Below are positions 1 through 64,000 of a stretch of DNA of 64,000 nt, in pieces (positions within the stretch are counted from its first letter, which is position 1; the number at the start of each line of letters is the position of its first letter). Under the pieces are notes generated by a model. It was given only the letters and a program-made list of their open reading frames with translations, ran no database searches and was not told the DNA's origin. This stretch comes from Escherichia phage PNJ1902, in the sequence record OK254197.1; one strand, 5' to 3'. Position numbers and translations under genes: made by a program.

Positions 1-1806
1 ACGACGTAATGCCATACCCTTCTCATTCAGTTCATCCGGCCCACAGTCAGATACTAGGATAGATTTCTCACCCATCTCTAGAGAAGTCTGAAGTGCAACC
101 CAAATACTGGATTCATCCGGGAACTCATAAGCATGAGCTTTTGACAGCATCTTACGGTGATGGTTGTAAAATGCAACCGGTTTATCAAAATCAATTAGAG
201 AACCGTAGGCTTCAATCGTCTCAGCACTAATATCACCATCAGATAAGATTACAGTTTTAGCTGTCATGAGGATGTCACGTAGAACTTGAATACATTCGCG
301 ACGTTGTTTAACAACGGGGGCGAATAATAGATCATTCATTACAGCGTCACATTCATCAATAAAAATGGTGTCTATTTGACCAATAAAACTCTTGAACTTA
401 TGCAAAGAGTGAATAGTTGTGGACATACGGTCAATAGCGCCACGCTTAAAATTAAGCATATCTACAGACTTATCATATTGTCCTGCACTAAATTTCTTAG
501 CATTTGAAGATACCAGCGCTCTAGTATTTGTAACTGCTAAAAAGTTGCCAGGAAGAACACCTGCGTCCAGCCATTTAGTTACTGCCGTAGTTTTACCAGT
601 ACCAAGACTTGCCTTAACAAATGTTATATGGCCTTTTGGGGGCACAATGTTAATCTTCAGGTATGGAACTTCTGGTGGAGAATCCACTTCTAATTTCTTG
701 AGTGGAACACCTTTCAGATTTAATGGAATCTCACGTTTAGAATTATTAACAAACGCTTTGAGAGCCTGCTTGCGACCGTTATTAAAGTAATCTTGAATAT
801 TACGACTATTATCTTTAGTTGCAATATATTCAGATAAAGCGGGTTTAATCTCACGTTCTAGCCATGCGAAATCAACACCATCCTCTAATGCTCTATGGTA
901 TAGTTTGGGGATAATACGCAAGTACACCCCATCCTCAGCTTCTTCCAATTCGCTGATGGTTTCTTCTACTTTATCAGACGCGATCTTTTTGCCTTTAATT
1001 TGGTCAAGTAAGGAATAGAATTCCTCTTTAAACTCTCCTCTAGTTGTTTCATAATCAACCAGATTATTGGGCAAATTTACCTTCGAACCTTTAACATACA
1101 CCAGACGTGGCTTACTCTCCGCTTTAAACGGATCTACAATACCATCGCTAAATAAAGGGTCGGCAAAATAGTGAAGCTGGACAGATGAATAATAAGCTAA
1201 GTCGGCAATGTCAAAACCGAATTTTTGCTTACTACTATCGTTGATGGATGTAAATAAGAACTTTAGCTGACCCTGAGTTACCTTGACGTTAGATTCTAGC
1301 ATTAAGTGCATTCGGATACCTGGTTTTAGGCCAGCCGAAGATGATGCATGAGCAATAAACCCTGCATCAAGAGGAAACATGTCCTCACTAATACTATTCA
1401 ACATCTTAATAATGTGGCGGGCCATGCCTACAAGATTAAACTTGTCGTACCCACCGGTATCTAGGATACCATCCACGTCCATAGCAATAATATTGCTGGG
1501 GTTGGATACATTAAAGTTACCTTTCTTACGCCGCACGTTATTTTTAGGTGCAAGACATCGACCTCGTACCGCAACGATATGAGGATCAGACGTTAAACGT
1601 CTCATAAGTGGTAACATTTCGGCAAGGCTTTGCGGGTCATGCTCTTCTATTACATCAAATTTGAAGGGCATAGAGGCTGGTTTACCTTCTGGATGCTCTT
1701 TCGAGAATCGCTTGGCAAAGGTATAATCCTCCGCTTTGATTTCTCGCCAAATACCTGTTGCTAAATCACGAGAAAATCCGGCGTGACCTTGAAGAATAGA
1801 AAACAC
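1..1806 (-). CDS. Replication-associated P-loop NTPase (helicase/primase-like), 5' portion; continues beyond window start
   Basis: Continuous minus-strand reading frame from about 1806 (GTG after AGGAGT RBS) to position 1, absent from ORF track because stop lies outside window; Walker A motif GTGKTT and DExD-like IDECD in my translation. Confidence 0.55.
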   Translation of the reverse strand, partial: MFSILQGHAGFSRDLATGIWREIKAEDYTFAKRFSKEHPEGKPASMPFKFDVIEEHDPQSLAEMLPLMRRLTSDPHIVAVRGRCLAPKNNVRRKKGNFNVSNPSNIIAMDVDGILDTGGYDKFNLVGMARHIIKMLNSISEDMFPLDAGFIAHASSSAGLKPGIRMHLMLESNVKVTQGQLKFLFTSINDSSKQKFGFDIADLAYYSSVQLHYFADPLFSDGIVDPFKAESKPRLVYVKGSKVNLPNNLVDYETTRGEFKEEFYSLLDQIKGKKIASDKVEETISELEEAEDGVYLRIIPKLYHRALEDGVDFAWLEREIKPALSEYIATKDNSRNIQDYFNNGRKQALKAFVNNSKREIPLNLKGVPLKKLEVDSPPEVPYLKINIVPPKGHITFVKASLGTGKTTAVTKWLDAGVLPGNFLAVTNTRALVSSNAKKFSAGQYDKSVDMLNFKRGAIDRMSTTIHSLHKFKSFIGQIDTIFIDECDAVMNDLLFAPVVKQRRECIQVLRDILMTAKTVILSDGDISAETIEAYGSLIDFDKPVAFYNHHRKMLSKAHAYEFPDESSIWVALQTSLEMGEKSILVSDCGPDELNEKGMALRR

Positions 1807-2427
1807 AACAATACTCCTGTGTTGGTTAATCGAAAATCTTTTCTTTAGGACTATTCAGAAAGAATAGAACAACTATTACTACTGTTTACGTAAACATCAA
1901 TTATCATCAAGCAATATGAATAAGTTATCATATCTCAGTGCTGTGCTCTCTTCGCTCATATACAGAATAGAACCTAGGTCATTGGCCGCTAAGCCGATTC
2001 TATTTGTCCTCACTATCCTATTGGTAGGTGACTACTGTACGTGCCGCCATTCGCTGCTCTTTTCGTTCGCACCCCCATATAAAGCTCTGCCTATATAACG
2101 AGCTAAATATGCACGGTTTGGATTTACCTTTCCGAATTCAGGGTACACAGATCACTTAATTGAAGATTAACTAATGCAATATAAACACTAGTAATAGTTA
2201 AAACAACCCTTAATGGGGCAGCCTAACTGTTCCGTATCGCGGATTGTAAACAAGAAAAATTAGCAAAATCAATTTTTACTAATGTCTCTCAATTCAATAT
2301 AAATATTATATCAAGATTTTGGGCATCCGGCAAGTAAAATTTTCCGGATGGTGCTATCAGTGTCTTTGAGCATAGAGAAAACCGAGCCAAAATGACTCGG
2401 TAATCAGAGTTCAGCTAATAAAAATCA

Positions 2428-2817
2428 TTAGTCATTTAATCCCGGAACATAGATCCCAACACGGCTTAACTGTTCTTTAGCTTCTGCGAGAATATCTGGA
2501 GTGTACTCCCAAATATCATCTTCCACCTGTAAAAGATGGGGCGAACAACCGTCACCAGGCACACGACATATGGCCAAACCACGTGGATGGAATATAGAGA
2601 AGTTTAGGGCAACAATTAAACCCATAGCGGACAATTCATTCCAGTCCATCTCCCACTCCCTGGCATATCCAGATAGGAAAACGCCAATGCATGGATCATC
2701 TATTTGCTGCTCAGGAAAAGTGAAGGAGGCTTGTCTTACCCCCAACCAACGTTGTAGCAGCTTCTCCGCACGTTTCACCAAACTAGGGTCAATCTGACGC
2801 CAATATACTTGTTCCAT
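2428..2817 (-). CDS. Hypothetical protein, paralog of 2827..3255
   Basis: ORF track; shares CIG...W.E.D.MGL..ALN...PGL motifs with the adjacent ORF. Confidence 0.5.
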   Translation of the reverse strand: MEQVYWRQIDPSLVKRAEKLLQRWLGVRQASFTFPEQQIDDPCIGVFLSGYAREWEMDWNELSAMGLIVALNFSIFHPRGLAICRVPGDGCSPHLLQVEDDIWEYTPDILAEAKEQLSRVGIYVPGLND

Positions 2818-2826
2818 TCTGCCTCC

Positions 2827-3255
2827 TTAAGCAGTTAAACCTGGGATCATATACCCGAAACGGCGAAGTTTCTGAATCCCCTCATTTACTTCTTCCGGTG
2901 AGTAAGACCAACCATAACGTTCATTAACCTGAAAACCAGGAGATTCACTAGTTTTATAGTTAACAACGAGGCGATGCTTAACAGGCATAAACAGCTTATA
3001 ATTTAACGCAAAAACTAAGCCCATTTCGTCTAACTCTTTCCAGCCGACAATCTCTTCAAGACCCTCCTCTACCTGAACAATTAAACCAATACAGGGAGCC
3101 TCATCAATATCATCTTTAAAAGCAAAGGAGATTTCGTTATTCTCACACCATATTTTCAAGGAATTAATAGCCTCATTATACAGGCTAGAGGGGAGAGTAC
3201 GCCAAAAGTTAACTAAAATTGGGTTAACTTCTTTAGAGAAGACATTATTGAACAT
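2827..3255 (-). CDS. Hypothetical protein, paralog of 2428..2817
   Basis: ORF track; tandem paralog pair. Confidence 0.5.
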   Translation of the reverse strand: MFNNVFSKEVNPILVNFWRTLPSSLYNEAINSLKIWCENNEISFAFKDDIDEAPCIGLIVQVEEGLEEIVGWKELDEMGLVFALNYKLFMPVKHRLVVNYKTSESPGFQVNERYGWSYSPEEVNEGIQKLRRFGYMIPGLTA

Positions 3256-3257
3256 AT

Positions 3258-3764
3258 TTACACCTTAAATTGTTGTAAGGATTTACACATTTCAAGATCT
3301 GGGCTAAATTCTAGCATATAGCTAACAGCTTTTAAATCTTGAAGATTTATCCCAGTCCTACCGTTGACTATAACCGTTGGATACTGATACATCATAGCAC
3401 CCGCATCATCAAGCACACACCAATGTTTGAGCTTATGATTTTCAACAAAGCGAAGAACAGAATTACCCCTAGATAATCCACCCCCAGTAAAATCCGTTGT
3501 ACCAAGAAAACGATCGATAAGACCTAATCTGGTCATAATCTGAACGTTCTCCATTTCATTTCTGACAGAAAACCAAGATGATACTCCAACAATCATTATC
3601 GGAGAAGGACGAATAAAGTCCTGAAAAGCCTTGAGAAGCGGTTTGAAAACCCAATCACTTCCAAAGAAAATCTTTTCATCATCAGGTGCATGATGGTGGG
3701 AGATGCTCGAATTGAGCACCCCATCAATATCTAGAAAAATAATTGGAGTATTACTTATTTCCAT
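3258..3764 (-). CDS. HAD-superfamily phosphatase-like protein
   Basis: N-terminal FLDIDGVLN (HAD motif I, DxDG) in ORF translation. Confidence 0.5.
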   Translation of the reverse strand: MEISNTPIIFLDIDGVLNSSISHHHAPDDEKIFFGSDWVFKPLLKAFQDFIRPSPIMIVGVSSWFSVRNEMENVQIMTRLGLIDRFLGTTDFTGGGLSRGNSVLRFVENHKLKHWCVLDDAGAMMYQYPTVIVNGRTGINLQDLKAVSYMLEFSPDLEMCKSLQQFKV

Positions 3765-3960
3765 TTTTGTTCCTTTCTAAGAACGTATCATACTCAACCG
3801 TATCAACATATATAACACCATAGTCATCGGATTTATAGTCCATTTCCCACAGCTCACAGCGATAGCACCAACTACCATCCGCCCACACAAATATATCATC
3901 GGGATGTGTATACACAGGTTTAACTATGGACATATCTGTTTCCCTTGCTTCTCGACACAT
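3751..3960 (-). CDS. Hypothetical small protein
   Basis: ORF track, in operon context on minus strand. Confidence 0.35.
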   Translation of the reverse strand: MCREARETDMSIVKPVYTHPDDIFVWADGSWCYRCELWEMDYKSDDYGVIYVDTVEYDTFLERNKNGNK

Positions 3961-4756
3961 AAGGTCTACCCTCTAAATGAGCTTCTACACGAGCAATAAA
4001 ATTAGGGTCACTAAAAGCATCTACCGCACCTTTACTCCAGTAGGGGATACCACGTTCTTCTAGCTGGTACATCTCACTACGAGTCATACCTTGATAGCCC
4101 GGTTCCGCCGCTAGGGCACTATCATAGTAGTTAACAACCATAAGTTTCGCAGCAGTCAAATTAAGAACAGGAAATAATTCCCAGTAGAAGTTAATTACTT
4201 GGTTAGAGCAACCAACCACAATGATCATATCTTGACTGGTAATACCATCAAAAACATTATACATTTCTGCGTATGCAGGAGCATGCTCCCCAAAGAAGAT
4301 TACATTAGGTTTAACCCATTTATAATCATCTGGGTCAATAGAATTGTATCCTACATCAATAATCCGTTTATTGCTACTATTGTAGCTATCAGCTACAACA
4401 ACCTCTTTTAAATATCCGTGAATGTGCAGAATGTCACTATGTGGAACGCCAGCACGCTCAATAAGGTCATCAACGTTGGTAGTCAAGTTTACTACTTGAC
4501 CTGGATATTGTTTATACCATTCACCAATACGCAAATGCGCAAGATTGGGTTCAACAGTTTTTAGCTCTTCACGACGCTTGTTGTAAAACATATGGGTTTT
4601 ATGGTAAAAATTACCACGAAAGGCATGAATATTACATACTTCTTCTAGGTCATAATCATCCCACAGTGCTTTACCACTAGCAGTATCAGTACGAAAAGCT
4701 CGTACACCACTTTCAACACTCAAACCTGCACCGCTAATAATAATTAATCTACGCAT
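3920..4756 (-). CDS. Sir2-family (sirtuin-like) NAD-dependent deacylase/ADP-ribosyltransferase-like protein
   Basis: GAGLSVESG...FR near N-terminus and TTNVDDLIERAG...ILHIHG resemble sirtuin NAD-binding and catalytic His motifs. Confidence 0.55.
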   Translation of the reverse strand: MRRLIIISGAGLSVESGVRAFRTDTASGKALWDDYDLEEVCNIHAFRGNFYHKTHMFYNKRREELKTVEPNLAHLRIGEWYKQYPGQVVNLTTNVDDLIERAGVPHSDILHIHGYLKEVVVADSYNSSNKRIIDVGYNSIDPDDYKWVKPNVIFFGEHAPAYAEMYNVFDGITSQDMIIVVGCSNQVINFYWELFPVLNLTAAKLMVVNYYDSALAAEPGYQGMTRSEMYQLEERGIPYWSKGAVDAFSDPNFIARVEAHLEGRPYVSRSKGNRYVHS

Positions 4757-4970
4757 TTTTCACCTGTTCTCTGAAGTTTTGCCCAATACTGTCTAATAGC
4801 TCAGCTAATTCTTTATTGCCTTTCTCCATGAAGGTATTGGCAATAACTTCTAGCATAGTAGCGCAGGATTCAACACCATCCTTATAGCCAGTCTCCCAGT
4901 GCTGCATTAATGCGTTTTCCAAAGCGGAGTTTAAACCCTTATCTGGCAGCATCAGCTTCGAGAATGCCAT
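4749..4970 (-). CDS. Hypothetical small protein
   Basis: ORF track. Confidence 0.35.
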   Translation of the reverse strand: MAFSKLMLPDKGLNSALENALMQHWETGYKDGVESCATMLEVIANTFMEKGNKELAELLDSIGQNFREQVKNA

Positions 4971-5142
4971 AAAGTTTCTCCTCTAGTTCCATAACACGAT
5001 TTTCATAAGAGGCACGCAACTTTTCAATTGCCAGCGCACGCACTGTAACCTCATTAGAATTAATAGCTAACTGGGCCAGGTCTTCTGTTTCCATACGTCC
5101 GTTGTAAATTAAGCGATATTTAAGATGTTTTACGTTTTTCAT
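4939..5142 (-). CDS. Hypothetical small protein
   Basis: ORF track. Confidence 0.35.
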   Translation of the reverse strand: MKNVKHLKYRLIYNGRMETEDLAQLAINSNEVTVRALAIEKLRASYENRVMELEEKLYGILEADAAR

Positions 5143-5151
5143 TCTTGTTCC

Positions 5152-5433
5152 TTAGTTCTGTACTGTAAACTCATTCTTATCACAGTGAGCATAATAATAC
5201 CCATACATACGATAAATTTTCACAGCCTTAGTAGACCCCTTCGATTCTTCATAATCAATCCAGAGCCACTTGTCTTTACCTACATAATGTACCCGAAACT
5301 TCTTAACTTTCTTATCATTCCATGTTGCAACAACACGACGATAATCAAATCCTCCCAACCAATCTAGAGCCTTACGTTCTTCGCTAGGCTCTCCAAAATG
5401 GGAGACATCTACTTTAGGAAGCAACTCACTCAT
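5152..5433 (-). CDS. Hypothetical protein
   Basis: ORF track. Confidence 0.4.
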   Translation of the reverse strand: MSELLPKVDVSHFGEPSEERKALDWLGGFDYRRVVATWNDKKVKKFRVHYVGKDKWLWIDYEESKGSTKAVKIYRMYGYYYAHCDKNEFTVQN

Positions 5434-5532
5434 AGCTTTCTCCTCTCAAATTTATAAATCTATTATATATAAATTTTTGGCTGAAAGCAAATAAAATAAA
5501 AGCCAGGTCGACTAGCAACCCGGCTGATTAGC

Positions 5533-7407
5533 TTATTTAGCTCGAATATCCTGATGTTTCACCCTGCCCATCACCTCGTGCTGTTTGCCGGGGTTAAATG
5601 GACGAGCACCCGGATTTCCAAGATACCCACAAACTCGACGAGTTACTTCAAGAGTTTCGGGGTCATGATTACCACAGATAGGGCACTTAAATCCATCTTC
5701 GGATGCTATTGTTTCACCTAAGAATCCACATTTACCACAAGAATCCACTGGGGTATTAATACCGAAATAATGAACCTTACTAGCAGCATAATTAATAACC
5801 CATTCCAGTGCATCTGGGAATCGTTTCATATCCGGTAGTTCTACATAGGAAATGCACCCACCAGAAGCAATAGGAGTAAAGTTAGATTCATAATCAAATT
5901 TCACATTGGGAGCAACTTTACGTTCTACATCAAGGTGGTGCGAGTTAGTGTAGTATCCTTTGGACAGAATATCTTCATGCTCTGGGAAATATTCACGGTC
6001 TAGACGACAAAAACGGTCACATAGGGATTCTGATGGTGTAGCATACAGGCTATAACCTAATTTAGTTTCTTCCTTCTTCTGATCGACTCTATCCCGCATG
6101 TATTGCAATACACGCTGAACAAACTTGATGCAGGTCTCGGACATTGTGTCTACCTCTTTGCCAAACATGAACTGTAGCATTTCATGGCAACCAATATACC
6201 CTAGAGATACAGAAGCACGGTTATAGAAATGATCGAATACATATTCATCAGGCCCCAAGCGTAACCCAAAGGCTCCTGACATATAGAGGATAGGTGCAGC
6301 TTTAGCTTGAATGTATTTTAAGCGATCAACTCTCCATTCCAACGCTTTTAATGCTGTATCCACACGTAGCTCAAGCAAATCAAAGAATAGATCAATATTT
6401 CCTTCAGCTTCGATAGCAATTCTAGGCAAGTTTACAGAAACAACACCTAAGTTATTACGACCGGCAGTTTCACCATCTTCTGTAGCAGCTAGGAATGAAC
6501 GGCAGCCCATAGAAACTTTGTAGTCTCCAGTAACCTCTACAACCTTGTCATAGCTGATATAATCTGGATACATACGTTCAGCAGTACATTTCATAGCTAA
6601 CTTCTTGATGTCATAATTAACATCTCCTGGTTTCATATTTACTCCATCACGAAGTACAAATACCAGTTTCGGGAAGATAGCTGTACGTTTATTGATACCT
6701 AAACCATCCATGCGTACTTTCAGTATTGCTTTCTGTACTAGACGTGCTTCCCAAGAAGTTCCTAGACCAAAACCAAAGGTAATAAATGGACTCTGACCAT
6801 TAGAGTTGAACATGGTATTGATTTCATATTCTAAACCCTGACAAGCGTCATAGACTTCTTTTTCAGTCATCTCCGTAGCCATTACGGATGCTTTGGCTTC
6901 ATCCTTAGTCCAACGTTTTGCAAACGCATGATTTTTATCATAGGATTTACGTACATAAGGGGCTAATACTTCATCAAGGCGATCTACAGAAGTACCACCA
7001 TACTGATGGGAGCTAACCTGAGTGATAATCTGAGCAGTAATAGCCGCCGCAGTAGTGATAGAGTTTGGAGTGCTAATTTCAGCATTACCAACCTTCATAC
7101 CATTCTTCAACATATCTTCCAGAGCTACCAGACAACAGTTAGTCATACCTAATGCAGCATAATCAGCATCATGGAAATGAATATCCCCAATCATATGAGC
7201 ATTTCGAATCTGAATTGGCATTTCTTCTAGAATCAGATACTTACTCAATTCACCTGCAAGCATATCCCTTTGTGTAGGGAAACGTTCTGAGGGTTTATTA
7301 GCATTATTAAACAGCAGCTCTTCATCTGCTGACCCTTCGATAATCTCTTTGCAGTTTCTAATTAACGCCTGCATTTCTTTATACTTTAATTCTTCATTGC
7401 GATTCAT
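5533..7407 (-). CDS. nrdD: Anaerobic ribonucleoside-triphosphate reductase (class III RNR)
   Basis: 624 aa; C-terminal glycyl-radical motif RVCGYLG and Zn-ribbon CGKCGF...CPICGN; ATP-cone-like N-terminus. Confidence 0.85.
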   Translation of the reverse strand: MNRNEELKYKEMQALIRNCKEIIEGSADEELLFNNANKPSERFPTQRDMLAGELSKYLILEEMPIQIRNAHMIGDIHFHDADYAALGMTNCCLVALEDMLKNGMKVGNAEISTPNSITTAAAITAQIITQVSSHQYGGTSVDRLDEVLAPYVRKSYDKNHAFAKRWTKDEAKASVMATEMTEKEVYDACQGLEYEINTMFNSNGQSPFITFGFGLGTSWEARLVQKAILKVRMDGLGINKRTAIFPKLVFVLRDGVNMKPGDVNYDIKKLAMKCTAERMYPDYISYDKVVEVTGDYKVSMGCRSFLAATEDGETAGRNNLGVVSVNLPRIAIEAEGNIDLFFDLLELRVDTALKALEWRVDRLKYIQAKAAPILYMSGAFGLRLGPDEYVFDHFYNRASVSLGYIGCHEMLQFMFGKEVDTMSETCIKFVQRVLQYMRDRVDQKKEETKLGYSLYATPSESLCDRFCRLDREYFPEHEDILSKGYYTNSHHLDVERKVAPNVKFDYESNFTPIASGGCISYVELPDMKRFPDALEWVINYAASKVHYFGINTPVDSCGKCGFLGETIASEDGFKCPICGNHDPETLEVTRRVCGYLGNPGARPFNPGKQHEVMGRVKHQDIRAK

Positions 7408-7436
7408 TATACTCTCCTTCTCTAACTAAGACTACT

Positions 7437-7465
7437 ATTATAACTCATTCGAGGGCGGATGTCAA
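7437..7465 (-). promoter_or_regulatory. Consensus sigma70 promoter for nrdD (TTGACA-17-TATAAT on minus strand)
   Basis: Reverse complement reads ttgaca tccgccctcgaatgagt tataat. Confidence 0.6.
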
Positions 7466-7506
7466 CAATATTTTACTATAAAGTTCTGTAACATGATCTG
7501 AGTCAA

Positions 7507-7535
7507 AAAATTTTATTTGCCAATCTCTATTAAAA
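7507..7535 (+). promoter_or_regulatory. sigma70-type promoter (TTGCCA-17-TATAAT)
   Basis: Spacing and hexamers read from sequence. Confidence 0.45.
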
Positions 7536-7657
7536 ATTGTATAATCACGCACTCGTGCACGCGATATAAAATGATTATCTAGTATCACACATCTCACGTT
7601 AAAAGCAAGCAAATTTTTTATTTAAATGCAATATCATAGGCTTATTTAAAATTGTAG

Positions 7658-7686
7658 TTGCTTTTTACTGTATATATTGGTATAAT
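7658..7686 (+). promoter_or_regulatory. sigma70-type promoter (TTGCTT-17-TATAAT) upstream of phoH
   Basis: Hexamers with 17-bp spacer. Confidence 0.55.
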
Positions 7687-7759
7687 ATATTTGTAAGTTG
7701 ATAAACAAGATCTTTTTGTTGATCCTCTGTTAGCGAAGTACACTATAGGAGTGTTATTT

Positions 7760-8512
7760 ATGGGAAAAGCACGTCAAAAAAGAGAGAACCGCAATGGTTC
7801 AAGAAAGCGTGGCAACAAATATGAGAACAACGTAATTCAGGCTGATTTTTCTAATGATTACGCTAATCCAGTTGCTAAATCCCTAGTAGGTAAAAACCGC
7901 GAGCAAAAATCATATATCAATATGATCAAGAACAACACAGTGACTGTGGGTATCGGTGAGCCGGGTACTGGTAAAACCTTTATTCCGTCCGTTCTTGCAG
8001 CTCAGGAACTCGTAGACATTCACTCAGATATTGAGCAAGTGATCCTCGTACGTCCTAATGAACCTCTAGGTAAGTCTCTTGGTATGCTTCCTGGTGATCT
8101 AGCGGAAAAGCTAGAGCCTTGGTTGGAACCAATAGCTGATGGTATGAAATGGGCCATCGGCGATCATGCATATAAGGGATATGTCGAACGTCAGAAAATT
8201 AAATTTTTGGCTATCGAACATGCTCGTGGCAGAACTTTCAACAACTCCTATGTAATTGTCGATGAAGCTCAGAATATTTCCGTTGAGGCAATGATTTGTC
8301 TCCTAACTCGTGTAGGACAAGACTGCCGTTTAATTATCTGCGGAGATATAGCTCAGAAAGACATTAAAGGTGACTCAGGTCTAGCACTCCTTATGGAAGT
8401 CTATGAAAAATACGAAAATGCCCCATTCTCAATGATCGAATTGATTGATAACGTTCGTTCTGCTGAGTCTAAAGCATTCTATGACATTTTTAAAGACATG
8501 GGGAAGGTGTAA
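7760..8512 (+). CDS. phoH: PhoH-like ATPase
   Basis: Walker A GEPGTGKTF, DEAQN Walker B-like; start moved to ATG 7760 after AGGAG. Confidence 0.75.
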   Translation: MGKARQKRENRNGSRKRGNKYENNVIQADFSNDYANPVAKSLVGKNREQKSYINMIKNNTVTVGIGEPGTGKTFIPSVLAAQELVDIHSDIEQVILVRPNEPLGKSLGMLPGDLAEKLEPWLEPIADGMKWAIGDHAYKGYVERQKIKFLAIEHARGRTFNNSYVIVDEAQNISVEAMICLLTRVGQDCRLIICGDIAQKDIKGDSGLALLMEVYEKYENAPFSMIELIDNVRSAESKAFYDIFKDMGKV

Positions 8513-8514
8513 TA

Positions 8515-8756
8515 TGGGAAACGTCGTTCATCTGAGCCGTAAAACTAAAATACATCGTACTTCACTGAGTGCTGCTAATATGATTACACGTAAGGAAGGG
8601 GAAGAAAGTCCTAAGACAACCCTAGCGTGGAAAATTGTAACCTCAAATCCAAATAAACCATTCAATTATAACGAGCTGAGCACCTCCATAGATATTCTAT
8701 TAAAAGAGGCAGCTAGAGCTAAAGTAATTGAACAAGCTAAAAAGCTAGACTGGTAA
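8515..8756 (+). CDS. Hypothetical protein
   Basis: ATG 8515 after GAAGGTG RBS; in-frame part of track ORF 8445..8756. Confidence 0.4.
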
Positions 8757-8763
8757 TATACAG

Positions 8764-8797
8764 GGCCTGGGTATGAAAATACCCGGGCCTTTTCTAT
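8764..8797 (+). terminator. Rho-independent terminator-like hairpin
   Basis: gggcctgggtat...tacccgggcc followed by T-run. Confidence 0.4.
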
Positions 8798-8877
8798 CAG
8801 AAAATTTTATTTGCCTAATGACCGATAATAAAGTAGAATATTCCTTAAATCCTGATAACTATAAAAAGGAAAGCCAA

Positions 8878-11208
8878 ATGAGCCATCGCATTGAAAAAGT
8901 AATTAAACGTGACGGTACTGTAGAAGACTTTGCTCCCGAAAAAATCAATGGTTGGGCAGAGTATGGTTGCAAAACAGTTGATGTAAGTTGGTCAGCCATT
9001 ACTATGGCTGCTCAAAAAACTCTGCCTAAAGGGGTTGTAGATTCCGACACTCTGATGGATGCATTAATTAAAGCTGCTGAAAGTCTTATTAAAGATAATC
9101 CAGCATATGATGTGCCAGCAAAGGAATTACGTCTTGCGCAAATGCGTAAACGCCTTTATGATTCTTTCGAACCACCTTCTCTACGCTTCTTCCATGATCA
9201 CATGGTTAGCGTAGGTGCATGGGAAGACATGAGTGCATGGATTACCGATGAGCAATTTGAAGCTCTGAATCAAGTTATCGACCATGATCGTGATCGTCTT
9301 TTTACTAGTGGTGGACTGAAACAGTTCTTTGATAAGTATTCCCGTCGTAACATAGCCACTGGTGAAATTTATGAAACTCCGCAGTTTGCCTACATGGGTA
9401 TGGCAATGGCGATGTTATCTCAACCTAACTGGACAATTCTAGATGCAATCGACCTCTACAACGCAATGTCACTCCACAAAATCAACGTTCCTACGCCGCC
9501 ACTGGTTGGTCTGCGCTCTAGTGACCGTGGATTTGCTAGTTGCTGTCTCGTGGATTCCACTGACACGTTGGATTCAATCGACACCGCCGAGCACATCGTC
9601 TTCAAAATGGTCGCAGCCAGAGCGGGAATCGGGTATCATCTTGAAAGCCGATCAATTGCTGATCCGGTGCGAAATGGGGCATTCCCGCATTCCGGAAAAC
9701 TGCCATATTATCGACACATTGACCGCTCAGTAAAGGCCAATACTCAGCAAACTCGTGGTGGTTCTGCCACAGTGTCTTATCCGTACTTCGACCCTGAAAT
9801 CATTCAATTGATGCAGGTTAAGCAACAACGTGCTACAGATGAGAATAAAATCGATAAGATGGATTATTCTCTGAGCTTTAACAATCTTTTGTTAAAACGT
9901 TATCTTAAAAACGAAGATATTACGCTAATGTCATACTTCTATGCTCCAGAAGTTCATGAAGCGTTTTATAGTGATGACGAGGCTAAATTTGAAGAAATCT
10001 ACGTGGCAGCGGAGAAACGTGTGGCATCTCTTACAAAGATCGACCACGAAGGAAAAACAGTTCCTGCAGCTCCTAAAGTCTCTGCAAAAGAAATCCTAGA
10101 TACTTGGCTACGTATCCGAATGGAAACAGGACGTATGTATGCTCACCACATTGGGGAATCTAATCGTCACGGTAACTTCCTTGATCCGATCCGTATGACA
10201 AACCTTTGTGTTGAAATTACTCAGCCTACACGCCCGTTCCATCACATTACAGAGCTGTACAAGACAAAAGAGCAGCTTGATCAAATGAAGCCGGAGGATA
10301 TTGGTGAAGTATCTCTGTGTAACTTAGGTGGTGTTGTACTTGGACGCATGGAATCTCTGGCTGAGTGGGAAAAAACTTGCTACATCCTTCTGAAATTCGT
10401 TGATACAATTATTGAAATTCAGGATTATCCGTTCCCAACTATGGAATATACGGCTAAGAAACGTCGTAATGTTGGTATTGGCCTGATGAACGCAGCAGGT
10501 GCAATGGCAGCAGAAGGTCTGGCTTACGAAGGTATTGAAGCTCGTAACTGGATTCACCGTGAGGCTGAAAAACTGTCTTACTTCCTGCATAAAGCCTCTG
10601 TACGCCTAGCTAAAGAACAGGGTGCATGTGAGTGGTTTGATCGTACTAAACCATCTAAAGGAATCCTGGTAATCGACACGTACAAGAAAACTGTTGATGA
10701 ACTGGTATCCGTAGGTCTAGAAATGGATTGGGAGTCTCTGCGTGCAGATATTCTGAAATATGGTATGCGTAACTCTGTTCTGACTGCTCAGATGCCAGGA
10801 GAAAGTTCTTCTGTTCTGTTAGGTGTTACTAACTCTATCGAACCACCTCGTAAGATTGTATCTATCAAGGGTAGTGCAGTAAATAAAGTAATTGCAATTG
10901 CTCCAGGTGCAACCGATTGGGAAACGTTAATGAGCTATAAACTGGCTTATGATGTAGATCGTATCGAGTGGATCAAGTGGGTAGCAACTATGCAGAAATT
11001 CTTCAGTCAGTCTATCAGTACGAATATGTACTATGACTACACCAAGTTTGAGAATGAAATCATTCCTGGCCCAGTAGTAGTTCGTGATTTCATGACTGCT
11101 GTTAAGTATGGATGGAAAACTTGGTATTATGCTAACTTCAATACCGCAAATGGTGGAGGTGCTGGAGAAGAAGCAGCCGGTTGTGCATCCGGTGGTTGTA
11201 CTATTTAA
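8878..11208 (+). CDS. nrdA: Ribonucleoside-diphosphate reductase large subunit (class Ia)
   Basis: ATP-cone N-terminus (IKRDGTVEDF), NLCVEI active-site region, C-terminal Cys pair; start taken at ATG 8878 after AAAGGAAAG. Confidence 0.85.
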   Translation: MSHRIEKVIKRDGTVEDFAPEKINGWAEYGCKTVDVSWSAITMAAQKTLPKGVVDSDTLMDALIKAAESLIKDNPAYDVPAKELRLAQMRKRLYDSFEPPSLRFFHDHMVSVGAWEDMSAWITDEQFEALNQVIDHDRDRLFTSGGLKQFFDKYSRRNIATGEIYETPQFAYMGMAMAMLSQPNWTILDAIDLYNAMSLHKINVPTPPLVGLRSSDRGFASCCLVDSTDTLDSIDTAEHIVFKMVAARAGIGYHLESRSIADPVRNGAFPHSGKLPYYRHIDRSVKANTQQTRGGSATVSYPYFDPEIIQLMQVKQQRATDENKIDKMDYSLSFNNLLLKRYLKNEDITLMSYFYAPEVHEAFYSDDEAKFEEIYVAAEKRVASLTKIDHEGKTVPAAPKVSAKEILDTWLRIRMETGRMYAHHIGESNRHGNFLDPIRMTNLCVEITQPTRPFHHITELYKTKEQLDQMKPEDIGEVSLCNLGGVVLGRMESLAEWEKTCYILLKFVDTIIEIQDYPFPTMEYTAKKRRNVGIGLMNAAGAMAAEGLAYEGIEARNWIHREAEKLSYFLHKASVRLAKEQGACEWFDRTKPSKGILVIDTYKKTVDELVSVGLEMDWESLRADILKYGMRNSVLTAQMPGESSSVLLGVTNSIEPPRKIVSIKGSAVNKVIAIAPGATDWETLMSYKLAYDVDRIEWIKWVATMQKFFSQSISTNMYYDYTKFENEIIPGPVVVRDFMTAVKYGWKTWYYANFNTANGGGAGEEAAGCASGGCTI

Positions 11209-11212
11209 TAAA

Positions 11213-11240
11213 AACAAGGAGATCTTCGGGTCTCCTTTTT
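11213..11240 (+). terminator. Rho-independent terminator
   Basis: ggagatcttcgggtctcc + TTTTT. Confidence 0.55.
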
Positions 11241-11254
11241 CTTTGAAATTTTAC

Positions 11255-11283
11255 TTGCTAATCGCTACCAGATTTGCTATAAT
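11255..11283 (+). promoter_or_regulatory. sigma70-type promoter (TTGCTA-17-TATAAT) for nrdB
   Basis: Read from sequence. Confidence 0.55.
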
Positions 11284-11314
11284 ATTCCTGAAATAGTGAG
11301 AAAGAGGAAAATCA

Positions 11315-12460
11315 ATGACTACTTTACTAAACCTGAATTGGGATCATACTAACGCTGACCTTTTCCTGGGAGATTCTCTCGGTATCGCAGATTATGTACG
11401 TGTAGCACACCCAGAACTAGAACGTCTAGCACTTTTGCAACGCTCTCAATTTTGGACTGAAACTGAAATCAGTCTAGAAGCAGATAAGAAACAATGGCCT
11501 AATCTCCCACGTGAAATTCAGGAAATTACACTCCTGAACTTAGCATGGCAGACTCAAACTGATTCCTTTATCAGTCGTGCTCCTGAAGCAGCTATTATGC
11601 CGCTTGTAAGTCGTCCAGAATTGGAAGGTATGCTCAAACAGTGGAGCTATTTTGAAGACCTGCATAGTCGTGCTTATAGCAATATTATTCGTAATGTGCT
11701 AACTGATCCAGCAGAATTTATTGATTCTGTAACCAAAAACCAAGAAGCATTCGCACGCATCGCTGATTCTGTTGAACTATTCGATGAACTGTACCAGTTA
11801 GGTCAGTATTTCATCGCAGTACGCGATCATCGTGGTGACAATACATATCCAGAAACTGAGTTCCCTGAAGTTAAACGTGAAACTCAGGCTAAACTATTAG
11901 ACGCTTACTTTGCGATCTACGGTCTGGAAGCAATGCAGTTTTACGCATCCTTTGCATGTACCTTTGCATTAGCAGAAAACGATATTCTGCAAGGTATTGC
12001 TAAAAATCTGCAATTAATCGCTAAAGATGAAGCTCTGCACACTCAGATGTCCAAAGCAATCATCCAGATTATGTTTCAACAATTTGACAAAGATCTGGTA
12101 GAGGAAGCAGTGGCTAAAGCACCAGCACAGCTCCTGAAAACTCTGAAAACTGAAATTGAATGGGGTCATTTCATTTTCAAAGGTCGTAGTCTGATTGGCT
12201 TGAATGCAGAACTTCTAGAAGAATATCTGTACTTTGTGGGGCGTAATGCATTTATGCACATCGGTGTAGAATGGCCAAGTAACCTGCCGGTAATCACCAA
12301 GAACCCTATTCCATGGATCATGAACTGGTTGGATACCACTTCTTTACAGCCTGCTCCACAAGAAATCCAGATTGGTGCAGCATATCGTGTAGGTCAGGTA
12401 ACTGAGACCTCTACTGATACTCTGAAAGATCTGGGCAATGAATTTGGAGATTTCTTATGA
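11315..12460 (+). CDS. nrdB: Ribonucleoside-diphosphate reductase small subunit
   Basis: 381 aa directly downstream of nrdA; di-iron ligand-like E/H motifs. Confidence 0.8.
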   Translation: MTTLLNLNWDHTNADLFLGDSLGIADYVRVAHPELERLALLQRSQFWTETEISLEADKKQWPNLPREIQEITLLNLAWQTQTDSFISRAPEAAIMPLVSRPELEGMLKQWSYFEDLHSRAYSNIIRNVLTDPAEFIDSVTKNQEAFARIADSVELFDELYQLGQYFIAVRDHRGDNTYPETEFPEVKRETQAKLLDAYFAIYGLEAMQFYASFACTFALAENDILQGIAKNLQLIAKDEALHTQMSKAIIQIMFQQFDKDLVEEAVAKAPAQLLKTLKTEIEWGHFIFKGRSLIGLNAELLEEYLYFVGRNAFMHIGVEWPSNLPVITKNPIPWIMNWLDTTSLQPAPQEIQIGAAYRVGQVTETSTDTLKDLGNEFGDFL

Positions 12461-12990
12461 TAACGGCATTATATGCAGTTGGGCCGAATGGGGAGTTCGG
12501 CCTCCGAGGTAAACTCCCCTGGGGTTCCTTCAAAGAAGAACTAGATGCTTTCTACTCTCAACTGGACGTGTTGAACCCAGATAACATCATCATTGGTGCG
12601 GGCACTTATTTAGCACTTCCAGAAGTTGTTCGGCAACGTATGATTGGAGAATCTGACCTCTTTATTCGTGCGGATCGTCCTCTGCCTGATGATATTAAAC
12701 ATGGTATTTACACTCCAATTTCTAAGATTGGGGATACATTACCTACATTCTTAAAAGATCAACAGACAGTGGTTTTAGGTGGCGCAACATTATTGTACGA
12801 AATGTATATTCATGGACATATTGAAAGTGCTTTTGTATCCACAATCTTTAGTAATCAAAAACTAGAGGCAGATGTACATCTGGATAATACGATTCTAGAT
12901 TACAACTATGAATCTACTCGTTTAGTTTACGCAACTGGCGCAAACAGTGATAACAGCCTGCGATTTGTACAGGAATTGGTTACTTATTAA
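12457..12990 (+). CDS. frd: Dihydrofolate reductase
   Basis: 177 aa, N-terminal M.ITALYAV...G..G.LPW pattern; sits between nrdB and thyA; overlapping stop/start codons. Confidence 0.65.
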
Positions 12991-13844
12991 TGGATCAGTA
13001 TATCGAAGTTGGAAAACGTATTCTATCAGAGGGTCAGTGGGTAACGAATCCTAGAACAGGGGTTCGTTGCCTAACTATTATTGACGCAGATTTTACTTTT
13101 AACGTAGGTGCAGGTGAATTCCCCCTTATTACTACCCGTAAGGCGTTTGCAAAACAAGCAATAATGGAAATGATTGGGTATCTACGTGGATATGACTCAG
13201 CAGCACAATTCCGCGCTATTGGTGTTAACACATGGAATGCTAATGCAAATGAAAACTTAGCTTGGCTAGACAATCCATACCGTAAAGGTGAGGATGATAT
13301 GGGGCGAGTCTATGGTGTTCAAGGACGTCAGTGGACTAATTCCGATGGTCTTATGTTTGACCAACTAGCCAAGATTTATCATAATCTGAAGAAGGGCATT
13401 GATGATCGTGGGGAAATTCTAACATTCTGGAATCCGGGAGAGTTCTCAAAGGGTTGCTTACGTCCATGTATGCACACTCATCAGTTCTCTATTTTGGGAG
13501 ATACATTATACCTGAACTCTTTCCAGAGATCTAATGACTTCCTGTTAGGCCAAGTATTTAACATGGTTCAGTGCTATACGCTTCTAGCATTAATGGCACA
13601 GATTACAGGCCTTAAACCAGGAATTGCACGCCAGAAGATTATCAATCTTCATATCTATGAGGATCAGTATAATGTTTTGATGGAGCATAAGCAATTCGAT
13701 CGTGAACCTTTTGCACATCCTACTCTAGAAATCAATCCAAATATCCGAACTCTGGAGGATGTATTGACCTGGGTAAGTAAGGATGATTTTACTGTCCGTG
13801 GTTACGAACACCACCCTGCTATTGCATATCCATTCACTGTGTAA
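12990..13844 (+). CDS. thyA: Thymidylate synthase
   Basis: 284 aa; RPCMHTHQF (catalytic Cys region) and S/Q-R-S-N-D-F-LG motif. Confidence 0.75.
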
Positions 13845-13848
13845 TTTA

Positions 13849-13872
13849 AATAGCCCTTCGGGGCTATTATAT
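13849..13872 (+). terminator. Rho-independent terminator
   Basis: tagcccttcggggcta + T-rich. Confidence 0.55.
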
Positions 13873-13883
13873 TTAAATTTCAT

Positions 13884-13912
13884 TTGCTTATTTAGTGAAA
13901 TTTAAATATAAT
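13884..13912 (+). promoter_or_regulatory. sigma70-type early promoter (TTGCTT-17-TATAAT)
   Basis: Read from sequence. Confidence 0.55.
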
Positions 13913-13937
13913 ATATTTTATAAATTGGAGGCATATA

Positions 13938-14219
13938 ATGATCTCAGCCAAAGAAGCTCAAGAACTTGCAGGATTAACAGAAGTACCTGCATTTCTAAAG
14001 TTTATAGAAGAAAAGATCGTAGAAGCTGCTAAGTCTGGAAATACAGAAGTAATTATTCGAGATAATCCTTACGCTAGGTGGCTATATAATCCTAGAGAAA
14101 TGCCAGGAGCAGCTAAATCGGTACTAAAAACCTTATCGGATAAGGGGTATCATATCTCTCAATACTACCGAGAAGCTGCCTTTGTAGACATGGGTCTTAA
14201 AATTAGTTGGGAGGTATAA
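13938..14219 (+). CDS. Hypothetical protein
   Basis: ORF track; GGAGG RBS upstream. Confidence 0.5.
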   Translation: MISAKEAQELAGLTEVPAFLKFIEEKIVEAAKSGNTEVIIRDNPYARWLYNPREMPGAAKSVLKTLSDKGYHISQYYREAAFVDMGLKISWEV

Positions 14220-14695
14220 TGTCGGTTTTCCACATTTACACAGATGGTGCTTGTAAGTCTAACCCAGGTCCAGGTGCTTGGGGTTTTATTGTCTATAATG
14301 ATAACGACGATCGTTTAGGTTCTAAATCTGGTTATAATCCTAAAACTACAAATAATGAGATGGAACTCACAGCTATTGTAGAGGCTTTACGTTGGTCTGT
14401 TAAAAAAGATAATAGACCAATTGCTATCTATACTGACTCTGCTTATTGCAAAAATGGCATGGAAAGTTGGATGTTTTCTTGGCAAAGGAAAGGCTGGAAG
14501 AAAGCAGATGGTGAAGCTCCTCTTAATCTAGAACTTTGGCAGGAAGCATTTAAATTAACACAGCAGTATATCAACTTTCATAATACTAACCCTACCTTTA
14601 TTAAGGTTAAAGGACACTCTGGTATTAGTGGTAATGAAGCTGTAGATGCATTGTGTAATACAGTTATTACTGAAGCTGAAATGGCTGAGATGTAA
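14219..14695 (+). CDS. rnh: Ribonuclease H
   Basis: YTDGAC...TNNEMEL...YTDS...GHSG..GNE..D motifs (DEDD of RNase H); start moved to ATG 14219 after GGGAGG. Confidence 0.8.
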   Translation: MSVFHIYTDGACKSNPGPGAWGFIVYNDNDDRLGSKSGYNPKTTNNEMELTAIVEALRWSVKKDNRPIAIYTDSAYCKNGMESWMFSWQRKGWKKADGEAPLNLELWQEAFKLTQQYINFHNTNPTFIKVKGHSGISGNEAVDALCNTVITEAEMAEM

Positions 14696-14715
14696 TAAAT
14701 AAATTAAAAATTCAC

Positions 14716-14744
14716 TTGCTTAAAGCCCTCTAATTTAGTATAAT
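14716..14744 (+). promoter_or_regulatory. sigma70-type early promoter (TTGCTT-17-TATAAT)
   Basis: Read from sequence. Confidence 0.55.
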
Positions 14745-14771
14745 ATTCGTATTGAAAGTGAGGAGGGCTTT

Positions 14772-15056
14772 ATGCGGATTTATAACTCAAATTCATTAGG
14801 ATTTAAGCCATTGAGAAAACGTGCACAATCACCTCGTCAAATAAGAAAGGCTAATATTGGTGAGCCAGAAACACGTCTTCCACCTCCTCCAGAGCAACGT
14901 TTAGTTTATCTGGACGAAGAGTTAGCTGAACGCGAAAGAAAAGCTCAAGAAGAGATTGAGCGTAAGAAAATGTGTACTGCTCCAGCCTACTCCAAAGGAG
15001 CTTATCAGTATATCTATACAGCCGAGGAGGCTAAAGATGCGGGGCGTAAAAAATGA
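14772..15056 (+). CDS. Hypothetical protein
   Basis: ORF track; GAGGAGGG RBS. Confidence 0.5.
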   Translation: MRIYNSNSLGFKPLRKRAQSPRQIRKANIGEPETRLPPPPEQRLVYLDEELAERERKAQEEIERKKMCTAPAYSKGAYQYIYTAEEAKDAGRKK

Positions 15057-15502
15057 AGATTACCGAATTTAAAGGTACTTATAGTTTCTTATCTAACTTT
15101 TATTTATCACCAATTACTTTCGAATACCTAAACGAGATATGGCATGCTGATACTGTAGAACATGCTTTTCAGGCTATGAAATCCGACCAAAAAGATGATG
15201 TAGCTCATGTACTGCGCTCCCTAAATGCAGGAGTTGCCAAACGTAGAGGACGTAAATTAACTCTACGCTCTGACTGGGATAAGGTAAAAGATGATGTAAT
15301 GCTAGAGCTTTTACGGTTAAAGTTTGCAATCCCTGATTTGAGAGACAAACTGTTAGCAACAAAAAATGCAACTTTGATCGAAGGAAATACCTGGGGAGAT
15401 ACATATTGGGGTGTTTGCCGAGGCATCGGGGATAATACTCTAGGTGTTCTTTTGATGCAGGTAAGGTCTGAAATTAAAAGAAGCTTACAGTTAATAAATT
15501 AA
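15053..15502 (+). CDS. NADAR-domain (YbiA-like) protein, putative
   Basis: SNFY...EHAFQAMK...NTWGDTYWGV pattern resembles the NADAR/YbiA family. Confidence 0.4.
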   Translation: MKITEFKGTYSFLSNFYLSPITFEYLNEIWHADTVEHAFQAMKSDQKDDVAHVLRSLNAGVAKRRGRKLTLRSDWDKVKDDVMLELLRLKFAIPDLRDKLLATKNATLIEGNTWGDTYWGVCRGIGDNTLGVLLMQVRSEIKRSLQLIN

Positions 15503-15510
15503 AAATTCAT

Positions 15511-15539
15511 TTGCTAAATGCTTCAAATTCTCGTATAAT
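15511..15539 (+). promoter_or_regulatory. sigma70-type early promoter (TTGCTA-17-TATAAT) with A-rich upstream element
   Basis: aaaaattcatttgcta...tataat. Confidence 0.6.
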
Positions 15540-15577
15540 ATACTTCATAAATTGATAAACAAAAAGGAAAACAAATA

Positions 15578-16093
15578 ATGGCTAAGCAGAAAAACGCAAA
15601 AACTCAAGCAGCTCCGGCAGTTAAAACTTTCCCGCAGACCGAGGCTAATCGCAAAGCTCGCCTGGAACGTCACCTGCGTAAGCATCCTACCGATACCCAG
15701 GCTGCGCAAGCACTGAATAATCCGGCTCCGATTCGTCAGAAGCCTAAAGCTAAAAATGCCACCCGTAAATCCTACAAAATGGTTATGTATGTAGAAAATT
15801 ACGGCCACAAATCTGTCCCAGTTTCCCTGAGCTTTAACGCTGGGGCTGAATTGTTCTCTCGTAATGGTATGTCTATGAAAGACTATGAGAAGGCAGTTAA
15901 CCAGAAGCGTAAACCAACAGCAGATGTATTGCGCGATACTCGTGGACAGTTTGGTTCTGTTAAGCCAAATATCTTTGGCGTAGAGTATAGTAAAGATAAT
16001 GTTCGTGCTCTGTGTTACGGTGTAGGCATTAAGTTCACGGGTGATTCTGCTTGTAAATCTGCTAAACCAGCTCGTAAGCGTAAAGCGAAGTAA
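15578..16093 (+). CDS. Hypothetical basic protein
   Basis: ORF track; strong RBS AAGGAAAACAAATAATG. Confidence 0.55.
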   Translation: MAKQKNAKTQAAPAVKTFPQTEANRKARLERHLRKHPTDTQAAQALNNPAPIRQKPKAKNATRKSYKMVMYVENYGHKSVPVSLSFNAGAELFSRNGMSMKDYEKAVNQKRKPTADVLRDTRGQFGSVKPNIFGVEYSKDNVRALCYGVGIKFTGDSACKSAKPARKRKAK

Positions 16094-16102
16094 TAGATAA
16101 AT

Positions 16103-16120
16103 AGGGGCGAAAGCCCCTAC
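16103..16120 (+). terminator. Terminator-like hairpin
   Basis: aggggcgaaagcccct. Confidence 0.4.
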
Positions 16121-16157
16121 AATCGATTAATTCTCTAACTAATCAAGGATATTTTTT

Positions 16158-16373
16158 ATGTTCTCTAAGAAACCACGTTCTGTTACTGAAATTGTTGCTT
16201 CCTTTACCACTATCACTGATGAGCTTCAAGCTCGTATTGAGGCTGATCAAAAAATCGCAGCTGATATTCAGAAACAGCAGGAAGAACTCGCTTTAAAGTT
16301 GGCTGAAACTAACAAGAGTGAAAAATCTGCCCAAACTATTATGGAAAATATCCTTAAACTGCTGGGCAAGTGA
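16158..16373 (+). CDS. Hypothetical small protein
   Basis: ORF track. Confidence 0.45.
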   Translation: MFSKKPRSVTEIVASFTTITDELQARIEADQKIAADIQKQQEELALKLAETNKSEKSAQTIMENILKLLGK

Positions 16374-16380
16374 TTTAAAT

Positions 16381-16400
16381 CAGGGGGCAAAAGCCCCTCT
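16381..16400 (+). terminator. Terminator-like hairpin
   Basis: agggggcaaaagcccct + T-rich. Confidence 0.4.
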
Positions 16401-16414
16401 TATTTGGAGAAACT

Positions 16415-16636
16415 ATGCGTAATTTTGTAGCAAAGAATGATTTTAACCGTGCTAGCACCCATAAGTCAGCTAGGGATTATACACGACTTTCTAGTCATGA
16501 GGTAATGGATTTAGCAGTGGATGAGTTAGACTTAGATGACCCCTATATGGAAGAGAACTGGGATGTCAGTGAGGATATGCTTCCTGGTTTTAAAGACCCC
16601 AAGAAGTGGGAGTCTATTAAAGAGACAGCTCTTTAA
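16415..16636 (+). CDS. Hypothetical small protein
   Basis: ORF track. Confidence 0.45.
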   Translation: MRNFVAKNDFNRASTHKSARDYTRLSSHEVMDLAVDELDLDDPYMEENWDVSEDMLPGFKDPKKWESIKETAL

Positions 16637-16664
16637 TAGTTTTCTACACAATAAAGGATAAGTT

Positions 16665-17366
16665 ATGAAAGTAAAACCATTTGGTATGCTAGATATTGAA
16701 TCTCTAGGAACTCCAGGAGATTGTGGTACTACTCATATCGCAATGCCTTCTTTCGCTTTTGTGGCTATGCATGGAATTGATAAAGACCCTGATCTAGTAT
16801 TTGTTACTTTGGATGTGCAAGATCAACTTAATTCTGGTGCCAAAGTTACAGCATCTACTCTAGCATTCTGGATGGATCAAGCTAAAAATAGTCCGTCTGC
16901 TATCCACATTATGGAAGCTATGAAGGAACGTAATCCAAAACTGATTGCCTTCCAAAATGGTAAACATCATTGCACTAATAAATTAGGCTCAAACTATGCT
17001 GCCTTCTCTATGGCTCAAAATATTATGGAGTTGGCTCTAGGCGAAAATGCTTTGTATTATGGCAATGGCCCAGAGTTTGATATGACTATCTACTCTGCAA
17101 ATACGTTCCATGCTGGAACCAATGAAGAGGTAGTTCCGTGGAAATTCTGGAATTTGGGCAATGTTCGATCTCTTCGTAATCTCTGGATGCAAGCTGGATA
17201 CAGTTATAAAGCTCTAGAGACCGAAGGTATTAGCTGGGCAATAGCTAAAATGGAGAAGATGGACACTATTCGTTATGGGATCTATCCGGTTAAGCACGAC
17301 CCAGCATTCGATGCCTTAGTTGAGAGCTATTGTGTTGCAGCTATGATCGAAAAAATGAAAATTTGA
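16665..17366 (+). CDS. DnaQ-like (DEDDh) 3'-5' exonuclease, putative
   Basis: MLDIESLG (Exo I D-x-E), ...EFD... and HDPAFDAL (Exo III H...D) motifs. Confidence 0.45.
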   Translation: MKVKPFGMLDIESLGTPGDCGTTHIAMPSFAFVAMHGIDKDPDLVFVTLDVQDQLNSGAKVTASTLAFWMDQAKNSPSAIHIMEAMKERNPKLIAFQNGKHHCTNKLGSNYAAFSMAQNIMELALGENALYYGNGPEFDMTIYSANTFHAGTNEEVVPWKFWNLGNVRSLRNLWMQAGYSYKALETEGISWAIAKMEKMDTIRYGIYPVKHDPAFDALVESYCVAAMIEKMKI

Positions 17367-17367
17367 T

Positions 17368-17396
17368 TTGCTTCCGGCTCCAAAATTCTGTATAAT
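17368..17396 (+). promoter_or_regulatory. sigma70-type early promoter (TTGCTT-17-TATAAT)
   Basis: Read from sequence. Confidence 0.55.
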
Positions 17397-17436
17397 ATAT
17401 TCATAAATTTGAGAAAACAATAAAAGGAAAACAAAT

Positions 17437-17619
17437 ATGCCAGTATCTAAAAATGTTCGTAAAAATGGTAAGAAAGCTACTCGTGATCTGGGTATCCGTC
17501 GTATGGCTGAACGTCAATCAGGTATCCAGAAAATCTTTAATCTACTAAATCGTGCTAATCCTAAAATTGATAACAGTAACGATACTGTTCTGCGCACTCT
17601 GCTGGCAATTGGTCTGTAA
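17437..17619 (+). CDS. Hypothetical small basic protein
   Basis: ORF track; AAGGAAAACAAATATG RBS. Confidence 0.5.
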   Translation: MPVSKNVRKNGKKATRDLGIRRMAERQSGIQKIFNLLNRANPKIDNSNDTVLRTLLAIGL

Positions 17620-17672
17620 TAGACCAAATTTAAACAAATTCAAATCTCAAACTTCATATAAGGAAGCAAATA

Positions 17673-18311
17673 ATGACTACTCGTATTTCTAAAACTCGTG
17701 CTCTGGCAACTATCAAATCTCTGGAAGCTAAAATCCGTAAAGCTACTGAACAGCAGCTTCTGATCGCTGTTGGTGAAGGTAAGGATAAAAACCAGGTTGT
17801 AGTTGGCGCTGCAATCGAAGTAGCCGATCTGTCTACTCGTATTAAGACTGATTTCCAGTCTCTGCTGGATATGATGTCTAAGCGTGATAGTATCAAATCT
17901 GCTCTGATTAAGAGCAATGCAGAAACAATCGTTGAGATTGGTTCTCGTAAGATGACTGTTGCGGAAGCAATTGAAGCTAAGCGTTCTATGGAGCTTAAAG
18001 CTCAGCTGCTGGCTAACATGCGTAAGCAGTTCCATGCCGCTACGGTTAAGTTTAATACGCAGAAAGCACAGTTTGACGCTAAATATGAGCGTTTGCAGGA
18101 TAGCATGGCTACCCGCGATAAGAAAACTTCCGAAGATGAAGTTAAAATGCAGCTCAACCTGCTGGAACTCAAGAATACTCCATTCTTGATTGATCCGCTG
18201 GAACTGGAGAAGCTGATTAAGCAGCATGACGAGGAATACCAGGACTTTGCAACAAATGTTGACTTTGTTCTGTCCGAGTCTAACGCCTCTACCTTCATTG
18301 AAGTAGAGTAA
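17673..18311 (+). CDS. Hypothetical coiled-coil protein
   Basis: ORF track; AAGGAAGCAAATAATG RBS; opposite-strand ORFs look like low-complexity artefacts. Confidence 0.55.
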   Translation: MTTRISKTRALATIKSLEAKIRKATEQQLLIAVGEGKDKNQVVVGAAIEVADLSTRIKTDFQSLLDMMSKRDSIKSALIKSNAETIVEIGSRKMTVAEAIEAKRSMELKAQLLANMRKQFHAATVKFNTQKAQFDAKYERLQDSMATRDKKTSEDEVKMQLNLLELKNTPFLIDPLELEKLIKQHDEEYQDFATNVDFVLSESNASTFIEVE

Positions 18312-18694
18312 TAATTTAAAAGCTAGTAAATCGGTAGACGAAAGCCTAAGCATCTTACCTCGCAGCAGCGGTTGAAATACGAGGTTAAATAAGACCGCTG
18401 ACCATACTATAAAGTATAATCTATTGGAGATTATGTTTATTACACCAGCCTTTTAAGCTGACACGTAAGAACAAAGCGTCGTTGATATTACCGACACAAC
18501 TTCAAAGATCAACATTTAAGTATGAAAGCTGAAAAGTTTAAAGAACTCAAACTTCTAAACTTCTAAAGCTAAAAGATGCAAAGTATTCGTTGATGATTCA
18601 AACCCTAGATCAAAGGTACATGGCTCATAAGATATGGCCTGTGGCGCCTCTAGGCTGTTTATCGGTTTACTAGTTTCACAATTTAAAAATGTAT

Positions 18695-18723
18695 TTGCTA
18701 ATCTACTAAATTATATGTATAAT
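18695..18723 (+). promoter_or_regulatory. sigma70-type early promoter (TTGCTA-17-TATAAT)
   Basis: Read from sequence. Confidence 0.55.
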
Positions 18724-18753
18724 ATATTTTTAAATTGATGAAACGAGGCTATT

Positions 18754-19071
18754 ATGACTTTTCATATTTTGATTGATGATGTGCGTAATCTTCACGGAAT
18801 GGACATTATCATTCGAACCCCAGAAGCCGCTGTAGAGTTTCTGAATAAAACTGATACCACAGGCCATTTTGTTTATATGGATAATGACTTGGCTGTAGAT
18901 GGTATGGAAGGTTATCAAATTCTTCGTTTACTCTTAGAATTTGGGCAGAGACCAAAGAAAGTGGTACTAGTAACCTCGAACCCAGTAGCTAAGCAAAATA
19001 TGCGTAATGATTTGCTTGACTTAGGGTATAAAGAAAATCCCAATCGTGTTGAATATGATTGGCAGGAGTAA
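18754..19071 (+). CDS. Hypothetical protein
   Basis: ORF track. Confidence 0.5.
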   Translation: MTFHILIDDVRNLHGMDIIIRTPEAAVEFLNKTDTTGHFVYMDNDLAVDGMEGYQILRLLLEFGQRPKKVVLVTSNPVAKQNMRNDLLDLGYKENPNRVEYDWQE

Positions 19072-19076
19072 AAAGA

Positions 19077-19526
19077 ATGAAGGCAGCTTTGCTTTTAGTA
19101 GCTGCCCTTACCTTCAGCTTTAGTAGTCAGGCATCGCACGATGCAAAAGAAATAGATTGCATTGCTAAAAATATCTATTTCGAGAGTCGTGGTGAGGGCA
19201 TAAAGGGAATGACGGCGATTGCACATGTTACTAAAAACCGTGTAAACTCCGGTAAATTCCCAGATTCCTACTGTAAAGTAGTATATCAGTCTAACCAGTT
19301 CTCTTGGGTATCTAAGAGACCAAAAGTTGATAAAACCGATGAGGCTTGGCAAACAGCCAAGAATTTAGCTAGAGTGATATACTACGTTGATTTACCACAA
19401 GATCCTACACATGGAGCACTATACTTCCATAGTGGTAAAGATAAACCTTATTGGACAAAGAAGTTTAAGAAAACAACTAAGATTAAGGGACATACGTTTT
19501 ATAAACCTGTTGTCACTAAAACTTAA
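19077..19526 (+). CDS. Secreted cell-wall hydrolase (SleB/Hydrolase_2-like), putative
   Basis: Signal-peptide-like N-terminus MKAALLLVAALTFSFSSQA; IYFESRGEG...AHV..NRV...FP...C.VV.Q.NQFSW pattern; start moved to ATG 19077. Confidence 0.55.
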   Translation: MKAALLLVAALTFSFSSQASHDAKEIDCIAKNIYFESRGEGIKGMTAIAHVTKNRVNSGKFPDSYCKVVYQSNQFSWVSKRPKVDKTDEAWQTAKNLARVIYYVDLPQDPTHGALYFHSGKDKPYWTKKFKKTTKIKGHTFYKPVVTKT

Positions 19527-19534
19527 AAATTTAC

Positions 19535-19563
19535 TTGCTTAAATACTTAAATTTCTGTATAAT
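19535..19563 (+). promoter_or_regulatory. sigma70-type early promoter (TTGCTT-17-TATAAT)
   Basis: Read from sequence. Confidence 0.55.
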
Positions 19564-19594
19564 ACTTCCATAAACTAATGAGAGGAAGCGAAAT

Positions 19595-19765
19595 ATGAAA
19601 TCAGTTGTAATTATTGGTGTTAACACTCGCGGTATTCGTACTACGAAAACTGTTAAAACATCTAACGTGGCTGAAATTACTACTAACCCTAAAAAGTTTG
19701 ATTTCGCCAAAGTCTCGGCAGTTATGACAGAACAATCTTTTAACCAAGCGTTAGGAATGAAATAA
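19595..19765 (+). CDS. Hypothetical 56-aa protein (below ORF-track size cutoff)
   Basis: ATG 19595 after GAGGAAG RBS, directly downstream of promoter. Confidence 0.4.
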   Translation: MKSVVIIGVNTRGIRTTKTVKTSNVAEITTNPKKFDFAKVSAVMTEQSFNQALGMK

Positions 19766-20208
19766 TGGAAGAGAATATTTTAGATGTTTTGCGTAGAGCT
19801 TTGCAGGATTCTAAGTTTAATGGTTCTGATAAAGAAGTCGCTAAAAGCTACCAGACCATAATCGGGGATCTTCAGCGTATTGATAAAGATTTCATCACTT
19901 CTGAACAATTTGTGTCTTATCTCAAAGCTCAACTAAAAAGCATTAACCAGATGAAAGCTAAACTTCATGGTCAAGATCTTGATAGTTATAGCTTGCAGTC
20001 TGCTCAGTATGAGTACATTCTAAATAAATGGTTGCAGGAGTATCTGCCTCCTCAGTTATCTGATACTGAGATTCGTAAATACTTTGCAGAATTAGTTAAG
20101 CTAAACCCTGGAATTACAAAGGGTATGCTGATGAAAGCGATTAAGGAAGAATTTCCTGGGCGTTATGATGGCGGTACTGCTGCTCAGATTGCTGGCGAAT
20201 TTAATTAA
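19765..20208 (+). CDS. Hypothetical protein (possibly GatB/YqeY-domain-like)
   Basis: ORF track; weak resemblance only. Confidence 0.3.
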   Translation: MEENILDVLRRALQDSKFNGSDKEVAKSYQTIIGDLQRIDKDFITSEQFVSYLKAQLKSINQMKAKLHGQDLDSYSLQSAQYEYILNKWLQEYLPPQLSDTEIRKYFAELVKLNPGITKGMLMKAIKEEFPGRYDGGTAAQIAGEFN

Positions 20209-20216
20209 AAATTTAT

Positions 20217-20245
20217 TTGCTAAATGCCTTTAAATTCTGTATAAT
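20217..20245 (+). promoter_or_regulatory. sigma70-type early promoter driving the non-coding/tRNA region
   Basis: TTGCTA-17-TATAAT with no ORF downstream for about 900 bp. Confidence 0.55.
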
Positions 20246-20468
20246 ATATTCATAAATTAGGGAACAGCGAGCCGATTACGCTGAGTGCAGAATCCCAACC
20301 GGAGCGCATTGAATAGAGTCGGTGGGTTAGTTGTAAAACTAGTACACAGGGGGCGGCAATCCCGGTTAGTGGCTAGAACGTGTAAAATGAGGCGTCTGAA
20401 ACCTCTCCCCTAAACTCTTCTCTAATTTATAAATAGTGGGGTGTGGAAATCACTTATGTAGTAACACT

Positions 20469-20540
20469 GCCGTCCTAGTATAATTGGTATTATCAAGCCG
20501 TAACTGGTGGAAGATGTAGGTTCGAATCCTACGGTCGGTA
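20469..20540 (+). tRNA. Possible tRNA or tRNA-like element (anticodon not resolved)
   Basis: T-arm gtagg-ttcgaat-cctac with acceptor-like pairing; anticodon arm could not be folded by hand. Confidence 0.25.
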
Positions 20541-21042
20541 AGAACTGGATAACTGGTGCTTTTAATGTAAAAGCTTCCGAGGTTAGTTGCGCACTGCCTA
20601 AACCACGCGGTAGTTGGTTCCAGACTAGCCAACCAGTCTGCTGAATAGTTTTATTACGATTTAACTATGTCCAGACTAAAGAAGAACTTTAGAAGGTATT
20701 CTAGGATAGTGAAGTTCTTTCTCCATATCGGAGTAGTTTTTCAAGCTATCCACAAAGTGGGAAATGCTGACATGAGAGATGTCACTAATGGTGCACAATA
20801 GCACAGGTAATTCGCGATAATTCCTGTTGAGTAGCAGCAAAAGGCGGGAAGTCATGACCCCAAGCCTAACCGAGTCCTCAATATACCGCAGGACATAACC
20901 ACTAAGTCACCCTGACTTAAACTGGAAAATAATAGACGTTACCGTATTTTGTCTTGAAATACTTAATGAGTGAGACTTATGACTCTCCCGGTATCGTCTG
21001 TATTTTTAAGAGTTTTTACGAGAGTTCTTAAAAATACTTAAA

Positions 21043-21117
21043 CGGGGTGTAGTCTAAGGGAGAGGCAGGAGTCTTCTAAATTCCTTTATGCAGGTTCGAA
21101 TCCTGTCACCTCGGCCA
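21043..21117 (+). tRNA. tRNA-Arg (anticodon UCU)
   Basis: Cloverleaf folded by hand: 7-bp acceptor, T-arm gcagg-ttcgaat-cctgt, anticodon loop cttctaa, encoded CCA. Confidence 0.65.
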
Positions 21118-21151
21118 ATTTTATTAACTGTAACTAAAACAAAGGAAATAT

Positions 21152-22099
21152 ATGTTTGCTACTAAAAACACTAAAGAACTGACTTATGAGCAAAAATTAA
21201 TGCGTAATATCAAACGTTGGGGTATTGGGGCTGCAGTTGGTTTGGTAGGTTTAGTTCTGGCTCTTAACTCTTACACTGTTGTTCAAGACGGTACTGTTAA
21301 AACCCAGACTTTCCTGGGTAAAGTTGACCCTAGCCCAGTATTACCCGGCTTTCATATTGTAAATCCTTTTGCTTCTTTCGATACTTTTAGTACTAAAGAT
21401 ATTGCTCTAAAATTAGATAAACTTCAGGTTCCTAGTCAGGATAAGTTTAAATCCACTGTTGACCTGACTGTTATGTTGCAGTTTGATGGTTCTAAGGCAC
21501 CGATTAACCGTATTAATGCAGGTACTCAGGATCAAGCATTAGACAAATATGTAACTGAAAAATTACTGTCTACTATTCGTGAGTTTGGTAAGTCTGTACC
21601 TAAAGCACAAGATTTATTTGATGCTAAAATTCAGGCTCAATTGCAAACCGCAATTCAACAGGAAGTTGAAGAGTATGCACGCCCATATGGTTACACAGTT
21701 AAGCAGGTGTTTCTTCAGGATATTACTTTGCCACCGGTAATCATGGAACAGGTACAGAATACCAAAGTTCGTGAAGAGCAAGTTAACGCTGCGAAAGCTG
21801 AACTTGCCCGCGTTGAACAGGAAGCACAGCAAAAAGTTAAACAAGCAGAAGCAGATCGTGAAGCTCGCAACAACCAAGCTATTGCTAATGAACGTGACGC
21901 AGATGCTAAACTGTACGCAGCTAAGAAAGAAGCTGAAGCTAACGCCGCACTGCAACGTACCATTACTCCTGAGATGATTCGTTGGAAACAACTGGAAGTT
22001 GAAATGATTCGTGCTCAGAAGTATCAAGGTGGTGTACCTCAGACTGTAGTTGGCACTGGCTATGATGGTCAAATGATTATGGATATGCGTAACAAGTAA
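21152..22099 (+). CDS. SPFH/band-7 (prohibitin/HflC-like) membrane protein
   Basis: N-terminal TM helix, SPFH-like core and C-terminal charged coiled coil (EAQQKVKQAEADREARN...). Confidence 0.5.
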   Translation: MFATKNTKELTYEQKLMRNIKRWGIGAAVGLVGLVLALNSYTVVQDGTVKTQTFLGKVDPSPVLPGFHIVNPFASFDTFSTKDIALKLDKLQVPSQDKFKSTVDLTVMLQFDGSKAPINRINAGTQDQALDKYVTEKLLSTIREFGKSVPKAQDLFDAKIQAQLQTAIQQEVEEYARPYGYTVKQVFLQDITLPPVIMEQVQNTKVREEQVNAAKAELARVEQEAQQKVKQAEADREARNNQAIANERDADAKLYAAKKEAEANAALQRTITPEMIRWKQLEVEMIRAQKYQGGVPQTVVGTGYDGQMIMDMRNK

Positions 22100-22124
22100 T
22101 AGTTACACGTAATCTTCGAACTAA

Positions 22125-22155
22125 GCCCGCGTTTTCTCCGAGAGCGCGGGCTTTT
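22125..22155 (+). terminator. Rho-independent terminator
   Basis: agcccgcg...cgcgggct + TTTT. Confidence 0.55.
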
Positions 22156-22183
22156 CTGTATTTAAGGCAAAAGAAAAAGCCCC

Positions 22184-22208
22184 TAAGTCTTTCGACTAGG
22201 GGCTTTAC
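22184..22208. terminator. Bidirectional terminator hairpin
   Basis: aaaaagcccctaagtctttcgactaggggcttt; A/T runs on both sides. Confidence 0.5.
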
Positions 22209-22219
22209 TGTTTGGTTCT

Positions 22220-22414
22220 TTAGAACCATATACTCTTGTTACAGCAACCACCCATACGGGAGGCCAATCTTGACTGAAAATCTACTCTAGGGGGCAGGAT
22301 AAGAGTAGGCTTAAAGGCAAACGGATTGAACGCCGGTATTTGCGTAAACATTGCTGGAGAGCAACAACGTGCTACAGGCATTGGGCAGCACGAAACAGAT
22401 TTTCTGCAACACAT
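22220..22414 (-). CDS. Hypothetical Cys-rich small protein
   Basis: ORF track; AGGAGG RBS 5 nt upstream of ATG on minus strand; 10 Cys in 64 aa. Confidence 0.4.
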   Translation of the reverse strand: MCCRKSVSCCPMPVARCCSPAMFTQIPAFNPFAFKPTLILPPRVDFQSRLASRMGGCCNKSIWF

Positions 22415-22423
22415 AATTCCTCC

Positions 22424-22840
22424 TTAGGAGTTATTACCACCATTTTGAGCTTTTGCAACTTGGCTTTGGCAGAAGCTATTAAACTTACCCATAAGTGATA
22501 CAAGCTGCTTCCCATCCTCTGTCTTTGCGAAGTCTTCGAAAAGGGCTAGTACTGCCTGTCCTTCCGCAGAAACCTGCGGTTGTTGGGTTTGTTGCTGAAC
22601 TTGCTGCTGCGGCATCTGTTGCTGCATTTGTTGGGGCATTTGCGACTGCCCGCTCATTTGCTGCATCATTTGCATAGGACTCACACTTCCAGGGTTTTGC
22701 TGGAGTTGTTGCTGCATCTGTTGCGCTTCTGCTAAACGCTGTTGCAATTGTTGTAAGTAGGGGTTATCCAGACCCGGAATGGGCTGCTGGGAGCCCATAC
22801 TTTGATTAAGTCCGTTATTTACAAAACCATATTTACTCAT
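22424..22840 (-). CDS. Gln-rich low-complexity protein
   Basis: ORF track; long Q/M-rich repeats. Confidence 0.45.
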   Translation of the reverse strand: MSKYGFVNNGLNQSMGSQQPIPGLDNPYLQQLQQRLAEAQQMQQQLQQNPGSVSPMQMMQQMSGQSQMPQQMQQQMPQQQVQQQTQQPQVSAEGQAVLALFEDFAKTEDGKQLVSLMGKFNSFCQSQVAKAQNGGNNS

Positions 22841-22861
22841 AATGGGCTCCTCCCCTTAATA

Positions 22862-23848
22862 TTAAGCCGGCAGTTTAGCCTGCAGACCAGCCAGAGTCTG
22901 AGTGATAGCACCAAGACTTAAAGCGATTTGATTAATTACCTGACCGTTAGCACCACTACCCGCAGCGATTGCTTCACGTAGGCGACATGCGTCTAACTCG
23001 TCCTGGATACGTGCAGTAGTTACACCAGCGATCGCAGTCTGAAGTTCACAGCAACATTCAGCGATCTGACGTTCCAGAGAGTTCTGGTTAGCACACATCT
23101 GAGCCTGAACAGCGGCAAACTGGTTATTAGTTTGTAAAGTCTGCTGGAAAGCGATCTGTGCAGAATCAAACTTATCTTGTGCACGAGCTATCTGGTTAGC
23201 TGCGAAAGATTGATCAATCTGGCGAGAAAGATCGAACTGACCCTGAATAACGTTGCGAGTTTCCTGGCAGATCTGATTAGACAGATTAGCACCTGTACCA
23301 TAGATCGTAGTTAGTACAGACTGAGTATCACGGCTCTGGTTTTGGGATGTCTGGCTAAAACCATTGTTAACTGCGCTTAAAACAGCCCCAGTACCCTGGT
23401 TAGCTTCTGTACGAGTAGTGTTAATAGCTGCTAGAATACTAGCGGTATCTTGATTCTGAAGTACTGCATCAACTGCGCTACCATCACCAACTACACCACG
23501 TCCACCGAATCCACCGAAACCACCGAATCCGCCTGTTAATAGAGCACCGATTAGGATAGCTCCGAATAGTCCCATACCTTCACCACCGAAAGCACCTGCG
23601 TTTGCTGGGTAACCACCTAGTAGGCCAGGGAAGCCACTAGTGAATACGTTTACTGGTTCTTGCATTTTATGTTTTCCATGTTTATGACAATGTTCATCAT
23701 CGTCATCTTCTTCATCATCATGTTCACGATGTTTTTCTTCGTAGGCTCTGACCTTCTCCCACTTTTTCTTATCTGATTCCTCGTGACGGTGCAGTTCTGC
23801 TGCAACGCTAGCGACGGTCTCAGGACTCTTAGCTACTTCTTCTGTCAT
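22862..23848 (-). CDS. Hypothetical protein with His/acidic N-terminus, Gly-rich hydrophobic segment and Q/N-rich coiled-coil region
   Basis: ORF track; upstream divergent promoter-like TTGACA-17-TAAAGT on minus strand. Confidence 0.5.
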   Translation of the reverse strand: MTEEVAKSPETVASVAAELHRHEESDKKKWEKVRAYEEKHREHDDEEDDDDEHCHKHGKHKMQEPVNVFTSGFPGLLGGYPANAGAFGGEGMGLFGAILIGALLTGGFGGFGGFGGRGVVGDGSAVDAVLQNQDTASILAAINTTRTEANQGTGAVLSAVNNGFSQTSQNQSRDTQSVLTTIYGTGANLSNQICQETRNVIQGQFDLSRQIDQSFAANQIARAQDKFDSAQIAFQQTLQTNNQFAAVQAQMCANQNSLERQIAECCCELQTAIAGVTTARIQDELDACRLREAIAAGSGANGQVINQIALSLGAITQTLAGLQAKLPA

Positions 23849-24055
23849 TTTTTAACACCTCCTAGTATATAGAAAATGTGTGTCTCTTTGATCACTCATC
23901 CATAACATATACTTTACACTACCCCAACAAAAATGTCAAGGGGTCTTTAAAAATTGCCCCCGGATTTTTAGTGGGGTCACAAATTTTGGTCCTCACCACT
24001 TATCTGCTACCCTTAAGTGCCCTATGATTTTCCTCTAAAAAGTTAAAAATTTTGA

Positions 24056-24084
24056 TTGCTTGAATGCTAAATTCTCTGTATAAT
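24056..24084 (+). promoter_or_regulatory. sigma70-type early promoter (TTGCTT-17-TATAAT)
   Basis: Read from sequence. Confidence 0.55.
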
Positions 24085-24114
24085 ATATCTATAAATTTGA
24101 GAGAGGAATAAGAT

Positions 24115-24633
24115 ATGAATGTTGATGAGCTAACACAGCACCTCTTATCTAGAGGATTTGATACAGATAAATATCATTGCTGGTTAAGCCCGGAAGGGTG
24201 GCTAACAGTCCCATTGTATGACTTCTCTGGGATGTTGCGGGGCTATCAGACGTATAATCCTTCTGCTCCAAAAGGGCATGGTAAGTGCCCCTTTGAGGCT
24301 AAATATTTTACCTACTCCACTACACAGTGTGTATGGGGACTAGAAACTCTCAATGGAGATGAAAAAGTAGTATTGATTGCTGAATCTGTATTTAAGGCAG
24401 TTGCATTACATAATGCTGGTTATCCAGCCCTAGCAATGTTGGGTTCTACCCCAGGAAAAGCGTTATTAAAGCAACTGAAATTACTACCTTTTAAATTGGT
24501 AGCTGTCGGGGATAATGATCCTGCGGGTGAAAAATTTGCTAGAAAATTGAACGGCTTTGTTTCTCCTGTAGATGTGGATGAGATGTCTACCGAAAACTTG
24601 AAAAATTTTCTTGCTATGAAGCTAAATTTCTAA
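24115..24633 (+). CDS. Toprim-domain protein (primase-like), putative
   Basis: VVLIAESVFKAVAL (Toprim Glu) and AVGDNDPAGEKFA (DxD) motifs. Confidence 0.45.
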   Translation: MNVDELTQHLLSRGFDTDKYHCWLSPEGWLTVPLYDFSGMLRGYQTYNPSAPKGHGKCPFEAKYFTYSTTQCVWGLETLNGDEKVVLIAESVFKAVALHNAGYPALAMLGSTPGKALLKQLKLLPFKLVAVGDNDPAGEKFARKLNGFVSPVDVDEMSTENLKNFLAMKLNF

Positions 24634-24654
24634 TATAATATATCTTATAAATTC

Positions 24655-24743
24655 GGAAGAATAGCATAACGGTATTGCAGCAGATTGCTAATCTGTCGGT
24701 TTGAAATATAGCCTTGTGGGTTCGATTCCCACTTCTTCCGCCA
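24655..24743 (+). tRNA. tRNA-Ser (anticodon GCU), class II
   Basis: Acceptor ggaagaa/ttcttcc, T-arm gtggg-ttcgatt-cccac, anticodon loop ttgctaa, long variable arm, encoded CCA. Confidence 0.65.
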
Positions 24744-24749
24744 GATTTT

Positions 24750-24827
24750 GGTTCTCAAGCTCATATGGTATGAGCACCCGGCTCATAACCGGAAGGTACG
24801 TAGGTTCGAATCCTCGGGGAGCCACCA
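24750..24827 (+). tRNA. tRNA with CAU anticodon (Met or Ile2)
   Basis: Acceptor ggttctc/gggagcc, D-arm gctc...gagc, anticodon loop ctcataa; T-stem partly mismatched. Confidence 0.5.
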
Positions 24828-24845
24828 ATTAAATAGAGGTCACAA

Positions 24846-25034
24846 ATGGATCTATATATAGTTTATGTTGTGTTTATTCAAGATAGAGAATACCCGGATG
24901 AATATAAAAAAGGATATAGGCTAGCCAGAGCTACCTCTGAAGCCCAAGCTATGGATAAAGTGGCAGATTATATGATTACGGTAGAAAACGTACACTATAT
25001 AGACTACCTCGAAGCCTCAAAAGTAATTGACTAA
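24846..25034 (+). CDS. Hypothetical small protein
   Basis: ORF track. Confidence 0.4.
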   Translation: MDLYIVYVVFIQDREYPDEYKKGYRLARATSEAQAMDKVADYMITVENVHYIDYLEASKVID

Positions 25035-25043
25035 GGAGACTAT

Positions 25044-25229
25044 ATGTCCAAGTTTCAAGAACTCAAGCAAGAGCTAGAAGAATGTGCCTGCCCTGAGTGT
25101 AGGGGAATTGGTGAAAGTTCTGATGCAGAAGCAGGAGATACTTTTTGCAATATCTGGGTTTGCCCAAATTGCAGTGGTACAGGTATTAATCCTAACTGTG
25201 GTATTTCCCTAGATATTGAACGAGGATAA
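25044..25229 (+). CDS. Small zinc-ribbon protein (CPECRG...CPNCSG)
   Basis: ORF track; two CxxC pairs. Confidence 0.4.
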   Translation: MSKFQELKQELEECACPECRGIGESSDAEAGDTFCNIWVCPNCSGTGINPNCGISLDIERG

Positions 25230-25330
25230 TACCTATGAAACTAAAAGATTATTATATTGGTTGGTTTGTGGGACTAGTAGTAGGATTTTCACTAGGCTAT
25301 AATATGTATCAACTAATAAACTGATTACAC

Positions 25331-25407
25331 GGGGGTGTAATCGAATTGGCATAGGTACTGGACTTAAAATTCAGGTTTTGTGGGTTCGAATCCCACCACC
25401 CCTACCA
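25331..25407 (+). tRNA. tRNA (anticodon tentatively UAA, Leu-like)
   Basis: Acceptor gggggtg/cacccct, T-arm gtggg-ttcgaat-cccac, CCA encoded; D-arm non-canonical. Confidence 0.45.
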
Positions 25408-25582
25408 AATTAAGGAAATAAGATGTATAGACATCCACCTCCGCCAACACGTCGTTCTAGGGAAGTTATCCTCATGGAATTGACTAAAAACTTCAAGGCA
25501 ACTCTTGAAGACAGAGATCTAGGCACGGATGAAGACATTGATTTTATTTGTAGACTATTAAAGATGAAACTGGAGAAAAAAC

Positions 25583-25789
25583 ATGGCTAATCCTGAAATT
25601 ACAGCACAACGTTTCATGCTTAAAGGCATGATTGCTGAGGCAGGTATAACTCAAGAGGTTGCAGATTTTCATAAGCAATTTCTTGACATTATAACTCTAG
25701 CTAAAGAGACTGGAGAAAAAGAGCATGGAGCGGCAATTATGGCTATATCTCTTATTAGTCTAGACTTGGCTGAAGAATCTGGAATTTAG
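25583..25789 (+). CDS. Hypothetical small protein
   Basis: ORF track. Confidence 0.4.
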   Translation: MANPEITAQRFMLKGMIAEAGITQEVADFHKQFLDIITLAKETGEKEHGAAIMAISLISLDLAEESGI

Positions 25790-25819
25790 CTCCTCCAAAC
25801 AGAATTTTTAAAAATGTAC

Positions 25820-25849
25820 TTGCCTTTTGCTTTAAATTTCTGATATAAT
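25820..25849 (+). promoter_or_regulatory. sigma70-type promoter (TTGCCT-18-TATAAT)
   Basis: Read from sequence. Confidence 0.45.
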
Positions 25850-25879
25850 AGTTATATAAATTGATGAAGGAGTTAATGA

Positions 25880-26155
25880 ATGCAAAATCGTGTTATAGCA
25901 GCTGGTATTGAAAGTGCAATCTGTAAATCCTGGGAAGGCTGGGAAGGTGAGATTGAATGGCTTTATTTCTACGATGTAGAACTTCTGCCGGAAATTAAAG
26001 CTAAATGTATTGAAGCTGGCATGGCTCCAGATGCAAAAGCTGATATTGATATTTCAATGTCTGAACTTAAAGGTCGTGTAATTACTGTTAGTGATGAGGG
26101 CGAAGAAGTTTTCGAACTTCCGTTCTCCTTAACTGTCGCTCCTAAGTTCGACTAA
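25880..26155 (+). CDS. Hypothetical protein
   Basis: ORF track; GAAGGAG RBS. Confidence 0.5.
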   Translation: MQNRVIAAGIESAICKSWEGWEGEIEWLYFYDVELLPEIKAKCIEAGMAPDAKADIDISMSELKGRVITVSDEGEEVFELPFSLTVAPKFD

Positions 26156-26191
26156 CTAATACAGCACTGAGCAAGTTCTTTAAAATTTGAC

Positions 26192-26220
26192 TTGCTCAGT
26201 GCCTTAAAACTTGGTATAAT
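26192..26220 (+). promoter_or_regulatory. sigma70-type promoter (TTGCTC-17-TATAAT) upstream of tRNA block
   Basis: Read from sequence. Confidence 0.5.
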
Positions 26221-26286
26221 AGTTATCTAATTTGGAAACATATTTAAAAGTGTTTAAATTAGAATTTTTTTGAATACTTCTAAATA

Positions 26287-26374
26287 TGGGGAAATATTCT
26301 GTAAGTGGTAGCAGAGCTGACTGTAAATCAGTTGTCATTGCGACTCGGGTGGTTCGACTCCATCTTTCCCCACC
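26287..26374 (+). tRNA. tRNA-Tyr (anticodon GUA), class II
   Basis: Acceptor ggggaaa/tttcccc, anticodon loop ctgtaaa, T-arm ggtgg-ttcgact-ccatc, CCA. Confidence 0.65.
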
Positions 26375-26380
26375 AATTTA

Positions 26381-26457
26381 AGTCCTGTTAGACAAACTGG
26401 TAAAGTCACTACCCTTTCAAGGTAGGATTTGCGGGTTCGATCCCCGCACAGGACGCC
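26381..26457 (+). tRNA. tRNA-Glu (anticodon UUC)
   Basis: Acceptor gtcctgt/acaggac, anticodon stem ctacc/ggtag, loop ctttcaa, T-arm gcggg-ttcgatc-cccgc, CCA. Confidence 0.65.
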
Positions 26458-26465
26458 AATTCCTG

Positions 26466-26542
26466 CATTCCTAGAGTGTTACTGGACAGCATGTCGGTCT
26501 CCAAAACCGTACGGTCTAGGTTCGAGTCCTAGTAGGTTTGCC
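26466..26542 (+). tRNA. tRNA-Trp-like (anticodon CCA), acceptor stem imperfect
   Basis: Anticodon arm cggt-ctccaaa-accg, T-arm ctagg-ttcgagt-cctag; 5' boundary uncertain. Confidence 0.4.
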
Positions 26543-26548
26543 AAAATT

Positions 26549-26623
26549 TGCACCTTTAGCTGAGATGGATTAGCGCTTGCCTGAAGAGCTTGAGAGGTTC
26601 GTTCGATACGAACAGGGTGCACC
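26549..26623 (+). tRNA. tRNA (anticodon not resolved)
   Basis: Acceptor gcacctt/agggtgc with CCA, T-arm gttcg-ttcgata-cgaac. Confidence 0.45.
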
Positions 26624-26641
26624 AATTTGAAGGAGCTGCTT

Positions 26642-26914
26642 ATGCATCCTGAAAACTTCTTTATTTACTGCGCGGATAAGTCGCTGAAACGTAGAATTAA
26701 CAAAGTCTATCATTATCGTGCTAGTCAACAGCCTTATGTATACGCTTTTGACGGTGATCACATTCCATTAGAACAATTATCTTGTGATTACATGATATTG
26801 AAGAACTTTGACGAGACAAAGATCTCAAGCGTTCACAATCGACAGAATCCATTAACGTGGAAATATAAGAAGAAAAAGAAAGGCATCAAATTCTTAAAAA
26901 ATGTAGTTGCTTAG
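26642..26914 (+). CDS. Hypothetical protein
   Basis: ATG 26642 after GAAGGAG; in-frame part of track ORF 26627..26914. Confidence 0.45.
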   Translation: MHPENFFIYCADKSLKRRINKVYHYRASQQPYVYAFDGDHIPLEQLSCDYMILKNFDETKISSVHNRQNPLTWKYKKKKKGIKFLKNVVA

Positions 26915-26935
26915 TTTCCAAAAGTTCTGTATAAT
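26907..26935 (+). promoter_or_regulatory. sigma70-type promoter (TTGCTT-17-TATAAT)
   Basis: Read from sequence. Confidence 0.55.
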
Positions 26936-26983
26936 AATTACATAAATTGAACTGGAGAAGCAACATGATAGAATAAGATAAAT

Positions 26984-27059
26984 CGACCGTTGGCTGAATG
27001 GCTTAGGCGAAGGATTGCAAATCCTTTTTATGTGAGTTCAAATCTCATGCGGTCGTCCA
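26984..27059 (+). tRNA. tRNA-Cys (anticodon GCA)
   Basis: Acceptor cgaccgt/gcggtcg, anticodon stem aagga/tcctt, loop ttgcaaa, T-arm gtgag-ttcaaat-ctcat, CCA. Confidence 0.65.
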
Positions 27060-27061
27060 AT

Positions 27062-27201
27062 TTGCTGAAAGAATTGTTTTAACAATTCAGGCACGCGTAG
27101 GAACACTGTCTCCGTAATTGAAAGATGAGGCACGGTTTGGAGAGGTATGCCGCTACACGCTACGGTGCTAACTCCGTCTAGGTGAAAATCCTAGTCAGCA
27201 A
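27062..27201 (+). ncRNA. Long tRNA-like element (about 140 nt) closed by a perfect 7-bp terminal helix
   Basis: ttgctga...tcagcaa closure; internal T-arm-like ctagg-tgaaaat-cctag. Confidence 0.3.
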
Positions 27202-27211
27202 TATAAATTTA

Positions 27212-27294
27212 GGGTCGTTAGCCAAGCGGTTTGGCGGTGGACTGTTAATCCATGTCGAAAGACAACGTAGGTTCGAATCCTACACGGCCCGCCA
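27212..27294 (+). tRNA. tRNA-Asn-like (anticodon GUU) with unusually long variable arm
   Basis: Acceptor gggtcgt/acggccc, D-stem gcca/tggc, anticodon loop ctgttaa, hairpinned 13-nt variable arm, CCA. Confidence 0.55.
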
Positions 27295-27396
27295 AATTCT
27301 GTGTAGAGTTAAGTAAACCGGTAGCCAACCAGCTATCATTGCTGACATCGAATTCAGCCACAGATACCATTTTCATTAATAACTGAGGAAACAAGC

Positions 27397-27582
27397 ATGT
27401 CCAAGAATGTAATTGCGCAGCTAGAAGTTCATCGTGATAGCACTATCAACAATATTGAAGTTGAGAAGAAATACATCGAAGAACTTAAACATGATATACT
27501 AGTAAGTCTTAATCGTCTTAATGTACGAAAAGAGTTTCTTAAGGAACTTAATGCAGCTATTGAAAAACTCAAAGCTGAGTAA
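27397..27582 (+). CDS. Hypothetical small protein
   Basis: ORF track; GAGGAAACAAGCATG. Confidence 0.45.
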   Translation: MSKNVIAQLEVHRDSTINNIEVEKKYIEELKHDILVSLNRLNVRKEFLKELNAAIEKLKAE

Positions 27583-27591
27583 ATGAATTAT

Positions 27592-27668
27592 GCGACAGGG
27601 GCTGGCTTGGTAATGGTACTCCCCTGTCACGGGAGAGAATGTGGGTTCGAATCCCATCGGTCGCGCCA
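27592..27668 (+). tRNA. tRNA-Asp (anticodon GUC)
   Basis: Anticodon stem ctccc/gggag, loop ctgtcac, T-arm gtggg-ttcgaat-cccat, CCA. Confidence 0.65.
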
Positions 27669-27694
27669 AATTAAACTAGCACGAGAAATATGCT

Positions 27695-28042
27695 ATGATT
27701 AATGCTAAAGAAGAGTTGTTACTTGCCCTAAAGAATACTAATTCTGAAGTTAAGTGTATTAAGATAGAATTCGGTTATTATGGAGACAAAGAAGTTTGGG
27801 TATTGCCCGTAGGTTATACAGAAAAAGATATTGAAGATTTTCTAAATAATCTAGACTTTAAATATGACTCGGGTTTCGGTGGACAATTGCTTTATGGTAA
27901 CGTATGGTTTACTGATGGAACTTGGTTAGAACGTGGTGAATATGATGGTTCTGAATGGTGGGAGTATAAGACTACACCAGCAATCCCTGAGGAATGCCGA
28001 ACAATTAATGGTGAAGTAGATAATACTTTACGGTTAAACTAA
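27695..28042 (+). CDS. Hypothetical protein
   Basis: ORF track. Confidence 0.5.
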   Translation: MINAKEELLLALKNTNSEVKCIKIEFGYYGDKEVWVLPVGYTEKDIEDFLNNLDFKYDSGFGGQLLYGNVWFTDGTWLERGEYDGSEWWEYKTTPAIPEECRTINGEVDNTLRLN

Positions 28043-28046
28043 TAAA

Positions 28047-28157
28047 ATTTCAGTGCAGAACACGGAGCTAGCAATTCGGAAGTGCTGACTCATGATAAGC
28101 TGCCTATGTACTTGCGAAGCGGTCGTGTCCAAGACTCGGACTCTTGCACTGAAAACA
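28047..28157 (+). ncRNA. Candidate structured RNA closed by 10-bp terminal helix
   Basis: tttcagtgca...tgcactgaaa complementarity; no ORF. Confidence 0.25.
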
Positions 28158-28165
28158 ATCAAACA

Positions 28166-28287
28166 TTCTAGCGTGGTTGATGGGGAAACCAGCTTGGCTA
28201 GGGCAGAAGCTCGTTCGATTCGAGTGAAAGAATGGTTCTCGTAAGTCCGCACAAGTGATAACAGGTTCGAGTCCTGTCTAGAATGAC
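28166..28287 (+). ncRNA. Long tRNA-like element (about 120 nt)
   Basis: 7-bp closure attctag/ctagaat, D-arm-like tggt...acca, T-arm acagg-ttcgagt-cctgt with about 60-nt insertion. Confidence 0.3.
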
Positions 28288-28434
28288 ACTATAAAGTTTA
28301 CTTATTATGTAGGTTCCGATAGATCGGCGGGTCTATTCTGGCATTTAAGAGAGGTCTCGCAAACTTCTTTGTCAGCCGTGGGGTTGGTAGCCTCCAGGTG
28401 GCCTACACAATAAGTAAATTTATTAAAAATTCAT

Positions 28435-28463
28435 TTGCTATTCTGCTTAATTCTCTGTATAAT
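28435..28463 (+). promoter_or_regulatory. sigma70-type early promoter (TTGCTA-17-TATAAT)
   Basis: Read from sequence. Confidence 0.55.
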
Positions 28464-28496
28464 ATATTTTATAAAGTGAAGAGAAGGAAAGCAAAA

Positions 28497-28655
28497 TGAA
28501 ACACAAGATAGCTCAAGTTTTTATGGCATTATGGTGTATGCCAGTAGCTATAACAGCATTTAATCTAGATACTTTTACTATAGAAGAAAAATGTATCGGG
28601 TTAGTTAGCGGCTTTAGTATGCTGGGCTTATCCTTGTTGTGGTTGAAGAAATAAT
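28497..28655 (+). CDS. Hypothetical 52-aa membrane protein
   Basis: ATG after GAAGGAAAG RBS downstream of promoter; hydrophobic. Confidence 0.35.
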
Positions 28656-28658
28656 ATT

Positions 28659-28736
28659 CTCCGTGTAGCTCAGTTTGGCCAGAGCGTTTCGTTTGGGGCG
28701 ATAGGGTCGGGGGTTCAAATCCTCCCACGGAGACCA
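28659..28736 (+). tRNA. tRNA-Pro (anticodon UGG)
   Basis: D-arm gctc...gagc, anticodon loop tttgggg, T-arm ggggg-ttcaaat-cctcc, CCA. Confidence 0.65.
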
Positions 28737-28742
28737 AACAAT

Positions 28743-28820
28743 TGCGGGTTAGATCTCTGGTAGAGATCGCTAGTCTCATAAGCTAGAAAGAGGTAGGTTC
28801 GATTCCTGCACCCGCTTCCA
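28743..28820 (+). tRNA. tRNA with CAU anticodon (Met/Ile2), 1-72 mismatch
   Basis: D-arm gatc...gatc, anticodon stem ctagt/gctag, loop ctcataa, T-arm gtagg-ttcgatt-cctgc. Confidence 0.55.
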
Positions 28821-28840
28821 TTTTAATAGAGGATTTCGAA

Positions 28841-29001
28841 ATGAAAGTATTTCGATTAGTAGTAAGTGACAAACGTTTAGGTAAGAATACATCAAAATCC
28901 TTAATCGCTCATTACGGTAAAAATTGGGATGAAGTAATGGCAGAGTTTAATACTAATCACCCTTACTTGAAAGTTCACTCTATTAAAGAAGTATACAATG
29001 G
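28841..29001 (+). CDS. Hypothetical 52-aa protein
   Basis: ATG 28841 after GAGGA; below ORF-track cutoff. Confidence 0.3.
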
Positions 29002-29009
29002 TTACTAAT

Positions 29010-29088
29010 AGATCGCTAGCTCAATAGGTTTAGTAGCATCCGACTTTTAATCGGAAGGTTCTGGGTTCGAGTCCCAGGCGATCTACCA
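29010..29088 (+). tRNA. tRNA-Lys (anticodon UUU)
   Basis: Acceptor agatcgc/gcgatct, anticodon stem tccga/tcgga, loop cttttaa, T-arm ctggg-ttcgagt-cccag, CCA. Confidence 0.7.
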
Positions 29089-29107
29089 ATTTCAAGAAAA
29101 ACGCAGT

Positions 29108-29135
29108 TGCTTGATGCTTAATTTCTTGTTATAAT
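29108..29135 (+). promoter_or_regulatory. sigma70-type promoter (TTGCTT-16-TATAAT)
   Basis: Read from sequence. Confidence 0.5.
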
Positions 29136-29182
29136 ATTTATATAAATTGATGAGGAGAGATCCTCATCATAGTTCACTAAGG

Positions 29183-29350
29183 TATTAGCTCGACCTAGGA
29201 CTGGCTGCCAAAAAGCACGATCCCTTCTACTTGGGAGAAGTTCTAGATTAGTCCACTAGATTCAGCGGCAACTGAATAGTGTATCGGGTTTGCGAGATGA
29301 CGCAGTTCCTTCCGCTCGAAGCGAAGGTGCTGTAGTTACGCCGAGCTAAT
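29183..29350 (+). ncRNA. Candidate structured RNA closed by 9-bp terminal helix
   Basis: attagctcg...cgagctaat complementarity; multiple internal hairpins; no ORF. Confidence 0.25.
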
Positions 29351-29373
29351 AGCCTTAGTAAACTAAAGATTTT

Positions 29374-29448
29374 GGGCGGTTAGTTTATCTGGGAAAATAC
29401 CTGACTTGCACTCAGGAGTGAGGAGTTCGACTCTCCTACTGTCCACCA
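29374..29448 (+). tRNA. tRNA-Ala (anticodon UGC)
   Basis: Anticodon stem cctga/tcagg, loop cttgcac, T-arm aggag-ttcgact-ctcct, CCA. Confidence 0.65.
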
Positions 29449-29466
29449 AATTAAAGGGTATGTAGT

Positions 29467-29967
29467 ATGAAGGTAGCTAAAAATGGGAGAAAAGATAACT
29501 TAAATGAGTTAGAAATATTCCTCCACAATAACAAACTAGACGTAACCGCTAGTAATTACATGCAAATAGCTCTATGGTATAATGGGTATATAGTTAGGAA
29601 GGCCAATCCTAGTAAGGATAAGAAGTCAAATACATACCAAAAGAGACTAGAGCATAGCTATCAAAGATCCCTAAGAGTAGTACAGCTTTATTGTTATATC
29701 AATAATATAAATAATAAGCTGGGATATATTTATATAATATCTAATCCAGCTTTTCCAGGCTGGTTTAAAGTAGGAGCAGCCAAAGATGCTGAGACTAGAT
29801 TAAATACCTATCAAACATACTCCCCTTTTCGGGACTATGTATTAGAGTATTATAAACTAGTAGATAATTATGAACTCAAAGAAAAAGAAATCCTAAGTTC
29901 TTTTTCATCTAGAAATAATGAGTGGGTTCATGCTCCACTTGAAGAAATAATTGCTTGCGTGGCGTAA
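29467..29967 (+). CDS. GIY-YIG / T5orf172-type nuclease-domain protein (homing-endonuclease-like)
   Basis: GYIYIISNPAFPGWFKVGAAKD...R...Y..Y...E motif; 3' end overlaps tRNA-Leu by about 15 nt. Confidence 0.5.
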   Translation: MKVAKNGRKDNLNELEIFLHNNKLDVTASNYMQIALWYNGYIVRKANPSKDKKSNTYQKRLEHSYQRSLRVVQLYCYINNINNKLGYIYIISNPAFPGWFKVGAAKDAETRLNTYQTYSPFRDYVLEYYKLVDNYELKEKEILSSFSSRNNEWVHAPLEEIIACVA

Positions 29968-30035
29968 TTGGTAGACGCGCGATCCTTAGGAGTTCGTGTT
30001 AATTCGTGTGGGTTCGAGTCCCTCCGCAAGCACCA
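29953..30035 (+). tRNA. tRNA-Leu (anticodon UAG), class II
   Basis: Acceptor gcttgcg/cgcaagc, D-loop aattggtagac, anticodon loop cttagga, long variable arm, CCA. Confidence 0.65.
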
Positions 30036-30039
30036 AATT

Positions 30040-30112
30040 TGATGGTCAGAGTAAATTAAACCTACTATCTCGGTTGAGCTGTTTTAATGGGTTCGAATCC
30101 CAGCGAGGCGTA
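30040..30112 (+). tRNA. Possible degenerate tRNA or pseudo-tRNA
   Basis: T-arm-like tggg-ttcgaat-ccca but no complementary acceptor strand found. Confidence 0.2.
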
Positions 30113-30147
30113 ACTGCCTGGTGTGATAGGGGCATCATCTTATTATT

Positions 30148-30238
30148 GGAAGAGCAAATCGAATTGGCGACGAAAACCGCTTGGAAAGTGGCTGACTGGT
30201 AAAACGGCTTGAGAGTTCAAATCTCTCCTCTTCCGCCA
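30148..30238 (+). tRNA. tRNA-Ser (anticodon GGA), class II
   Basis: Acceptor ggaagag/ctcttcc, anticodon loop ttggaaa, T-arm gagag-ttcaaat-ctctc, CCA. Confidence 0.65.
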
Positions 30239-30250
30239 AACAATTTATAT

Positions 30251-30345
30251 GGTAGGTCAATCCAACGGCTGGCGCTGGACTCCGACTTGAAATCGGTTGA
30301 TCGTAGTGATACGGTGTAAGGGTTCGATCCCCTTACCTACCTCCA
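30251..30345 (+). tRNA. tRNA-Ser (anticodon UGA), class II
   Basis: Acceptor ggtaggt/acctacc, anticodon loop cttgaaa, T-arm aaggg-ttcgatc-ccctt, CCA. Confidence 0.6.
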
Positions 30346-30350
30346 AATCT

Positions 30351-30482
30351 TGAAGTATGCCGGAATTGGTAGACGGGGCTGCCTAAAAGGTTTATAGAGA
30401 ACATCCACTCTCTACAACATACCTCATAAAGCGGCTGAGATAAATGGTCTATCTCGTGAAGGTTCAAGTCCTTCTGCTTCTT
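30351..30482 (+). ncRNA. Long tRNA-like element with Leu-type D-arm and canonical T-arm, about 55-nt insertion
   Basis: D-loop aattggtagac, T-arm gaagg-ttcaagt-ccttc, acceptor-like pairing of ends. Confidence 0.3.
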
Positions 30483-30711
30483 GATACATCTATGGCTCAA
30501 AGTGTAACGGTGCTATTTGATGCTCTTAGTAAGACTTCCCCGACATGCGTTCGGGAGTAAGCTGCTAAGGCTAGGGTAGAAGAGTTTCGGAGAGCCGCCA
30601 CAATTGAAAATTCGTACTCGTCTTGAGCTGCGTGCAATAGGAGATAACTTGATTAGTATTCTAGAACATGCTAATTGAGGAAGGTTTCGCTAACCCTGCG
30701 AGTTTTCAATT

Positions 30712-30788
30712 GTGGCTATATCATAATTGGTTAATGATCCTGATTGTGAATCAGGCCTATGTGGATTCGAATTCCACTAGCCACCCCA
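30712..30788 (+). tRNA. tRNA-His (anticodon GUG)
   Basis: Acceptor gtggcta/tagccac, anticodon stem cctga/tcagg, loop ttgtgaa, T-arm gtgga-ttcgaat-tccac, CCA. Confidence 0.7.
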
Positions 30789-30813
30789 AATTAACTTAAA
30801 TAGGAAATAAAAT

Positions 30814-31008
30814 ATGGCTGATTTCTGCAAACAATGCTCCATTGATATGTGGGGCAGAGATACTGGTGATCTTTCTGGTTTGATTACAGAAGCTGAAGTT
30901 AAAGAAGGCTACGGTGCTGTTGTGATTTGCGAGGGATGCGGAGTTATTCGAGTAGATCATGAAGGCAAACGTTTGGAAGAATCTGAGCCAACAACAATTT
31001 TTCCGTAG
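30814..31008 (+). CDS. Small Cys-rich (zinc-binding-like) protein
   Basis: ORF track; CKQC...CEGC. Confidence 0.45.
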   Translation: MADFCKQCSIDMWGRDTGDLSGLITEAEVKEGYGAVVICEGCGVIRVDHEGKRLEESEPTTIFP

Positions 31009-31020
31009 AATAAAAATTAT

Positions 31021-31096
31021 TGGGATGTAGATCAATTGGCAGATCGTCGGCCTCTGACTCCGAAGGTTCCACGTTCGATCCGTGGCATCCCAGCCA
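31021..31096 (+). tRNA. tRNA-Gln (anticodon CUG)
   Basis: Acceptor tgggatg/catccca, loop ctctgac, T-arm ccacg-ttcgatc-cgtgg, CCA. Confidence 0.6.
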
Positions 31097-31102
31097 AATA
31101 AT

Positions 31103-31178
31103 TGGAGAGTAGTGTAACGGTTAGCACAACGGCCTTTGACTCCGTTAATGGTAGGTTCGATTCCTCCTTCTCCAGCCA
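31103..31178 (+). tRNA. tRNA-Gln (anticodon UUG)
   Basis: Acceptor tggagag/ttctcca, D-arm gtgt...caca, loop ctttgac, CCA. Confidence 0.55.
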
Positions 31179-31186
31179 AACAATAA

Positions 31187-31262
31187 GCGGTTAAGCACAC
31201 GGGTTGTGCCGCAGGCCTTCCAAGCCTCGCTGAGTAGGGTTCGATTCCCTCTAGCCGCTCCA
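31187..31262 (+). tRNA. tRNA-Gly (anticodon UCC)
   Basis: Acceptor gcggtta/tagccgc, loop cttccaa, T-arm taggg-ttcgatt-ccctc, CCA. Confidence 0.55.
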
Positions 31263-31278
31263 ACTTTAAGGAAACGTT

Positions 31279-31533
31279 ATGCACGTTTTTGAATTTCGTA
31301 ATAAAAGTACCGATAAACGAGTTATTGTTATTGGGGAAACATACCGAGCATACGAACAAACTGACGGCTCTGTTATCCTGAATGATGAGAAAGGAGGTTT
31401 TAGCTTTTATCCAGAAGAACCTTATGAAGAGTTTCGAAAACAATTTAACCTAGACTGGAGAAAGCATTTAAACACTGTTGCTTCATCTGTAATACTGCCA
31501 ACTACCAGTACTGAGTCCTCTAATGGCCGATAA
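31279..31533 (+). CDS. Hypothetical protein
   Basis: ORF track. Confidence 0.5.
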   Translation: MHVFEFRNKSTDKRVIVIGETYRAYEQTDGSVILNDEKGGFSFYPEEPYEEFRKQFNLDWRKHLNTVASSVILPTTSTESSNGR

Positions 31534-31687
31534 CCTAAAAGTAAAGATCGATAAACAAAAGAAACGTGTAGAAGTAGAGATTGGTGAAGAACGTGTAGCC
31601 TTCACCTTTGAATTTCTACAACAAATGGCAATGACAGTTATGACTGACAAGTCTCCTATTATTGAAAAAGAAATCCCGTTGGAATAA
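31523..31687 (+). CDS. Hypothetical 54-aa protein
   Basis: ATG overlapping previous stop; below ORF-track cutoff. Confidence 0.3.
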   Translation: MADNLKVKIDKQKKRVEVEIGEERVAFTFEFLQQMAMTVMTDKSPIIEKEIPLE

Positions 31688-31695
31688 CGGGTTCT

Positions 31696-31782
31696 GCTGG
31701 GTTGGCAGAATGGTTGAATGCACCTGATTTGTAATCAGGAGGAGTAATCCCGTTGCAGGTTCGAATCCTGTGCCCAGCACCA
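31696..31782 (+). tRNA. tRNA-Thr-like (anticodon UGU) with long hairpinned variable arm
   Basis: Acceptor gctgggt/gcccagc, anticodon stem cctga/tcagg, loop tttgtaa, T-arm gcagg-ttcgaat-cctgt, CCA. Confidence 0.55.
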
Positions 31783-31797
31783 ATTTAAGGATTAGTA

Positions 31798-31964
31798 TGT
31801 TTAAACTCCTAGTAGTTATCTGGTATAGCCAATCAAACAGAGCTAATACCTCTCACGTTATAGACTTTAATACTAAAAATGAAGCTGAAGAAGCATATGC
31901 TAATTTAATACAACGTAATAAAGAATCTCGTAGTATAGTTTATGAAGTGACTAAACTTTATTAA
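31798..31964 (+). CDS. Hypothetical 55-aa protein
   Basis: ATG 31798 after AAGGA; track ORF 31770 start would overlap tRNA. Confidence 0.35.
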
Positions 31965-31973
31965 AAATTCATT

Positions 31974-32001
31974 TGCCTTCTCTCTTATTTCTTGTTATAA
32001 T
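31974..32001 (+). promoter_or_regulatory. sigma70-type promoter (TTGCCT-16-TATAAT)
   Basis: Read from sequence. Confidence 0.5.
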
Positions 32002-32031
32002 ATTTATATAAATTAATGAGAGGGAAACCAA

Positions 32032-32325
32032 ATGAAACGTTATCTTTCTGTTATGTTCCAAACTGGTGGTCAACGCTATACTTATGAATTTCCTAGCTCT
32101 TGGAAGATCAAAGAAGGTGATCAAGTAGTAGTGTTAACACCGCGCGAGGGTTTCAAGGTAGTAACGGTTAAGCAAGTATTTCCAAAAGATCGTGAACCAG
32201 CTAAAGGCATTCGCTATAAGATGATTCATGGTGTAGTTCGTCAAGTACCACGAGCGGAAGTCGAAATCAAAGTAGATAAAGATGGTAAACTTAAATATAC
32301 CTCTTGCTTAGACGAGTTGCTATAA
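32032..32325 (+). CDS. Hypothetical protein
   Basis: ORF track; GAGGGAAACCAAATG. Confidence 0.5.
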   Translation: MKRYLSVMFQTGGQRYTYEFPSSWKIKEGDQVVVLTPREGFKVVTVKQVFPKDREPAKGIRYKMIHGVVRQVPRAEVEIKVDKDGKLKYTSCLDELL

Positions 32326-32531
32326 TGAGAATTACTTTCACAGAAAAGATTATGGGTAATGGTGTTATGATCATTACCGCATGGGATGGTAATCAGTGGT
32401 GTAGTGTTTCAGGTATTAAGCCTGAAGAACAAACACTAGAAAATATCTCAAAGATTAAGCGAAGAATGGCAGAACGTGCACGACTTCCAGGTGCGCCTAG
32501 AAATGGTAAACGTTCTGCAATTAAATATTAA
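32325..32531 (+). CDS. Hypothetical protein
   Basis: ATG 32325 overlapping previous stop. Confidence 0.4.
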   Translation: MRITFTEKIMGNGVMIITAWDGNQWCSVSGIKPEEQTLENISKIKRRMAERARLPGAPRNGKRSAIKY

Positions 32532-32532
32532 T

Positions 32533-32609
32533 GCTTCGGTAGCTTAGCGATCTAAAGCACTCGGCTGATAACCGAGAGATCGGGGGTTTAAATCCCTCCC
32601 GGAGTACCA
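32533..32609 (+). tRNA. tRNA-Ile (anticodon GAU)
   Basis: D-arm gctt...aagc, anticodon stem ctcgg/ccgag, loop ctgataa, T-arm ggggg-tttaaat-ccctc, CCA. Confidence 0.65.
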
Positions 32610-32705
32610 AATTTAGGAATTAAGACTATGCGTCCAGGAAAGTTTAAAAAAGCTAATTGGTCTAAAGAGTATAAAGAATACTTACTTAGTCTAGTAAAAC
32701 ATAAC

Positions 32706-32781
32706 AGTTAGTTGGCAGAGTGGTTATGCACCTCCTTCATACGGAGCGACTACAGTGGTTCAAATCCACTACTAACTACCA
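32706..32781 (+). tRNA. tRNA with CAU anticodon (Met/fMet/Ile2)
   Basis: Acceptor agttagt/actaact, loop ttcatac, T-arm agtgg-ttcaaat-ccact, CCA. Confidence 0.6.
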
Positions 32782-32818
32782 TTAAAATAGCTAGAGATAG
32801 CTAAATTTAGGAGCAGCT

Positions 32819-33013
32819 ATGTTAACAATTAAAATAATGTCAGCCAAGAATGGTGAACATATCCATACGGGCAAAAGCGTAAGCTTTAATCCTAGAAATA
32901 AGAGATTGGCTATAGTTGGAGTAGATCAAGCCATCTTTTTAAAAGAAGATGAAGTAGCATACGTCATGAACCAAACTGGTAAGACAGTTTCCGTATACTA
33001 TGGAAAAGTATAA
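32819..33013 (+). CDS. Hypothetical small protein
   Basis: ORF track; AGGAGCAGCTATG. Confidence 0.45.
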   Translation: MLTIKIMSAKNGEHIHTGKSVSFNPRNKRLAIVGVDQAIFLKEDEVAYVMNQTGKTVSVYYGKV

Positions 33014-33055
33014 AGAATAAAGAGCTGAGCCAAATTCTAACATCGGGGAGATCTA

Positions 33056-33424
33056 ATGAAAGCATATCAAAATCTTAAATCTGGCGTAATTAACCTTGTT
33101 CATGAAAATCAGATTATTCAGCTATACTCCGACAATGGTGAACTTAAACAGAAAGTTCTAGTTGAAGATCTAGAAGGTATCACACCACAATTCGATCCCG
33201 AAGCCTTCCGTGAAGTCAAAGTGGAAGTCGCCCCTCAAATCGAAGGTGGTCAGCACCTAAATGTCAATGTGTTAAGCCGTGATCAGCTTTTGGATGCGCA
33301 GAAACATCCTGAAAAATATCCTCAGTTGACCATCCGTGTTTCCGGGTACGCTGTACGTTTTAATGCACTGACTCGTGAACAGCAGAACGACGTTATTAGT
33401 CGTACATTTACTCAGGCGATGTAA
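33056..33424 (+). CDS. grcA: Autonomous glycyl-radical cofactor (GrcA/YfiD-like)
   Basis: C-terminal half [11 protein letters not shown]...[37 protein letters not shown] closely matches the E. coli YfiD/GrcA sequence as I recall it, including the RVSGY glycyl-radical motif. Confidence 0.8.
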
Positions 33425-33505
33425 TGGGGTTTGGATACGATTTCTACCAGCTACGCAAGGTAGTCGAGCAAACTCCATTTATCTCCCAAGTTTTAGGAGA
33501 AATGT

Positions 33506-33811
33506 GTGGATCGAGCATTAAGACGCCATCACCGGCAACGTGTGAAGAACAACCGCAAGAAGTATTGGACAGTCTTTCCACATGAAGAAAGCCCTAAGCG
33601 GTTAGGTATTGTCACTACTACTCCTTGCATCTGTTCTTGTTGGATGTGTGGGAACCCTCGCAAATACTATAAGAATAGTAAAGCAGGCATGAAAACCTCG
33701 GAGATCCGGAAAATGGAAGCGATGATTGCTGACATCACCTATACTGGTGGTATTTCAAATGATGAATTTGATGGCTTCGTGGCGTTCGAAGATGAACGCC
33801 CCGATCTGTAA
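33506..33811 (+). CDS. Hypothetical basic Cys-containing protein
   Basis: ORF track (GTG start after AGGAGAAA). Confidence 0.4.
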   Translation: MDRALRRHHRQRVKNNRKKYWTVFPHEESPKRLGIVTTTPCICSCWMCGNPRKYYKNSKAGMKTSEIRKMEAMIADITYTGGISNDEFDGFVAFEDERPDL

Positions 33812-33825
33812 TTAATAACAAACCC

Positions 33826-33866
33826 CAGCTATTGAATAAGTAGTCTGGGGTTTTTCTGTATAAAGG
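33826..33866 (+). terminator. Rho-independent terminator
   Basis: aaaccccag...ctggggttttt. Confidence 0.6.
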
Positions 33867-33932
33867 TACATAATATATGTATAATAAAATTCATCCACAT
33901 TAGGTTAATTTAAAAGACTTAATGGAGGTAAT

Positions 33933-34280
33933 ATGAGCCGTACTTACCGTAAACAATCTGGTGATCAGTGGTGGAAGTCTAAAGAACAATTCTCTCAAGA
34001 ATATTCTTTCCTCAAAGAAAATGGCTACTGGATTCGTGTTATTTATGCCAAATCTTGGGATGACATCAAGAAAGAAATGAAGGAAGCAACCATTCGTAAT
34101 GAGAAAAAGGATGGTTATAACTGGAATTCTATTAGTAAGAATGTTAAGTGGCATTCTAATAAAATGGTTCGTCAAGGGAATCGTCAAGAACTCCACCGCG
34201 TGATGAAAGATCCAGAAAATTATGACTATAATCGCGATCATGACATGCGTAAGCGTGGATTATGGTGGTGCTATGACTAA
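33933..34280 (+). CDS. Hypothetical protein
   Basis: ORF track; GGAGG RBS. Confidence 0.5.
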   Translation: MSRTYRKQSGDQWWKSKEQFSQEYSFLKENGYWIRVIYAKSWDDIKKEMKEATIRNEKKDGYNWNSISKNVKWHSNKMVRQGNRQELHRVMKDPENYDYNRDHDMRKRGLWWCYD

Positions 34281-34297
34281 ATTCTGAAATAATTCAT

Positions 34298-34326
34298 TTG
34301 CTAAACCTCTCTTTTCTTGCTATAAT
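34298..34326 (+). promoter_or_regulatory. sigma70-type early promoter (TTGCTA-17-TATAAT)
   Basis: Read from sequence. Confidence 0.55.
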
Positions 34327-34356
34327 ATGTTTATAAATTGATGAGAGAGGTTTGAA

Positions 34357-34638
34357 ATGAAAACTCGTCTAGACTGTGCTGTTCATGTTCTTGAACATGA
34401 TGTTGCAGGAACCTGTATGTCTTACCACGAAGCAGGTCGTTTAATTAAAGAACGTGTGGCAGATGTGTGCGGATTGAAGATTACTGCTGAGGAAGCTGAT
34501 GATCTTTTAGGCCAAGCACTGGAGAAAACCGAAATGTTTCTCTGCGATTCTTGTTCTTGGTGGTGTGAAGCTCACGAACGTTCTTTCAACGATTATGATG
34601 TATGTCGTGACTGTAGTGGGGAGGATGAAGATGAATAA
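34357..34638 (+). CDS. Small Cys-rich protein (CDSCSWWC...CRDCSG)
   Basis: ORF track. Confidence 0.5.
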   Translation: MKTRLDCAVHVLEHDVAGTCMSYHEAGRLIKERVADVCGLKITAEEADDLLGQALEKTEMFLCDSCSWWCEAHERSFNDYDVCRDCSGEDEDE

Positions 34639-34930
34639 GTTTATTATTGCACTGGTGATCTCCGCAGTTAGTTTAGGTTCTCTAGCGTCTACCAAAGTTT
34701 CTATGAAAAATGGCAGTGTTAAAGTCCAACAGAACGGCATTATTACCGAGTATGGTAAAGTTCGTGATGTTAAGGAACGTAATGGTAAAGTAGAAATCTA
34801 TACTAATAAAAACTTCTCTACTCCAGCCGTTACTATTAGCAAACGCGGTGAAATAACCACTCAACGTACTAATAGCTCCAGTTCTTTTACTTGTCGTTAT
34901 GATTGCGACTTTGAAGGTGAAGATGAATAA
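34631..34930 (+). CDS. Secreted/periplasmic small protein with signal peptide
   Basis: MNKFIIALVISAVSLGSLAS N-terminus; ATG 34631 overlapping previous stop. Confidence 0.45.
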   Translation: MNKFIIALVISAVSLGSLASTKVSMKNGSVKVQQNGIITEYGKVRDVKERNGKVEIYTNKNFSTPAVTISKRGEITTQRTNSSSSFTCRYDCDFEGEDE

Positions 34931-35318
34931 TTTAGACCCTAGAATTAAATTTGCAATTACAGAAATCCAAGATCAAATTGATGAGGATTTCACTGTTTGG
35001 TCAAGGTCTGGTAATGGAGAATATTGCCAGCTTTATAGTATGAAAATGGGTATCTCAATTGAGCTTAATATCAACTCTGAAGGTAGAGTAGAAGCCCGAC
35101 CCATGTTCAGTGTTCCAGGCTTCTCTGGATTTGTTGCAGGTATAAAATTGTGTCTACCAAATAACCATCTTCATCGAGTTATTTGTCAGCTAGAGACTAT
35201 TAAGCATTTCTTACCAGAAGGTAACATTAATGACTACTACCATGAAGTTGTAGCAGCTCATATGATGAAAGAAACTAAACGTAGGAGAGAAGAACGTGAA
35301 AAGACTAAACATCAATAG
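34923..35318 (+). CDS. Hypothetical protein
   Basis: In-frame part of track ORF 34899..35318. Confidence 0.45.
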   Translation: MNNLDPRIKFAITEIQDQIDEDFTVWSRSGNGEYCQLYSMKMGISIELNINSEGRVEARPMFSVPGFSGFVAGIKLCLPNNHLHRVICQLETIKHFLPEGNINDYYHEVVAAHMMKETKRRREEREKTKHQ

Positions 35319-35592
35319 CACGGTGCAGATTCCAGCAACTAAGGATGTTTTAACATTCCTACGTAGTGAGAATACCCAGTTTTGGCATGACTATATTCAG
35401 GAAAATAAAAATAATCCAGATGTAGTTGCCTTTGCCAAAAAACGTATCGAAGAATATAAAGATCCAGAGATTAAAGATGGGATGATTACTATGCAATTGT
35501 GGGTAGCCATGAATACGTTTGGACCCACTATGAGTCTAGGAGTTACTCCACTGTTTACTAATATTCTAATTAATGAAAAGGATCTGAAATGA
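35296..35592 (+). CDS. Hypothetical protein
   Basis: ORF track. Confidence 0.4.
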   Translation: MKRLNINSTVQIPATKDVLTFLRSENTQFWHDYIQENKNNPDVVAFAKKRIEEYKDPEIKDGMITMQLWVAMNTFGPTMSLGVTPLFTNILINEKDLK

Positions 35593-35873
35593 TTATCTCT
35601 CCATTTGCTCTTTGGTTCGTCATTGGATCTATAGTAGCTATTTACAGCTTGGTTGATGATCTGTATATTTCTAAGAATAAAGATGTAATATTATACGTTA
35701 TACATAAAACTCGACCGTTAGATCTGTCTCCTCTTGATGATAAAACATTACTCAGATGTGCTAGATCTATGATATTTATTGTGGATATTCTTCTAGGCCC
35801 AACATCTGTGTTTTTCTTTTATAGAAAAACTCGTAATATGAAAAAATTTAAAGCTGAAATGCAGAATACCTAA
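35589..35873 (+). CDS. Hypothetical membrane protein
   Basis: ORF track; hydrophobic N-terminus. Confidence 0.45.
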   Translation: MIISPFALWFVIGSIVAIYSLVDDLYISKNKDVILYVIHKTRPLDLSPLDDKTLLRCARSMIFIVDILLGPTSVFFFYRKTRNMKKFKAEMQNT

Positions 35874-35947
35874 AGAACTCGCGTAGGACCGAGTTGCGTC
35901 ACCTGCAACTGTTACGGATAAGGGAGTCGTGCCCCTTAGTGCGGTAA

Positions 35948-36328
35948 GTGGTGAGGTGGCTGCTAGCCCTAACTGGAGATAATATGACTATATTACTAAT
36001 TCTTGTTACAACCTGGTTTTTAATCAGTGCTGGATATGCGATAGCTATTATTAGACATTTGGATGAATATTCTGCTGAATGGTTTGTTAAGTATCTACGT
36101 ATTGATGATCAAGAACAGAAGTTTAAAGATGAAAAGCAGAAAAAAGCAGTAAATAATATGACAGCCAAAGAATACTTGTTCTACATGCGTATTGTAGGGT
36201 TCTTTGGACTATTAGTTGCTGGCCCAATTGGTTCCACCATTGCTCCATATAAGGAAACAGTTGCTGACATCAAATTGTGGAGAAATGCAGGGGTACTGCA
36301 CAAAGCTAGAAAAACTAATATTACATAA
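35948..36328 (+). CDS. Hypothetical membrane protein
   Basis: ORF track; two hydrophobic segments. Confidence 0.45.
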   Translation: MVRWLLALTGDNMTILLILVTTWFLISAGYAIAIIRHLDEYSAEWFVKYLRIDDQEQKFKDEKQKKAVNNMTAKEYLFYMRIVGFFGLLVAGPIGSTIAPYKETVADIKLWRNAGVLHKARKTNIT

Positions 36329-36372
36329 GATTGACACTAAGTCAACTTACTAGCAAAAGCAAATAATGACAA

Positions 36373-36412
36373 AGCCCAGCCTGCACTTTTGCGACTGGGC
36401 TATTTTTATAAT
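36373..36412 (+). terminator. Rho-independent terminator
   Basis: cccagcc...ctggg + TTTTT. Confidence 0.5.
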
Positions 36413-36422
36413 AAAATTTTAG

Positions 36423-36451
36423 TTGCTTAGATGCCCAAACTTTTGTATAAT
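36423..36451 (+). promoter_or_regulatory. sigma70-type early promoter (TTGCTT-17-TATAAT)
   Basis: Read from sequence. Confidence 0.55.
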
Positions 36452-36482
36452 ATGTTTATAGATTGAGGCAAGAGGATTAAAT

Positions 36483-37181
36483 ATGAGGATTATTTCTAAG
36501 TTCGCCGATGTGTATGATTTGCAGAACAGTTTGTTCGACCCAGATCGTGTGTGGGAACGTAAAACTGAGGAGTTACTGGTTAAAGTAACTGATGATGCAG
36601 AAAAGAACATTGTGCATACTCGCCAGGTATTTCGTGATGGTTCGCTATCTTTCCATGGTGATTTCGAATATTTTGTAAACCCACTATTTGTTGCAGGTGA
36701 AGTTTACTGGTTACACGAGCTGTACTGCTGGCATCCAGCATTTAGCTTCAAAACGTTTAATCTCGACACTATGTTCGATAAAATGGAAGAGATGGGATTG
36801 CATGCTCGCTCTTACTTAATGGATAAGAGTCGTGGAGATGTTCGTGAAACAATGCGTGATTTGCTCGCTGAAGCAAAACCTAAAGCAGAACGTATCTTAT
36901 CCGAACTGCGTGTACCGATTGCATATGTGAAAGGTATTAAAAAGAACGATAACGATGATGTTCGTAACTTCGTGATTCAGACTAACATTCGTTTCCATCA
37001 GTCAGGTATTCCGTGGCAGGAAATTGAAAGTAACTTATACCGTTTACACCAAGTTCTCGAACAGTATATCTTCGGTGTACTAGGAACTGGTGAGCCTGAT
37101 ATGATTAAAGTATCAGATAAAGACAGGTTAGCAGCGCATGGATTTGATACAAAAACTTCTTTCAGGAATATGGCACGGTAA
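36483..37181 (+). CDS. Hypothetical protein
   Basis: ORF track; AGAGGATTAAATATG. Confidence 0.55.
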   Translation: MRIISKFADVYDLQNSLFDPDRVWERKTEELLVKVTDDAEKNIVHTRQVFRDGSLSFHGDFEYFVNPLFVAGEVYWLHELYCWHPAFSFKTFNLDTMFDKMEEMGLHARSYLMDKSRGDVRETMRDLLAEAKPKAERILSELRVPIAYVKGIKKNDNDDVRNFVIQTNIRFHQSGIPWQEIESNLYRLHQVLEQYIFGVLGTGEPDMIKVSDKDRLAAHGFDTKTSFRNMAR

Positions 37182-37587
37182 GTGGTATATCCTGGGAGCA
37201 GGTCTAGCGATAGGCATCGGGTTCGGTGCTTATCACTTAGTAGATAGAGTGGAGACTTTAGCGGGAGATCTTGCAGTAGCTACTAAAAAGATCTCTTCTC
37301 TAGAGACTTCCCTTAATAAGGTGAAAGCTGAAAGCGAACTTCGTGAGACTAGAATGAATCAGTATTTCACAATGAATAATATTTCGCAAGCAGATCTAGA
37401 CAAAAAGATTAAGCAGCTAGATAAAGCTCTTAGTCGTCAAGATGTTATCGCTGCAAAGCCTGGATTGGTAACATTAATTGCTAAAAAGCAGAATAAAGAG
37501 TTCGAGGAAAGATTAGCATGTTTAACTGGAAACTTGGAGTACTGCTCGCAGCCACAATCACAATCACAGGCTGTGCAGAAGAAATAA
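37138..37587 (+). CDS. Membrane-anchored coiled-coil protein
   Basis: ORF track; N-terminal TM then coiled coil. Confidence 0.4.
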   Translation: MDLIQKLLSGIWHGKWYILGAGLAIGIGFGAYHLVDRVETLAGDLAVATKKISSLETSLNKVKAESELRETRMNQYFTMNNISQADLDKKIKQLDKALSRQDVIAAKPGLVTLIAKKQNKEFEERLACLTGNLEYCSQPQSQSQAVQKK

Positions 37588-37871
37588 AACCAGAGCCATC
37601 TCATGAGTTAAAGCAAGCTCATGTAGACTGGCCTAAAGGACTTCAACCTTGTAGCTTTGACTTTAAGTTTGAAAAGAAATTAGCTACAAATGGAGAAGAT
37701 GGCGTAGTAGTTGTTATACCATACAAAGATTGGAATGCAAAAGCAAAATGTGAGGAAGCAGTTTACTCTTACATTTCACGACTGACTGGTATGGTCTGCT
37801 TCTATCGTCAAGATTTACAAGAAAAACGTTGCTTAGTTTACTATCCACCCATTACAAATAGGAAAGATTAA
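37518..37871 (+). CDS. Putative lipoprotein (signal peptide + lipobox ITGC)
   Basis: MFNWKLGVLLAATITITGC... Confidence 0.4.
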   Translation: MFNWKLGVLLAATITITGCAEEIKPEPSHELKQAHVDWPKGLQPCSFDFKFEKKLATNGEDGVVVVIPYKDWNAKAKCEEAVYSYISRLTGMVCFYRQDLQEKRCLVYYPPITNRKD

Positions 37872-38623
37872 TGTCAGTATTAGTCGGTTTACATGGTGAA
37901 GCTGGTTCGGGAAAAGATACCGTTGCAAAATTAATTATCGATTGGTGTAATGACACATATCCAACGTGTTTATCACGTCGTTACAGTTTTGCTAAGCCCG
38001 TTTATGAACTTGCATCTGTAATCCTCGGTGTAACTCCAGAGTTTCTAGGAGAGCGCAAGGGAAAAGAGATTGACCAATGGTTTACGGTCACACAATCTCA
38101 ATTGGAGCGAGCCAGAGATGTGTGGTTTAAGTACGGTATCGATAAGTTTGAAGATTTCTCGTACGTTTGGCCTATTTTTGAGGAAAAATATCTTAATCCT
38201 CAACAACTTATCTCAGAGAGTAAAGAAGACGGACTTTATAGTTTATTTATTTCTCCGAGAAAAATGTTACAGCTCGTAGGGACAGAGCTAGGAAGGCAGC
38301 TGGTGCATGAACGCATTTGGCTCATAATTCTGGAGCAATCCATCGCTAAAGACGACCCAGATGTCGCCGTAATAACAGATGTTAGATTCCCCAATGAAGG
38401 AGAGTTACTCAGAGAAACAAACCATTTAGATATGGATTCTTTGATAGTAAATGTAGTGCCCGCTGAGCAGAAGTTCACTATTAAATCAGATCATCCATCT
38501 GAAAGTGGTATTCCTGCAAAATATATTACTCACGAATTAGTTAATAAATTCGATGGTATCAATAACCTTAAACTAGAAGTTTATAACTTCTGTGACTTAG
38601 AGCTAGAACCACTAGTTGGATAA
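37871..38623 (+). CDS. dnk: Deoxynucleoside monophosphate kinase
   Basis: N-terminal P-loop LHGEAGSGKDT typical of phage dNMP kinases; 250 aa. Confidence 0.65.
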   Translation: MSVLVGLHGEAGSGKDTVAKLIIDWCNDTYPTCLSRRYSFAKPVYELASVILGVTPEFLGERKGKEIDQWFTVTQSQLERARDVWFKYGIDKFEDFSYVWPIFEEKYLNPQQLISESKEDGLYSLFISPRKMLQLVGTELGRQLVHERIWLIILEQSIAKDDPDVAVITDVRFPNEGELLRETNHLDMDSLIVNVVPAEQKFTIKSDHPSESGIPAKYITHELVNKFDGINNLKLEVYNFCDLELEPLVG

Positions 38624-38635
38624 TCAAGGATCGCT

Positions 38636-39235
38636 ATGACTAATAAAAAAGAAGAAAAGACTAACCTGTTTCACTCCATTCGCCAATCTAATGAGTATAC
38701 CTTTTTCTTTGATGAAGAATTAGGCCCGCCGGATGAATACCGTGATTTATCAATGGTACTTATGCAGGCACATGAGGACGACGAAATTAATCTGATGATT
38801 AATGGCCCGGGTGGTTATGTTGATACTGCTGCACAGTTATCTAACTTAATTGCTAATTGCCGTGGAACAGTTATAGGACATCTGGTTGGTCCTAGTGCTT
38901 CTGCTTACTGCACAATTTTCCTATCCTGTCATGGATGGGTAGTACATCCACATGCTACGCTAATGGGACACACGTTCTCTGGCGGATTCTGTGAGAAGGG
39001 TCAAGAAATCAAGAAAGCCTATGAATCTTACAACAAGTTCGTAGAAGATATGATGTTAGATGTCTACTATCCGTTCTTCTCAATAGACGAAATCGACGAG
39101 ATGGTAAAAGACAACAAAAATATCTATCTAGATAGCAAAGAAATCCATAAGCGTATTGAAATCTTGGCAAAATATCGATCTGAGCAATATAATAAAGCCC
39201 AGTTACCTCAACCAGAAGAGCATAACGAAGGGTAA
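38636..39235 (+). CDS. ClpP-like serine protease domain protein, putative
   Basis: INGPGG...GPSASAYC...H pattern resembling the ClpP/S14 Ser-His region. Confidence 0.4.
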   Translation: MTNKKEEKTNLFHSIRQSNEYTFFFDEELGPPDEYRDLSMVLMQAHEDDEINLMINGPGGYVDTAAQLSNLIANCRGTVIGHLVGPSASAYCTIFLSCHGWVVHPHATLMGHTFSGGFCEKGQEIKKAYESYNKFVEDMMLDVYYPFFSIDEIDEMVKDNKNIYLDSKEIHKRIEILAKYRSEQYNKAQLPQPEEHNEG

Positions 39236-39242
39236 GTAATTT

Positions 39243-39275
39243 TAAGCCAGGGTTTAACGACCCTGGCTTTTCTTT
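39243..39275 (+). terminator. Rho-independent terminator
   Basis: agccagggtttaacgaccctggct + TTTT. Confidence 0.6.
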
Positions 39276-39391
39276 TATCTAAAATTCTTCTTGACAACGA
39301 CAAAATTTTATGCTCCAGAAGTGATCTTTAAAAACACATTGTAATTTTCCTCCAAAATTAGTATAATGGTACTGGTTAGAGGAGGTTACAA

Positions 39392-40048
39392 TTGGAAAAG
39401 TTCTTACAATTATTAACGGTACTGCTCCAAGAAGCGAAAGATCCAGCATCGCTTCTTAAACGTCTGCTAACTATCTTAGTTGCTGTCATTATTTTCTTAT
39501 TTGTTAGTAATACTAGTGAGGTGATGTCATTCTTAAAGACTTTCTCCACGTCTGCGGTTCTACAGGATGTTCAAACTCAAAGGATAGATAACTTTCCTAA
39601 TGTAGCTAGAGAAAAGAGCATGGTACTCTTTTCTCAAACGGGTGCGGATGCTGTTTTTGTCGTCAAGTATAAACCCGATGCCATTAATGATTATTCTAAC
39701 ATTATTGCATGGGAAAGCAATGCGCAATTAGATAGGGCTGACTTGGCCGATAAAGCGGTAAATAAAACGTCTGAGCTATATAGACGTCACTTGGAAGGCT
39801 TTAACTACGCATCGGATTTAAGTGTAAAAGTAAATAAATACATGGGGTTAAATATACCTGCGTTTAAGAACGTTACTTTTAATTACATATACACTTGTCC
39901 GTATTTCAATCTAAACAATATCTATGCTGGATATATTGGTATTGCTTGGAAAGATAATCCTGTAGATGCAGCCGATTCTGAGAAATTTAACGAGTATTTA
40001 ACAAAGCTCTGTTCCCCACAACAGAGATCTTTAGGTAGATCAATATGA
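39392..40048 (+). CDS. Holin (T5-type), putative
   Basis: 218 aa with TM segment LTILVAVIIFLFV, immediately upstream of and overlapping endolysin gene; TTG start after GAGGAGG. Confidence 0.5.
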   Translation: MEKFLQLLTVLLQEAKDPASLLKRLLTILVAVIIFLFVSNTSEVMSFLKTFSTSAVLQDVQTQRIDNFPNVAREKSMVLFSQTGADAVFVVKYKPDAINDYSNIIAWESNAQLDRADLADKAVNKTSELYRRHLEGFNYASDLSVKVNKYMGLNIPAFKNVTFNYIYTCPYFNLNNIYAGYIGIAWKDNPVDAADSEKFNEYLTKLCSPQQRSLGRSI

Positions 40049-40458
40049 GTTTTAAATTTGGTAAAAATAGCGAAAAACAATTAGCTACCGTTAAGCCAGA
40101 GCTACAAAAAGTAGCTCGTAGAGCTTTAGAATTATCTCCGTATGATTTCACGATCGTACAGGGTATTCGTACAGTAGCACAAAGTGCCCAGAATATCGCT
40201 AATGGTACTTCATTTTTAAAAGATCCTAGTAAAAGCAAGCATATTACTGGGGATGCACTTGATTTTGCTCCATACATTAATGGCAAAATTGATTGGAATG
40301 ATTTAGAAGCATTTTGGGCAGTTAAAAAGGCTTTTGAACAAGCTGGTAAAGAACTAGGCATTAAACTTCGCTTTGGTGCTGATTGGAATGCTTCGGGAGA
40401 TTATCATGATGAAATAAAACGTGGTACCTATGATGGCGGTCATGTCGAACTAGTTTAA
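40045..40458 (+). CDS. Endolysin, L-alanyl-D-glutamate peptidase (M15-like)
   Basis: 137 aa; H...D...H zinc ligand pattern (HITGDALDF ... GGHVE); size and position match T5 endolysin as I recall it. Confidence 0.65.
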   Translation: MSFKFGKNSEKQLATVKPELQKVARRALELSPYDFTIVQGIRTVAQSAQNIANGTSFLKDPSKSKHITGDALDFAPYINGKIDWNDLEAFWAVKKAFEQAGKELGIKLRFGADWNASGDYHDEIKRGTYDGGHVELV

Positions 40459-40471
40459 TTAATAACTTAGG

Positions 40472-40496
40472 CGGGAATATTCCCGCCTTTTTAGGC
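40472..40496 (+). terminator. Rho-independent terminator
   Basis: ggcgggaatattcccgcc + TTTTT. Confidence 0.6.
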
Positions 40497-40535
40497 AAAG
40501 GGGGCTTTAATAATTTTTGAAGATAGGAGAAAGCC

Positions 40536-40952
40536 ATGTTTGCAGAACTATTCACTATGATGCTGCTAGGTATCTGGAAAATAAGTCTAGTAGTATTCGT
40601 TTTAATGATAGTCTTTACTATCCTTGCATTAACTACCCGAAATAGCTTATTAATAAAGGTTATTCACGGACTAGAGTATATAATTATGGGTTCATTCGGC
40701 GTTTGTAAATGCAATTGCCATAGAGATACGAAATATTGTTGGTTATGGATGGAACTAGAGAATCCTATATCCATAGCTTTGGCTGTTTCATTCGGCATGA
40801 TTCTTATGGCCCTTACTCTAGCATTAATACCTTTGATGTTAGCTGGGGGAGTTACAGCGTATTTCACCCTTTTCTCCCCGATACTTATGTACTCAATTTA
40901 CCCAATAACTATGTATCTAGTTAGGAAAAGATTTATACATACAGTAGATTAA
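40536..40952 (+). CDS. Polytopic membrane protein
   Basis: ORF track; 3-4 hydrophobic segments. Confidence 0.5.
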   Translation: MFAELFTMMLLGIWKISLVVFVLMIVFTILALTTRNSLLIKVIHGLEYIIMGSFGVCKCNCHRDTKYCWLWMELENPISIALAVSFGMILMALTLALIPLMLAGGVTAYFTLFSPILMYSIYPITMYLVRKRFIHTVD

Positions 40953-40965
40953 GATAAAAAAGTAG

Positions 40966-40994
40966 TTGACTTTTAGCCCTAGTTATTATATAAT
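40966..40994 (+). promoter_or_regulatory. sigma70-type promoter (TTGACT-17-TATAAT)
   Basis: Read from sequence. Confidence 0.55.
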
Positions 40995-41027
40995 ATATAC
41001 ATAAATTAGTTAAGAGAGGTATATATT

Positions 41028-41459
41028 ATGTCTGATCGTTTCTATACTCAAATGGCGGAACATTTTCGTATACCACATTACGAGCTAAACATTGCACTCC
41101 GTGATCATGACTCTCCTGAGTACAAAAAGCTCGAAAAGAAAGCGGAAAAATCTATTGATACAAAGGTAGGTGCATCTATGTCTAAGGGCAAAAAGTTAAC
41201 TCGTCTTGATCTTAATAAAATTTTAACTGAACTTTTGGGTACTGATATTGAAGGTGCTAAATTACCGCTTCTTGTACTAGAGACTATGATTAAAAAGGTC
41301 AAAAATAAAGAGTATAAAAAGGTAGAAGTCCCAGAAGGCAGATTGAAGGCTCCTTATCAGGAAGCATTAACCGAGTGTTTGGGTGTAAATCTTGATCTAA
41401 GCACCGCAACCGTAAAAACTATGAAAAACTTCTTAGAGGCCATTAATAACTATGAGTAA
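41028..41459 (+). CDS. Hypothetical protein
   Basis: ORF track; GAGAGG RBS. Confidence 0.5.
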   Translation: MSDRFYTQMAEHFRIPHYELNIALRDHDSPEYKKLEKKAEKSIDTKVGASMSKGKKLTRLDLNKILTELLGTDIEGAKLPLLVLETMIKKVKNKEYKKVEVPEGRLKAPYQEALTECLGVNLDLSTATVKTMKNFLEAINNYE

Positions 41460-41742
41460 ATTAGTATATCTATTGAAAGGTTCCACTTGCAATCCTTGCA
41501 AAATGTTTGAGCCAGTATTTGATAAAGTAGTCAATGACTATAATTTGGAAATCCATAAAGAGACTGATAATACAGAATTAATGCAGAAATTTGGTGTGCG
41601 CCAAGTTCCTGTAGTAGTTCTGGCAGATCGCTTACCTAATGGTCGAGTAGAAGCTAATCATATTCTGATTGGACGTCAGCTTCGTAAAGAAACTATGCAC
41701 GAAGCTATTAAAAATTTCCTGGATGATAATCCAGAGGACTAA
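41452..41742 (+). CDS. Thioredoxin-fold protein (CxxC motif CNPC)
   Basis: STCNPCKMFEP...VRQVPVVV pattern typical of thioredoxin family. Confidence 0.5.
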   Translation: MSKLVYLLKGSTCNPCKMFEPVFDKVVNDYNLEIHKETDNTELMQKFGVRQVPVVVLADRLPNGRVEANHILIGRQLRKETMHEAIKNFLDDNPED

Positions 41743-41744
41743 TA

Positions 41745-41780
41745 AACAAAGCCTGATCTTAGCTGATCAGGCTTTTATTT
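41745..41780 (+). terminator. Rho-independent terminator
   Basis: agcctgatcttagctgatcaggct + TTTATTTT. Confidence 0.6.
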
Positions 41781-41783
41781 TAC

Positions 41784-41812
41784 TTGCTTTTTGCTAAAAA
41801 TTTTGGTATAAT
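41784..41812 (+). promoter_or_regulatory. sigma70-type promoter (TTGCTT-17-TATAAT)
   Basis: Read from sequence. Confidence 0.5.
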
Positions 41813-41839
41813 AATTATATAAATTGATTGGAGGATTAA

Positions 41840-42085
41840 ATGTTAGCGGAACAAGCAAAACGTTTAGCCAGGATAAATAGAGCTACACTCCTTAAGAGCA
41901 GAAAGAAACCATATAAATACGTTAAAAAGAGAATAGTTTCTTCTGTGGAGATTGGGGGTTCTTTTGTACAGTTTAATCGTGATGAAATTAGTTATGAAGC
42001 TATAAAAGCCCTATATAAAGAGGGTTATAATCTCCAACTATCTAATGATTATGGCACAACTATTTTAACTGTTATTTGGGAATAA
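41840..42085 (+). CDS. Hypothetical protein
   Basis: ORF track. Confidence 0.45.
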   Translation: MLAEQAKRLARINRATLLKSRKKPYKYVKKRIVSSVEIGGSFVQFNRDEISYEAIKALYKEGYNLQLSNDYGTTILTVIWE

Positions 42086-42087
42086 TT

Positions 42088-42951
42088 ATGAAAAAAGAAT
42101 TTAATGTACATAAAACTCTAGTAGTGCCGGATGACGCCAACTTGTTTTTCGTTGGTGATATTCATGGATGCAACGATTTACTAGAAGATGCGTTGAAATT
42201 AGCTGGGTATAATAGCAAAAAAGATTATGTAGTATGTGTTGGTGACTTAATTGACCGAGGCACACAAAACTTACAAGTTTTAGCCAAATTCCTGTATAAT
42301 CCACGTTTTATTAGTGTCCGTGGTAATCATGACCAATTTATGATTGTAGGAGATTGGGCTAATTGGATGTATAATGGTGGTATGTGGGCCATGAATGAAC
42401 TAGATGCAGACACCATTAAAAATATTGCCGAAGATATGGCTGAAAAAATGCCAGTATTCCTAACTGTTAGACATCGTGGTAAGAAATTTGGTGTTGTTCA
42501 CGGTGGTGTACCTTTTACATACAAAGAATGTGGTAATGAAGTAGAAACCCCAGTATGGGATAATCTTATTGCACAAGTAGAAGCAGCTAAGGAAGACCCA
42601 CATGACCATCCTGGATACCATATTGAACCATATTTATGGGATCGAGATGTAATCCAAGAAATAGGCTTCTACTTGTCCAAAAATAGTGAGGAACACCCGT
42701 ATTTCCAGCGTTATGCAGGATTTAAAGAAAAATACATGGTAGAAGTGCCAGAAGTTAAAGGTGTAGATTTCGTGTTTCACGGACATACTGGAGTTCCTTA
42801 CCCACTTCTTTATAAGAACCGTGTTTATCTTGATACTGGCGGTGTTTTCAACGGGCAGTTGACGGTTGCGCAAGTTAACGATGAAACTGGCAAAATCACC
42901 ACATTTACCACACTCCGGGAAGATAGCTGTGGTGTACAGAGGGTTCTTTAA
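42088..42951 (+). CDS. Ser/Thr protein phosphatase (calcineurin-like metallophosphoesterase)
   Basis: GDIHG, GDLIDRG, GNHD motifs. Confidence 0.7.
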   Translation: MKKEFNVHKTLVVPDDANLFFVGDIHGCNDLLEDALKLAGYNSKKDYVVCVGDLIDRGTQNLQVLAKFLYNPRFISVRGNHDQFMIVGDWANWMYNGGMWAMNELDADTIKNIAEDMAEKMPVFLTVRHRGKKFGVVHGGVPFTYKECGNEVETPVWDNLIAQVEAAKEDPHDHPGYHIEPYLWDRDVIQEIGFYLSKNSEEHPYFQRYAGFKEKYMVEVPEVKGVDFVFHGHTGVPYPLLYKNRVYLDTGGVFNGQLTVAQVNDETGKITTFTTLREDSCGVQRVL

Positions 42952-43472
42952 TGAAAGTTTGTTTTTGGAGTGATCTCCACTTGGGGCATGCAAATATTAC
43001 TAAATTCAGACCAATCTTCTCTACTATGGAAGAGCATGACGAATTTATTATGGATACTATTACATCCGTGAAAGATAAGCGTACAGTATTCTATATTTTA
43101 GGAGACGCATTTGTATCTAGAAATGGTTTGGAAAAGTTCGAAAAACTCTTTGGCAATGTTAGAACTACGTTAGTTTTGGGAAACCACGACTTAGAACGAG
43201 AAGGATTATCTTTCAAAGACTTAATAGGGGTTGTAGATAACGTACAATCACTAGTTAAGTATAAAAACTTCTGGCTTTCCCATGCTCCAATACACCATGG
43301 GGAGCTGAGGGGTAAGAAGAACTTACATGGGCATACTCACTTTGAGCTAATGGGGGATCCTCGTTATATTAACGTTTGTGTCGAGTATGCAAAATCACCA
43401 GTACGTCTGGAAGACATCATGAGTGGTAAGTATACCTCACATGATAAAACTAGCTGGATGTTAAATGTCTAA
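42951..43472 (+). CDS. Calcineurin-like metallophosphoesterase
   Basis: SDLHLGH, GD, GNHD, HGHTH motifs. Confidence 0.6.
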   Translation: MKVCFWSDLHLGHANITKFRPIFSTMEEHDEFIMDTITSVKDKRTVFYILGDAFVSRNGLEKFEKLFGNVRTTLVLGNHDLEREGLSFKDLIGVVDNVQSLVKYKNFWLSHAPIHHGELRGKKNLHGHTHFELMGDPRYINVCVEYAKSPVRLEDIMSGKYTSHDKTSWMLNV

Positions 43473-43580
43473 GTATATAGCTGAGGCTATTATTAAACGA
43501 ATCATACAAGCGATAGCAATACTTATAATCATTTGTATTGCTATTGGTACAGGATTAGGCATTTTAATTAAAAGTTTTAT

Positions 43581-43609
43581 TTGCTAAAATGCTTAAGTTT
43601 CTGTATAAT
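43581..43609 (+). promoter_or_regulatory. sigma70-type early promoter (TTGCTA-17-TATAAT)
   Basis: Read from sequence. Confidence 0.55.
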
Positions 43610-43639
43610 TACTTTATAAATTGATGAGAAGGAATCAAA

Positions 43640-44071
43640 ATGAACAAAGTTGATAAAGCTCTAGTTTTCGCAGCAGCAGATAAGTTTGAACAAGTTAAGG
43701 CAACTTTCCGAACCTTGTTCCAGTCTTACGTTCAGGATAAGTCTAATCCTATCTCTGAACGTTTGATGGTCTGGGAATGTCATGCTTGCAATGCCCTATT
43801 AATTGCGGATTATCGTAGCGATATAGATAAAGATCTGTGCGAAATTCTTATCGCTGAGGAGGCAGAACGTTATCAGTTAATCTCTTTCCAAGATTTGGCG
43901 GAGCATATCATTCCTGATGATCTTTGGGATAAATACTATGGGGATCCTGAAGATGAAGGAATGACTCCAGAAGCCTGTATTGAGCTAATCTGCAAAAATC
44001 ATCCTGAAATTGCAGAGAAATTTGAAAAAGTTTTTGCTTCTGAGTTCTCCGGCGTTGTTAACGATTGGTAA
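43640..44071 (+). CDS. Hypothetical acidic protein
   Basis: ORF track; GAAGGAATCAAAATG. Confidence 0.5.
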   Translation: MNKVDKALVFAAADKFEQVKATFRTLFQSYVQDKSNPISERLMVWECHACNALLIADYRSDIDKDLCEILIAEEAERYQLISFQDLAEHIIPDDLWDKYYGDPEDEGMTPEACIELICKNHPEIAEKFEKVFASEFSGVVNDW

Positions 44072-44088
44072 GTAATTAAAAAATTCAG

Positions 44089-44116
44089 TTGCTTTAAGCC
44101 TTAAAATTCTGTATAA
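44089..44116 (+). promoter_or_regulatory. sigma70-type promoter (TTGCTT-16-TATAAT)
   Basis: Read from sequence. Confidence 0.5.
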
Positions 44117-44131
44117 TAAGTTCATAAATTA

Positions 44132-44401
44132 ATGAGAGAGGAAATTCTAATGGAAAACATGACTAAAAACGAAATGGCTAACGTTCTGGCAATTCTCCTC
44201 GACATGCAGGGTTTTGAGGGTCAGCTCATGAAGATGTCTATTCCGGCAATGAAAAAGATGTATGATTCTCTAAATAAGAATGCTATGGCATTCAACCTCG
44301 CAAAACAGGAAGCACGTTTTGCGAAAGAACATCAGGCTACTGCTGAACGCCGTGCAGCATCTTTTGAGCGTGAAGTTAAGCAACTGAAAGGTAAGAAATA
44401 A
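44132..44401 (+). CDS. Hypothetical protein
   Basis: ORF track. Confidence 0.45.
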   Translation: MREEILMENMTKNEMANVLAILLDMQGFEGQLMKMSIPAMKKMYDSLNKNAMAFNLAKQEARFAKEHQATAERRAASFEREVKQLKGKK

Positions 44402-44565
44402 TGGAAAGAGTATCAATCTCAATACTGTCATTCCTTATAGGAATACTAATATATAATATAGTTGCTCTTAATGTACACTTAACTGAGGTAGACAAATCTC
44501 TCCATGAGTTAAATGTAGAAATGTGTAAATTAGTCCCGGATAACGAAAAATGTAGGGGTACTTAA
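44401..44565 (+). CDS. Small membrane protein (54 aa)
   Basis: Hydrophobic; below ORF-track cutoff; translationally coupled. Confidence 0.3.
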   Translation: MERVSISILSFLIGILIYNIVALNVHLTEVDKSLHELNVEMCKLVPDNEKCRGT

Positions 44566-44846
44566 TGTTAATTGAAATTCTTATTGGATTGCTAGTGCTT
44601 ATGACACTAGTAGCTATAGGTGGGATTATTGGTATTGTAAGCATACGAAAAAATATGGAGAGTATGCTTATTACTAATAGTGGACTTCATTGCCGCTTAA
44701 TAGAACAAGAACAAGATATTGAACTAGCGCAAAGACGCTCAGATATTCTAAAAGAAAAACTAAACAATATTGAAGCAATAGCTGGGAATACAAAATTACC
44801 TAATAAAGTAATGCGTGCACAGATAATTACGGAGATTAAAAAATGA
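44565..44846 (+). CDS. Small membrane protein
   Basis: ORF track; N-terminal TM. Confidence 0.45.
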   Translation: MLIEILIGLLVLMTLVAIGGIIGIVSIRKNMESMLITNSGLHCRLIEQEQDIELAQRRSDILKEKLNNIEAIAGNTKLPNKVMRAQIITEIKK

Positions 44847-45088
44847 TGATGTTTATTCTAGCGTTTTATCTAATTGTGGTTGGTGTACTGGTTACTAAGT
44901 ATCACACATGGGCACCAAAGAATGTTGTTAAGGTAGCTTTATTTGTTATTCCAGTTCCACTTATTATCTTTTCTATGCTACTGGTAATGTTAGTTGGTAA
45001 AGTAACAAAAACCGATATTAAACGAATTGCGGATGAATTGCAACAGTCTTGTGATATGGTAGAGGACATTCTTAAAGATGAAGCTTAA
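44843..45088 (+). CDS. Small membrane protein
   Basis: ORF track; two TM segments. Confidence 0.45.
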   Translation: MMMFILAFYLIVVGVLVTKYHTWAPKNVVKVALFVIPVPLIIFSMLLVMLVGKVTKTDIKRIADELQQSCDMVEDILKDEA

Positions 45089-45404
45089 TTTTAATGAATT
45101 AAATACCTTACATGAGATATTACAGTTTGTGAATAATAATATTAGTATTCCAGATAATACATTAGAAGTTCTCATGTTAATCGAGAAAAAGGTAGGGATT
45201 GAAATTGAGGACTCTTGGAAACCACTTTCTGTATTAACACCTCTTAATATGAAAGTGATAGTTAAAAATATCGATACTGGTGAAGAATGTAAGATGATTC
45301 GTAAAGAGCTAGCTGATAGTTATTCACCAAAGTCTGTAGTAATGTATCATGATGACACACCTAAGGTTCTACAGACAGCTAATTACGTATGGCGTCTCCC
45401 ATGA
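45078..45404 (+). CDS. Hypothetical protein
   Basis: ORF track. Confidence 0.45.
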   Translation: MKLNFNELNTLHEILQFVNNNISIPDNTLEVLMLIEKKVGIEIEDSWKPLSVLTPLNMKVIVKNIDTGEECKMIRKELADSYSPKSVVMYHDDTPKVLQTANYVWRLP

Positions 45405-45503
45405 TTGATTTAGTACCAATTACTGCGGGGCTATTAGCACTATTAGTGCTTGCAGTTTTTATTATAGTGGAGCAGGCCAAAGTAATAAGGAGACTTAAAA
45501 ACA

Positions 45504-45704
45504 ATGATAAAACGTCTTGTTTATCAGGCACCAAAGATTGTAACTGAGTATTTTGTATTACTGCCTCAGATTGTATTTCTAACAGCATTATTTAATATAC
45601 TTTTTCGACATCTAGGAATAACAGAAAATATCTTCTACACTTCTGGACTACTTCCTTTTATGTACGAAGGCATCATCGTGGCAATTAACGGAGTTCGTAA
45701 ATGA
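45504..45704 (+). CDS. Small membrane protein
   Basis: ORF track. Confidence 0.4.
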   Translation: MIKRLVYQAPKIVTEYFVLLPQIVFLTALFNILFRHLGITENIFYTSGLLPFMYEGIIVAINGVRK

Positions 45705-46162
45705 CAGCACTACAACAACTACAGAATTACTGGTTTGATAACCAATTTAACGATCTCTTCATCCAGTTGTTTGTCGAAACGAACGGACGCTTCAACTACC
45801 GATTCTTTAATAAGTTTCACGAAACAAAATTCTCGCATACAGAAATTAATACAGCGATCCAAGACCTAACTGGTTCTAAAGTAGTTCAATATCGTGAAGT
45901 AGACTTTACACCAGATTGTTTTGGGTTTGAATTGTTTAAGAAAGCATATAAATTTGGTAAGTTTGAGGATGCTCGTCAATGGGTTCATGATTTCTGGTAC
46001 AACACTGATATTGTTCCTAGTCGTGTACTGATTCTTAACTGGATTGCTAAACAACATCCGCCTAAAGCTCAATCGTCCTTCTTACCAACTGACACAGGAA
46101 ACCTCTACCATGACAGAAAAGAAAAATCCATTGCTGGAGCAGATGAAGGAATGGGAGAGTAA
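45701..46162 (+). CDS. Hypothetical protein
   Basis: ORF track. Confidence 0.5.
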   Translation: MTALQQLQNYWFDNQFNDLFIQLFVETNGRFNYRFFNKFHETKFSHTEINTAIQDLTGSKVVQYREVDFTPDCFGFELFKKAYKFGKFEDARQWVHDFWYNTDIVPSRVLILNWIAKQHPPKAQSSFLPTDTGNLYHDRKEKSIAGADEGMGE

Positions 46163-46481
46163 TATTGAATCTGGTCTAGTAGACGGAGAAGATATTGTTA
46201 ACTCCATGTTAGAAGTAACAATAGATAATATTGATCCTATTTTGGCCAGTGAAACTTCAGATCTTATAGGACTTTCTATTGCATTTGATTCTTTGGGTCG
46301 GTTAGCCTTAGATGACGAAGAGATAACTAAAGAAGATCTTGCGAAGGCCATGGATATGGCTATTGTAGCTTACATTAGTAAACGCACTGATGAACTCGGC
46401 AAACAGATCAAAAAGCGTGATACAACATTAAATCTTATGGAAACGGCCACTATTTTAAGAAGTGGTAAACAACTTCATTAA
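46107..46481 (+). CDS. Hypothetical acidic protein
   Basis: In-frame ATG within track ORF 46044..46481. Confidence 0.4.
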   Translation, partial: TMTEKKNPLLEQMKEWESNIESGLVDGEDIVNSMLEVTIDNIDPILASETSDLIGLSIAFDSLGRLALDDEEITKEDLAKAMDMAIVAYISKRTDELGKQIKKRDTTLNLMETATILRSGKQLH

Positions 46482-46488
46482 TTCTAGA

Positions 46489-46517
46489 GGCCAGGACTTA
46501 ATTGTTCTGGCCTTTTG
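46489..46517 (+). terminator. Rho-independent terminator
   Basis: ggccaggacttaattgttctggcc + TTTT. Confidence 0.55.
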
Positions 46518-46739
46518 TGTTTCAAGGAACTTCAGATGCAAGTATATGTACTTACTAGAGATATAAATGAGTATAATCAGGATGGTGAATATTTTGTAAA
46601 GGTATTCGCTGAAAAGCCAAGTAAACAACAATTATTAGATGCTGGAGTACCAGAAGACCAGGCTAAGTGTATACTACAAGATAAAGAATTTACTGGTGAT
46701 GCTTACGAATGTTTCTACCTTAGCTGTGAGAATATCTAA
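46515..46739 (+). CDS. Hypothetical small protein
   Basis: ORF track. Confidence 0.4.
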   Translation: MCFKELQMQVYVLTRDINEYNQDGEYFVKVFAEKPSKQQLLDAGVPEDQAKCILQDKEFTGDAYECFYLSCENI

Positions 46740-46740
46740 T

Positions 46741-47187
46741 ATGAGAGAAAAAGTAAATGAATTACTAATCGAGGAAGCTAACAACTTTCCAATAAACAGG
46801 TTTATCAAATCGGATGGATCTATTAATAGAACTAAGATTAAGCAGCTACATCCTGACTTTCAACAAGAAGCACTAAACCTTATATTTATCAAGAAAGCTA
46901 TTGCAGTTCATGGAGCTTTCTTTGGATATGAGCGTGTAAATTACAAAACAATGCAACAGCAAGTCGAGATCTATTGTCCAGATCATGATGGTTATTACTG
47001 GCAAACTGCTAGATCTCATTTAGAAGGGCATGGTTGTCGACTGTGTGCACACAAGGTTGTGCAGCGTGTCACAGATTATGGAACCTATACCGTACCAGCA
47101 TGTTATCATAAATTTGTAGTTGACGATAATCATATAGTTTGGTATAATAAGTTTTCAAAGTTAAGAATGGAGATAAATAGTGAGTAG
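46741..47187 (+). CDS. Zn-finger domain protein, paralog of N-terminal domain of 49208..49936
   Basis: Shared block QLHPDFQQEALNLIFI.KA...YERVNYKT...QTARSHL.GHGC..CA. Confidence 0.5.
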   Translation: MREKVNELLIEEANNFPINRFIKSDGSINRTKIKQLHPDFQQEALNLIFIKKAIAVHGAFFGYERVNYKTMQQQVEIYCPDHDGYYWQTARSHLEGHGCRLCAHKVVQRVTDYGTYTVPACYHKFVVDDNHIVWYNKFSKLRMEINSE

Positions 47188-47470
47188 CTATATTATATGG
47201 TCAAATCCATTAGCAGCACTTAGTAACAAACTATTTAAAACAACATGGGGCTATAATGAAATAGACTTAAGCAGTCGCCCCATACCAAATACATGCTCTC
47301 TAGTCCCAGATCTGTATAAAGTAGTAATAAATAACGTAGAATATTTGGTTGACGAATTTGACAGAAGGTATATACTAGAGTGCATTTATGATAACAATAC
47401 ATCAATGAATGAACTAATAGATCATGCCCAAATGTGTGATAAAAGCTGGATGTTAATATGGAAATCATAG
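47180..47470 (+). CDS. Hypothetical protein
   Basis: ORF track. Confidence 0.45.
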   Translation: MSSYIIWSNPLAALSNKLFKTTWGYNEIDLSSRPIPNTCSLVPDLYKVVINNVEYLVDEFDRRYILECIYDNNTSMNELIDHAQMCDKSWMLIWKS

Positions 47471-47691
47471 CAATTATTTTAGTAGTTATGTTATTCATCG
47501 TAGTACTTGTATCTTTTGCTATTATGCGTAGAGCTAGAGAACTAGCAGAAGATCTAATAAAATTACGTGGTGAGGTAGCGGGTCTAAAACTACAACGTGA
47601 AGCTCTCAAGCTATTCGTAGCTCAAGGTAGTGTAGAGCATACAGCAGAAGACTTCATCATATATCTCAAACGTTACATGGGAGTTAAATAA
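47458..47691 (+). CDS. Small membrane protein
   Basis: ORF track; N-terminal TM. Confidence 0.45.
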   Translation: MEIIAIILVVMLFIVVLVSFAIMRRARELAEDLIKLRGEVAGLKLQREALKLFVAQGSVEHTAEDFIIYLKRYMGVK

Positions 47692-47876
47692 TGGAAACTC
47701 TTTTTCTTTTAATGCTCGTAGGTTCTCTGTTACTAATACTAGCACTTCTACTAATCTGCAACATTCTTAACAACAAGAATCTAGAATTAAAGTGTGAGAA
47801 CCAAATCCTTAATCGTGAACTTAAACAATATAACATCGCAGCCCATAAACTATTAGACAAACTGGAGAATAAATAA
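47691..47876 (+). CDS. Small membrane protein
   Basis: ORF track. Confidence 0.4.
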   Translation: METLFLLMLVGSLLLILALLLICNILNNKNLELKCENQILNRELKQYNIAAHKLLDKLENK

Positions 47877-48490
47877 TGTTTACACAACAACCTATTCAAG
47901 TAGTACCAGACCATGAACTGAACACATGGGATTATAGCTTTAAAGATTTAATTGCTACTGTACAATTCAAATCTATGAAGCTAACATTTGCACACAATGA
48001 CCTTAGAGCCTGTAAAGATCTTGAAAGTAAGCTCGAAGATGCTCGTAAGATTTTTGGCAAGGCTCGCATCCCAGCTGATAATCTAATTAACGCATTAATC
48101 GATGCAGGGTACAAACTTGTGAAGACTGAGGTGAACCGCCCTAGTACTCCAGTGACTATTAGAGATCCGTGGCAGTCAGGGACAATCTCAATGCTGAATA
48201 ACTCCGATAAAAGATTAATGTCGGATTTGCACAATGTTCCTTGTGGGGGTGTGGTAAGTAGTACGCAGTCATATAAGTTTGCGGAAGATTACGGCCCTTC
48301 TGTACAGTTGAAACATACTCAAGAAGCTTTTGAATCTGATATGCAAAGCGTAGCACCTGCGGATGCTGGAGTTTCTAGGAGTTCTGTTTGTACTATTCAT
48401 TTTAATAATCCTAGTAAACATGGAAGTTTAGAGGATGCTATTATGGAGGCGTTGGGAGCTGCTCTTAATGAAGATAAGAGAGGTAATTAA
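47876..48490 (+). CDS. Hypothetical protein
   Basis: ORF track. Confidence 0.5.
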   Translation: MFTQQPIQVVPDHELNTWDYSFKDLIATVQFKSMKLTFAHNDLRACKDLESKLEDARKIFGKARIPADNLINALIDAGYKLVKTEVNRPSTPVTIRDPWQSGTISMLNNSDKRLMSDLHNVPCGGVVSSTQSYKFAEDYGPSVQLKHTQEAFESDMQSVAPADAGVSRSSVCTIHFNNPSKHGSLEDAIMEALGAALNEDKRGN

Positions 48491-49215
48491 TGAGTATAAA
48501 AAAGAATTTAGCAGAGATTATTAAGTTAGCTAGAGCTTGTAATGGGAAATATGTTTCTCAGCTTAATGAACTAGAGGCACATGCAGTAGCATTTTGTGCA
48601 GAGTTTTATCCTGCATACCTTAATGCTAGTGGACAGCCCAAATATAATAAAGATGCAGGAGAAGTTACGTTAGCTCCTTCATATATTAGCTTGCGTCGTC
48701 TAATCCAAACTGTTGATCCTACTATTAAAGGATTCTCAGCAGATTCATTCCACGTCTTTGCAGATAAAGAACTCCCGTATTTTAAAGAAGGAAATGCAAA
48801 GTCATGTTTAGAATGTTATCCAAATATTCTGATGATTCCTCAAAAGCAATGTAAATACGATCATCTTCCTAGACTTACAAAGAAAGTAGAACCACCTTAT
48901 TCTTCTCTATCTGAATTAAAGCTAGGAATTGTATCTACACTTGCGCAGGTTCATCTAAGTATAGTTGACGACTCAACAACATCTAATCCTATTCTAGATG
49001 CTGCACACTTTGAAATTTTACGTGATCCTGAACAAGCTAGAAAAGTTGCAAAGTCTGTTAAGTTTGATATATCAACAATTCTTGACACTAAACAAGAAAC
49101 TAGACCTAGAGGAAGTGTAGATTATTCTGCACTAAATTCCGAGTCATCTTATTTAGCAACATTCCTTTTCATGGCGTCAAAAGGGGTTATTCTAAAGGTT
49201 AATAAAGATGGATGA
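48490..49215 (+). CDS. Hypothetical protein
   Basis: ORF track. Confidence 0.5.
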   Translation: MSIKKNLAEIIKLARACNGKYVSQLNELEAHAVAFCAEFYPAYLNASGQPKYNKDAGEVTLAPSYISLRRLIQTVDPTIKGFSADSFHVFADKELPYFKEGNAKSCLECYPNILMIPQKQCKYDHLPRLTKKVEPPYSSLSELKLGIVSTLAQVHLSIVDDSTTSNPILDAAHFEILRDPEQARKVAKSVKFDISTILDTKQETRPRGSVDYSALNSESSYLATFLFMASKGVILKVNKDG

Positions 49216-49936
49216 TTTACGTGCTGAAATTAATAAAAAGCTACGCGAGGAAGCCAGGAGGTTTCCTCTTAAAAACTTTTTGAAGTCAAATGGCTCTACT
49301 AATATAACGAAGATTAGGCAACTTCACCCTGACTTCCAACAAGAGGCCTTAAACCTTATCTTTATTAGGAAAGCTTTAAAAGTCCAGAAAGAAGAGTATG
49401 GGTATGAAAGAGTTAATTATAAGACAGCCAATCAGTTAGTAGAGATATGGTGCTATAAACACAAAGGATACTTTATGCAAACTGCTAGATCTCACCTAGA
49501 TGGGCACGGTTGTTTACAATGTGCTAGAGAAAGCAACCTCAATACACCTATCGAGAAACCGGAAGTAGAAGAAGATGTTCAGTTCCCCACATATCTCTAT
49601 ATCTTCTCTAATAAAGATCAGTCTAGGAAGAAATTAAAGACAAAGATTGGGGTTTCTAGAGAGCCACATCAAAGGTTTAAGAATCTAGAGTATGATAAAT
49701 TACGTGTGCCGGGTTTTGAAGATATGGAAGTATTTGGTATCTACCAATATAAGAAAGGATCGAAAGAACTCGCTTACAAAATAGAACACCAAGCACATAA
49801 ATTTTTCGAGAATAAATTTGCTAATCATTATAAATTCGATGGAGCAAAAGAGATATTCAACATTAAAGCTGTAGAGGCAGAAGAATATCTATTAAGTCAA
49901 GGTTGCATAAAAATTTACCCAACTCCAAACTCATGA
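49208..49936 (+). CDS. Zn-finger + GIY-YIG-like nuclease domain protein (putative homing endonuclease)
   Basis: N-terminal paralogous Zn-finger block; C-terminal YLYIFSNKD...KIGVS...R...Y pattern. Confidence 0.4.
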   Translation: MDDLRAEINKKLREEARRFPLKNFLKSNGSTNITKIRQLHPDFQQEALNLIFIRKALKVQKEEYGYERVNYKTANQLVEIWCYKHKGYFMQTARSHLDGHGCLQCARESNLNTPIEKPEVEEDVQFPTYLYIFSNKDQSRKKLKTKIGVSREPHQRFKNLEYDKLRVPGFEDMEVFGIYQYKKGSKELAYKIEHQAHKFFENKFANHYKFDGAKEIFNIKAVEAEEYLLSQGCIKIYPTPNS

Positions 49937-49963
49937 CAAAAATTTAAAAGTAACGAAATTTGC

Positions 49964-49993
49964 TTGACATTCGTGAGAATAATGTGTTATAAT
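49964..49993 (+). promoter_or_regulatory. Consensus sigma70 promoter (TTGACA-18-TATAAT) reading into ORF-free repeat region
   Basis: Read from sequence. Confidence 0.5.
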
Positions 49994-50344
49994 AATCTCA
50001 TAGATTAAAAACATCAACTTGTTTTTACCTCTAGGCCGTAGATTTACATCATTCCTCGTAGGAAAACACTTGATGACGGTTCTGCTCGCAGGTTCTCGTC
50101 AATTGTTCTTCCACACCGAGACTTAGGAGGATGTATCAAATCGCACGCGCCTAGAGGGGCTAACTCTCATGAAATGGGGGTATATTTACTTTTAAATAAC
50201 TAAAAATATTTAAAGGCAATATCTGTGTTCAAGATGATACACCGGTTGCCTCTCATCTGCTAGGATGGCACAACACTTTCTCCTAGACTCCTAAGTTTCT
50301 AGGAATAGTTGAACACTACCTCTAGCGTTTACACTAAACTTTAA

Positions 50345-51082
50345 ATCGGATTTGCACATGTTCTAGGGCAGTTTTTCACCTACTATAAATATCCTAGGCC
50401 GGTTTTCCTATACAGGGCGGTTATGGGGAGGGCGGTTATTTCTAGACAACATTTTTTGAAAACACATTTCTGGATTTTACTGTCGGATTTGCACATTGTG
50501 TTTCTAGAAATTTATGGTCGGATTTGCACAATTGCCTAAGTTTTTAGGAACATATAATCTCCTGAAAATGGCAGCATTATTTCGGGCCGAAGGCCCATGT
50601 TTGCCTGAGTTTTTGGAGCCACAGAAATTTTCACTTGTCAAACTATTTTGCCCCATTTTGCTAATAAAATTTTACTTTATCTCCTCTAATCTCAAATTAA
50701 CCTAAATCTTCTCAACTCTTCCCCAAAATCCCCGCAAATCGGGTGCCCCGCACCAAACATGCGCCCCTCCAGTTTCTCCTCTTATTTTCTCTCGCTCTCT
50801 CATCTTCTCCCCAAACCCACACAATCACACACCCTCCAATCGAAGTCACAAAAATCTTGTCGGATTCGCACATCTTAATCCTAGAAAAACCATGTCGGAT
50901 TTGCACATACCCCACAGGATTCGAACGCAGTTCGTGATTGCTGGAGTTTTTGGGAAAATTCATTGTCGGATTTGCACACTATAAAAATTTTTCGGGTCGG
51001 ATTTGCACACTACCAAAAATTGTCGGATTCGCACATACACGCCCGCACGTAACACCCGTGGAGCAATGTCGGATTTGCACAA
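50345..51082. repeat. Array of at least 9 dispersed direct repeats of a 14-bp motif GTCGGATT(T/C)GCACA (iteron-like)
   Basis: Copies near 50345, 50482, 50518, 50859, 50894, 50965, 50998, 51022, 51068. Confidence 0.8.
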
Positions 51083-51084
51083 AA

Positions 51085-51106
51085 GCGCAGGGCAATTGCC
51101 CTGCGC
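51085..51106. repeat. Perfect 22-bp palindrome gcgcagggcaattgccctgcgc
   Basis: Seen in sequence. Confidence 0.8.
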
Positions 51107-51109
51107 TAA

Positions 51110-51310
51110 AATACGAATGATAATAAGAATCATTCTCATTTAAAAAGCGGAATGAGAATGATAATAATTCGCATTTAGAAAGTGAAATGATAATCATTAT
51201 CATTTAAAAAGCGGAATGATTCTCATTTAAGAAGTGAAACGATTCTCATTTAAGAAGTGAAACGATTCTCATTTAGAAAGTGAAATGCAAATGATAATGA
51301 TTCTCATTTA
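51110..51310. repeat. Tandem and palindromic repeats resembling Fur boxes
   Basis: aatgataatcattatcatt palindrome; three tandem copies of about 22-bp unit gattctcatttaagaagtgaaac. Confidence 0.7.
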
Positions 51311-51339
51311 AGAATGGAAGTGAGAAACACTATTATTTA

Positions 51340-51520
51340 AGTTATCCACAGACTTATCAACAGCACGATTTGACTTGACAAAATTCTAGCCGTTTTGAAG
51401 CGTTATCAACAGACTTATCCACAGCTTATCCTACTGTATAAATATACAGTATTCCTACGCAGCGAATAATTCTAATATACCGCTAAAACGCTCTCAAACG
51501 CATTCTAACGCGTTTAATTT
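51340..51520. repeat. Left arm of imperfect inverted repeat with DnaA-box 9-mers and LexA-box-like palindrome
   Basis: TTATCCACA at 51342 and 51415, TTATCAACA at 51355 and 51403; CTGTATAAATATACAG at 51434-51449. Confidence 0.7.
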
Positions 51521-51641
51521 TGTTGGGGATACTAAAACAAGGGCAAAATTGGAGGAGGCTTGAAAATTAGTTAGCCCGCTAACGATCACACAAGGCGACA
51601 CGTAACACCCTAACCATTAGCAGGCTAACCATCGCGGGCGC

Positions 51642-51662
51642 GGTCAAATGAGAATGATTCTC
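51642..51662. promoter_or_regulatory. Fur-box-like 21-bp palindrome aaatgagaatgattctcattt
   Basis: Seen in sequence. Confidence 0.4.
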
Positions 51663-51707
51663 ATTTGAGAATTGGGGGCACTTCCAGATAGTTGCGCCCC
51701 GTGATTA

Positions 51708-51902
51708 TTAGTCGGGTAGTCGATGCGTGATTTTTTCCTCCTCCCCATAGGAATCTACCAAATACTGATAATAACCATCGTGATCATAAATCACTTTATC
51801 ATAATCGCCACGCTCGACCGCTTGTCGGTTTTCCGGCGTATCGGGCACGTAAAAAATATCAACCATTGTACTAGTTTTGGTTACAACAATTTTATTGCTC
51901 AT
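51708..51902 (-). CDS. Hypothetical small protein
   Basis: ORF track. Confidence 0.4.
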   Translation of the reverse strand: MSNKIVVTKTSTMVDIFYVPDTPENRQAVERGDYDKVIYDHDGYYQYLVDSYGEEEKITHRLPD

Positions 51903-52175
51903 AATAACGCCCTAGTAAATATATTTTTGCCAATAGTGGCGAACGTTATCGCCACCAGCGGAATCATTAGCGGCCTTACTATTACCAACGAAAGTATATA
52001 ATCTCATTAGTATTATTTTCCTTGCATTAATTTATATATAACGAACATCCCGCAAAACTGCCCTAATATAGTGCAGACAACAAGGGATAACACAATATTG
52101 CCGATCATGTTATAAGTAACCATACCAGTAATAAGGGATAGCGCATACCCTAGCAAAGCAATATAAACAGCCATA

Positions 52176-52526
52176 TTATTTACCTATTTTTCGAAACGCT
52201 GTTTCAATACTATCAGCCGTGGATTGAATATATGCGCCTTTCATTATCAGGCGCTCAGTGCATACTTTACGGAAAATATTAATAAAATCATCTTCATTTT
52301 CTGCGATTAATGCCTCACCCATAACCTGAACGTCGCAAGATGCAAAGGTCAAAAATTGAAACGCTAGTTCACGGGCAACGACCGCATTGATTTTATAATG
52401 CGCCTTTCCCTCGTAAATATTAATAACGCCCTTATATGCTGGCGAAAGCTGGTTTAAATAGTTTGCTAACAATGCCGGGCGGCAGTTAGCAACAAAACGA
52501 TTGCCCTCGTAAATGATCATTTGCAT
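52176..52526 (-). CDS. Hypothetical protein
   Basis: ORF track. Confidence 0.45.
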   Translation of the reverse strand: MQMIIYEGNRFVANCRPALLANYLNQLSPAYKGVINIYEGKAHYKINAVVARELAFQFLTFASCDVQVMGEALIAENEDDFINIFRKVCTERLIMKGAYIQSTADSIETAFRKIGK

Positions 52527-52644
52527 AACCTCCCGATCAGATAGCCTGATAAAAGCATAAAGACCCCCAACGAAATGGGATCATTCTTAAATAAGGTGGC
52601 GATAAAACCGCCAGCCATTGCAAGGAGAATAACAATAACGCTTT

Positions 52645-52857
52645 TCATAGTACCCCACGAAACGCAGCGTAAAAGGTGGCAAAATATTTAACCGTTTCAG
52701 TGATCACGTTGCCGCGCTTATCGAATTTCTTTTCAGTAACACGAAAAGCGTTTTTGTTACGTGCTACATATTCGATTTTACAGTCTGGGCGCTCGAACGT
52801 GTTAGCATCCACCAGCTTAAAACCTTTTGAACGTGCAAGAGAAACGTTGCGGATCAT
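52645..52857 (-). CDS. Hypothetical small protein
   Basis: ORF track. Confidence 0.4.
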   Translation of the reverse strand: MIRNVSLARSKGFKLVDANTFERPDCKIEYVARNKNAFRVTEKKFDKRGNVITETVKYFATFYAAFRGVL

Positions 52858-53058
52858 TTTTATTCTCCTTTACCAGTCATGCAGCCCAGCAGATAAGAAA
52901 ATGCAGCGATACCCGCGCCAATAATAACCGCGTGAACGTCGAAAGCTATTGCAAACAAAGATAAAATAGCGCCCAAGATACCCGCCAGAATAGCTCGAAA
53001 AATAACCATATGTAATACTCCCTAGTTAGTGGGGGCGAAAGTAACGCCCCGTTATTAA

Positions 53059-53322
53059 TTACATTAAAATAATTTTTGCCGCTTGTTTTTTGGTACAGTG
53101 TTCCGCCTTCAGGGTATCCAGCAAAAAGCCCGCCGTTTGCTGATCGATTTGATCATTATCATAAAGCGCCTGTATGGTAGTATAAGTTTTAGCGATGCCG
53201 TACTCTTGCACCATTTCCTGAATAATCCAGCGATTTGATACCCAGCCTTTACCAGTGAAAAGATGACTAGCAGAAGAATATGCAACCATTATAAGCCTCC
53301 AAAATTTTGGGAAAATTTTCAA
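53059..53322 (-). CDS. Hypothetical protein
   Basis: ORF track. Confidence 0.4.
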   Translation of the reverse strand: MKIFPKFWRLIMVAYSSASHLFTGKGWVSNRWIIQEMVQEYGIAKTYTTIQALYDNDQIDQQTAGFLLDTLKAEHCTKKQAAKIILM

Positions 53323-53519
53323 CCGTCCTCAAACGGTGTAAAGGCATTATAACAAAAAAGGCCACCATAAAAGGCGACCTTTACAAAACTTTACATTAGA
53401 TTATTTATTACTCGTTTTCGGTGTTATTGGTAAAAGTAGAAATATCGATACCTTTTACCATTTCCAGCATTGCCGCCACCTGGCCGCCGTGTTGGGTCTT
53501 TACTTTAATATTACCCCGC

Positions 53520-53705
53520 AGCGTTTAGCTCGTTAGAAAGCGTTTTAGGCCGCTTAAAATTGATTGCAGTCGTTAACACTACCTTTTTACCCTGTATATT
53601 TATACAGTAGGATAACCTGTGGATAAGTCTGTGTAAAAGTCCCTATATCGCCGCCTATCGTGTCAAGTCAAAAAGTGCTGTGGATAACGTTGTGGATAAC
53701 TTAAA
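53520..53705. repeat. Right arm of inverted repeat with DnaA boxes and LexA-box-like palindrome
   Basis: CTGTATATTTATACAG at 53592-53607; TGTGGATAA copies near 53617, 53681, 53693. Confidence 0.7.
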
Positions 53706-53890
53706 TGATAGTGGTTCTCACTAATTAATTTATGTAGTTATTATATCGTAAAATATAGTTAGTTGCCTAATAGGTTTTTAGAGTGATTATGAGTCAGCTA
53801 ATTAAACCTGAAAAACTCATTAGCTAGTCTGCTAATCATTTTGATATAATATAATAGAGATTAAAGTAATAACATAAGGAAACTATAACA

Positions 53891-54412
53891 ATGGGTAAAT
53901 ATAAAGAAATTAATTATAATGATATAAAAGATCACGTATATTATGATGAATCGTCGCCATCATTTCTACGATGGAAAGTAACGCGGGATAATATTTCAGC
54001 AGGTGATATTGCCGGTTGTATTAATTCCAGTGGTTATTATATCGTAACTATTAATAACGTTAGTTACCGAGTACATCGTATCATATGGGTATTATTTCAT
54101 AAAGAAATAGATAGCAATCTAACAATCGATCATATTGATCGTAACCGCGCTAATAATAACATTAAAAACTTACGCCTTGTTACTCATTCGCAGAATTGTA
54201 GTAACAAGGGTGATAGTTTGCGTGCTAATGGTTTACCTAGAAATATTTCATATCATTCTAATAATCGTGTTGATAGTAACGGGCGTAAATATATGACGGC
54301 TATGTTTCGAGTGCCTAATAGTAACAAGCGTGTTAGTAAGTCTGGTTATGATTTACAAGAGTTATTATTATGGCTTGAAACTAAAAAAGCTGAATTTGGA
54401 ATTGTCAATTAA
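53891..54412 (+). CDS. HNH homing endonuclease
   Basis: IDHIDRNRANNNIKNLRLVTHSQN (HNH_3-type motif); AT-rich relative to neighbours. Confidence 0.65.
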   Translation: MGKYKEINYNDIKDHVYYDESSPSFLRWKVTRDNISAGDIAGCINSSGYYIVTINNVSYRVHRIIWVLFHKEIDSNLTIDHIDRNRANNNIKNLRLVTHSQNCSNKGDSLRANGLPRNISYHSNNRVDSNGRKYMTAMFRVPNSNKRVSKSGYDLQELLLWLETKKAEFGIVN

Positions 54413-54925
54413 TTAATTTAATAAATTAAGTCATTTGATCTTGATTTTTAAAAGTCAAGACCTTTTCTAACTTTATTTCAATTTTGCTTTTGTTAAATAT
54501 TTGTTAAGTCCAATTTAAGGCATCTAGAACGCATTCTAAGCGCCTTAAAAACTAACCTAAGCAAGTGCATTGCTTATACGCCTTTATCGCCATCAGGAGG
54601 ATTCTAGATTTTGTCAATACCCCCAAAGCAAATATAAATGAAAAAATTACTTGCCTATCTGTCATGTTTTGTGGTATTCGCGCGCCCGTTTCTTTTAATT
54701 TTAATGCGCCGCGCCCAGGTCGCCGCACGGTGTCCGGTGGCGTTTGTCTTTACATTTCTTTACAAAAAGAAGGTTGCGCCTTTTTCGTTGTTTGTTATTA
54801 TTTATCTCGTAGGGCGGCAATGACGAACTACACGGCGGGAAGTTTACCGCCGCGCTCTTTAAAAATTGGGTATATCTTAAAGCCTATCGGCGGTAAACTT
54901 ATTTACATTATAAGGAATCGACGAT

Positions 54926-55084
54926 ATGACAACAATATTTAATGATCATCCAGCTACTCACGACACGATCGAAAAGATCGAGCAATGGGTAAAAAAGGCA
55001 AATGAATACTATGCTAATCATTCAGAAGCGGTAATAATCTGCAATGATGGCAAAGGTTTATACGCTTTGGAGGATCTCAAATAA
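54926..55084 (+). CDS. Hypothetical 52-aa protein
   Basis: ATG after AGGAATCGACGATATG; below ORF-track cutoff. Confidence 0.3.
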   Translation: MTTIFNDHPATHDTIEKIEQWVKKANEYYANHSEAVIICNDGKGLYALEDLK

Positions 55085-55284
55085 TGCAAACTTTATTGAT
55101 CACTGGTAAACCTAGCAAGGCACTGGATACCAGAACAAAAAATTTGTTGACAGTAGCGCAAAGATCGGTAAAATATCGATTTAAGCAGTACAAGAAAGGT
55201 CGCCAGCAGGGTCTGGAAATGATCTGGCGAAATATTATGATTGACCTGAAAGAAAATCATAAAAAATCTCAAAAAACTGTTTGA
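55084..55284 (+). CDS. Hypothetical small basic protein
   Basis: ORF track. Confidence 0.4.
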   Translation: MQTLLITGKPSKALDTRTKNLLTVAQRSVKYRFKQYKKGRQQGLEMIWRNIMIDLKENHKKSQKTV

Positions 55285-55514
55285 CAACCTAGCCGATAGG
55301 TTTTAAGATGTACCCAGTTCGATGAGAGCGATAACTTGATAAAATTTGACGGTCGGTGCTTACCATAATGCATCCCGCCCCCTAACTGGGATATAGCGGC
55401 CTGCGTGGAGTTCTTTAAATTGATTTAACTGGCGAGCGGATTGTTACTTATTACCTGCTACTATTTTCTAGCAGGTAATGCGAAACAATCCCCTAAATAA
55501 CTGGAGTTTATACT

Positions 55515-55766
55515 ATGCAAAACGTTACTAATGCGCCGAAAATTGGTCAATCCGTTTTTATCCCTTTCGTTACCAAAACGGATGAATTAACCGGAAAAGC
55601 CGAACGTATTAAAGGTGCGGCGCTTATGCCGTTTGATACAATCGATGCGGTATACGCTGAAAATGAACGCAGTAACAACGGAAAAACCGTTTATAACGTT
55701 CGCGTTAAATCCGGCGACGTTGTAAAGGTTGTTCAACGCAACGAAAAATGGGAAGCCGTTTTATAA
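55515..55766 (+). CDS. Hypothetical protein (pre-early-like module)
   Basis: ORF track; CTGGAG RBS; terminator hairpin downstream. Confidence 0.5.
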   Translation: MQNVTNAPKIGQSVFIPFVTKTDELTGKAERIKGAALMPFDTIDAVYAENERSNNGKTVYNVRVKSGDVVKVVQRNEKWEAVL

Positions 55767-55774
55767 ATTAGTGT

Positions 55775-55812
55775 TAACTTTATATGCCCCAGTAGTTCGG
55801 GGCATATAACGA
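55775..55812 (+). terminator. Rho-independent terminator
   Basis: atatgccccagtagttcggggcatat. Confidence 0.55.
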
Positions 55813-55863
55813 TTAACATTAGTTAATCTTATCCCTTAAATTAAATTAATTGGAGTTTTTACC

Positions 55864-56271
55864 ATGACTAACGCAAAAGCCGCAAAATTTTCTTGGAACG
55901 AAGAAAACACCCAAAAAGCTGTTACCATGTATCAGCAGTTAATCAATGAAAACGGTTTAGATTTCGCAAATAGCGACGGCCTGAAAGAGATTGCGAAAGC
56001 AGTTGGCGCGGCTTCTCCCGTGTCAGTTCGCTCAAAATTGACCAGCGCGAAAGCATATCAAAAAAGCGATAAGCCGCGCAAAGTTGGCGGCGGTAGTTCA
56101 ATCCGTAAAGCTCACTATGTACGAGTAATTGCAAAACACGCTATCGATTCCGGCATTATCAAGGACGCCGATGATCTGGCAAGCCTTGAAAGCGCAAAAT
56201 TAGAAACGTTGGACGCCGTGGCGCAACTGTTAGGCGTTGCCGATGAGGTAAAGCAGGCCGCAGGTGAATAA
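55864..56271 (+). CDS. Hypothetical protein (pre-early-like module)
   Basis: ORF track; TGGAG RBS. Confidence 0.5.
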   Translation: MTNAKAAKFSWNEENTQKAVTMYQQLINENGLDFANSDGLKEIAKAVGAASPVSVRSKLTSAKAYQKSDKPRKVGGGSSIRKAHYVRVIAKHAIDSGIIKDADDLASLESAKLETLDAVAQLLGVADEVKQAAGE

Positions 56272-56276
56272 ATTTA

Positions 56277-56310
56277 AATAGCGGGGGATTATTCCCCCGC
56301 TGTAATTCCC
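56277..56310 (+). terminator. Rho-independent terminator
   Basis: agcgggggattattcccccgct. Confidence 0.55.
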
Positions 56311-56330
56311 CTTTAATTGGAGTTATTAAA

Positions 56331-56528
56331 ATGATCTTTTACCCCGCTGAATCGCTCATTCTAGGCTTATTTATTATGGCGGCCTCATTATTGTTCGCTT
56401 ATTTTCAAAATGATTTAGATTCGTATTATTTTAAACGCAAATCTAAGTTAGCAAAGCGGTTAGGTCTGATTTGTTTTATTGCTGCCATTGTTTGTGGTGT
56501 TAGTTCTAGCCTGATGCCTATTAGTTGA
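56331..56528 (+). CDS. Small membrane protein
   Basis: ORF track; two hydrophobic segments. Confidence 0.45.
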   Translation: MIFYPAESLILGLFIMAASLLFAYFQNDLDSYYFKRKSKLAKRLGLICFIAAIVCGVSSSLMPIS

Positions 56529-56624
56529 ATGTTGCAAATTATAACGCCTATTATTGGAGGCGTTATATTTGGCAATATTGCCAATAATAAACGTTTTTTA
56601 ATCCCTTTAATGGAGTTTATTACT

Positions 56625-58289
56625 ATGATTTTTTCCGCAGAAAAACAAACCGTTATCCTGAAACTAGCCGCTGACTTTAATTTCTATGGTAAACGTCTGC
56701 GCGCTACTAAATTGGAGGTCTGCGACGATATTTCTAAAGCGGTTTATGATACTGCAAAGCATTCAACCGCTATCTGCGACTGGTTAGAAGCAAATAAACC
56801 AGCGAAACCGAAAACAGCGAAAGCGGTGAAAGCCATTAAAAACGACGAGCGCCCTGAAGCGGCTGGAATTATTTCCAGCACGGTGGAACAGTGGGAAGTA
56901 AAACAAGGCAAACGCTTTATTATTACGTCGATTCAGAATAATACTTTCCCGCATAAAAACTTTTTAGCCTCACTTGAACAATATGCTAAATTTATCGGCG
57001 CTGATTTGCTTGTTTCTAAGTATATTTATAATAAAAACGGTTTTCAGAATGGAGAAGGCGCAGACGGTGTAAAATATGCTTCCGCGTTTGATAAATATAT
57101 TTGCAGCAAAAACGTGTTTTTAAATAATCGCCGTTTTGCTTTCATGGCTGAAATTAATGTTTTGCCCACCGCGGATTATCCGCTATCTGGATTTGCAGAA
57201 ACTGCAACCGCGCTTAATCTGGAAGGTCTGGCAATTGGTCACGCTAAAATCACCGCCGAAAGCGTCCCAGCTCTCAAAGGTGAAGTAGTACGCCGCATGT
57301 ATTCAACCGGAACGGCAACGCTTAAAAACTACATTCAGCAAAAAGCAGGGCAAAAAGCGGAAGCATTACATAATTACGGCGCGCTTATTGTCGAGTTTGA
57401 CGAAGACGGTGAATTTTTTGTTCGCCAGCTTGAAACGATGGACGAAAGCGGCATGTTTTATGATCTTAATGTTTGCGCTACTCCCGCCGGATGTTTTGAA
57501 ACGTCGGGGCATGTTTTAGGCTTGCAGTATGGCGACGTGCACGCTGAAAAATTAGATGATGAGTGCGCCGCAGCGTCATGGGCTGGCGACAATAGTTTGC
57601 TCGATATTCTCAAACCAAAATATCAGTTTATCCATGACGTGCATGATTTTACATCACGCAATCATCACAACCGCGCGTCTGGTGTATTTCTAGCGAAACA
57701 GTATGCAGCCGGACGTGATAAAGTTCTGGATGATCTCATCGACACCGGGCGAGTGCTGGAATCAATGGAGCGCGATTTTAGTCAAACGATCATTGTCGAA
57801 TCGAATCACGATTTGGCGTTATCTCGTTGGCTTGATGATCGCAATGCTAACATTAAAGACGATCCAGCCAACGCCGAACTGTACCACCGCCTTAATGCCG
57901 CTATCTACGCAGCTATTGCAAAGCAGGATGATACTTTCAACGTGTTAGATTATGCGTTGCGTACGGTTGCAGGTTGCGAGTTTAACGCGATTTTCCTAAC
58001 GACTGATCAATCTTTCAAGATTGCAGGCATTGAATGCGGCGTACACGGTCACAACGGCATTAACGGCAGCCGTGGCAATCCTAAGCAGTTTAAGAAATTG
58101 GGCAAGTTAAACACGGGGCACACCCACACCGCCAGCATATACGGCGGCGTATATACGGCGGGCGTTGCTGGTTCCCTAGATATGGGCTATAACGTTGGCG
58201 CGTCAAGCTGGACGCAAACGCATTTAATTACCTATGCAAACGGTCAGCGCACTTTGATTGACTTTAAAAACGGTAAATTCTTTGCGTAA
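56625..58289 (+). CDS. A1: A1-like pre-early protein with calcineurin-like metallophosphatase/nuclease domain
   Basis: GDVHAE, HD, SNHD, HGHNG, GHTHT motifs; about 554 aa from ATG 56625 after GGAG; followed by A2-like and dmp-like genes. Confidence 0.55.
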   Translation: MIFSAEKQTVILKLAADFNFYGKRLRATKLEVCDDISKAVYDTAKHSTAICDWLEANKPAKPKTAKAVKAIKNDERPEAAGIISSTVEQWEVKQGKRFIITSIQNNTFPHKNFLASLEQYAKFIGADLLVSKYIYNKNGFQNGEGADGVKYASAFDKYICSKNVFLNNRRFAFMAEINVLPTADYPLSGFAETATALNLEGLAIGHAKITAESVPALKGEVVRRMYSTGTATLKNYIQQKAGQKAEALHNYGALIVEFDEDGEFFVRQLETMDESGMFYDLNVCATPAGCFETSGHVLGLQYGDVHAEKLDDECAAASWAGDNSLLDILKPKYQFIHDVHDFTSRNHHNRASGVFLAKQYAAGRDKVLDDLIDTGRVLESMERDFSQTIIVESNHDLALSRWLDDRNANIKDDPANAELYHRLNAAIYAAIAKQDDTFNVLDYALRTVAGCEFNAIFLTTDQSFKIAGIECGVHGHNGINGSRGNPKQFKKLGKLNTGHTHTASIYGGVYTAGVAGSLDMGYNVGASSWTQTHLITYANGQRTLIDFKNGKFFA

Positions 58290-58291
58290 TT

Positions 58292-58335
58292 AAATTATTC
58301 CCTAGCGGCTTGAAATATAGCCGCTATTATAGGAG
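58292..58335 (+). terminator. Terminator-like hairpin
   Basis: tagcggcttgaaatatagccgcta. Confidence 0.45.
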
Positions 58336-58342
58336 TCAAAAA

Positions 58343-58600
58343 ATGAAAGTTATTCTACCCAAAACACTAGACGAAAAAGCGTTTATTTCCCCCGATGAAA
58401 TGGAATCCGATAAAGTTTACAGCTTCGGGCCTATCCTAGCCGCCAAAACTAATACTGATGGAATTATTACAGTCGATTATCGTGATAATGATATTGTTCC
58501 TTTTGACGATGATGACGCTTTTTATGAGTGGTTAAGCGATAATAATTTACCCGTAAGTGGTGAATTAACGCCGTATCAGATGCAAATCATTATCAAATAA
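58343..58600 (+). CDS. Hypothetical acidic protein
   Basis: ATG 58343 after AGGAGT; track ORF 58310 start lies in the hairpin. Confidence 0.45.
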   Translation: MKVILPKTLDEKAFISPDEMESDKVYSFGPILAAKTNTDGIITVDYRDNDIVPFDDDDAFYEWLSDNNLPVSGELTPYQMQIIIK

Positions 58601-58638
58601 TTTAAATCCCCTATTAAACTAATTGGAGTTTTATAACT

Positions 58639-59031
58639 ATGAAAAAGCAAAATATTCCATTCGATCGCGCTCAATCTTCCATTGTTCTGGTTTATTCTAA
58701 TGGTGAACGTTACCACGTCGAGGCGGGGCACGTTATTGATGACCTATTAGATTTCAATGACGCATTGCAGGTTACAACATTTGCATATATGCAAGGCAAA
58801 CTAACAAGCCATATTAAAGCAAAAGGTGTTTATGTTGACACGATGAAACAAGAAACGATTATCATCGACGCAGTAAAATCCGGTCTAGCCTTTGCAGTTG
58901 TCGCGCCTTGTCCGGCTTGTCTTGATGATCAACTAATGAGCGCGAAGGTATTTACATGCGCGGGCATTCGTTCCCATGTATCCGGCGAAGATATTAGTTA
59001 TATCGCTGATGCGTTGGCGTATGGTCTTTGA
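58639..59031 (+). CDS. A2: A2-like pre-early protein, putative
   Basis: 130 aa, position between A1-like and dmp-like genes; assignment by synteny and size only. Confidence 0.35.
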   Translation: MKKQNIPFDRAQSSIVLVYSNGERYHVEAGHVIDDLLDFNDALQVTTFAYMQGKLTSHIKAKGVYVDTMKQETIIIDAVKSGLAFAVVAPCPACLDDQLMSAKVFTCAGIRSHVSGEDISYIADALAYGL

Positions 59032-59039
59032 TAGTTGAT

Positions 59040-59070
59040 TTATTATTGCCCGCTTATAAATAGCGGGCAA
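59040..59070 (+). terminator. Terminator-like hairpin
   Basis: ttgcccgctataaatagcgggcaa. Confidence 0.5.
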
Positions 59071-59111
59071 TGCTGGATAAACTACATCCCTTTAATGGAG
59101 AACGTAACAAA

Positions 59112-59846
59112 ATGAATCAAGTTAAAACGAATATTACCCGTAATTTCCCGCATATTTCCCGCGTCATGATTTGGGATCTTGATGGCACTATCGTTAATTC
59201 ATTCCATCGTGTCGCGCCTTGCTTTGATAGCGATGGGAATTTAGATTTAAATAAGTATAAAAATGAAGCGTGTAAGCATGATTTAATAATGCAAGATACT
59301 TTATTGCCTTTGGTGGAATATATGCGCCAATGCATGAATGACGCAAATACTTTAAACATTATTTGCACCGCTCGACTGATGAGCAAATCAGATTATTACT
59401 TCCTACGCAAACAAGGTTTGCGCGGTCGTGGTGATAGTAATATCCGTGTATTTTCCCGCGATACACTGCATAAATATTTTGAAGCTGATAAGGTTAGCGA
59501 GATATACCACAGCAAGGACGCAGTTTATAAAAGTTATTATTTTGAGCTATTCAAGCAACTATATCCGAACGCTGATTTTACAATGATTGATGATCATAAA
59601 GGTGTATTATCAGCGGCGGCATCATACGGATTTAAAACGCTGGACGCGCAAGCCGTTAATGATATTCTATCAATCGGCGTGGCATTGATAGGCGGAACCT
59701 TTATTGATGAATCTCTCGATGATGATAATGATTATCAGTTCCTAGCTGATCGCTTAAAGTTATGTTGGGAAAGTATGACAGAAGAAGAACGCGCAGAATA
59801 TAGTTGCAGCCCGCAACAATATATCGAGAAATTAAAAGTTGCGTAA
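59112..59846 (+). CDS. dmp: 5'-deoxyribonucleotidase (HAD-type), Dmp-like
   Basis: IWDLDGTIVNS (HAD motif I DxDGT); 244 aa from ATG 59112 after GGAGAA. Confidence 0.55.
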   Translation: MNQVKTNITRNFPHISRVMIWDLDGTIVNSFHRVAPCFDSDGNLDLNKYKNEACKHDLIMQDTLLPLVEYMRQCMNDANTLNIICTARLMSKSDYYFLRKQGLRGRGDSNIRVFSRDTLHKYFEADKVSEIYHSKDAVYKSYYFELFKQLYPNADFTMIDDHKGVLSAAASYGFKTLDAQAVNDILSIGVALIGGTFIDESLDDDNDYQFLADRLKLCWESMTEEERAEYSCSPQQYIEKLKVA

Positions 59847-59857
59847 TAATTAAAGTT

Positions 59858-59900
59858 GAGATAGTTTCACCTTGCAATTAAAATGGTTGCAGGGTGAAAC
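59858..59900 (+). terminator. Rho-independent terminator hairpin
   Basis: gtttcaccttgcaattaaaatggttgcagggtgaaac. Confidence 0.55.
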
Positions 59901-60021
59901 AGTTAGCATGGTAATAGTAACGGGGGTGGCGGTTAGCAGACTAAGTATTCTCCCCCTAGCCACTGCACCCACCCACGCGTACGTAATCCAAAGAATTTGA
60001 CAAAAGTCATTTTAGTGCTAA

Positions 60022-60558
60022 TTAACTGTTTAACTGAACAACATCTGGTATATTCCCTTTGAATGCCTCTTGTACTGCAAAGCTGCCATGAAATTTCTTT
60101 CTTAGTAAATTCGCATAATTTACTGCGTCTTCCAATCTGTCATAGGAAAAATACTTAGTAGTACCTTTTATAAGTCCATGCTTATCATGTAACCTTACCA
60201 TCCATTTCTGGAGTCCCTTATGCCACGTAACATTTAGGTAGCCTGAGGATGTTTTTGAGGTTCTACCATTATGATTATTTTCCGTAATTGTAGCTTCTCG
60301 CAGATTTGACCACCTATTATTTAGCTTATTTCTATCTATATGGTCTACACATTCCCCCGGCCACCTATTTTCCATAATAACAAAAGCTACTTGATGTGCA
60401 TAAGCTTTAAATCCTCGATACTTAAGCTGCCTATACCCCCTATTTAAAGTACCTGCTTCTTTATCCTTACGATTGCCACTTTTCCAGGTGAAAACTCCAG
60501 TTTCGGGATTATAAGCAAATGCTTCTTGTATATCCTGTATACTTAAATTATTCTTCAT
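60022..60558 (-). CDS. HNH homing endonuclease
   Basis: VDHIDRNKLNNRWSNLREAT..EN motif. Confidence 0.65.
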   Translation of the reverse strand: MKNNLSIQDIQEAFAYNPETGVFTWKSGNRKDKEAGTLNRGYRQLKYRGFKAYAHQVAFVIMENRWPGECVDHIDRNKLNNRWSNLREATITENNHNGRTSKTSSGYLNVTWHKGLQKWMVRLHDKHGLIKGTTKYFSYDRLEDAVNYANLLRKKFHGSFAVQEAFKGNIPDVVQLNS

Positions 60559-60772
60559 CGCTCACCTTTGTCCGAAATCTCTTCCGCGACGCCCGAGATC
60601 CATCCGACCATTCCCTCTCAAACTCCGCACGTTTCTCGTCAAACTTCCGCTCCCTTTCCGCAATCTCCCGCGACACTCCCGCAATATATTTACGATGCTC
60701 GTTGATTGCCGCAGTCGTCCCGAAAACTCCCGCAAGTATCCCGATAATAAAAGCAATTATAATACTAAACAT
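60548..60772 (-). CDS. Small membrane protein
   Basis: ORF track; N-terminal TM. Confidence 0.4.
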   Translation of the reverse strand: MFSIIIAFIIGILAGVFGTTAAINEHRKYIAGVSREIAERERKFDEKRAEFEREWSDGSRASRKRFRTKVSDEE

Positions 60773-60959
60773 CTAATTCCCTCTCAATTTGCAGAATACG
60801 GGTGCTATCACAACGTTGCAGTAGTACTAGCTTTTCTAGGATAACTTGTTGTTGTTTTACCTGAGCTTCTAGAGTTTTTAGGCGGAGATACACGATACGA
60901 GAGACAATGAGGATTACCCAGACTAATATTACTATTAGTGTAACTGCCACTTCCATCAT
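60765..60959 (-). CDS. Small membrane protein
   Basis: ORF track; N-terminal TM. Confidence 0.4.
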   Translation of the reverse strand: MMEVAVTLIVILVWVILIVSRIVYLRLKTLEAQVKQQQVILEKLVLLQRCDSTRILQIERELDV

Positions 60960-61368
60960 TTACGTTTCTCCGATAGTAAGGTTTCAATTCTAGCTAGATG
61001 ATTATCTAAAATACACTGCCCAATAATCACAATCCCCAGTAGTGTAATAATTACCCATTCCATTAAATCCACCCCGCCATAGCTGCCAACCAAAAACCTA
61101 CAAAAATAAAGAATAAGATAGTTCCGAACCCAAAACTATTTATCCAGCTATCATACACCTCTCCACGTCTGCTCTTTCTTTTATTTGACATATCTTTCAT
61201 GCTCCAATAAATATGGTATTTTAAAATATTTTATAGTTTGTGCATAACCAACCATGCTCGTGACTTCCTAGAAGGGCTTTTCACTTTCTTACATAGTGTT
61301 TTCTGCTAGTACACCATCCAAGAAATAAAAAATTTAGTTTACTTGGATGTCTTTTTGCTTTATACTAA

Positions 61369-61635
61369 TTACAGGTAGTTAGATTGCTCTAGTTTAAATT
61401 TACAATCACCATATTTAAGGTCAAACTGACTGAGATCCCACCATCCAAACTTAGTACGGAGCTGTACTACTGGAAAGCGATCTCCCTTAATACGAACTTT
61501 TTGAATCTTGAGACCGTAATGTTCTTCTCCCGCACCACCAAAAGATTTTACAAATCCAGTACAAAATGGTTTGGGAGCAGGTACACAACCAGATAACATA
61601 ACTGCGGCAACTAGTGCAATCACAAACTTTTTCAT
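61369..61635 (-). CDS. llp: Lipoprotein Llp-like (lytic-conversion / receptor-blocking lipoprotein), putative
   Basis: Signal peptide with lipobox LSGC; small; divergently adjacent to receptor-binding protein gene. Confidence 0.5.
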   Translation of the reverse strand: MKKFVIALVAAVMLSGCVPAPKPFCTGFVKSFGGAGEEHYGLKIQKVRIKGDRFPVVQLRTKFGWWDLSQFDLKYGDCKFKLEQSNYL

Positions 61636-61720
61636 ATTTATCTCTCCATTTCTAATTTATGAATCTATTATAGCAAAATAGAGGGATGAAAGCAAATACA
61701 TTTTTATAATAGGAGATTAT

Positions 61721-63508
61721 ATGGGGTTTTTCGCTGGAAAATATAGCGATGGTAAGACCGTACTATCTTTAAATACTGAATCTGGTGGTGACATTAATCG
61801 TCACTATAGTCCAAATGCCAATAGTATTTTTCATAGTGATATGCCATTTGTCCTAGTTGACGGTACTTATGAAGCTGGGTTAGGTAATGCCGGAAATGGG
61901 TTTTTTGTATGTCAGATGCCCTCTGACATAATAAATATTAAATCCAACGACCCAGGTAGAGTTATACTAACTGCTATTGAGATTAATGGTACTCATAGGG
62001 CTTTTCTTAATGGTACTCAGTCTCAAGTTGGTCAATTTACTGCATTTTTTGAAGATCCGCCTATTGGTAGGGCAGGTGCAGAAGTAGGTCTTACGTCAGC
62101 TTTTGCATCAGGTAATAGTTTAGCACATGGCACCTATATTTATAACTCTGGTTTAGGCCATGAAGAATCAATTGCTAGACAGGGTACAGGTGGTACCATA
62201 TCTCAAGCCTCCGGGTTTAATTTATATAGGCCTGGTGGTGCATATGCTGGTGAGGCTATTGGAAGGGCGTGGACTCTAGCAGGATTTCCAGCAGGAGCGT
62301 CTACAGTACCTATAGACGGTGGTAATGCTGACTACTGGCACCCTAATTGGCAAGCTCCTATAGGAGCCGCCTATAGAGGACATAATTGGTTCTACGTTTG
62401 TAACTCTAATATACGAGGTTACGTAGGTAAAAAGGGCACAGTACCAGCTAATGTTAACTTATTATACCAATCTCCTACGTACCCTGATAAGGTTTATATA
62501 TGTAAAGGTTCAACGTCTAATCTAGCAGCACAGGCCGCTAAGAAAGTGTATGTGCAGGATTGGTATAACATAACTCCTACTAAGGTTATTTGGTATGTAC
62601 TTAATCTAAGGTACTCTAATGGTAATATGGGCGTATCTGGTAATCCATTTACTGGGTCAGATATACTTATAACTCCATCTAATTTTACTATAAAAGGGGT
62701 TAGTTTACCAAATACTGGATATAAGTTTATTAACCAAAATGCTTTTGGTAACTTAGGTTATAGGCCAGATATGGAATACGTCGGAAATAACGCAGCGTAT
62801 ACTGGAGCCTTTGGAGATACCACTGCGCGTTGTGAAATTGTAGGATCTAGTAATGGATCTTTATGGTCTCCTGTAGATTATGGAGGAGCCAAGTCTCAAA
62901 TCAGTATTTACAAATTCGGAGCAGGTAAGCAATGGTACGTAAACTCAAATAATAACACTATTGGTAATGAGCATGGAGCTGTGTGGAGTCCTAGTACTGT
63001 ACCATTAAGACTATTTCCAAATAATGTTGCTAGCACCTACGTTGGTGATGACATAACCCCCGCATATCCTGGAGCAGGCAACTACTATAGAGCTTTGGCC
63101 ACCGTAGGATTAGGATTGCCTAACGCTAACGCAACGGTAATATTAACTACGGAAGTTATTATGGGTAATATTAATACGGCTGGAGGAGCCATACGCACAT
63201 ACGGTGGTACTGCTTGGCAAGTACAAGGAAGAAGGCAGCATAGTTACACGGAAGGTGATGGAATATTCCATCAAATATTAACCTTACCTCCTGGATACTT
63301 AGTCCCATATCACTCCACTACTGCATACAGTTATACTCAAACTTGGGCAAGTAGACCTGATGAGTTAACATTTAGAAGAAACGGATATATTTATACTATT
63401 AAAAATCTAGGAAATGGTAATGCTGAATTGGGCGTAATTATTCACGCTGATGAGGCTGCAGCTATTTTCCTACCGAGATTAAGAGTAACAGTTCAACGCC
63501 TTACCTAA
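61721..63508 (+). CDS. Receptor-binding tail protein (pb5/Oad-like), putative
   Basis: 595 aa Gly/Asn/Thr-rich protein divergent from the Llp-like gene; assignment by synteny and size. Confidence 0.45.
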
Positions 63509-63518
63509 AGGAGGAAAT

Positions 63519-64000
63519 ATGGCAAATGATGTATTAGTACCAGATCTTATGTCCCCTGAAGGGATGGATGTAATTGAAGCTTATTTACAGTGTGGCAGCG
63601 ATGTGCCTTCTGCCGCACGTAGTCTTGGAATGTCCGAAATTGCTTTTCGAGATATTATGAATCGTAGTGAAGTTAAGAACTACTTAAATGATATTTTTAT
63701 GGAAAGTGGTTTCCGTAATAGGGATCGTTTATTTGGTGTTCTAGATGAAGTTATTAAACGTAAACTAGAGGAACTAGAAGAAACTGGTATGGGTTCTGAC
63801 CAGGATATTATGGATATTCTCTGGAAAGCACACAAGATGAAGATGGAAGAGATGAAAATGATGGTAGAATTGGAGAAAGTGAAGGCAGCAGCCCGTACTC
63901 CAGCTAACCAGACCAACATCCAGAATAATATTATTGCTGGAGCTGGGGATCAAAACTACATGGATTTAATTACTTCCCTAGCTACTGGAGGTAAGAAGTA
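63519..64000 (+). CDS. Hypothetical HTH-containing protein (possibly terminase-small-subunit-like), 3' end beyond window
   Basis: ATG 63519 after AGGAGG; open to window end. Confidence 0.3.

Follow-up and report, generated by a model that had tools for sequence, protein, structure and literature searches.

Small predicted membrane proteins encoded in a conserved early operon of a T5-like Escherichia phage

Positions 44401-45704 of the window, a 64,000-nucleotide stretch of Escherichia phage PNJ1902 (OK254197.1), form the promoter-proximal two thirds of a conserved early operon running from T5.032 to T5.025. Of the six products encoded there, five are predicted membrane proteins, arranged in two runs (three, then two) with the soluble T5.028 homologue between them. 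A preliminary description of this DNA had reported at least six consecutive membrane-protein genes. This was confirmed in part: the six ORFs are real and five encode transmembrane (TM) helices, but the T5.028 homologue is soluble and splits the run. The genes are already annotated in T5-like records, and the finding rediscovers them. We felt that the membrane proteins are best read as accessory envelope guards, acting in superinfection exclusion and/or in the restraint or timing of the T-type holin, a tentative assignment to which we give a probability of about one in three.

The early operon and its relatives

The source phage is T5-like (Tequintavirus), with 97% identity to PP429240. Orthology was tested by tblastn searches of T5 and a further 10 T5-like loci. 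The genes between 44401 and 45704 are homologues of T5.031, T5.030, T5.029, T5.028 and T5.027, plus one gene of 48 codons, and all six ORFs are present. The tblastn comparison gave 69-100% identity to T5 with the gene order unchanged. Orthologues, order, overlaps, promoter and terminator are all shared with T5 (NC_005859, 14684-15987). Amino acid identity to T5 is 97% for T5.027, 94% for T5.029, 86% for T5.030, 83% for T5.028 and 69% for T5.031, the most diverged of the set. The genes are named here after their T5 orthologues, with an h added for the homologue in this phage. Hydrophobic helices were scored by the Kyte-Doolittle scale in a 19-residue window (KD19). The features of the operon, with predicted TM helices, and of the lysis cassette are as follows.

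39392-40048: T-type holin (Pfam Phage_holin_T, E=8e-114)
40045-40458: endolysin homologue, from synteny with T5.041/T5.040
44089-44117, + strand: early sigma-70 promoter, -35 TTGCTT (44089-44094), 17-nt spacer, -10 TATAAT (44112-44117)
44150-44401, + strand: T5.032h, 83 aa, soluble, first operon gene (Pfam DUF7179, E=7.5e-36; phrog_3880)
44401-44565, + strand: T5.031h, 54 aa, N-terminal TM helix plus tail (phrog_29567, E=2.4e-34)
44565-44846, + strand: T5.030h, 93 aa, N-terminal TM helix (phrog_4984, E=1.2e-49)
44843-45088, + strand: T5.029h, 81 aa, two TM helices, conserved KYHTWxPK loop and charged C-terminal helix (Pfam DUF7442)
45078-45404, + strand: T5.028h, 108 aa, soluble, maximum KD19 0.73
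45401-45547 (alternative start 45389), + strand: 48-aa single-TM gene, not in the T5 RefSeq annotation
45504-45704, + strand: T5.027h, 66 aa, with its own AAGGAG ribosome-binding site (phrog_5967, E=7.1e-42)
45701-46162, + strand: T5.026h, 153 aa, 97% identical to T5.026, same operon
46110-46481, + strand: T5.025h, 123 aa, acidic, soluble, last operon gene (phrog_4905; 87% identical to T5.025)
46486-46515, + strand: intrinsic terminator closing the operon, 12-bp stem and T run, corresponding to the T5 terminator at 13864-13898

The promoter that the preliminary description had placed at 44089 is the one annotated in T5, being a base-for-base match of the T5 RefSeq promoter at 16245-16319. TTGC and TATAAT are invariant among 7 aligned phages, which represent 5 genera of Demerecviridae. 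A generic consensus scan missed this promoter because TTGCTT fits only 3/6 positions of TTGACA. One strong promoter serves nine translationally coupled genes, T5.032h to T5.025h, which are followed by the terminator. The translational coupling that had been proposed holds at every junction of the operon, where start and stop codons overlap. The junctions are, in order, TAATG, TAATG, ATGA, an 11-nt overlap, ATGA and a 44-nt overlap, and T5.026h also starts at an ATGA, at 45701. The TM genes (T5.031h, T5.030h, T5.029h, the 48-aa gene and T5.027h) are interleaved with the genes for soluble T5.032h, T5.028h, T5.026h and T5.025h. A scan of 43500-47000 against Rfam identified no RNA family.

All the genes except the T5.031 slot were found in ~400-440 Markadamsvirinae genomes, and the membrane genes, that slot excepted, are near-universal in this subfamily. 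Synteny extends deeper. A run of small TM proteins between the T5.032 and T5.026 homologues is also present in Sugarlandvirus and Priunavirus, although the individual TM proteins differ. The backbone of T5.032, T5.028 and T5.026, with TM proteins between, is kept across Demerecviridae genera. T5.032h is the most constrained gene of the operon, with a pooled pN/pS of 0.035. One contig carries an in-frame fusion of T5.029 and T5.027, and lacks both T5.028 and the 48-aa gene.

The catalogue families of the operon are Pfam DUF7442 ('Phage membrane protein'), DUF7179 and DUF7020, and PHROGs 29567, 4984, 4804, 4731 and 5967. The Pfam and PHROGs families were matched full-length and above threshold, but the catalogue entries give no function. 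T5 RefSeq already credits T5.031, T5.030, T5.029 and T5.027 with one or two transmembrane domains. Among the papers searched, none names T5.027 to T5.031 or their DUFs.

Membrane and soluble products of the six genes

The five TM-positive products have KD19 values of 2.04-2.88, and their hydrophobic segments are conserved in the homologue alignments. A KD19 of at least 2.0 is reached by ~16% of all 45-110 aa ATG-ORFs of the window versus 3% in shuffled sequence, and the chance of five TM-positive products among six is P ~6e-4. All six genes are under purifying selection (pooled pN/pS 0.22-0.46). On the two points by which the preliminary description could be judged, TM helices were predicted by hydropathy and the ORFs are conserved. 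Strong conservation of the protein tails extends over phages of Escherichia, Salmonella, Yersinia and Klebsiella. Inspection of the translations for a lipobox of the kind found in Llp/Cor-type exclusion lipoproteins identified no cysteine in the first 39 residues of any of the six.

T5.031h has one hydrophobic helix (KD19 2.31), followed by a tail in which the alignment shows a conserved motif, ELxVEMCKxxPxNEKC (Cys-x8-Cys). Constraint is stronger on the tail than on the TM half. The slot holds this short form in 145 records and an unrelated long form in 199, with no detectable relationship between the two; it is empty in DT57C and holds an HNH endonuclease in VSe12. The slot is therefore a swap-out cassette and exchange hot spot, which is replaced, lost or invaded by homing endonucleases. 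Positive selection was considered and rejected: pairwise dN/dS is ~0.2-0.4 across the compared pairs (0.20-0.27 in diverged pairs), which points to cassette replacement, not point diversification, as the source of variation in the slot. The positive-inside rule predicts opposite orientations for the two short variants, so that a periplasm-facing tail is no more than a possibility. Homology of the slot proteins to the T4 RI antiholin was rejected, the hhalign probability being <1% with both the short and the long alignments.

T5.030h also has one hydrophobic helix (KD19 2.72). In the AlphaFold model (pLDDT 90.8) helices span residues 2-73 and 80-92, and the TM helix runs on into a long helix. 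The protein was matched in 518 phage records, among them Klebsiella Sugarlandvirus, and its pN/pS is 0.27. The positive-inside rule predicts a C-in orientation, with cytoplasmic tails, for both T5.030 and the 48-aa protein.

T5.029h has predicted TM helices at residues 1-19 and 33-51 (KD19 2.32 and 2.88) and a tail with 6 K/R and 9 D/E. It matches DUF7442 with 140.7 bits (cut-off 23.8) over residues 3-81, and was found in 438 phage records with a pN/pS of 0.22. All 9 aligned members of the family match DUF7442 too. An exhaustive profile search with the T5.029 family among 1.84 billion representatives returned only two related clusters, of 80-82 aa and the same architecture. As for T5.031, the positive-inside rule cannot fix its orientation. 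The two-TM hairpin followed by a helix is also the layout of SLATT two-TM effector domains of bacterial defence, and residues 2-73 of T5.029h gave weak matches to RTasSLATT (E=0.009) and SLATT_5 (E=0.055) in PADLOC and NCBIfam. SLATT identity was rejected: the matches score 13-14 bits against a cut-off of 60, there was no Pfam SLATT match at E<=5, and the search of 1.84 billion proteins recovered no SLATT proteins. The resemblance most likely reflects generic hydrophobic similarity.

T5.028h should not be counted as a membrane protein. Its AlphaFold model (pLDDT 93.4) predicts a helical hairpin plus a five-stranded Tudor/SH3-like beta domain. Foldseek against the PDB gave no significant match, the best (E=0.04) being to Tudor or SH3-like domains, and matches to GreA/Gfh1 reach TM-scores of only 0.23-0.30. 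Against BFVD the model retrieved only uncharacterised phage proteins plus weak DUF551-like matches. T5.028h is present in 529 phage records, Klebsiella and Proteus/Providencia phages included.

The 48-aa product has one hydrophobic helix (KD19 2.88) and no PHROG or Pfam family. It is found in 397 records, is called by gene callers in many genomes, and is annotated elsewhere as bas32_0163, Gostya9 gp021, vBSenS3_35 and bas27_0171 (hypothetical protein). In T5 the sequence is 96% conserved though it was left out of the RefSeq annotation. Its start codon is ATG, TTG or GTG and in every case overlaps the stop codon of T5.028h. We considered whether some of the ORFs, chiefly this one, are chance ORFs in AT-rich DNA, the stretch serving instead as a ribosome-binding site plus a weak hairpin. 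T5 RefSeq leaves 100 bp unannotated here, a weak hairpin at 45436-45450 is annotated as a terminator in phage Lindwurm, and the EQAKVIRRLKN codons coincide with the T5.027h ribosome-binding site. Against this, the frame is open in 12/12 genomes compared whereas 4-7 stops interrupt the other two, synonymous third-position substitutions occur throughout the AVFIIVEQAKVIRRLKN core, the pN/pS of the gene is 0.38, and hydrophobicity is kept despite amino acid changes. A terminator at 45436-45450 was rejected, since the hairpin is not conserved in Epseptimavirus and sits inside the coding frame. Judged by this pattern of substitution the 48-aa ORF is a real gene, and a chance origin is extremely unlikely.

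T5.027h has one clear hydrophobic helix (KD19 2.04) and one marginal (1.53), while T5 RefSeq gives two. It is found in 437 records and has a pN/pS of 0.46.

Envelope guarding and the competing roles

The operon had been described as distinct from the holin/endolysin cassette at 39392-40458. The T-type holin and endolysin were indeed identified there, and T5.029h belongs to a separate transcription unit, 4.4 kb downstream of them. T4 surrounds its own holin T with small early proteins. T4 Imm (83 aa) has 2 TM helices, Sp and RI (~97 aa) carry a hydrophobic segment at the N-terminus, and RIII is small and soluble. The set described here is of a similar size class (54-108 aa, versus ~82-97 aa in T4) is likewise early and likewise includes 1-TM, 2-TM and soluble members; a T-type holin is present here also. 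The T4 small envelope genes are scattered, whereas those described here form one coupled operon, and neither sequences nor profiles link them to Imm, Sp or RI. To our knowledge T5 is not known for T4-like lysis inhibition, and its documented superinfection exclusion is due to the lipoprotein Llp, which acts at the receptor.

In envelope guarding the TM proteins would be placed in the inner membrane of the host within minutes of the arrival of the phage DNA, at fixed ratios set by coupled translation. The working parts would be the conserved soluble tails, QRRSDILKEKL...ITEIKK in T5.030, ADELQQSxDxIEDILKDEA in T5.029 and EQAKVIRRLKN in the 48-aa protein. These may block DNA entry of superinfecting phages at the inner membrane, and/or hold back the T4-type holin, which sits in the early region of this phage. 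The set would be a functional analogue, not a homologue, of the Imm/Sp/RI/RIII network. In favour of this reading, the holin is of the T4 T type, and the inspected part of the T5 record carries no annotated RI or RIII homologue. A more elaborate version, in which T5.031 to T5.027 form one hetero-oligomeric inner-membrane complex for holin timing, exclusion and possibly coupling to T5.026, as a non-homologous counterpart of the T4 network, is a long shot.

Homology searches do not favor envelope guarding. The preliminary description had suggested superinfection exclusion, membrane depolarisation or the targeting of host transporters. Comparison with known Imm/Sie proteins returned no sequence similarity; searches of Pfam, PHROGs, NCBIfam and PADLOC linked none of the six genes to a characterised family of Sie/Imm proteins, antiholins, holins or toxins. 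Imm_superinfect gave no match for the six at E<=1 and none for 9 T5.029 members at E<=5, and PHROGs gave no match annotated as superinfection immunity at E<=0.01. The absence of similarity to Imm, Sp, RI, Sie or antiholin families speaks against envelope guarding, as does the slow evolution of T5.029, T5.030 and T5.027, which is less typical of arms-race exclusion genes. The topologies of T5.031 and T5.029, which the positive-inside rule does not fix, also count against it.

In a published CRISPRi-ART screen with a laboratory host, T5.027 to T5.032 were all 'Not Fit', and knock-down of each TM gene gave no measurable drop in T5 growth on laboratory E. coli. This is a weak sign of dispensability because the whole of T5 has only 17 'Fit' genes in that screen. 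T5.026 is the sole operon gene scored 'Fit'. In HIDEN-SEQ the T5-like phages were not mapped, T5 being named in the main text just as a control. The 'Not Fit' scores of these early genes and the replaceable T5.031 slot both agree with an accessory or conditional role, but neither singles out one of the roles suggested in the preliminary description.

The strongest competitor, which we consider doubtful, is that the proteins are inhibitors for host takeover. They would block inner-membrane machines (FtsB/FtsL/FtsQ, lipid II synthesis or flipping, transporters, FtsH), stop host growth and redirect resources, on the model of SPO1 gp56, staphylococcal phage Gp11 and the single-gene lysis proteins. 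Early expression from a strong promoter is consistent with this, as is the bitopic TM plus long helix of T5.030h, a gross architecture shared by FtsB and FtsL. Conservation of the tails across phages of several hosts fits conserved host targets. There is a published example of a small phage membrane protein that stops both cell division and peptidoglycan synthesis (PMC11237401). However, no similarity to such inhibitors was found in Pfam or PHROGs, and knock-down of the genes was scored 'Not Fit'. The toxicity screen of T5 genes was limited to T5.002 to T5.017.

It is unlikely that the TM proteins serve as a membrane scaffold, tethering T5.028, T5.032, T5.025 and/or T5.026 and so placing or timing the early-to-late switch or replication. 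T5.026 binds the RNA polymerase beta subunit and acts in the early-to-late switch (Klimuk et al. 2020, PMC7472727). The alternation of TM and soluble genes under strict coupling and the backbone conserved across Demerecviridae are what a scaffold would predict. The predicted C-in orientation would put the T5.030 and 48-aa tails in the cytoplasm, and in the models the exposed helical hairpin of T5.028h could pair with the T5.030 helix. However, T5.026 was recovered with soluble RNA polymerase and acts in vitro without membranes (PMC7472727), and its 'Fit' knock-down phenotype differs from that of the TM genes.

Anti-defence is less probable again. Here the proteins would neutralise membrane-acting abortive-infection effectors or envelope-linked immunity, a function required only on wild hosts with such systems. 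The genes have no measurable fitness effect on laboratory K-12 yet are near-universal in nature, and the cassette turnover of the T5.031 slot points the same way. However, there is no similarity to known anti-defence proteins, PADLOC matches being weak and generic, and the core members evolve slowly.

A pore-forming role, in which T5.029h and perhaps T5.027h would depolarise the membrane as class II holin-like or pinholin-like proteins, is very unlikely. T5.029h has the size, the two TM helices and the highly charged C-terminus for it, its weak matches extend from the SLATT profiles to SpoIISA (E=0.13) and Phage_holin_6_1 (E=0.75), and one UniRef record calls a family member 'Holin', but the matches are far below family cut-offs, the profile search found no relatives outside T5-like phages, and an early depolarising pore, encoded 4.4 kb from the true holin and endolysin, would harm the phage.

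T5 RefSeq and many other records should be amended to include the 48-codon gene. Working out the functions of these proteins could show how the infected cell envelope is protected by T5-like phages, a group much used in biocontrol, and how a T4-type holin in the early region is kept from premature firing. It would also give a role to five protein families in ~440 sequenced phages.

Layout and membrane character of the operon

A megablast search with 43600-46500 matched 440 phage records. The best matches were all T5-like phages (Demerecviridae, Markadamsvirinae), the top one with 97.4% identity over the full length. Compared with the T5 reference record, 44401-45704 holds the equivalents of T5.031, T5.030, T5.029, T5.028 and T5.027, written here with the suffix h for the homologue in the window. 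In the T5 annotation, T5.031-T5.027 belong to a transcription unit whose promoter is at 16245-16319 and whose terminator is at 13864-13898.

Features of the operon
44089-44117, + strand, operon promoter (TTGCTT, 17 nt, TATAAT)
44150-44401, + strand, T5.032h (DUF7179)
44401-45704, + strand, six ORFs of 54, 93, 81, 108, 48 and 66 aa
45701-46162, + strand, T5.026h
46110-46481, + strand, T5.025h
46486-46515, + strand, terminator with a 12-bp stem

The six ORFs are present with the sizes given in the preliminary description. The promoter, which it had placed at 44089, is identical to the segment annotated in T5, and an alignment of phages of five genera shows no variation in TTGC and TATAAT. The promoter escaped a generic scan solely because TTGCTT fits TTGACA at 3/6 positions. 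Gene junctions overlap throughout (TAATG, TAATG, ATGA, 11 nt, ATGA and 44 nt, with ATGA into T5.026h), so translational coupling, as first proposed, is a fair description.

Hydrophobic segments were scored by a Kyte-Doolittle scan with a 19-residue window (KD19). T5.031h (one strong segment, 2.31), T5.030h (2.72) and the 48-aa ORF between T5.028h and T5.027h (2.88) each have one. T5.029h has two (2.32 and 2.88), and T5.027h has one clear segment (2.04) and one marginal (1.53). T5.028h, at 45078-45404, has none; KD19 peaks at 0.73, and the AlphaFold model (14 homologues, pLDDT 93.4) is a soluble antiparallel helical hairpin followed by a five-stranded β domain. The claim of at least six consecutive membrane-protein genes therefore holds for 5/6, and the order is three membrane genes, one soluble and two membrane. 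Among ATG-ORFs of 45-110 aa, ∼16% in the window reach KD19 2.0 versus 3% in shuffled sequence, and the chance of 5/6 ORFs being hydrophobic is P ∼6e-4. The run exceeds chance.

By the positive-inside rule, T5.030h and the 48-aa protein are predicted to be C-in and T5.027h both N-in and C-in. The orientation of T5.029h is ambiguous, and the predictions for the two short T5.031 variants contradict each other. T5 RefSeq already notes 'contains single transmembrane domain' or 'contains two transmembrane domains' on T5.031, T5.030, T5.029 and T5.027. Public annotation already covers the genes, the families they belong to and their membrane nature; the observation is sound but ordinary.

Genes for small membrane proteins recur across the left-end early region and are not confined to this operon. 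Homologues of T5.021 (Pfam DUF7237, KD19 3.43) and T5.020, both single-TM early proteins, lie in the next transcription unit (47458-47691 and downstream). At 43465-43587 a 40-aa ORF with a single TM helix begins at an ATG overlapping the end of the phosphoesterase gene (T5.034h). Its counterparts are annotated as a 33-aa CDS in vB_SenS-3 and TrudiGerster and a 40-aa CDS in Baret, not in T5.

Conservation and the 48-aa gene

The window was compared with 11 loci, six from Tequintavirus (T5, DT57C, HMD-7, Lindwurm, Baret, VSe12) and five from Epseptimavirus (vB_SenS-3, TrudiGerster, MSP1, phiR2-01, S124). Third codon positions changed disproportionately in all genes. Pooled pN/pS was 0.27 for T5.030h, 0.22 for T5.029h, 0.36 for T5.028h, 0.38 for the 48-aa ORF and 0.46 for T5.027h; for the flanking genes T5.032h, T5.026h and T5.025h it was 0.035, 0.13 and 0.47. 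In the pairs compared, T5.031h had a dN/dS of ∼0.2-0.4, with tighter constraint on its C-terminal tail than on its TM half. The six ORFs are thus conserved under purifying selection (pN/pS 0.22-0.46 where pooled). T5.032h is very highly constrained, at 99-100% amino acid identity between Tequintavirus and Epseptimavirus at dS 0.3-0.8.

The 48-codon ORF, at 45401-45547, was tested separately because T5 RefSeq leaves those 100 bp unannotated. Its frame is open in 12/12 genomes, with several stops in both other frames, and its start (ATG, TTG or GTG) overlaps the T5.028h TGA stop in every case. Synonymous third-position changes fall within the invariant AVFIIVEQAKVIRRLKN core, and in the N-terminal half residues vary while hydrophobicity is kept. 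It is a genuine gene omitted by many records, at about 14844-14987 in T5 (NC_005859). It is not a discovery, being annotated as a hypothetical protein in vBSenS3_35, bas27_0171, bas32_0163 and Gostya9 gp021, among others. Some BASEL and Epseptimavirus genomes carry the annotation; T5 RefSeq and most Tequintavirus records do not. The CRISPRi-ART CDS table has no CDS between T5.027 and T5.028.

Using tblastn against 50,697 phage records, homologues were found in 438 records for T5.029h, 437 for T5.027h, 397 for the 48-aa gene (a short query), 518 for T5.030h (82 of them Klebsiella Sugarlandvirus phages) and 529 for T5.028h, as far as Proteus and Providencia phages. Set against ∼440 DNA-level matches, these counts make the genes essentially universal in Markadamsvirinae. 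Among 5.8 billion proteins, homologues came only from T5-like phage sequences and were of constant length. More distant phages keep the layout with different component proteins. In Klebsiella phage IME260 the order is T5.032h, T5.030h, an 82-aa two-TM protein bearing the KYH loop, T5.028h, a 75-aa T5.027-like protein and T5.026h; T5.031 and the 48-aa gene are absent. In Providencia phage PSTCR5, T5.032h is followed by three unrelated single-TM proteins of 70, 60 and 122 aa, of which the third contains a coiled coil, and then by T5.028h and T5.026h.

Several public matches are oddly labelled. For example, 'Listeria phage LM 4-11-1' and 'LM 4-14-1' are fragments of 3-8 kb at 93% identity, a contig of 115 kb is listed as 'Brucella melitensis', contigs of 105-115 kb appear as Shigella and Salmonella 'genome' sequences, and 'Klebsiella phage KPP2018' (138 kb) matches in two places. 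Contamination with T5-like phages, or their chimeric assembly, probably accounts for these records.

The T5.031 slot

The position after T5.032h is a cassette whose occupant varies among phages. Short forms (52-54 aa, 145 records) are of two types with unlike TM sequences and a common C-terminal motif, ELxVEMCKxxPxNEKC. A long form (119-137 aa, 199 records, identities as low as 31%) joins a TM helix to a ∼100-aa domain and has no detectable relationship to the short forms. The slot is empty in DT57C. An HNH homing endonuclease gene occupies or adjoins it in VSe12 (923-1459 of the locus) and in a metagenomic contig, Logan SRR32733422 (875-1411). In S124 an HNH gene lies between T5.033h and T5.032h (697-1227 of the locus). 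The promoter-proximal end of the operon is therefore an insertion hot spot for mobile elements.

Candidate functions

PHROGs and Pfam returned only the genes' own 'unknown function' families (phrog_29567, 4984, 4804, 4731, 5967; DUF7442 for T5.029h), and no family for the 48-aa gene. NCBIfam and PADLOC gave only weak SLATT-type matches for T5.029h. A SLATT identity was rejected: Pfam SLATT did not match at E≤5, and a T5.029 family profile, searched exhaustively against 1.84 billion cluster representatives, found just two clusters, both of ∼80 aa and the same architecture. In the T5.030h model (pLDDT 90.8) a single unbroken helix spans residues 2-73, with ∼47 residues beyond the TM part, and a GNxKLP turn leads to a second, short helix. 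A structure search of the PDB with T5.028h gave no significant match (best E=0.04), and the BFVD matches were all uncharacterised phage proteins. The gross layout of T5.028h recalls GreA/Gfh1, present among the Foldseek matches at a TM-score of 0.23-0.30, far from significant, and mentioned only because neighbouring T5.026 binds RNA polymerase. A literature search found no paper naming T5.027-T5.031 or the corresponding DUFs, and T5.002 to T5.017 were the only genes in the T5 toxicity screen by Mahata et al.

In the transcriptome-wide CRISPRi-ART screen of T5, T5.027 to T5.032 were all 'Not Fit', T5.032 despite the pN/pS of 0.035 of its homologue, and T5.026 was 'Fit' (PMC11879866, supplementary file 16). 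The screen is insensitive, since only 17 genes across T5 were 'Fit' (PMC11879866). As far as this single available screen tells, the membrane genes are not needed on a laboratory host. In Logan contig SRR32733422 (1686-1931), T5.029 residues 1-26 are joined in frame to T5.027 (from ..APKIVTEYF) at a shared APK microhomology; the second TM helix and tail of T5.029, T5.028, the 48-aa gene and the N-terminus of T5.027 are deleted. This chimera, a natural deletion variant or an artefact of assembly, is a further hint of dispensability, but comes from one contig.

Homology backs none of the five readings considered. The reading ranked first, at a probability of roughly one in three, is envelope guarding, by exclusion of superinfecting phages, by restraint of the T-type holin, or by both. 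The holin at 39392-40048 (TTG start) is of the T4 T-type (Phage_holin_T, E=8e-114); in T5 the orthologue is an early-region gene preceded by an annotated promoter. The T5.031-slot proteins were compared with T4 RI because of this holin type; no similarity was found, and the inspected part of the T5 record has no annotated RI or RIII homologue. Inhibition of host inner-membrane machines is a possible second reading, somewhat less likely. A role as membrane tether for the operon's soluble proteins, T5.026 among them, is third and rather unlikely; T5.026 binds the RNA polymerase β subunit and aids the early-to-late switch, and a T5.026 mutant remains viable but shows prolonged lysis (Klimuk et al. 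2020, PMC7472727). Anti-defence is less likely again, and pore formation is the least probable of the five.

Returning to envelope guarding, the T4 proteins Imm, Sp, RI and RIII would be the analogue of these T5-like proteins; that a single hetero-oligomeric complex does in T5 what those four do in T4 is doubtful, at long odds. An early, strongly promoted, coupled operon yields five tiny inner-membrane proteins and their soluble partners. Its genes are under purifying selection and near-universal in the subfamily, and at one position cassettes are exchanged. The small TM proteins would be accessory factors that use their conserved tails to act at the inner membrane.

What the first reader, a model, noticed from the sequence alone, without database searches (positions are those of the whole stretch)
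50000..51700. ORF-free repeat landscape: at least 9 iteron-like 14-bp repeats, a 22-bp perfect palindrome and Fur-box-like tandem palindromes, behind a consensus promoter
About 1.7 kb has no credible ORF. The motif GTCGGATT(T/C)GCACA recurs at least 9 times at irregular spacing (50345-51082). It is followed by gcgcagggcaattgccctgcgc and then by AATGA(G/T)AAT-N-ATT(C/A)TCATT palindromes and three tandem 22-bp units (51110-51310), with another such palindrome at 51642. A TTGACA-18-TATAAT promoter at 49964-49993 reads into the region. In T5 the end of the first-step-transfer DNA is described as a repeat- and palindrome-rich injection stop signal locus, so this may be the equivalent. The specific iteron and Fur-like organisation suggests protein-binding arrays (host Fur or a phage factor), a replication origin or a DNA-transfer pause site.
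Basis: partly seen in the sequence, partly recalled or inferred. Interest (0 to 1): 0.85.

Follow-up and report, generated by a model that had tools for sequence, protein, structure and literature searches.

The report
T5-type injection stop signal region
This gene-free, repeat-rich stretch matches, feature for feature, the long-known "injection stop signal" region at the inner end of the terminal repeat of phage T5 and its relatives. It is therefore not new, although how it works is still unsolved, and it holds consensus-grade sites for three host proteins (DnaA, and predicted Fur and LexA).

Summary
The window is a T5-like phage (Demerecviridae; about 94% identical to Salmonella phages SP01, SPC35 and SE11), read in reverse relative to the T5 map. 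Window 50345-51700 aligns colinearly with T5 AY587007 9194-10409. GenBank annotates that stretch as "injection stop signal (iss)", and Davison (2020) calls it "Repeat Region 3".

The features map one to one:
- The nine GTCGGATT(T/C)GCACA repeats are T5 direct repeat D, copies 1-9.
- The perfect palindrome is palJ, which carries the 7.9% single-strand nick motif.
- The AATGAGAAT-N-ATTCTCATT array is direct repeat C with palindromes E-I.

The terminal repeat ends at about 50616, between the two clusters of D repeats.

The Fur resemblance is strong. There is a perfect 7-1-7 site, and there are three perfect AATGANAATNATTNTCATT sites. Hits come in pairs 6 bp apart, and the array is conserved as far as a Vibrio phage. 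Neither Fur nor LexA appears in the T5 literature I could search. Similar Fur-like arrays occur in unrelated rV5-like and phi92-like myoviruses.

The mechanism of the stop has not been tested experimentally. My best inference is a hub of binding sites for host and phage proteins that controls DNA entry and processing of the genome end.

The parts
49964..49993 (+). Consensus sigma-70 promoter (TTGACA-18-TATAAT with a TG extension), in unique DNA, pointing towards the terminal repeat
   Evidence: Scores 12/12. TTGACA and TGTTAnAAT are conserved in SPC35, T5, Klebsiella IME260 and Erwinia KEY. No conserved ORF lies downstream. A terminator-like hairpin sits at 50163-50181.
50346..50531 (+). D-repeat cluster B: three copies of (G)TCGGATTTGCACA (T5 DRD9, 8 and 7), outside the terminal repeat
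   Evidence: they map to T5 10397-10409, 10260-10274 and 10225-10238.
50584..50596 (.). Small GC hairpin (GGGCC-GAA-GGCCC) about 20 bp outside the repeat end
   Evidence: Invariant in T5 and SPC35. Klebsiella IME260 has a hairpin of different sequence (CGGTG-ACA-CACCG) at the same place.
50614..50616 (.). Inner (right, in T5 orientation) boundary of the long terminal repeat, which is also the physical right end of the virion DNA
   Evidence: The annotated repeat ends of T5 (10139), SPC35 (9573) and My1 (12854) fall in the same alignment column within 2 bp, and that of IME260 within 20 bp. The other repeat end is at about 59969.
50650..50860 (-). Purine- and G-run-rich tract (C-rich on the + strand), including T5 direct repeat A copies 2 and 3 (50691-50729)
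   Evidence: GC skew of -0.55 to -0.73. Mapped. G-run-rich in all genera. No canonical G-quadruplex motif.
50860..51082 (+). D-repeat cluster A: six copies of GTCGGATT(T/C)GCACA (T5 DRD6 to DRD1), inside the terminal repeat
51084..51107 (.). 24-bp perfect palindrome, equal to T5 palJ. It contains CCCTGCGC (51085-51092), which T5 annotates as 'major single-stranded nick 1, 7.9%'. In T5 orientation it also looks like a terminator hairpin followed by CTTTTGTG.
   Evidence: The Rfam PrrF and Hrs12 models align their terminators to it. CCTGCGC is kept in the Klebsiella and Erwinia phages although the palindrome is not.
51115..51313 (.). Array of seven Fur-box-like units (T5 direct repeat C copies 1-4 and palindromes E-I), 28% GC, with unit lengths of 23, 29 and 35 bp
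   Evidence: Four to seven such units sit at the same position in six genera, including a Vibrio phage.
51319..51449 (.). 131-bp IRD'-spacer-IRC' element with DnaA boxes TTATCCACA (51342), TTATCAACA (51354), TTATCAACA (51403), TTATCCACA (51415) and a degenerate TTATCCTAC (51426)
   Evidence: (12-bp period). Described by Davison.
51432..51451 (.). palD, TACTGTATAAATATACAGTA: a 19/20 match to the LexA SOS-box consensus
   Evidence: 2 hits in the window against 0.01 expected. Conserved at 17-19/20 in all seven Demerecviridae compared.
51496..51580 (.). Terminator-like hairpins: 51496-51515 on the + strand, and the counterpart of T5 palC (51567-51580), which would end the last pre-early operon on the - strand
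51644..51668 (.). Isolated 25-bp Fur-box-like palindrome TCAAATGAGAATgATTCTCATTTGA
   Evidence: 0 mismatches. Conserved together with the flanking GACCGCGCCCG in SPC35 and in Vibrio phage SJ1; absent from T5.
53592..53722 (.). Inverted partner of the 131-bp element (T5 IRC-spacer-IRD, 'Repeat Region 2'). It carries three TTATCCACA boxes and a second LexA-like box (53590-53609) and lies between the divergent pre-early operons.
   Evidence: (80% complementary).
48221..48233 (+). Tenth exact D-repeat copy, inside a 204-aa gene
   Evidence: Also present in SPC35.
55864..58289 (+). Homologues of A2 (55864-56271) and A1 (56529-58289), the two pre-early proteins needed for second-step transfer
   Evidence: phrog_1725 'DNA binding protein' (E 2e-51) and phrog_1745 'DNA transfer protein' (E 2e-243).

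Best explanation
What it is (shown). This is the orthologue of the bacteriophage T5 'injection stop signal' region (iss; Repeat Region 3). The iss is a conserved non-coding module that straddles the inner end of the roughly 9.4-kb terminal repeat (window about 50616-59969). That repeat is the DNA injected first.

Order of elements, read in T5 orientation (window - strand):
- the terminator of the last pre-early operon
- a LexA-type box (palD)
- tandem DnaA boxes, a 52-bp spacer, then more DnaA boxes
- seven Fur-box-like units
- the 7.9% nick motif inside a GC palindrome
- six D iterons
- a purine-rich tract and the repeat end
- a GC hairpin
- three more D iterons
- a conserved promoter that points back into the region

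How it most likely works (inferred, about 0.3). The part that enters the cell last during first-step transfer carries high-affinity sites for abundant host proteins that are already present: DnaA, and by prediction Fur and LexA. Because the stop needs no new protein synthesis, these host proteins are the plausible builders of a nucleoprotein complex at the membrane channel. That complex would hold the DNA and block RNA polymerase from reading into, or pulling in, the rest of the genome. The block would last until the pre-early proteins A1 and A2 release it.

The D iterons change sequence in the Vibrio phage while the host-type boxes do not. They also always flank the repeat end. They are therefore more likely sites for a phage protein, either the A2 DNA-binding protein or the terminase, that marks the genome end for cutting, packaging or release.
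For: Identity:
- About 94% identity to T5-like phages.
- Colinear alignment to T5, with all 30 annotated T5 features mapped, including 9 of 9 D repeats, palJ with the nick, and the repeat end.
- The 131-nt inverted partner lies 2.1 kb inside the repeat.
- A1 and A2 homologues are present.
- The literature describes exactly this architecture and says its function is untested.

Host-factor hub:
- DnaA boxes are enriched: 9 against 3.3 expected, and five of them lie in the two inverted-repeat arms.
- Fur-like hits are confined to this module and are far above chance.
- Fur-like hits come in pairs 6 bp apart and unit lengths step by 6 bp. That is the signature of real Fur site clusters (PMC2189734).
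- The Rfam PrrF model aligns its promoter Fur box to 51180-51214.
- The LexA box matches 19/20 against 0.01 expected.
- All three box types keep their sequence from Escherichia phages to a Vibrio phage. The D repeat, in contrast, is replaced by TGTGAGTGCGGATTCT x5 in that phage.

D repeats and the genome end:
- The annotated repeat end falls between the two D clusters in T5 (6 and 3 copies), IME260 (5 and 5) and My1 (4 and 3), at the same alignment column.
Against: - No binding or genetic experiment exists for any element.
- Proteins that bind DNA already inside the cell would be expected to favour entry, not block it. The physical cause of the stop is therefore not explained.
- From general knowledge, T5 plates on recA hosts, so RecA-driven removal of LexA cannot be required.
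- The seven Fur-like units are copies of one ancestral unit. The statistics therefore reduce to one palindromic unit that resembles the Fur box.
- Consensus matching over-predicts Fur binding (PMC2189734).
- One Fur-like hit of 17/19 lies inside the dmp coding sequence and is probably a codon artefact. This shows that such matches can arise without function.
- The palJ hairpin is not conserved beyond close relatives.
Confidence: 0.8

Rival explanations
1. Iteron-type replication origin. DnaA boxes, an AT-rich unwinding region (the 28% GC array) and nine iterons bound by a phage initiator would together fire replication from each terminal repeat.
For: The order 'DnaA boxes, AT-rich stretch, direct repeats' is that of iteron plasmid origins such as pSC101, P1 oriR and F ori2 (general knowledge). 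It is present here. T5-like phages encode a protein annotated 'replication origin binding protein' (T5.108). Its homologue runs off the window start and scores above the Pfam Herpes_ori_bp cut-off.
Against: Iteron spacing is irregular (26-342 bp) and not a multiple of the helical repeat. No initiator gene is adjacent. The Pfam match covers only the helicase core (profile positions 46-197 of 820), not a DNA-binding domain. Davison cites electron-microscopy mapping of T5 origins near the genome centre. Three of the iterons lie outside the terminal repeat.
Confidence: 0.1
2. Genome-end (packaging) signal. The two D-repeat clusters, the purine-rich tract and the GC hairpin form the terminase recognition and cutting site for the right end of the genome. 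By last-in-first-out logic that end is packaged first. On this view their link to the injection stop is incidental. This explanation is compatible with the main one for the other elements.
For: The annotated repeat end sits at one conserved column between the two clusters in T5, SPC35 and My1, and within 20 bp of it in IME260. The geometry of repeated boxes on both sides of a cut resembles SPP1 pacL/pacR and lambda cosB/cosQ (general knowledge). The repeats differ in the Vibrio phage, as expected for a phage-protein site.
Against: No D repeat lies near the other repeat end at about 59969. Some annotated ends may have been copied from T5 by homology. The terminase small subunit and its binding site are not defined for T5.
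Confidence: 0.3
3. Fur decoy or iron-responsive switch. The Fur-like array really binds host Fur and serves iron physiology. Either it titrates Fur as genomes multiply, which would de-repress iron uptake for phage ribonucleotide reductases, or it makes a local promoter respond to iron. On this view it has no role in the DNA stop.
For: The sequence evidence for Fur sites is. Similar arrays of 4-6 units occur in ORF-free regions of unrelated myoviruses: Phapecoctavirus ECO340P2 and tuntematon, Justusliebigvirus ECGD1 and Certrevirus phiTE. The ECO340P2 array matches 467 phage records, and no protein is shared between two of those myovirus loci (ECO340P2, tuntematon) and the window. T5 encodes ribonucleotide reductases (nrdD).
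Against: No gene lies downstream of the array. Fur is abundant, so one or two genome copies cannot titrate it. There is no experimental link between Fur and T5 growth in the searched literature. The myovirus arrays could instead be a shared mobile DNA module.
Confidence: 0.25
4. Structure-only signal. The palindromes and the 7.9% nick form cruciforms, hairpins or a flexible break that stalls DNA in the tail or channel without any sequence-specific protein. The resemblance to host-factor sites would then be coincidental.
For: There are many palindromes and the nick motif lies exactly at palJ. The estimated shear point, T5 9618, maps to about window 51134, beside palJ.
Against: Complete DNA release occurs in vitro into FhuA proteoliposomes (cited), so the DNA alone does not stop. 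palJ is not a palindrome in the Klebsiella, Erwinia or Pectobacterium phages. Coincidence would have to explain three different consensus-grade box types conserved across genera.
Confidence: 0.1

Closest known systems
Bacteriophage T5 injection stop signal (iss), also called Repeat Region 3 (GenBank AY543070 9140-10149; AY587007 9194-10409; Heusterspreute et al. 1987; Wang et al. 2005; Davison 2015, 2020)
   Same: Same position at the inner end of the terminal repeat and the same order of all elements. These are nine D repeats, palJ with the nick motif, the C repeats with palindromes E-I, the 131-bp IRD'-spacer-IRC' with paired DnaA boxes and its inverted partner, palD, the A repeats and the repeat end. 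Identity to T5 is about 80-90% over the region.
   Different: Only details differ. The window has two extra 23-bp units in the array and an extra Fur-like palindrome at 51644 that T5 lacks. Its palJ is a perfect 24-bp palindrome, whereas T5 palJ is 17 bp and imperfect. It also has a tenth D repeat inside a neighbouring gene.
Clusters of E. coli Fur operators (for example the fhuF and iucA promoters; Chen et al. 2007, PMC2189734)
   Same: Matches to the 19-bp and 7-1-7 consensus, overlapping sites offset by 6 bp, and a cluster length of about 200 bp against up to 140 bp for host clusters.
   Different: The array does not overlap the promoter of a downstream gene. It consists of seven tandem units on phage DNA. 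Binding is untested.
Iteron-plasmid origins (pSC101, P1 oriR, F ori2)
   Same: DnaA boxes, then an AT-rich stretch, then direct repeats of 14-19 bp.
   Different: Repeat spacing is irregular, no adjacent initiator gene is present, and the repeats straddle a genome end.
Terminase recognition sites with repeated boxes flanking the cut (SPP1 pacL-pacC-pacR; lambda cosQ-cosN-cosB)
   Same: Repeated short boxes lie on both sides of a conserved genome end.
   Different: No biochemical evidence exists for T5. The other repeat end has no such boxes.
Stepwise genome entry of phage T7
   Same: Only a leading segment enters first, and the rest waits for an active process. Terminators and roadblocks at the end of the entered DNA would matter for any transcription-driven entry.
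   Different: T7 entry is pulled by RNA polymerase. T5 needs A1 and A2 and has a discrete cis-acting stop site. No evidence shows that transcription drives T5 entry.

Membership tests
T5-family injection stop signal / Repeat Region 3 | Non-coding region at the inner end of the long terminal repeat of a Demerecviridae genome | tested here: met
   Best hits are T5-like phages. The repeat boundary maps to about 50616 and the other end to about 59969. No conserved ORF is present.
T5-family injection stop signal / Repeat Region 3 | Colinear set of annotated elements: D repeats (about 9), palJ with the nick motif, C repeats with palindromes E-I, palD | tested here: met
   One-to-one mapping of all AY587007 features.
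T5-family injection stop signal / Repeat Region 3 | 131-bp IRD'-spacer-IRC' with paired DnaA boxes and an inverted partner inside the repeat | tested here: met
   Arms at 51319-51449 and 53592-53722, 131 nt, 80% complementary. DnaA boxes in both arms.
T5-family injection stop signal / Repeat Region 3 | A1 and A2 pre-early genes present in the same repeat | tested here: met
   phrog_1745 and phrog_1725 matches.
T5-family injection stop signal / Repeat Region 3 | DNA transfer actually pauses here until A1 and A2 are made | not testable with these tools
   Needs blender-shear or time-resolved sequencing of infected cells.
Fur operator cluster | Match to the Fur consensus (19-mer, 7-1-7) above chance | tested here: met
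   Perfect 7-1-7 site at 51188. Six of the window's eight hits of at least 15/19 fall in the array against 0.5 expected per window. Zero of 2000 local shuffles reached the observed counts.
Fur operator cluster | Overlapping sites offset by 3 or 6 bp | tested here: met
   Hit pairs at 51113/51119, 51154/51160, 51183/51189, 51287/51293 and 51644/51650. Criterion from PMC2189734.
Fur operator cluster | Overlaps the promoter of a regulated gene | tested here: inconclusive
   Only weak promoter-like matches (9/12) lie inside the array, and there is no downstream gene.
Fur operator cluster | Fur binds in vitro or in vivo | not testable with these tools
   Needs gel shift, footprinting or ChIP.
LexA (SOS) box | CTGT-N8-ACAG within TACTG(TA)5CAGTA | tested here: met
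   19/20 at 51432-51451 and 17/20 at 53590-53609, against 0.01 expected. Conserved across genera. The consensus is taken from general knowledge. Binding is untested.
Iteron-type replication origin | Regularly phased iterons next to a cognate initiator gene | tested here: not met
   Spacings of 26-342 bp. The neighbouring genes are a homing-endonuclease-like ORF and small pre-early ORFs.
Iteron-type replication origin | DnaA boxes plus an AT-rich region | tested here: met
PrrF sRNA (Rfam RF00444) | Score at or above the gathering threshold (90 bits) | tested here: not met
   38.2 bits. Only the promoter Fur box and the terminator align.

The most novel reading that the evidence does not exclude
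The T5-family injection stop region may be built largely from consensus-grade operators for three host regulators placed in a fixed order: a LexA box, tandem DnaA boxes and a seven-unit Fur-box array. Only the DnaA boxes have been noted before. On this reading the phage uses pre-existing host DNA-binding proteins to hold or insulate its half-injected genome, or to sense the host's iron or SOS state. Similar Fur-box arrays in unrelated rV5-like and phi92-like myoviruses would then point to a wider, undescribed use of host Fur by virulent enterobacterial phages.
Probability: 0.25. Interest if true: 0.7.

Novelty: already known. Interest (0 to 1): 0.3.

Why it matters
As a discovery it does not matter much. 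The locus is annotated in GenBank and reviewed in the literature.

It matters as a pointer. How T5 stops after injecting 8% of its DNA has been open since 1968, and recent papers (2023-2026) still say that no functional test of these repeats exists.

Three observations here turn a descriptive "repeat landscape" into specific, cheap experiments:
- Besides the known DnaA boxes, the region carries near-perfect Fur and LexA sites that are conserved from Escherichia phages to a Vibrio phage.
- The D iterons always bracket the terminal-repeat end.
- Fur-like arrays recur in unrelated myoviruses.

The experiments are footprints, infections of fur, lexA and dnaA mutant hosts, and box mutants made in both repeat copies.

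Tried and rejected
1. Hidden protein gene. All ORFs of 59-83 aa in 50.5-51.2 kb are interrupted in T5 and/or SPC35.
2. Known RNA family. Only sub-threshold Rfam hits were found. The best, PrrF at 38 bits against a 90-bit threshold, is explained by a Fur box plus a terminator-like hairpin.
3. G-quadruplex in the G-run tract next to the repeat end. No canonical motif exists, even with loops of up to 12 nt.
4. Origin borrowed from the host. The DnaA/LexA core has no similarity to E. coli chromosomes.
5. BLAST of the Fur-like array against E. coli genomes as a test for Fur. It gave only 20-31-bp matches, in intergenic or prophage DNA, and was uninformative.
6. A shared phage protein to explain the same array in myoviruses. 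There were no tblastn hits between two of the 3-kb myovirus loci (ECO340P2 and tuntematon) and the window. This is a limited test.
7. LexA as a lock opened by SOS induction after A1-driven host DNA degradation. This is attractive, but T5 grows on recA hosts (general knowledge), so it cannot be essential.
8. D repeat as a UL9-type origin-binding-protein box. The D repeat contains TTCGCAC, as does HSV box I (from memory). However, the Pfam match of the T5.108 homologue covers only the helicase core, so this remains a lead and not a test.
9. The 17/19 Fur match at 59718. It lies in a run of Asp and Asn codons in dmp and is probably coincidental.
10. I could not obtain Davison 2015 or Heusterspreute 1987. 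Whether they mention Fur or LexA is unchecked.
Full report
**Observation.**
- From the stop codon at 49936 to the first minus-strand gene at 51708 there is no conserved ORF. The five ORFs of 59-83 aa inside it all acquire stops or frameshifts in T5 and/or SPC35.
- TCGGATTYGCACA occurs nine times in one orientation between 50346 and 51082. A tenth copy lies at 48221, inside a gene. The ten matches compare with 0.12 expected.
- A perfect palindrome lies at 51084-51107. It is 24 bp long, not 22.
- Next comes a 28%-GC array of seven units with periods of 23, 29 and 35 bp at 51115-51313, and an isolated 25-bp palindrome at 51644-51668.
- The promoter at 49964-49993 is a 12/12 consensus with a TG extension.

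**Identity.** The 1.9-kb region matches 456 phage records by megablast, nearly all labelled as Salmonella, Escherichia or Klebsiella phages; the top hits are T5-like. The best matches are about 94% identical, and in SPC35 the match lies under "left TR; comprises first-step-transfer (FST) DNA". The window is in reverse orientation relative to the T5 map.

AY543070 annotates 9140-10149 as "injection stop signal (iss)". AY587007 annotates each repeat and palindrome separately. A three-way alignment is colinear, and every T5 feature projects onto a window feature:
- D repeat copies 1-9 onto the nine iterons
- palJ and "major single-stranded nick 1, 7.9%" onto the perfect palindrome (CCCTGCGC at 51085-51092)
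- C repeat copies 1-4 and palindromes E-I onto the AT-rich array
- direct repeat B and IRD'/IRC' onto two pairs of DnaA boxes
- palD onto 51432-51451
- the end of the left terminal repeat onto 50616

The 131-nt inverted partner (Repeat Region 2) is at 53592-53722. The other repeat end is at about 59969. Homologues of A1 and A2 lie inside the repeat.

Davison's preprint describes exactly this "Matryoshka" of nine D repeats, palindromes C-J and eight DnaA boxes. It notes that the region overruns the repeat by 270 bp. The finding is therefore a correct re-discovery of a known locus.

[quoted passage not shown] **What the comparison adds.** I aligned the region from six genera: T5, SPC35, Klebsiella IME260, Erwinia KEY, Pectobacterium My1 and Vibrio SJ1. 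The order of elements is the same in all. Three points stand out.

*1. The Fur resemblance is strong and specific.*
- There is a perfect 7-1-7 site at 51188.
- There are three perfect matches to AATGANAATNATTNTCATT. I recall that form as the vibrio Fur consensus.
- Six of the window's eight hits of at least 15/19 to the classic box fall in the array, against 0.5 expected. The other two are overlapping hits in a GAT/AAT codon run of dmp.
- Local shuffles never reach the observed counts.
- Hits come in pairs 6 bp apart and unit lengths step by 6 bp. This is the hallmark of real Fur clusters.
- Rfam's PrrF model, which includes that gene's promoter Fur box, aligns to the array below threshold.
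- Four to seven such units are present in every genus.
- The seven units are copies of one ancestral unit, so the statistics reduce to one unit that resembles the Fur box.
- I found no mention of Fur in Davison 2020 or in the searchable literature on T5.

*2. palD is a near-consensus LexA box.* It matches the LexA SOS-box consensus at 19/20, and a second copy sits in the inverted partner. It is conserved at 17-19/20 in all seven phages. This too is unmentioned in the literature I could search.

*3. The D iterons behave differently from the host-type boxes.* In the Vibrio phage they are replaced by a different repeat. In T5, IME260 and My1 the annotated repeat end falls between the two D clusters, at or within 20 bp of one alignment column; SPC35's annotated end maps to the same column. 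A small GC hairpin next to the end is kept as a hairpin with a different sequence in the Klebsiella phage.

**Mechanism.** Nothing here has been shown experimentally. The stop needs no new protein synthesis, and it does not occur in vitro with FhuA liposomes (cited). It therefore needs something from the cell.

The last DNA to enter carries sites for three abundant host proteins. Davison's estimated shear point, T5 9618, maps to about window 51134. My best inference (about 0.3) is this:
- DnaA, Fur and LexA assemble on this stretch at the membrane channel. This extends Davison's DnaA model.
- Together with the terminators, they anchor the DNA and shield the un-entered part from RNA polymerase until A1 and A2 act.
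- The D iterons serve a phage protein at the genome end.

The weak point is that cytoplasmic binding should favour entry rather than block it.

**Rivals.**
- An iteron origin has the right grammar of DnaA boxes, AT-rich DNA and iterons. Against it are the irregular spacing, the lack of an adjacent initiator gene and origins mapped elsewhere.
- A packaging signal for the D clusters is compatible with the main view.
- A Fur decoy or iron switch.
- A purely structural stall at the nick and palindromes.

**Side observation.** The Fur-like array has BLAST matches in unrelated myoviruses, including Phapecoctavirus, Justusliebigvirus, Certrevirus and Vequintavirinae. The ECO340P2 array used as a query matches 467 phage records. 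In each myovirus the array sits in an ORF-free region beside other repeats and a GC-rich element that contains CCTGCGC-like sequence. Two of these loci (ECO340P2, tuntematon) share no protein with the window. Whether this reflects convergence on host Fur or a mobile DNA module is open.

**Verdict.** Novelty: already known. Interest is low to moderate. It comes only from the unreported Fur and LexA consensus sites and from the geometry of the D repeats around the genome end, which make an old open question directly testable.

Noticed in passing
window 51432-51451 and 53590-53609: T5 'palindrome D' matches the LexA SOS-box consensus TACTG(TA)5CAGTA at 19/20. A second copy (17/20) lies in the inverted partner. 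Both are conserved in all seven Demerecviridae compared. Neither Davison 2020 nor the searchable literature mentions it.
   Followed up: partly
L004 about 1500-1670 (Escherichia phage ECO340P2); L005 about 420-550 (ECGD1); L006 about 1460-1580 (Pectobacterium phiTE); L016 1501-1677 (tuntematon): Unrelated large myoviruses carry arrays of 4-6 AATGA(G/T)AATnATT(C/A)TCATT palindromes in ORF-free regions of about 0.8 kb. Other direct repeats (phiTE: GGGTCTCGATC) and a GC-rich element sit beside them. The ECO340P2 array matches 467 phage records.
   Followed up: partly
window 50614-50616: The annotated terminal-repeat ends of T5, SPC35 and My1 map to the same alignment column (GTGGCTC|CAAAAAC here). 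That column lies between the two D-repeat clusters and next to a conserved GC hairpin (50584-50596). This suggests a sequence-specific end-forming site.
   Followed up: partly
window 48221-48233: A tenth exact copy of the D repeat (TGTCGGATTTGCACAAT) lies inside a 204-aa gene of unknown function, 2.1 kb from the nearest other copy. SPC35 has it as well.
   Followed up: partly
window 49964-50345: A consensus extended -10 promoter, conserved across genera, points into the repeat region with no conserved ORF behind it. A terminator-like hairpin at 50163-50181 would give a transcript of about 190 nt. The first 250 nt downstream are not conserved in T5, but the last 100 nt before the D repeat at 50346 are.
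   Followed up: partly
window 50000-50500: CTAG, normally rare, is most frequent here: 9 in 500 bp against a mean of 2.2, the top bin of the window. It often appears as TYCTAGRA a few bases from a D repeat.
   Followed up: no
window 59718-59742: The best classic Fur-box match in the window (17/19, GATGATGATAATGATTATC) lies inside the dmp (5'-deoxyribonucleotidase) gene, in a run of Asp and Asn codons. It is probably coincidental, but it is conserved in SPC35.
   Followed up: partly
window 1-1854 (- strand): An open frame of 618 aa runs off the window start. It is the homologue of T5.108, 'putative replication origin binding protein'. Its Pfam Herpes_ori_bp match covers only the helicase core. 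Its DNA target is unknown.
   Followed up: partly
window 49208-49936: The gene that abuts the region carries a T5orf172 (GIY-YIG-like) domain and matches homing-endonuclease PHROGs. SPC35 has a different gene in this position, so it is probably a mobile insertion next to the repeat region.
   Followed up: no
L007 (E. coli O157:H7 prophage, between the lysis and terminase genes) and L009 (Stx-type prophage, between the holin and nanS-p genes): Exact or near-exact Fur-box-like 21-29-mers identical to units of the T5-type array occur in intergenic DNA of lambdoid prophages.
   Followed up: no

What the first reader, a model, noticed from the sequence alone, without database searches (positions are those of the whole stretch)
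51340..53705. About 180-bp inverted repeats with DnaA boxes and a LexA-box-like palindrome flank a 2.1-kb segment of small minus-strand genes
Left arm (51340-51520) and right arm (53520-53705) are imperfect reverse complements. Each carries several TTATCCACA/TTATCAACA 9-mers and a CTGT-N8-ACAG palindrome (tactgtataaatatacagta; ctgtatatttatacag) matching the LexA SOS-box consensus. The enclosed genes (51708-53322, minus strand) include small membrane proteins. This arrangement could be a host-factor-responsive switch, an origin-like element or a cassette bounded by recombinogenic repeats.
Basis: partly seen in the sequence, partly recalled or inferred. Interest (0 to 1): 0.8.

Follow-up and report, generated by a model that had tools for sequence, protein, structure and literature searches.

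The report
T5-type injection-stop inverted repeats
These are the already described inverted repeats in the terminal repeat of T5-like phages (the injection-stop region); each arm carries four host DnaA boxes and one near-perfect LexA operator, and the LexA site, apparently unremarked in the papers I could search, is the most conserved block across the phage family.

Summary
The window carries a 131-nt inverted repeat (51319-51449 / 53592-53722) with a weaker inner extension. It has eight DnaA-type 9-mers in four pairs and one CTGT-N8-ACAG palindrome at the inner end of each arm.

It is not new. The window is a T5-like phage (Demerecviridae), reversed relative to the T5 map. The arms are the annotated IRC-spacer-IRD and IRD'-spacer-IRC' repeats of the T5 terminal repeat, part of the candidate injection stop signal. 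The eight DnaA boxes and the variable pre-early gene block between the arms are published (Davison 2020).

What I add:
- The palindrome (T5 palD) is one base from the E. coli tisB LexA operator.
- It is the best-conserved block of the arm in Escherichia, Salmonella, Klebsiella, Pectobacterium-type, Proteus and Vibrio T5-like phages, and sits 7-11 nt from a DnaA box pair.
- No searchable paper links it to LexA.

I found no inversion in 36 close relatives, no concerted evolution of the arms, no recombinase and no oriC-type unwinding element.

Most likely the arms are cis-acting docking sites for host DnaA and LexA on first-step-transfer DNA. That function is inferred, not shown.

The parts
51319..51449 (.). 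Left arm. Homologue of T5 IRD'-spacer-IRC' (T5 9332-9462, Repeat Region 3, candidate injection stop signal).
   Evidence: A public record (Salmonella phage S114) annotates the homologous stretch as 'similar to DNA injection stop signal'.
53592..53722 (.). Right arm. Homologue of T5 IRC-spacer-IRD (T5 6022-6152, Repeat Region 2).
51342..51423 (+). Four DnaA-type boxes of the left arm: TTATCCACA at 51342, TTATCAACA at 51354, TTATCAACA at 51403, TTATCCACA at 51415. They form two pairs 3 bp apart, 61 bp from pair to pair.
   Evidence: Same layout as Davison's description.
53618..53699 (-). Four DnaA-type boxes of the right arm: TTATCCACA at 53618, TTTTACACA at 53630, TTATCCACA at 53679 and 53691.
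51432..51451 (.). LexA-operator-like 20-mer TACTGTATAAATATACAGTA (T5 palD) at the inner end of the left arm.
   Evidence: 26.2 bits on a matrix built from remembered E. coli operators, whose own scores run 13-25. One base from the tisB operator TACTGTATAAATAAACAGTA. Its CTACTG, ATA and TACAG columns are invariant across 10 arms from all clades.
53590..53609 (.). LexA-operator-like 20-mer CCCTGTATATTTATACAGTA at the inner end of the right arm.
   Evidence: 23.3 bits.
51486..51537 (.). Weak inner extension of the left arm. It pairs with about 53504-53556 (the T5 IR B' homologue lies at 53535-53556) and contains the recurrent GCGTTTTAG-type motif.
51708..53322 (-). Enclosed block of eight small pre-early ORFs (counterparts of T5 ORF011-017). 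It includes a T5.015-like protein (52645-52857) and three small hydrophobic proteins.
53573..53600 (+). Promoter-like site TTAACA-16-TATATT. Its -10 hexamer lies inside the right-arm LexA box and it points outward through the DnaA boxes.
   Evidence: 10 of 12 matches. Conserved in 11 distinct relatives but absent from T5.
51110..51315 (.). AT-rich repeat and palindrome cluster just outside the left arm (T5 DRC, palE-palI). It contains Fur-box-like sequences, including a perfect TGATAATCATTATCA at 51188.
51078..51104 (-). palJ hairpin followed by a T-run. It is identical over 21 of 21 bases to the T5 sequence annotated as the major 7.9% nick.
50346..51088 (.). Copies of the T5 DRD repeat (TGTCGGATTTGCACA). 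The homologue of the T5 terminal-repeat end lies at about 50616.
53891..54412 (+). HNH endonuclease gene inserted just outside the right arm, in the same place as the HNH insertion that separates Repeat Regions 1 and 2 in T5.

Best explanation
The feature is the IRC-spacer-IRD / IRD'-spacer-IRC' inverted-repeat pair of a T5-like (Demerecviridae) terminal repeat. In the window that repeat runs from about 50616 to 59968, reversed relative to the T5 map. The left arm belongs to the non-coding region that holds the candidate injection stop signal. The right arm lies between the divergent pre-early transcription units.

Each arm is a compact array of host-protein binding sites: two pairs of DnaA boxes about 50 bp apart, and a near-consensus LexA operator at the end that faces the enclosed genes.

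Most likely mechanism (inferred, not shown). The arms act in cis on the first-step-transfer DNA. As that DNA enters the cell, DnaA and LexA, both present in uninfected cells, occupy the arms and build a nucleoprotein complex at the boundary of the transferred DNA. This complex helps to arrest or anchor the DNA until the phage A1 and A2 proteins allow transfer of the rest. This extends Davison's DnaA model by adding LexA.

The arms are not a recombination switch, a transposon end or a replication origin. The variable gene block between them consists of ordinary pre-early accessory genes.
For: Identity (shown):
- The 3.6-kb region matches 533 phage records, mostly Salmonella, Escherichia and Klebsiella phages, with the Spc35 left terminal repeat under the match.
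- T5's annotated IR C, IR D, IR D', IR C', palD, DRB, DRC, palJ, the 7.9% nick and DRD all map in order onto the window.
- The arm alone is found in 545 records at 1220 places, i.e. 2 or 4 per genome.
- One record labels the homologous stretch as an injection stop signal.
- Davison describes the same 131-bp repeats, the eight DnaA boxes in pairs 3 bp apart, and the variable genes between them.

Host-factor sites (shown as sequence conservation):
- All strong DnaA boxes of the 64-kb window lie in the arms.
- Of 55 A2-anchored loci, 51 have at least one LexA-type site of 20 bits or more, and 43 have at least two.
- The order DnaA box, about 50 bp, DnaA pair, 7-11 nt, LexA box holds in T5, Klebsiella, My1-type, Proteus and Vibrio phages whose A2 proteins are only 40-64% identical.
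- In an alignment of 10 arms from all clades, the invariant columns are CTACTG, ATA and TACAG plus the DnaA boxes, while the spacer is free to vary.
- Variation follows what LexA tolerates: T and G of CTG never vary, CTGT changes to CTGG, and the centre flips between AA and TT.
- The left-arm site is one base from the tisB operator used in LexA binding studies.

Position (inference): in T5 the estimated shear point of first-step DNA (9618) lies about 150 bp beyond the arm. The arm would therefore sit close to the cytoplasmic exit when transfer halts.
Against: - No binding or functional experiment exists. A 2023 paper states that experimental studies of these sites are lacking, and a 2026 paper calls the mechanism poorly understood.
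- It is not obvious how proteins bound to DNA that is already inside the cell would stop further entry.
- The right arm lies 2-4 kb before the stop point, so its role in this model is unclear.
- One group of Vibrio phages (L051-L053) lacks a strong LexA site, so it is not universal.
- My LexA scoring matrix was built from operators recalled from memory.
- The palindrome could instead bind a conserved phage protein.
Confidence: 0.55

Rival explanations
1. Transcriptional control. The LexA boxes and DnaA boxes are operators or roadblocks for pre-early promoters. LexA would repress an outward-reading promoter in the right arm and, in other clades, a promoter upstream of the A2-A1-dmp operon. Bound proteins on the left arm would stop RNA polymerase from reading out of the gene block into DNA that has not yet been transferred.
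For: - A promoter-like site TTAACA-16-TATATT (10 of 12) has its -10 hexamer inside the right-arm LexA box, and it is conserved in 11 distinct relatives.
- In Proteus, Vibrio and My1-type phages a further LexA box sits 2-13 nt upstream of a TTGAC hexamer ahead of the A2 operon.
- In every clade the left-arm LexA box lies at the downstream end of a transcription unit.
Against: - T5 itself lacks the -35 hexamer at that position.
- Most box contexts score only 8 of 12, which the -10-like box gives by itself.
- The T5 annotation places promoter P4 about 180 bp from the box.
- The promoter scan found 31 sites against 18.7 +/- 3.9 expected, so single hits are weak evidence.
- The best-conserved site, in the left arm, has no promoter.
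Confidence: 0.2
2. The palindrome and other conserved blocks are sites for a phage protein (for example the dimeric DNA-binding protein A2, or the A1-A2 complex), or they act as DNA structures (cruciform). The resemblance to a LexA operator would be coincidental.
For: - palD is a 20-bp near-perfect palindrome. Its spacer is far more uniform (ATAWWTAT) than LexA requires, and some copies keep TGTATAWWTATACA while breaking CTG or CAG.
- Other conserved blocks have no known host factor: GTGAGAAACACTAT, TGAGAATNATTCTCA, GCGTTTTAG.
- A2 is a dimeric DNA-binding protein needed for the second transfer step.
Against: - The motif stays the same while A2 diverges to 40% identity.
- It always sits beside sites that match the host DnaA consensus.
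- Its invariant bases are exactly the CTG/CAG of the LexA consensus.
- The same pairing of a DnaA box and a LexA box occurs in viral contigs where I found no A1 or A2 in the DNA held.
Confidence: 0.15
3. Recombination function. The arms are recombinogenic repeats that invert the enclosed segment, or conserved flanks that allow co-infecting phages to swap the accessory gene block.
For: - The content between the arms varies from 1590 to 4060 bp among 29 distinct relatives, while the arms are conserved.
- In My1-type phages a homologue of the 64-aa ORF lies next to the other arm on the other strand, as an old inversion would produce.
Against: - The orientation is the same in 36 of 36 close relatives.
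- The arms do not evolve in concert: 64.8% identity within a genome versus 64.3% between genomes.
- No recombinase or invertase gene is present.
- Conservation is concentrated in protein-binding motifs rather than spread evenly along the arm.
Confidence: 0.1
4. Origin-like or titration element. The DnaA box clusters start replication, or the replicated phage DNA soaks up DnaA and LexA and so changes host replication and the SOS response.
For: - There are eight DnaA boxes per terminal repeat, so 16 DnaA boxes and 4 strong LexA sites per virion genome with both repeats.
- An AT-rich stretch (70-78% A+T) adjoins the left arm.
- In one unrelated contig the same pairing of sites lies beside a replication gene module.
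Against: - No oriC-type 13-mers or GATC clusters lie at the arms.
- Davison cites origin mapping to the centre of the genome, and replication genes are not expressed while only first-step DNA is inside.
- T5 degrades host DNA early, which makes tuning of host regulons of doubtful value (inference).
Confidence: 0.08

Closest known systems
T5 inverted repeats C/D and D'/C' with palindrome D (annotated in AY587007; 'IRCspacerIRD' and 'IRD'spacerIRC'' in Davison 2020, bioRxiv 10.1101/866236)
   Same: - Same place in the terminal repeat and the same 131-bp length.
- Same eight DnaA-type boxes in pairs 3 bp apart.
- Same neighbours: DRC palindromes, palJ with the 7.9% nick, DRD repeats, and an HNH insertion.
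- Same variable pre-early gene block between the arms.
- Direct sequence homology.
   Different: Nothing structural. This is an orthologue in a different T5-like phage (about 94% identical to Salmonella phages S124, SP01 and Spc35). The published description does not mention LexA, SOS or Fur.
E. coli SOS boxes (LexA operators, CTG-N10-CAG), for example the tisB operator
   Same: - A 16-mer CTGT-N8-ACAG with an AT-rich spacer and TA flanks.
- The left-arm site differs from the tisB operator at one base.
- The pattern of variation among phages matches what LexA tolerates.
   Different: - It does not sit on a demonstrated promoter.
- It lies in a virulent phage rather than in a host gene, colicin plasmid or temperate phage.
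- It is always paired with DnaA boxes.
- Binding is untested.
Chromosomal DnaA box clusters (oriC, datA)
   Same: Several consensus or near-consensus DnaA 9-mers lie in the same orientation and closely spaced. Davison makes the comparison with oriC.
   Different: - No unwinding element and no GATC sites.
- Boxes are 3 bp apart.
- There is no evidence of initiation here.
Invertible DNA segments bounded by inverted repeats (Hin, Gin, Cin type)
   Same: Inverted repeats flank a segment of 2-4 kb that carries genes.
   Different: - No invertase gene.
- Only one orientation was seen in close relatives.
- The arms are 131 bp of protein-binding motifs rather than short crossover sites.

Membership tests
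T5-type IRC/IRD - IRD'/IRC' repeats of the injection-stop region | Lies in the terminal repeat of a Demerecviridae genome, between the A2-A1-dmp operon and the end of the repeat | tested here: met
   A2, A1 and dmp lie at 55864-59846. The T5 left end maps to about 59968 and the T5 repeat end to about 50616. The Spc35 left terminal repeat lies under the match.
T5-type IRC/IRD - IRD'/IRC' repeats of the injection-stop region | Two 131-bp arms, each made of two inverted-repeat blocks separated by a spacer of about 51-52 bp | tested here: met
   IR C' at 51319-51357 and IR D' at 51409-51449; IR D at 53592-53632 and IR C at 53684-53722.
T5-type IRC/IRD - IRD'/IRC' repeats of the injection-stop region | Eight DnaA or DnaA-variant boxes in pairs 3 bp apart | tested here: met
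   compared with Davison's description.
T5-type IRC/IRD - IRD'/IRC' repeats of the injection-stop region | Sequence homology to the T5 repeats and to the neighbouring DRC, palJ/nick and DRD elements | tested here: met
   (for example IR C' 73 of 78, DRC3 62 of 62, nick site 42 of 42). (545 records).
T5-type IRC/IRD - IRD'/IRC' repeats of the injection-stop region | Acts in cis to stop DNA transfer at about 8% of the genome | not testable with these tools
LexA operator (SOS box) | Palindromic CTG-N10-CAG / CTGT-N8-ACAG 16-mer close to the consensus | tested here: met
   One base from the tisB operator. Consensus as quoted.
LexA operator (SOS box) | Overlaps or adjoins a promoter that it represses | tested here: inconclusive
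   The right-arm box overlaps the -10 of a 10-of-12 promoter-like site, conserved in a subgroup only. T5 and all left arms lack it.
LexA operator (SOS box) | Bound by LexA; the regulated function responds to RecA-dependent LexA cleavage | not testable with these tools
   Needs gel-shift or footprinting assays, ChIP, or infection of lexA mutant hosts.
DnaA-dependent replication origin | DnaA box cluster next to an AT-rich unwinding element with 13-mer repeats and GATC sites | tested here: not met
   The box cluster is present. No 13-mer within 2 mismatches lies next to the arms, and there is no GATC in 50300-51583.
Invertible segment / site-specific recombination switch | Recombinase gene in or beside the segment, and both orientations found in nature | tested here: not met
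   No recombinase among the 8 ORFs; only an HNH endonuclease lies outside. 36 of 36 relatives have the same orientation.
Transposon or insertion-sequence terminal inverted repeats | Transposase gene, and presence or absence as a unit at varying sites | tested here: not met
   No transposase. The arms are at the same orthologous positions in every relative examined.

The most novel reading that the evidence does not exclude
The T5 'palindrome D' sites are true LexA operators. Together with the DnaA boxes (and possibly the Fur-like boxes next to them) they make the injection-stop region an array of docking sites for host repressor proteins. LexA occupancy would help to arrest or anchor the first-step DNA. 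LexA cleavage after A1-dependent host DNA breakdown could then help to time the second transfer step. The same module, a DnaA box pair next to a LexA box, would be more general among virulent phages of Gammaproteobacteria, because it recurs in viral contigs that are not obviously T5-like.
Probability: 0.3. Interest if true: 0.8.

Novelty: already known. Interest (0 to 1): 0.45.

Why it matters
How T5 stops its DNA injection at 8% of the genome and later restarts it is still unresolved; recent papers call the mechanism poorly understood and note that the sites have not been tested. The repeats themselves add nothing new.

The useful result is that their most conserved block is a near-perfect LexA operator held at a fixed distance from a DnaA box pair, in phages of Escherichia, Salmonella, Klebsiella, Proteus and Vibrio. 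That names a second candidate host factor, and the idea can be tested with existing tools: LexA binding assays, lexA mutant hosts, and phage mutants with the palindrome scrambled.

Tried and rejected
- **Inversion or cassette idea.** I ran tblastn with the eight enclosed ORFs against 55 loci. All were in the same orientation in close relatives. I also tested for concerted evolution of the arms and found none.
- **Origin idea.** I scanned for 13-mer unwinding repeats and GATC sites and found none at the arms.
- **RNA element.** The Rfam scan gave only a sub-threshold PrrF hit. It is explained by a Fur-box-like sequence and a terminator hairpin, not by an RNA family.
- **Fur boxes.** The window and T5 have good matches. 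Across the family, however, the consensus of that palindrome is TGAGAATNATTC(T/G)CA rather than the Fur consensus, so I do not claim Fur binding.
- **Promoter overlap with the LexA boxes.** Found only for the right arm of a subgroup.
- **A wasted scan.** One viral-contig scan used the wrong spacer length (N6 instead of N4) and found nothing. I repeated it correctly.
- **Literature.** Davison's 2015 review could not be opened, so I could not check whether it mentions LexA. Searches combining T5 terms with LexA, SOS or DnaA box found no paper that makes the link.
Full report

- The repeat finder reports arms at 51319-51449 and 53592-53722. They are 131 nt long, 80% complementary without gaps, and 2142 nt apart.
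- A gapped local alignment of one arm against the reverse complement of the other scores 137. Shuffled sequence gives 18.0 +/- 2.3.
- After about 36 unrelated bases, a weaker similarity continues inward in the same register (51486-51537 versus about 53504-53556). It scores 19 against 8.7 +/- 1.5, and none of 500 shuffles reaches it.
The strong core is 131 bp and begins 21 bp further out than stated.
- All five TTATCCACA and both TTATCAACA of the 64-kb window lie in the arms; 1.9 TTATCMACA are expected for the whole window.
- With TTTTACACA at 53630 this makes eight boxes, four per arm. All boxes in an arm share one orientation, and they form pairs 3 bp apart.
- The two AT-rich CTGT-N8-ACAG palindromes lie at 51434 and 53592, at the inner end of each arm.
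- The segment between the arms holds eight minus-strand ORFs. Three of them are small hydrophobic proteins.

**2. What is it?** It is a named, annotated element of T5-like phages.

- The region matches 533 phage records, mostly Salmonella, Escherichia and Klebsiella phages. The best matches are about 94% identical (S124, SP01, Spc35). The match lies on the minus strand of the annotated left terminal repeat of Spc35.
- The T5 record AY587007 annotates inverted repeats C and D (6022-6152), D' and C' (9332-9462) and palindrome D (9330-9349). It also annotates direct repeats B, C and D, palindromes E to J, and the major 7.9% nick.
- Mapping each of these onto the window gives a collinear, reversed picture:
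  - IR C' at 51319-51357 and IR D' at 51409-51449.
  - IR D at 53592-53632 and IR C at 53684-53722.
  - The DRC and palindrome cluster at 51110-51315.
  - palJ and the nick sequence at 51078-51104 (21 of 21 bases identical).
  - DRD repeats from 50346 to 51088.
  - The end of the T5 terminal repeat at about 50616.
- The T5 left end maps to about 59968. A2, A1 and dmp lie at 55864-59846. Both arms therefore lie inside a terminal repeat of about 9.35 kb, which is present once in this window.
- Davison's preprint describes exactly these 131-bp repeats in 25 T5-like phages. It covers the eight DnaA or variant boxes in pairs 3 bp apart, the constant spacer, and the poorly conserved genes between them. 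It proposes that membrane-bound DnaA holds the DNA at the injection stop signal.
- One public record labels the homologous stretch 'similar to DNA injection stop signal'.
- The arm alone is found in 545 phage records at 1220 places. That is two per genome when the terminal repeat is collapsed in the assembly and four when both copies are present.

**3. The enclosed genes.**

- They belong to phage protein families of T5-like pre-early genes. One (52645-52857) falls in the family annotated as an endonuclease that nicks abasic sites made by host Ung.
- An HNH endonuclease gene (53891-54412) sits just outside the right arm. T5 has a comparable insertion between its Repeat Regions 1 and 2.
- Among 29 distinct relatives the distance between the arms ranges from 1590 to 4060 bp.
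- The shared genes always have the same orientation relative to A2, in 36 of 36 loci.
- The one exception is in distant My1-type phages. There a homologue of the 64-aa ORF lies beside the other arm on the other strand. An ancient inversion would produce this, but it is a single gene.

**4. The LexA-type palindrome.** This is the part the accessible literature does not cover.

- Davison's text contains no mention of LexA, SOS or Fur. Papers from 2023 and 2026 describe the region only as repeats, palindromes and DnaA boxes, with no experimental work.
- My searches found no paper linking T5 or T5-like phages to a LexA box.
- The left-arm 20-mer TACTGTATAAATATACAGTA differs at one base from the tisB operator TACTGTATAAATAAACAGTA used for LexA binding studies. 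It fits the CTG-N10-CAG consensus.
- On a scoring matrix that I built from E. coli operators recalled from memory, the two sites score 26.2 and 23.3 bits. The operators themselves score 13 to 25. No other site in the window exceeds 13.8.
- I collected 55 loci anchored on the A2 gene, not on the motif. They cover T5 and its close relatives, Klebsiella Sugarland-type, My1 and DU_PP_V-type, Proteus, and several Vibrio groups. Their A2 proteins are 40-64% identical to the window's.
  - 51 loci have at least one site of 20 bits or more, and 43 have at least two.
  - Of the four without such a site, L036 and L053 lack most of the region upstream of A2. L051 and L052, from one Vibrio phage, hold the region but have only sites of 13-16 bits there.
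- The layout is the same everywhere: a DnaA box, about 50 bp, a DnaA pair, 7-11 nt, then the LexA box at the end facing the genes.
- In an alignment of ten arms from all clades, the invariant columns are CTACTG, ATA and TACAG of the LexA box, together with the DnaA boxes. The spacer is free to vary.
- Among 30 distinct 20-mers, T and G of CTG never vary. The next T is replaced mainly by G, and the two central bases flip between AA and TT. I remember CTGG as a variant seen in natural E. coli operators.
- Additional sites occur at non-homologous places. One lies inside the spacer of DU_PP_V-type and Vibrio arms. Another lies 2-13 nt upstream of a TTGAC hexamer ahead of the A2 operon in Proteus, Vibrio and My1-type phages.
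- A motif that stays fixed while the phage's own DNA-binding protein diverges, and that always sits beside the host DnaA consensus, is better explained by a host protein than by a phage protein.

**5. What it is not.**

- *Not a recombination switch or frequently recombining repeats.* Left arms of different genomes are 89% identical and right arms 78%. The two arms of one genome are 64.8% identical, the same as arms of different genomes (64.3%). The similarity is therefore old and kept up motif by motif, not by gene conversion. There is no recombinase.
- *Not an oriC-like origin.* No 13-mer unwinding repeats adjoin the arms, and there is no GATC at all in 50300-51583. Davison cites origin mapping to the middle of the genome.
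- *Not a curated RNA family.* The only Rfam hit is sub-threshold.

**6. How it most likely works.**

*Shown:* the arms are conserved arrays of sequences that match the DnaA and LexA consensus. They lie at fixed positions in the DNA that enters the cell first.

*Inferred:* DnaA and LexA, both present in uninfected cells, occupy the arms as the DNA arrives.

In T5 the estimated shear point of first-step DNA (9618) lies about 150 bp beyond the outer end of the arm. By my own rough geometry, that is about the length of DNA needed to span the cell envelope. The left arm, with its LexA box entering first, would then sit at the cytoplasmic exit when transfer halts.

I therefore favour a cis-acting nucleoprotein complex that arrests or anchors the DNA. 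This is Davison's DnaA model extended by LexA. I give it moderate confidence, because how proteins on already-entered DNA would block further entry is unexplained, and the role of the right arm is unclear.

The main rival is transcriptional control. In this phage and 11 relatives the right-arm box overlaps the -10 of a reasonable promoter-like site that reads outward. T5 lacks that site, however, and the better-conserved left arm has no promoter. A phage-protein site, a recombination role and a titration or origin role remain possible but are less supported.

**7. Beyond the family.**

- An exact search of viral contigs for TTATCCACA, 5-14 nt, CTGTAT-N4-ATACAG found 58 stretches. I estimate that fewer than about one match would occur by chance.
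- Most are T5-like genomes or distant metagenomic relatives that encode A1, A2 and dmp.
- Several others show no A1 or A2 in the DNA held:
  - One group of about 45-kb contigs carries the motif in a 1.2-kb non-coding region beside a gene module of DNA polymerase, primase and helicase.
  - Another group carries a LexA box flanked on both sides by DnaA pairs, near the terminase and portal genes.
- I followed this only partly.

**8. Verdict.** The feature is real, non-random and already described. The new element is that palindrome D reads as a near-perfect LexA operator, conserved across the family and coupled to a DnaA pair. It gives a testable lead on a long-standing question, but it rests on sequence alone.

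Noticed in passing
window 51110-51315 and 51645-51672: A cluster of Fur-box-like sequences lies just outside the left arm. Six of the eight matches in the window with 4 or fewer mismatches to GATAATGATAATCATTATC fall within 180 bp, and there is a perfect TGATAATCATTATCA at 51188. Across the family the consensus of this palindrome is TGAGAATNATTC(T/G)CA, so binding by Fur is uncertain. I found no mention of it in Davison's text.
   Followed up: partly
window 51078-51214 (minus strand): A sub-threshold Rfam match to PrrF (38 bits against a gathering score of 90). It aligns only to the Fur-box and promoter part of the model and to its terminator. The terminator match is the palJ hairpin plus T-run, which is also the sequence T5 annotates as the 7.9% nick. 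It might mark a short outward transcript, or it might be chance.
   Followed up: partly
L110 10040-11217; L107 6400-6560; also L074, L082-L084, L088, L109, L111-L114: The same pairing of a DnaA box pair with a LexA box occurs in metagenomic viral contigs that show no A1, A2 or dmp in the DNA held. Some of these regions also carry a TGAGAATCATTCTCA or GATAATGATAAT box and a CACGTGCGTGGGCGCACATG-type motif like those of the T5-family repeat regions.
   Followed up: partly
L047 6064-6273 (+), also L046 and L048; compare window 51708-51902 (-): In My1-type phages the homologue of the 64-aa ORF lies next to the opposite arm on the opposite strand, as an ancient inversion between the arms would produce.
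   Followed up: partly
window 51480-51512 and 53520-53556; L047 about 7200; L056 about 9520; L043 about 9500: A motif of the type GCTTAGAATGCGTTTTAGAGCGTTTTAG (two GCGTTTTAG units) recurs next to LexA boxes in every clade. I know of no binding factor for it.
   Followed up: no
window 51319-51335 and 53706-53722: The outer end of each arm carries AGTGAGAAACACTAT. It is more than 90% conserved among 59 arms and is also present in Proteus phages. Its function is unknown.
   Followed up: no
window 50346-51088: Copies of TGTCGGATTTGCACA (T5 direct repeat D) span the end of the terminal repeat. Each contains ATTTGCACA, one mismatch from the strict DnaA consensus TTWTNCACA.
   Followed up: no
window 50300-51583: There is no GATC in 1.28 kb of the non-coding repeat region, where about 5 would be expected from length alone.
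   Followed up: no
window 54640-54780: In the region between the HNH gene and the A2 operon, CGCGCGCCCGTTTCTT and CTTTACATTTCTTTACAAA match sequences at the same relative place in Vibrio and Proteus T5-like phages. The non-coding elements of Repeat Region 1 are thus also deeply conserved.
   Followed up: no
left-arm LexA boxes of L003-L042 (window 51441-42): The two central bases of palindrome D switch between AA and TT repeatedly among close relatives. This equals flipping the whole palindrome and suggests template switching or palindrome inversion.
   Followed up: no
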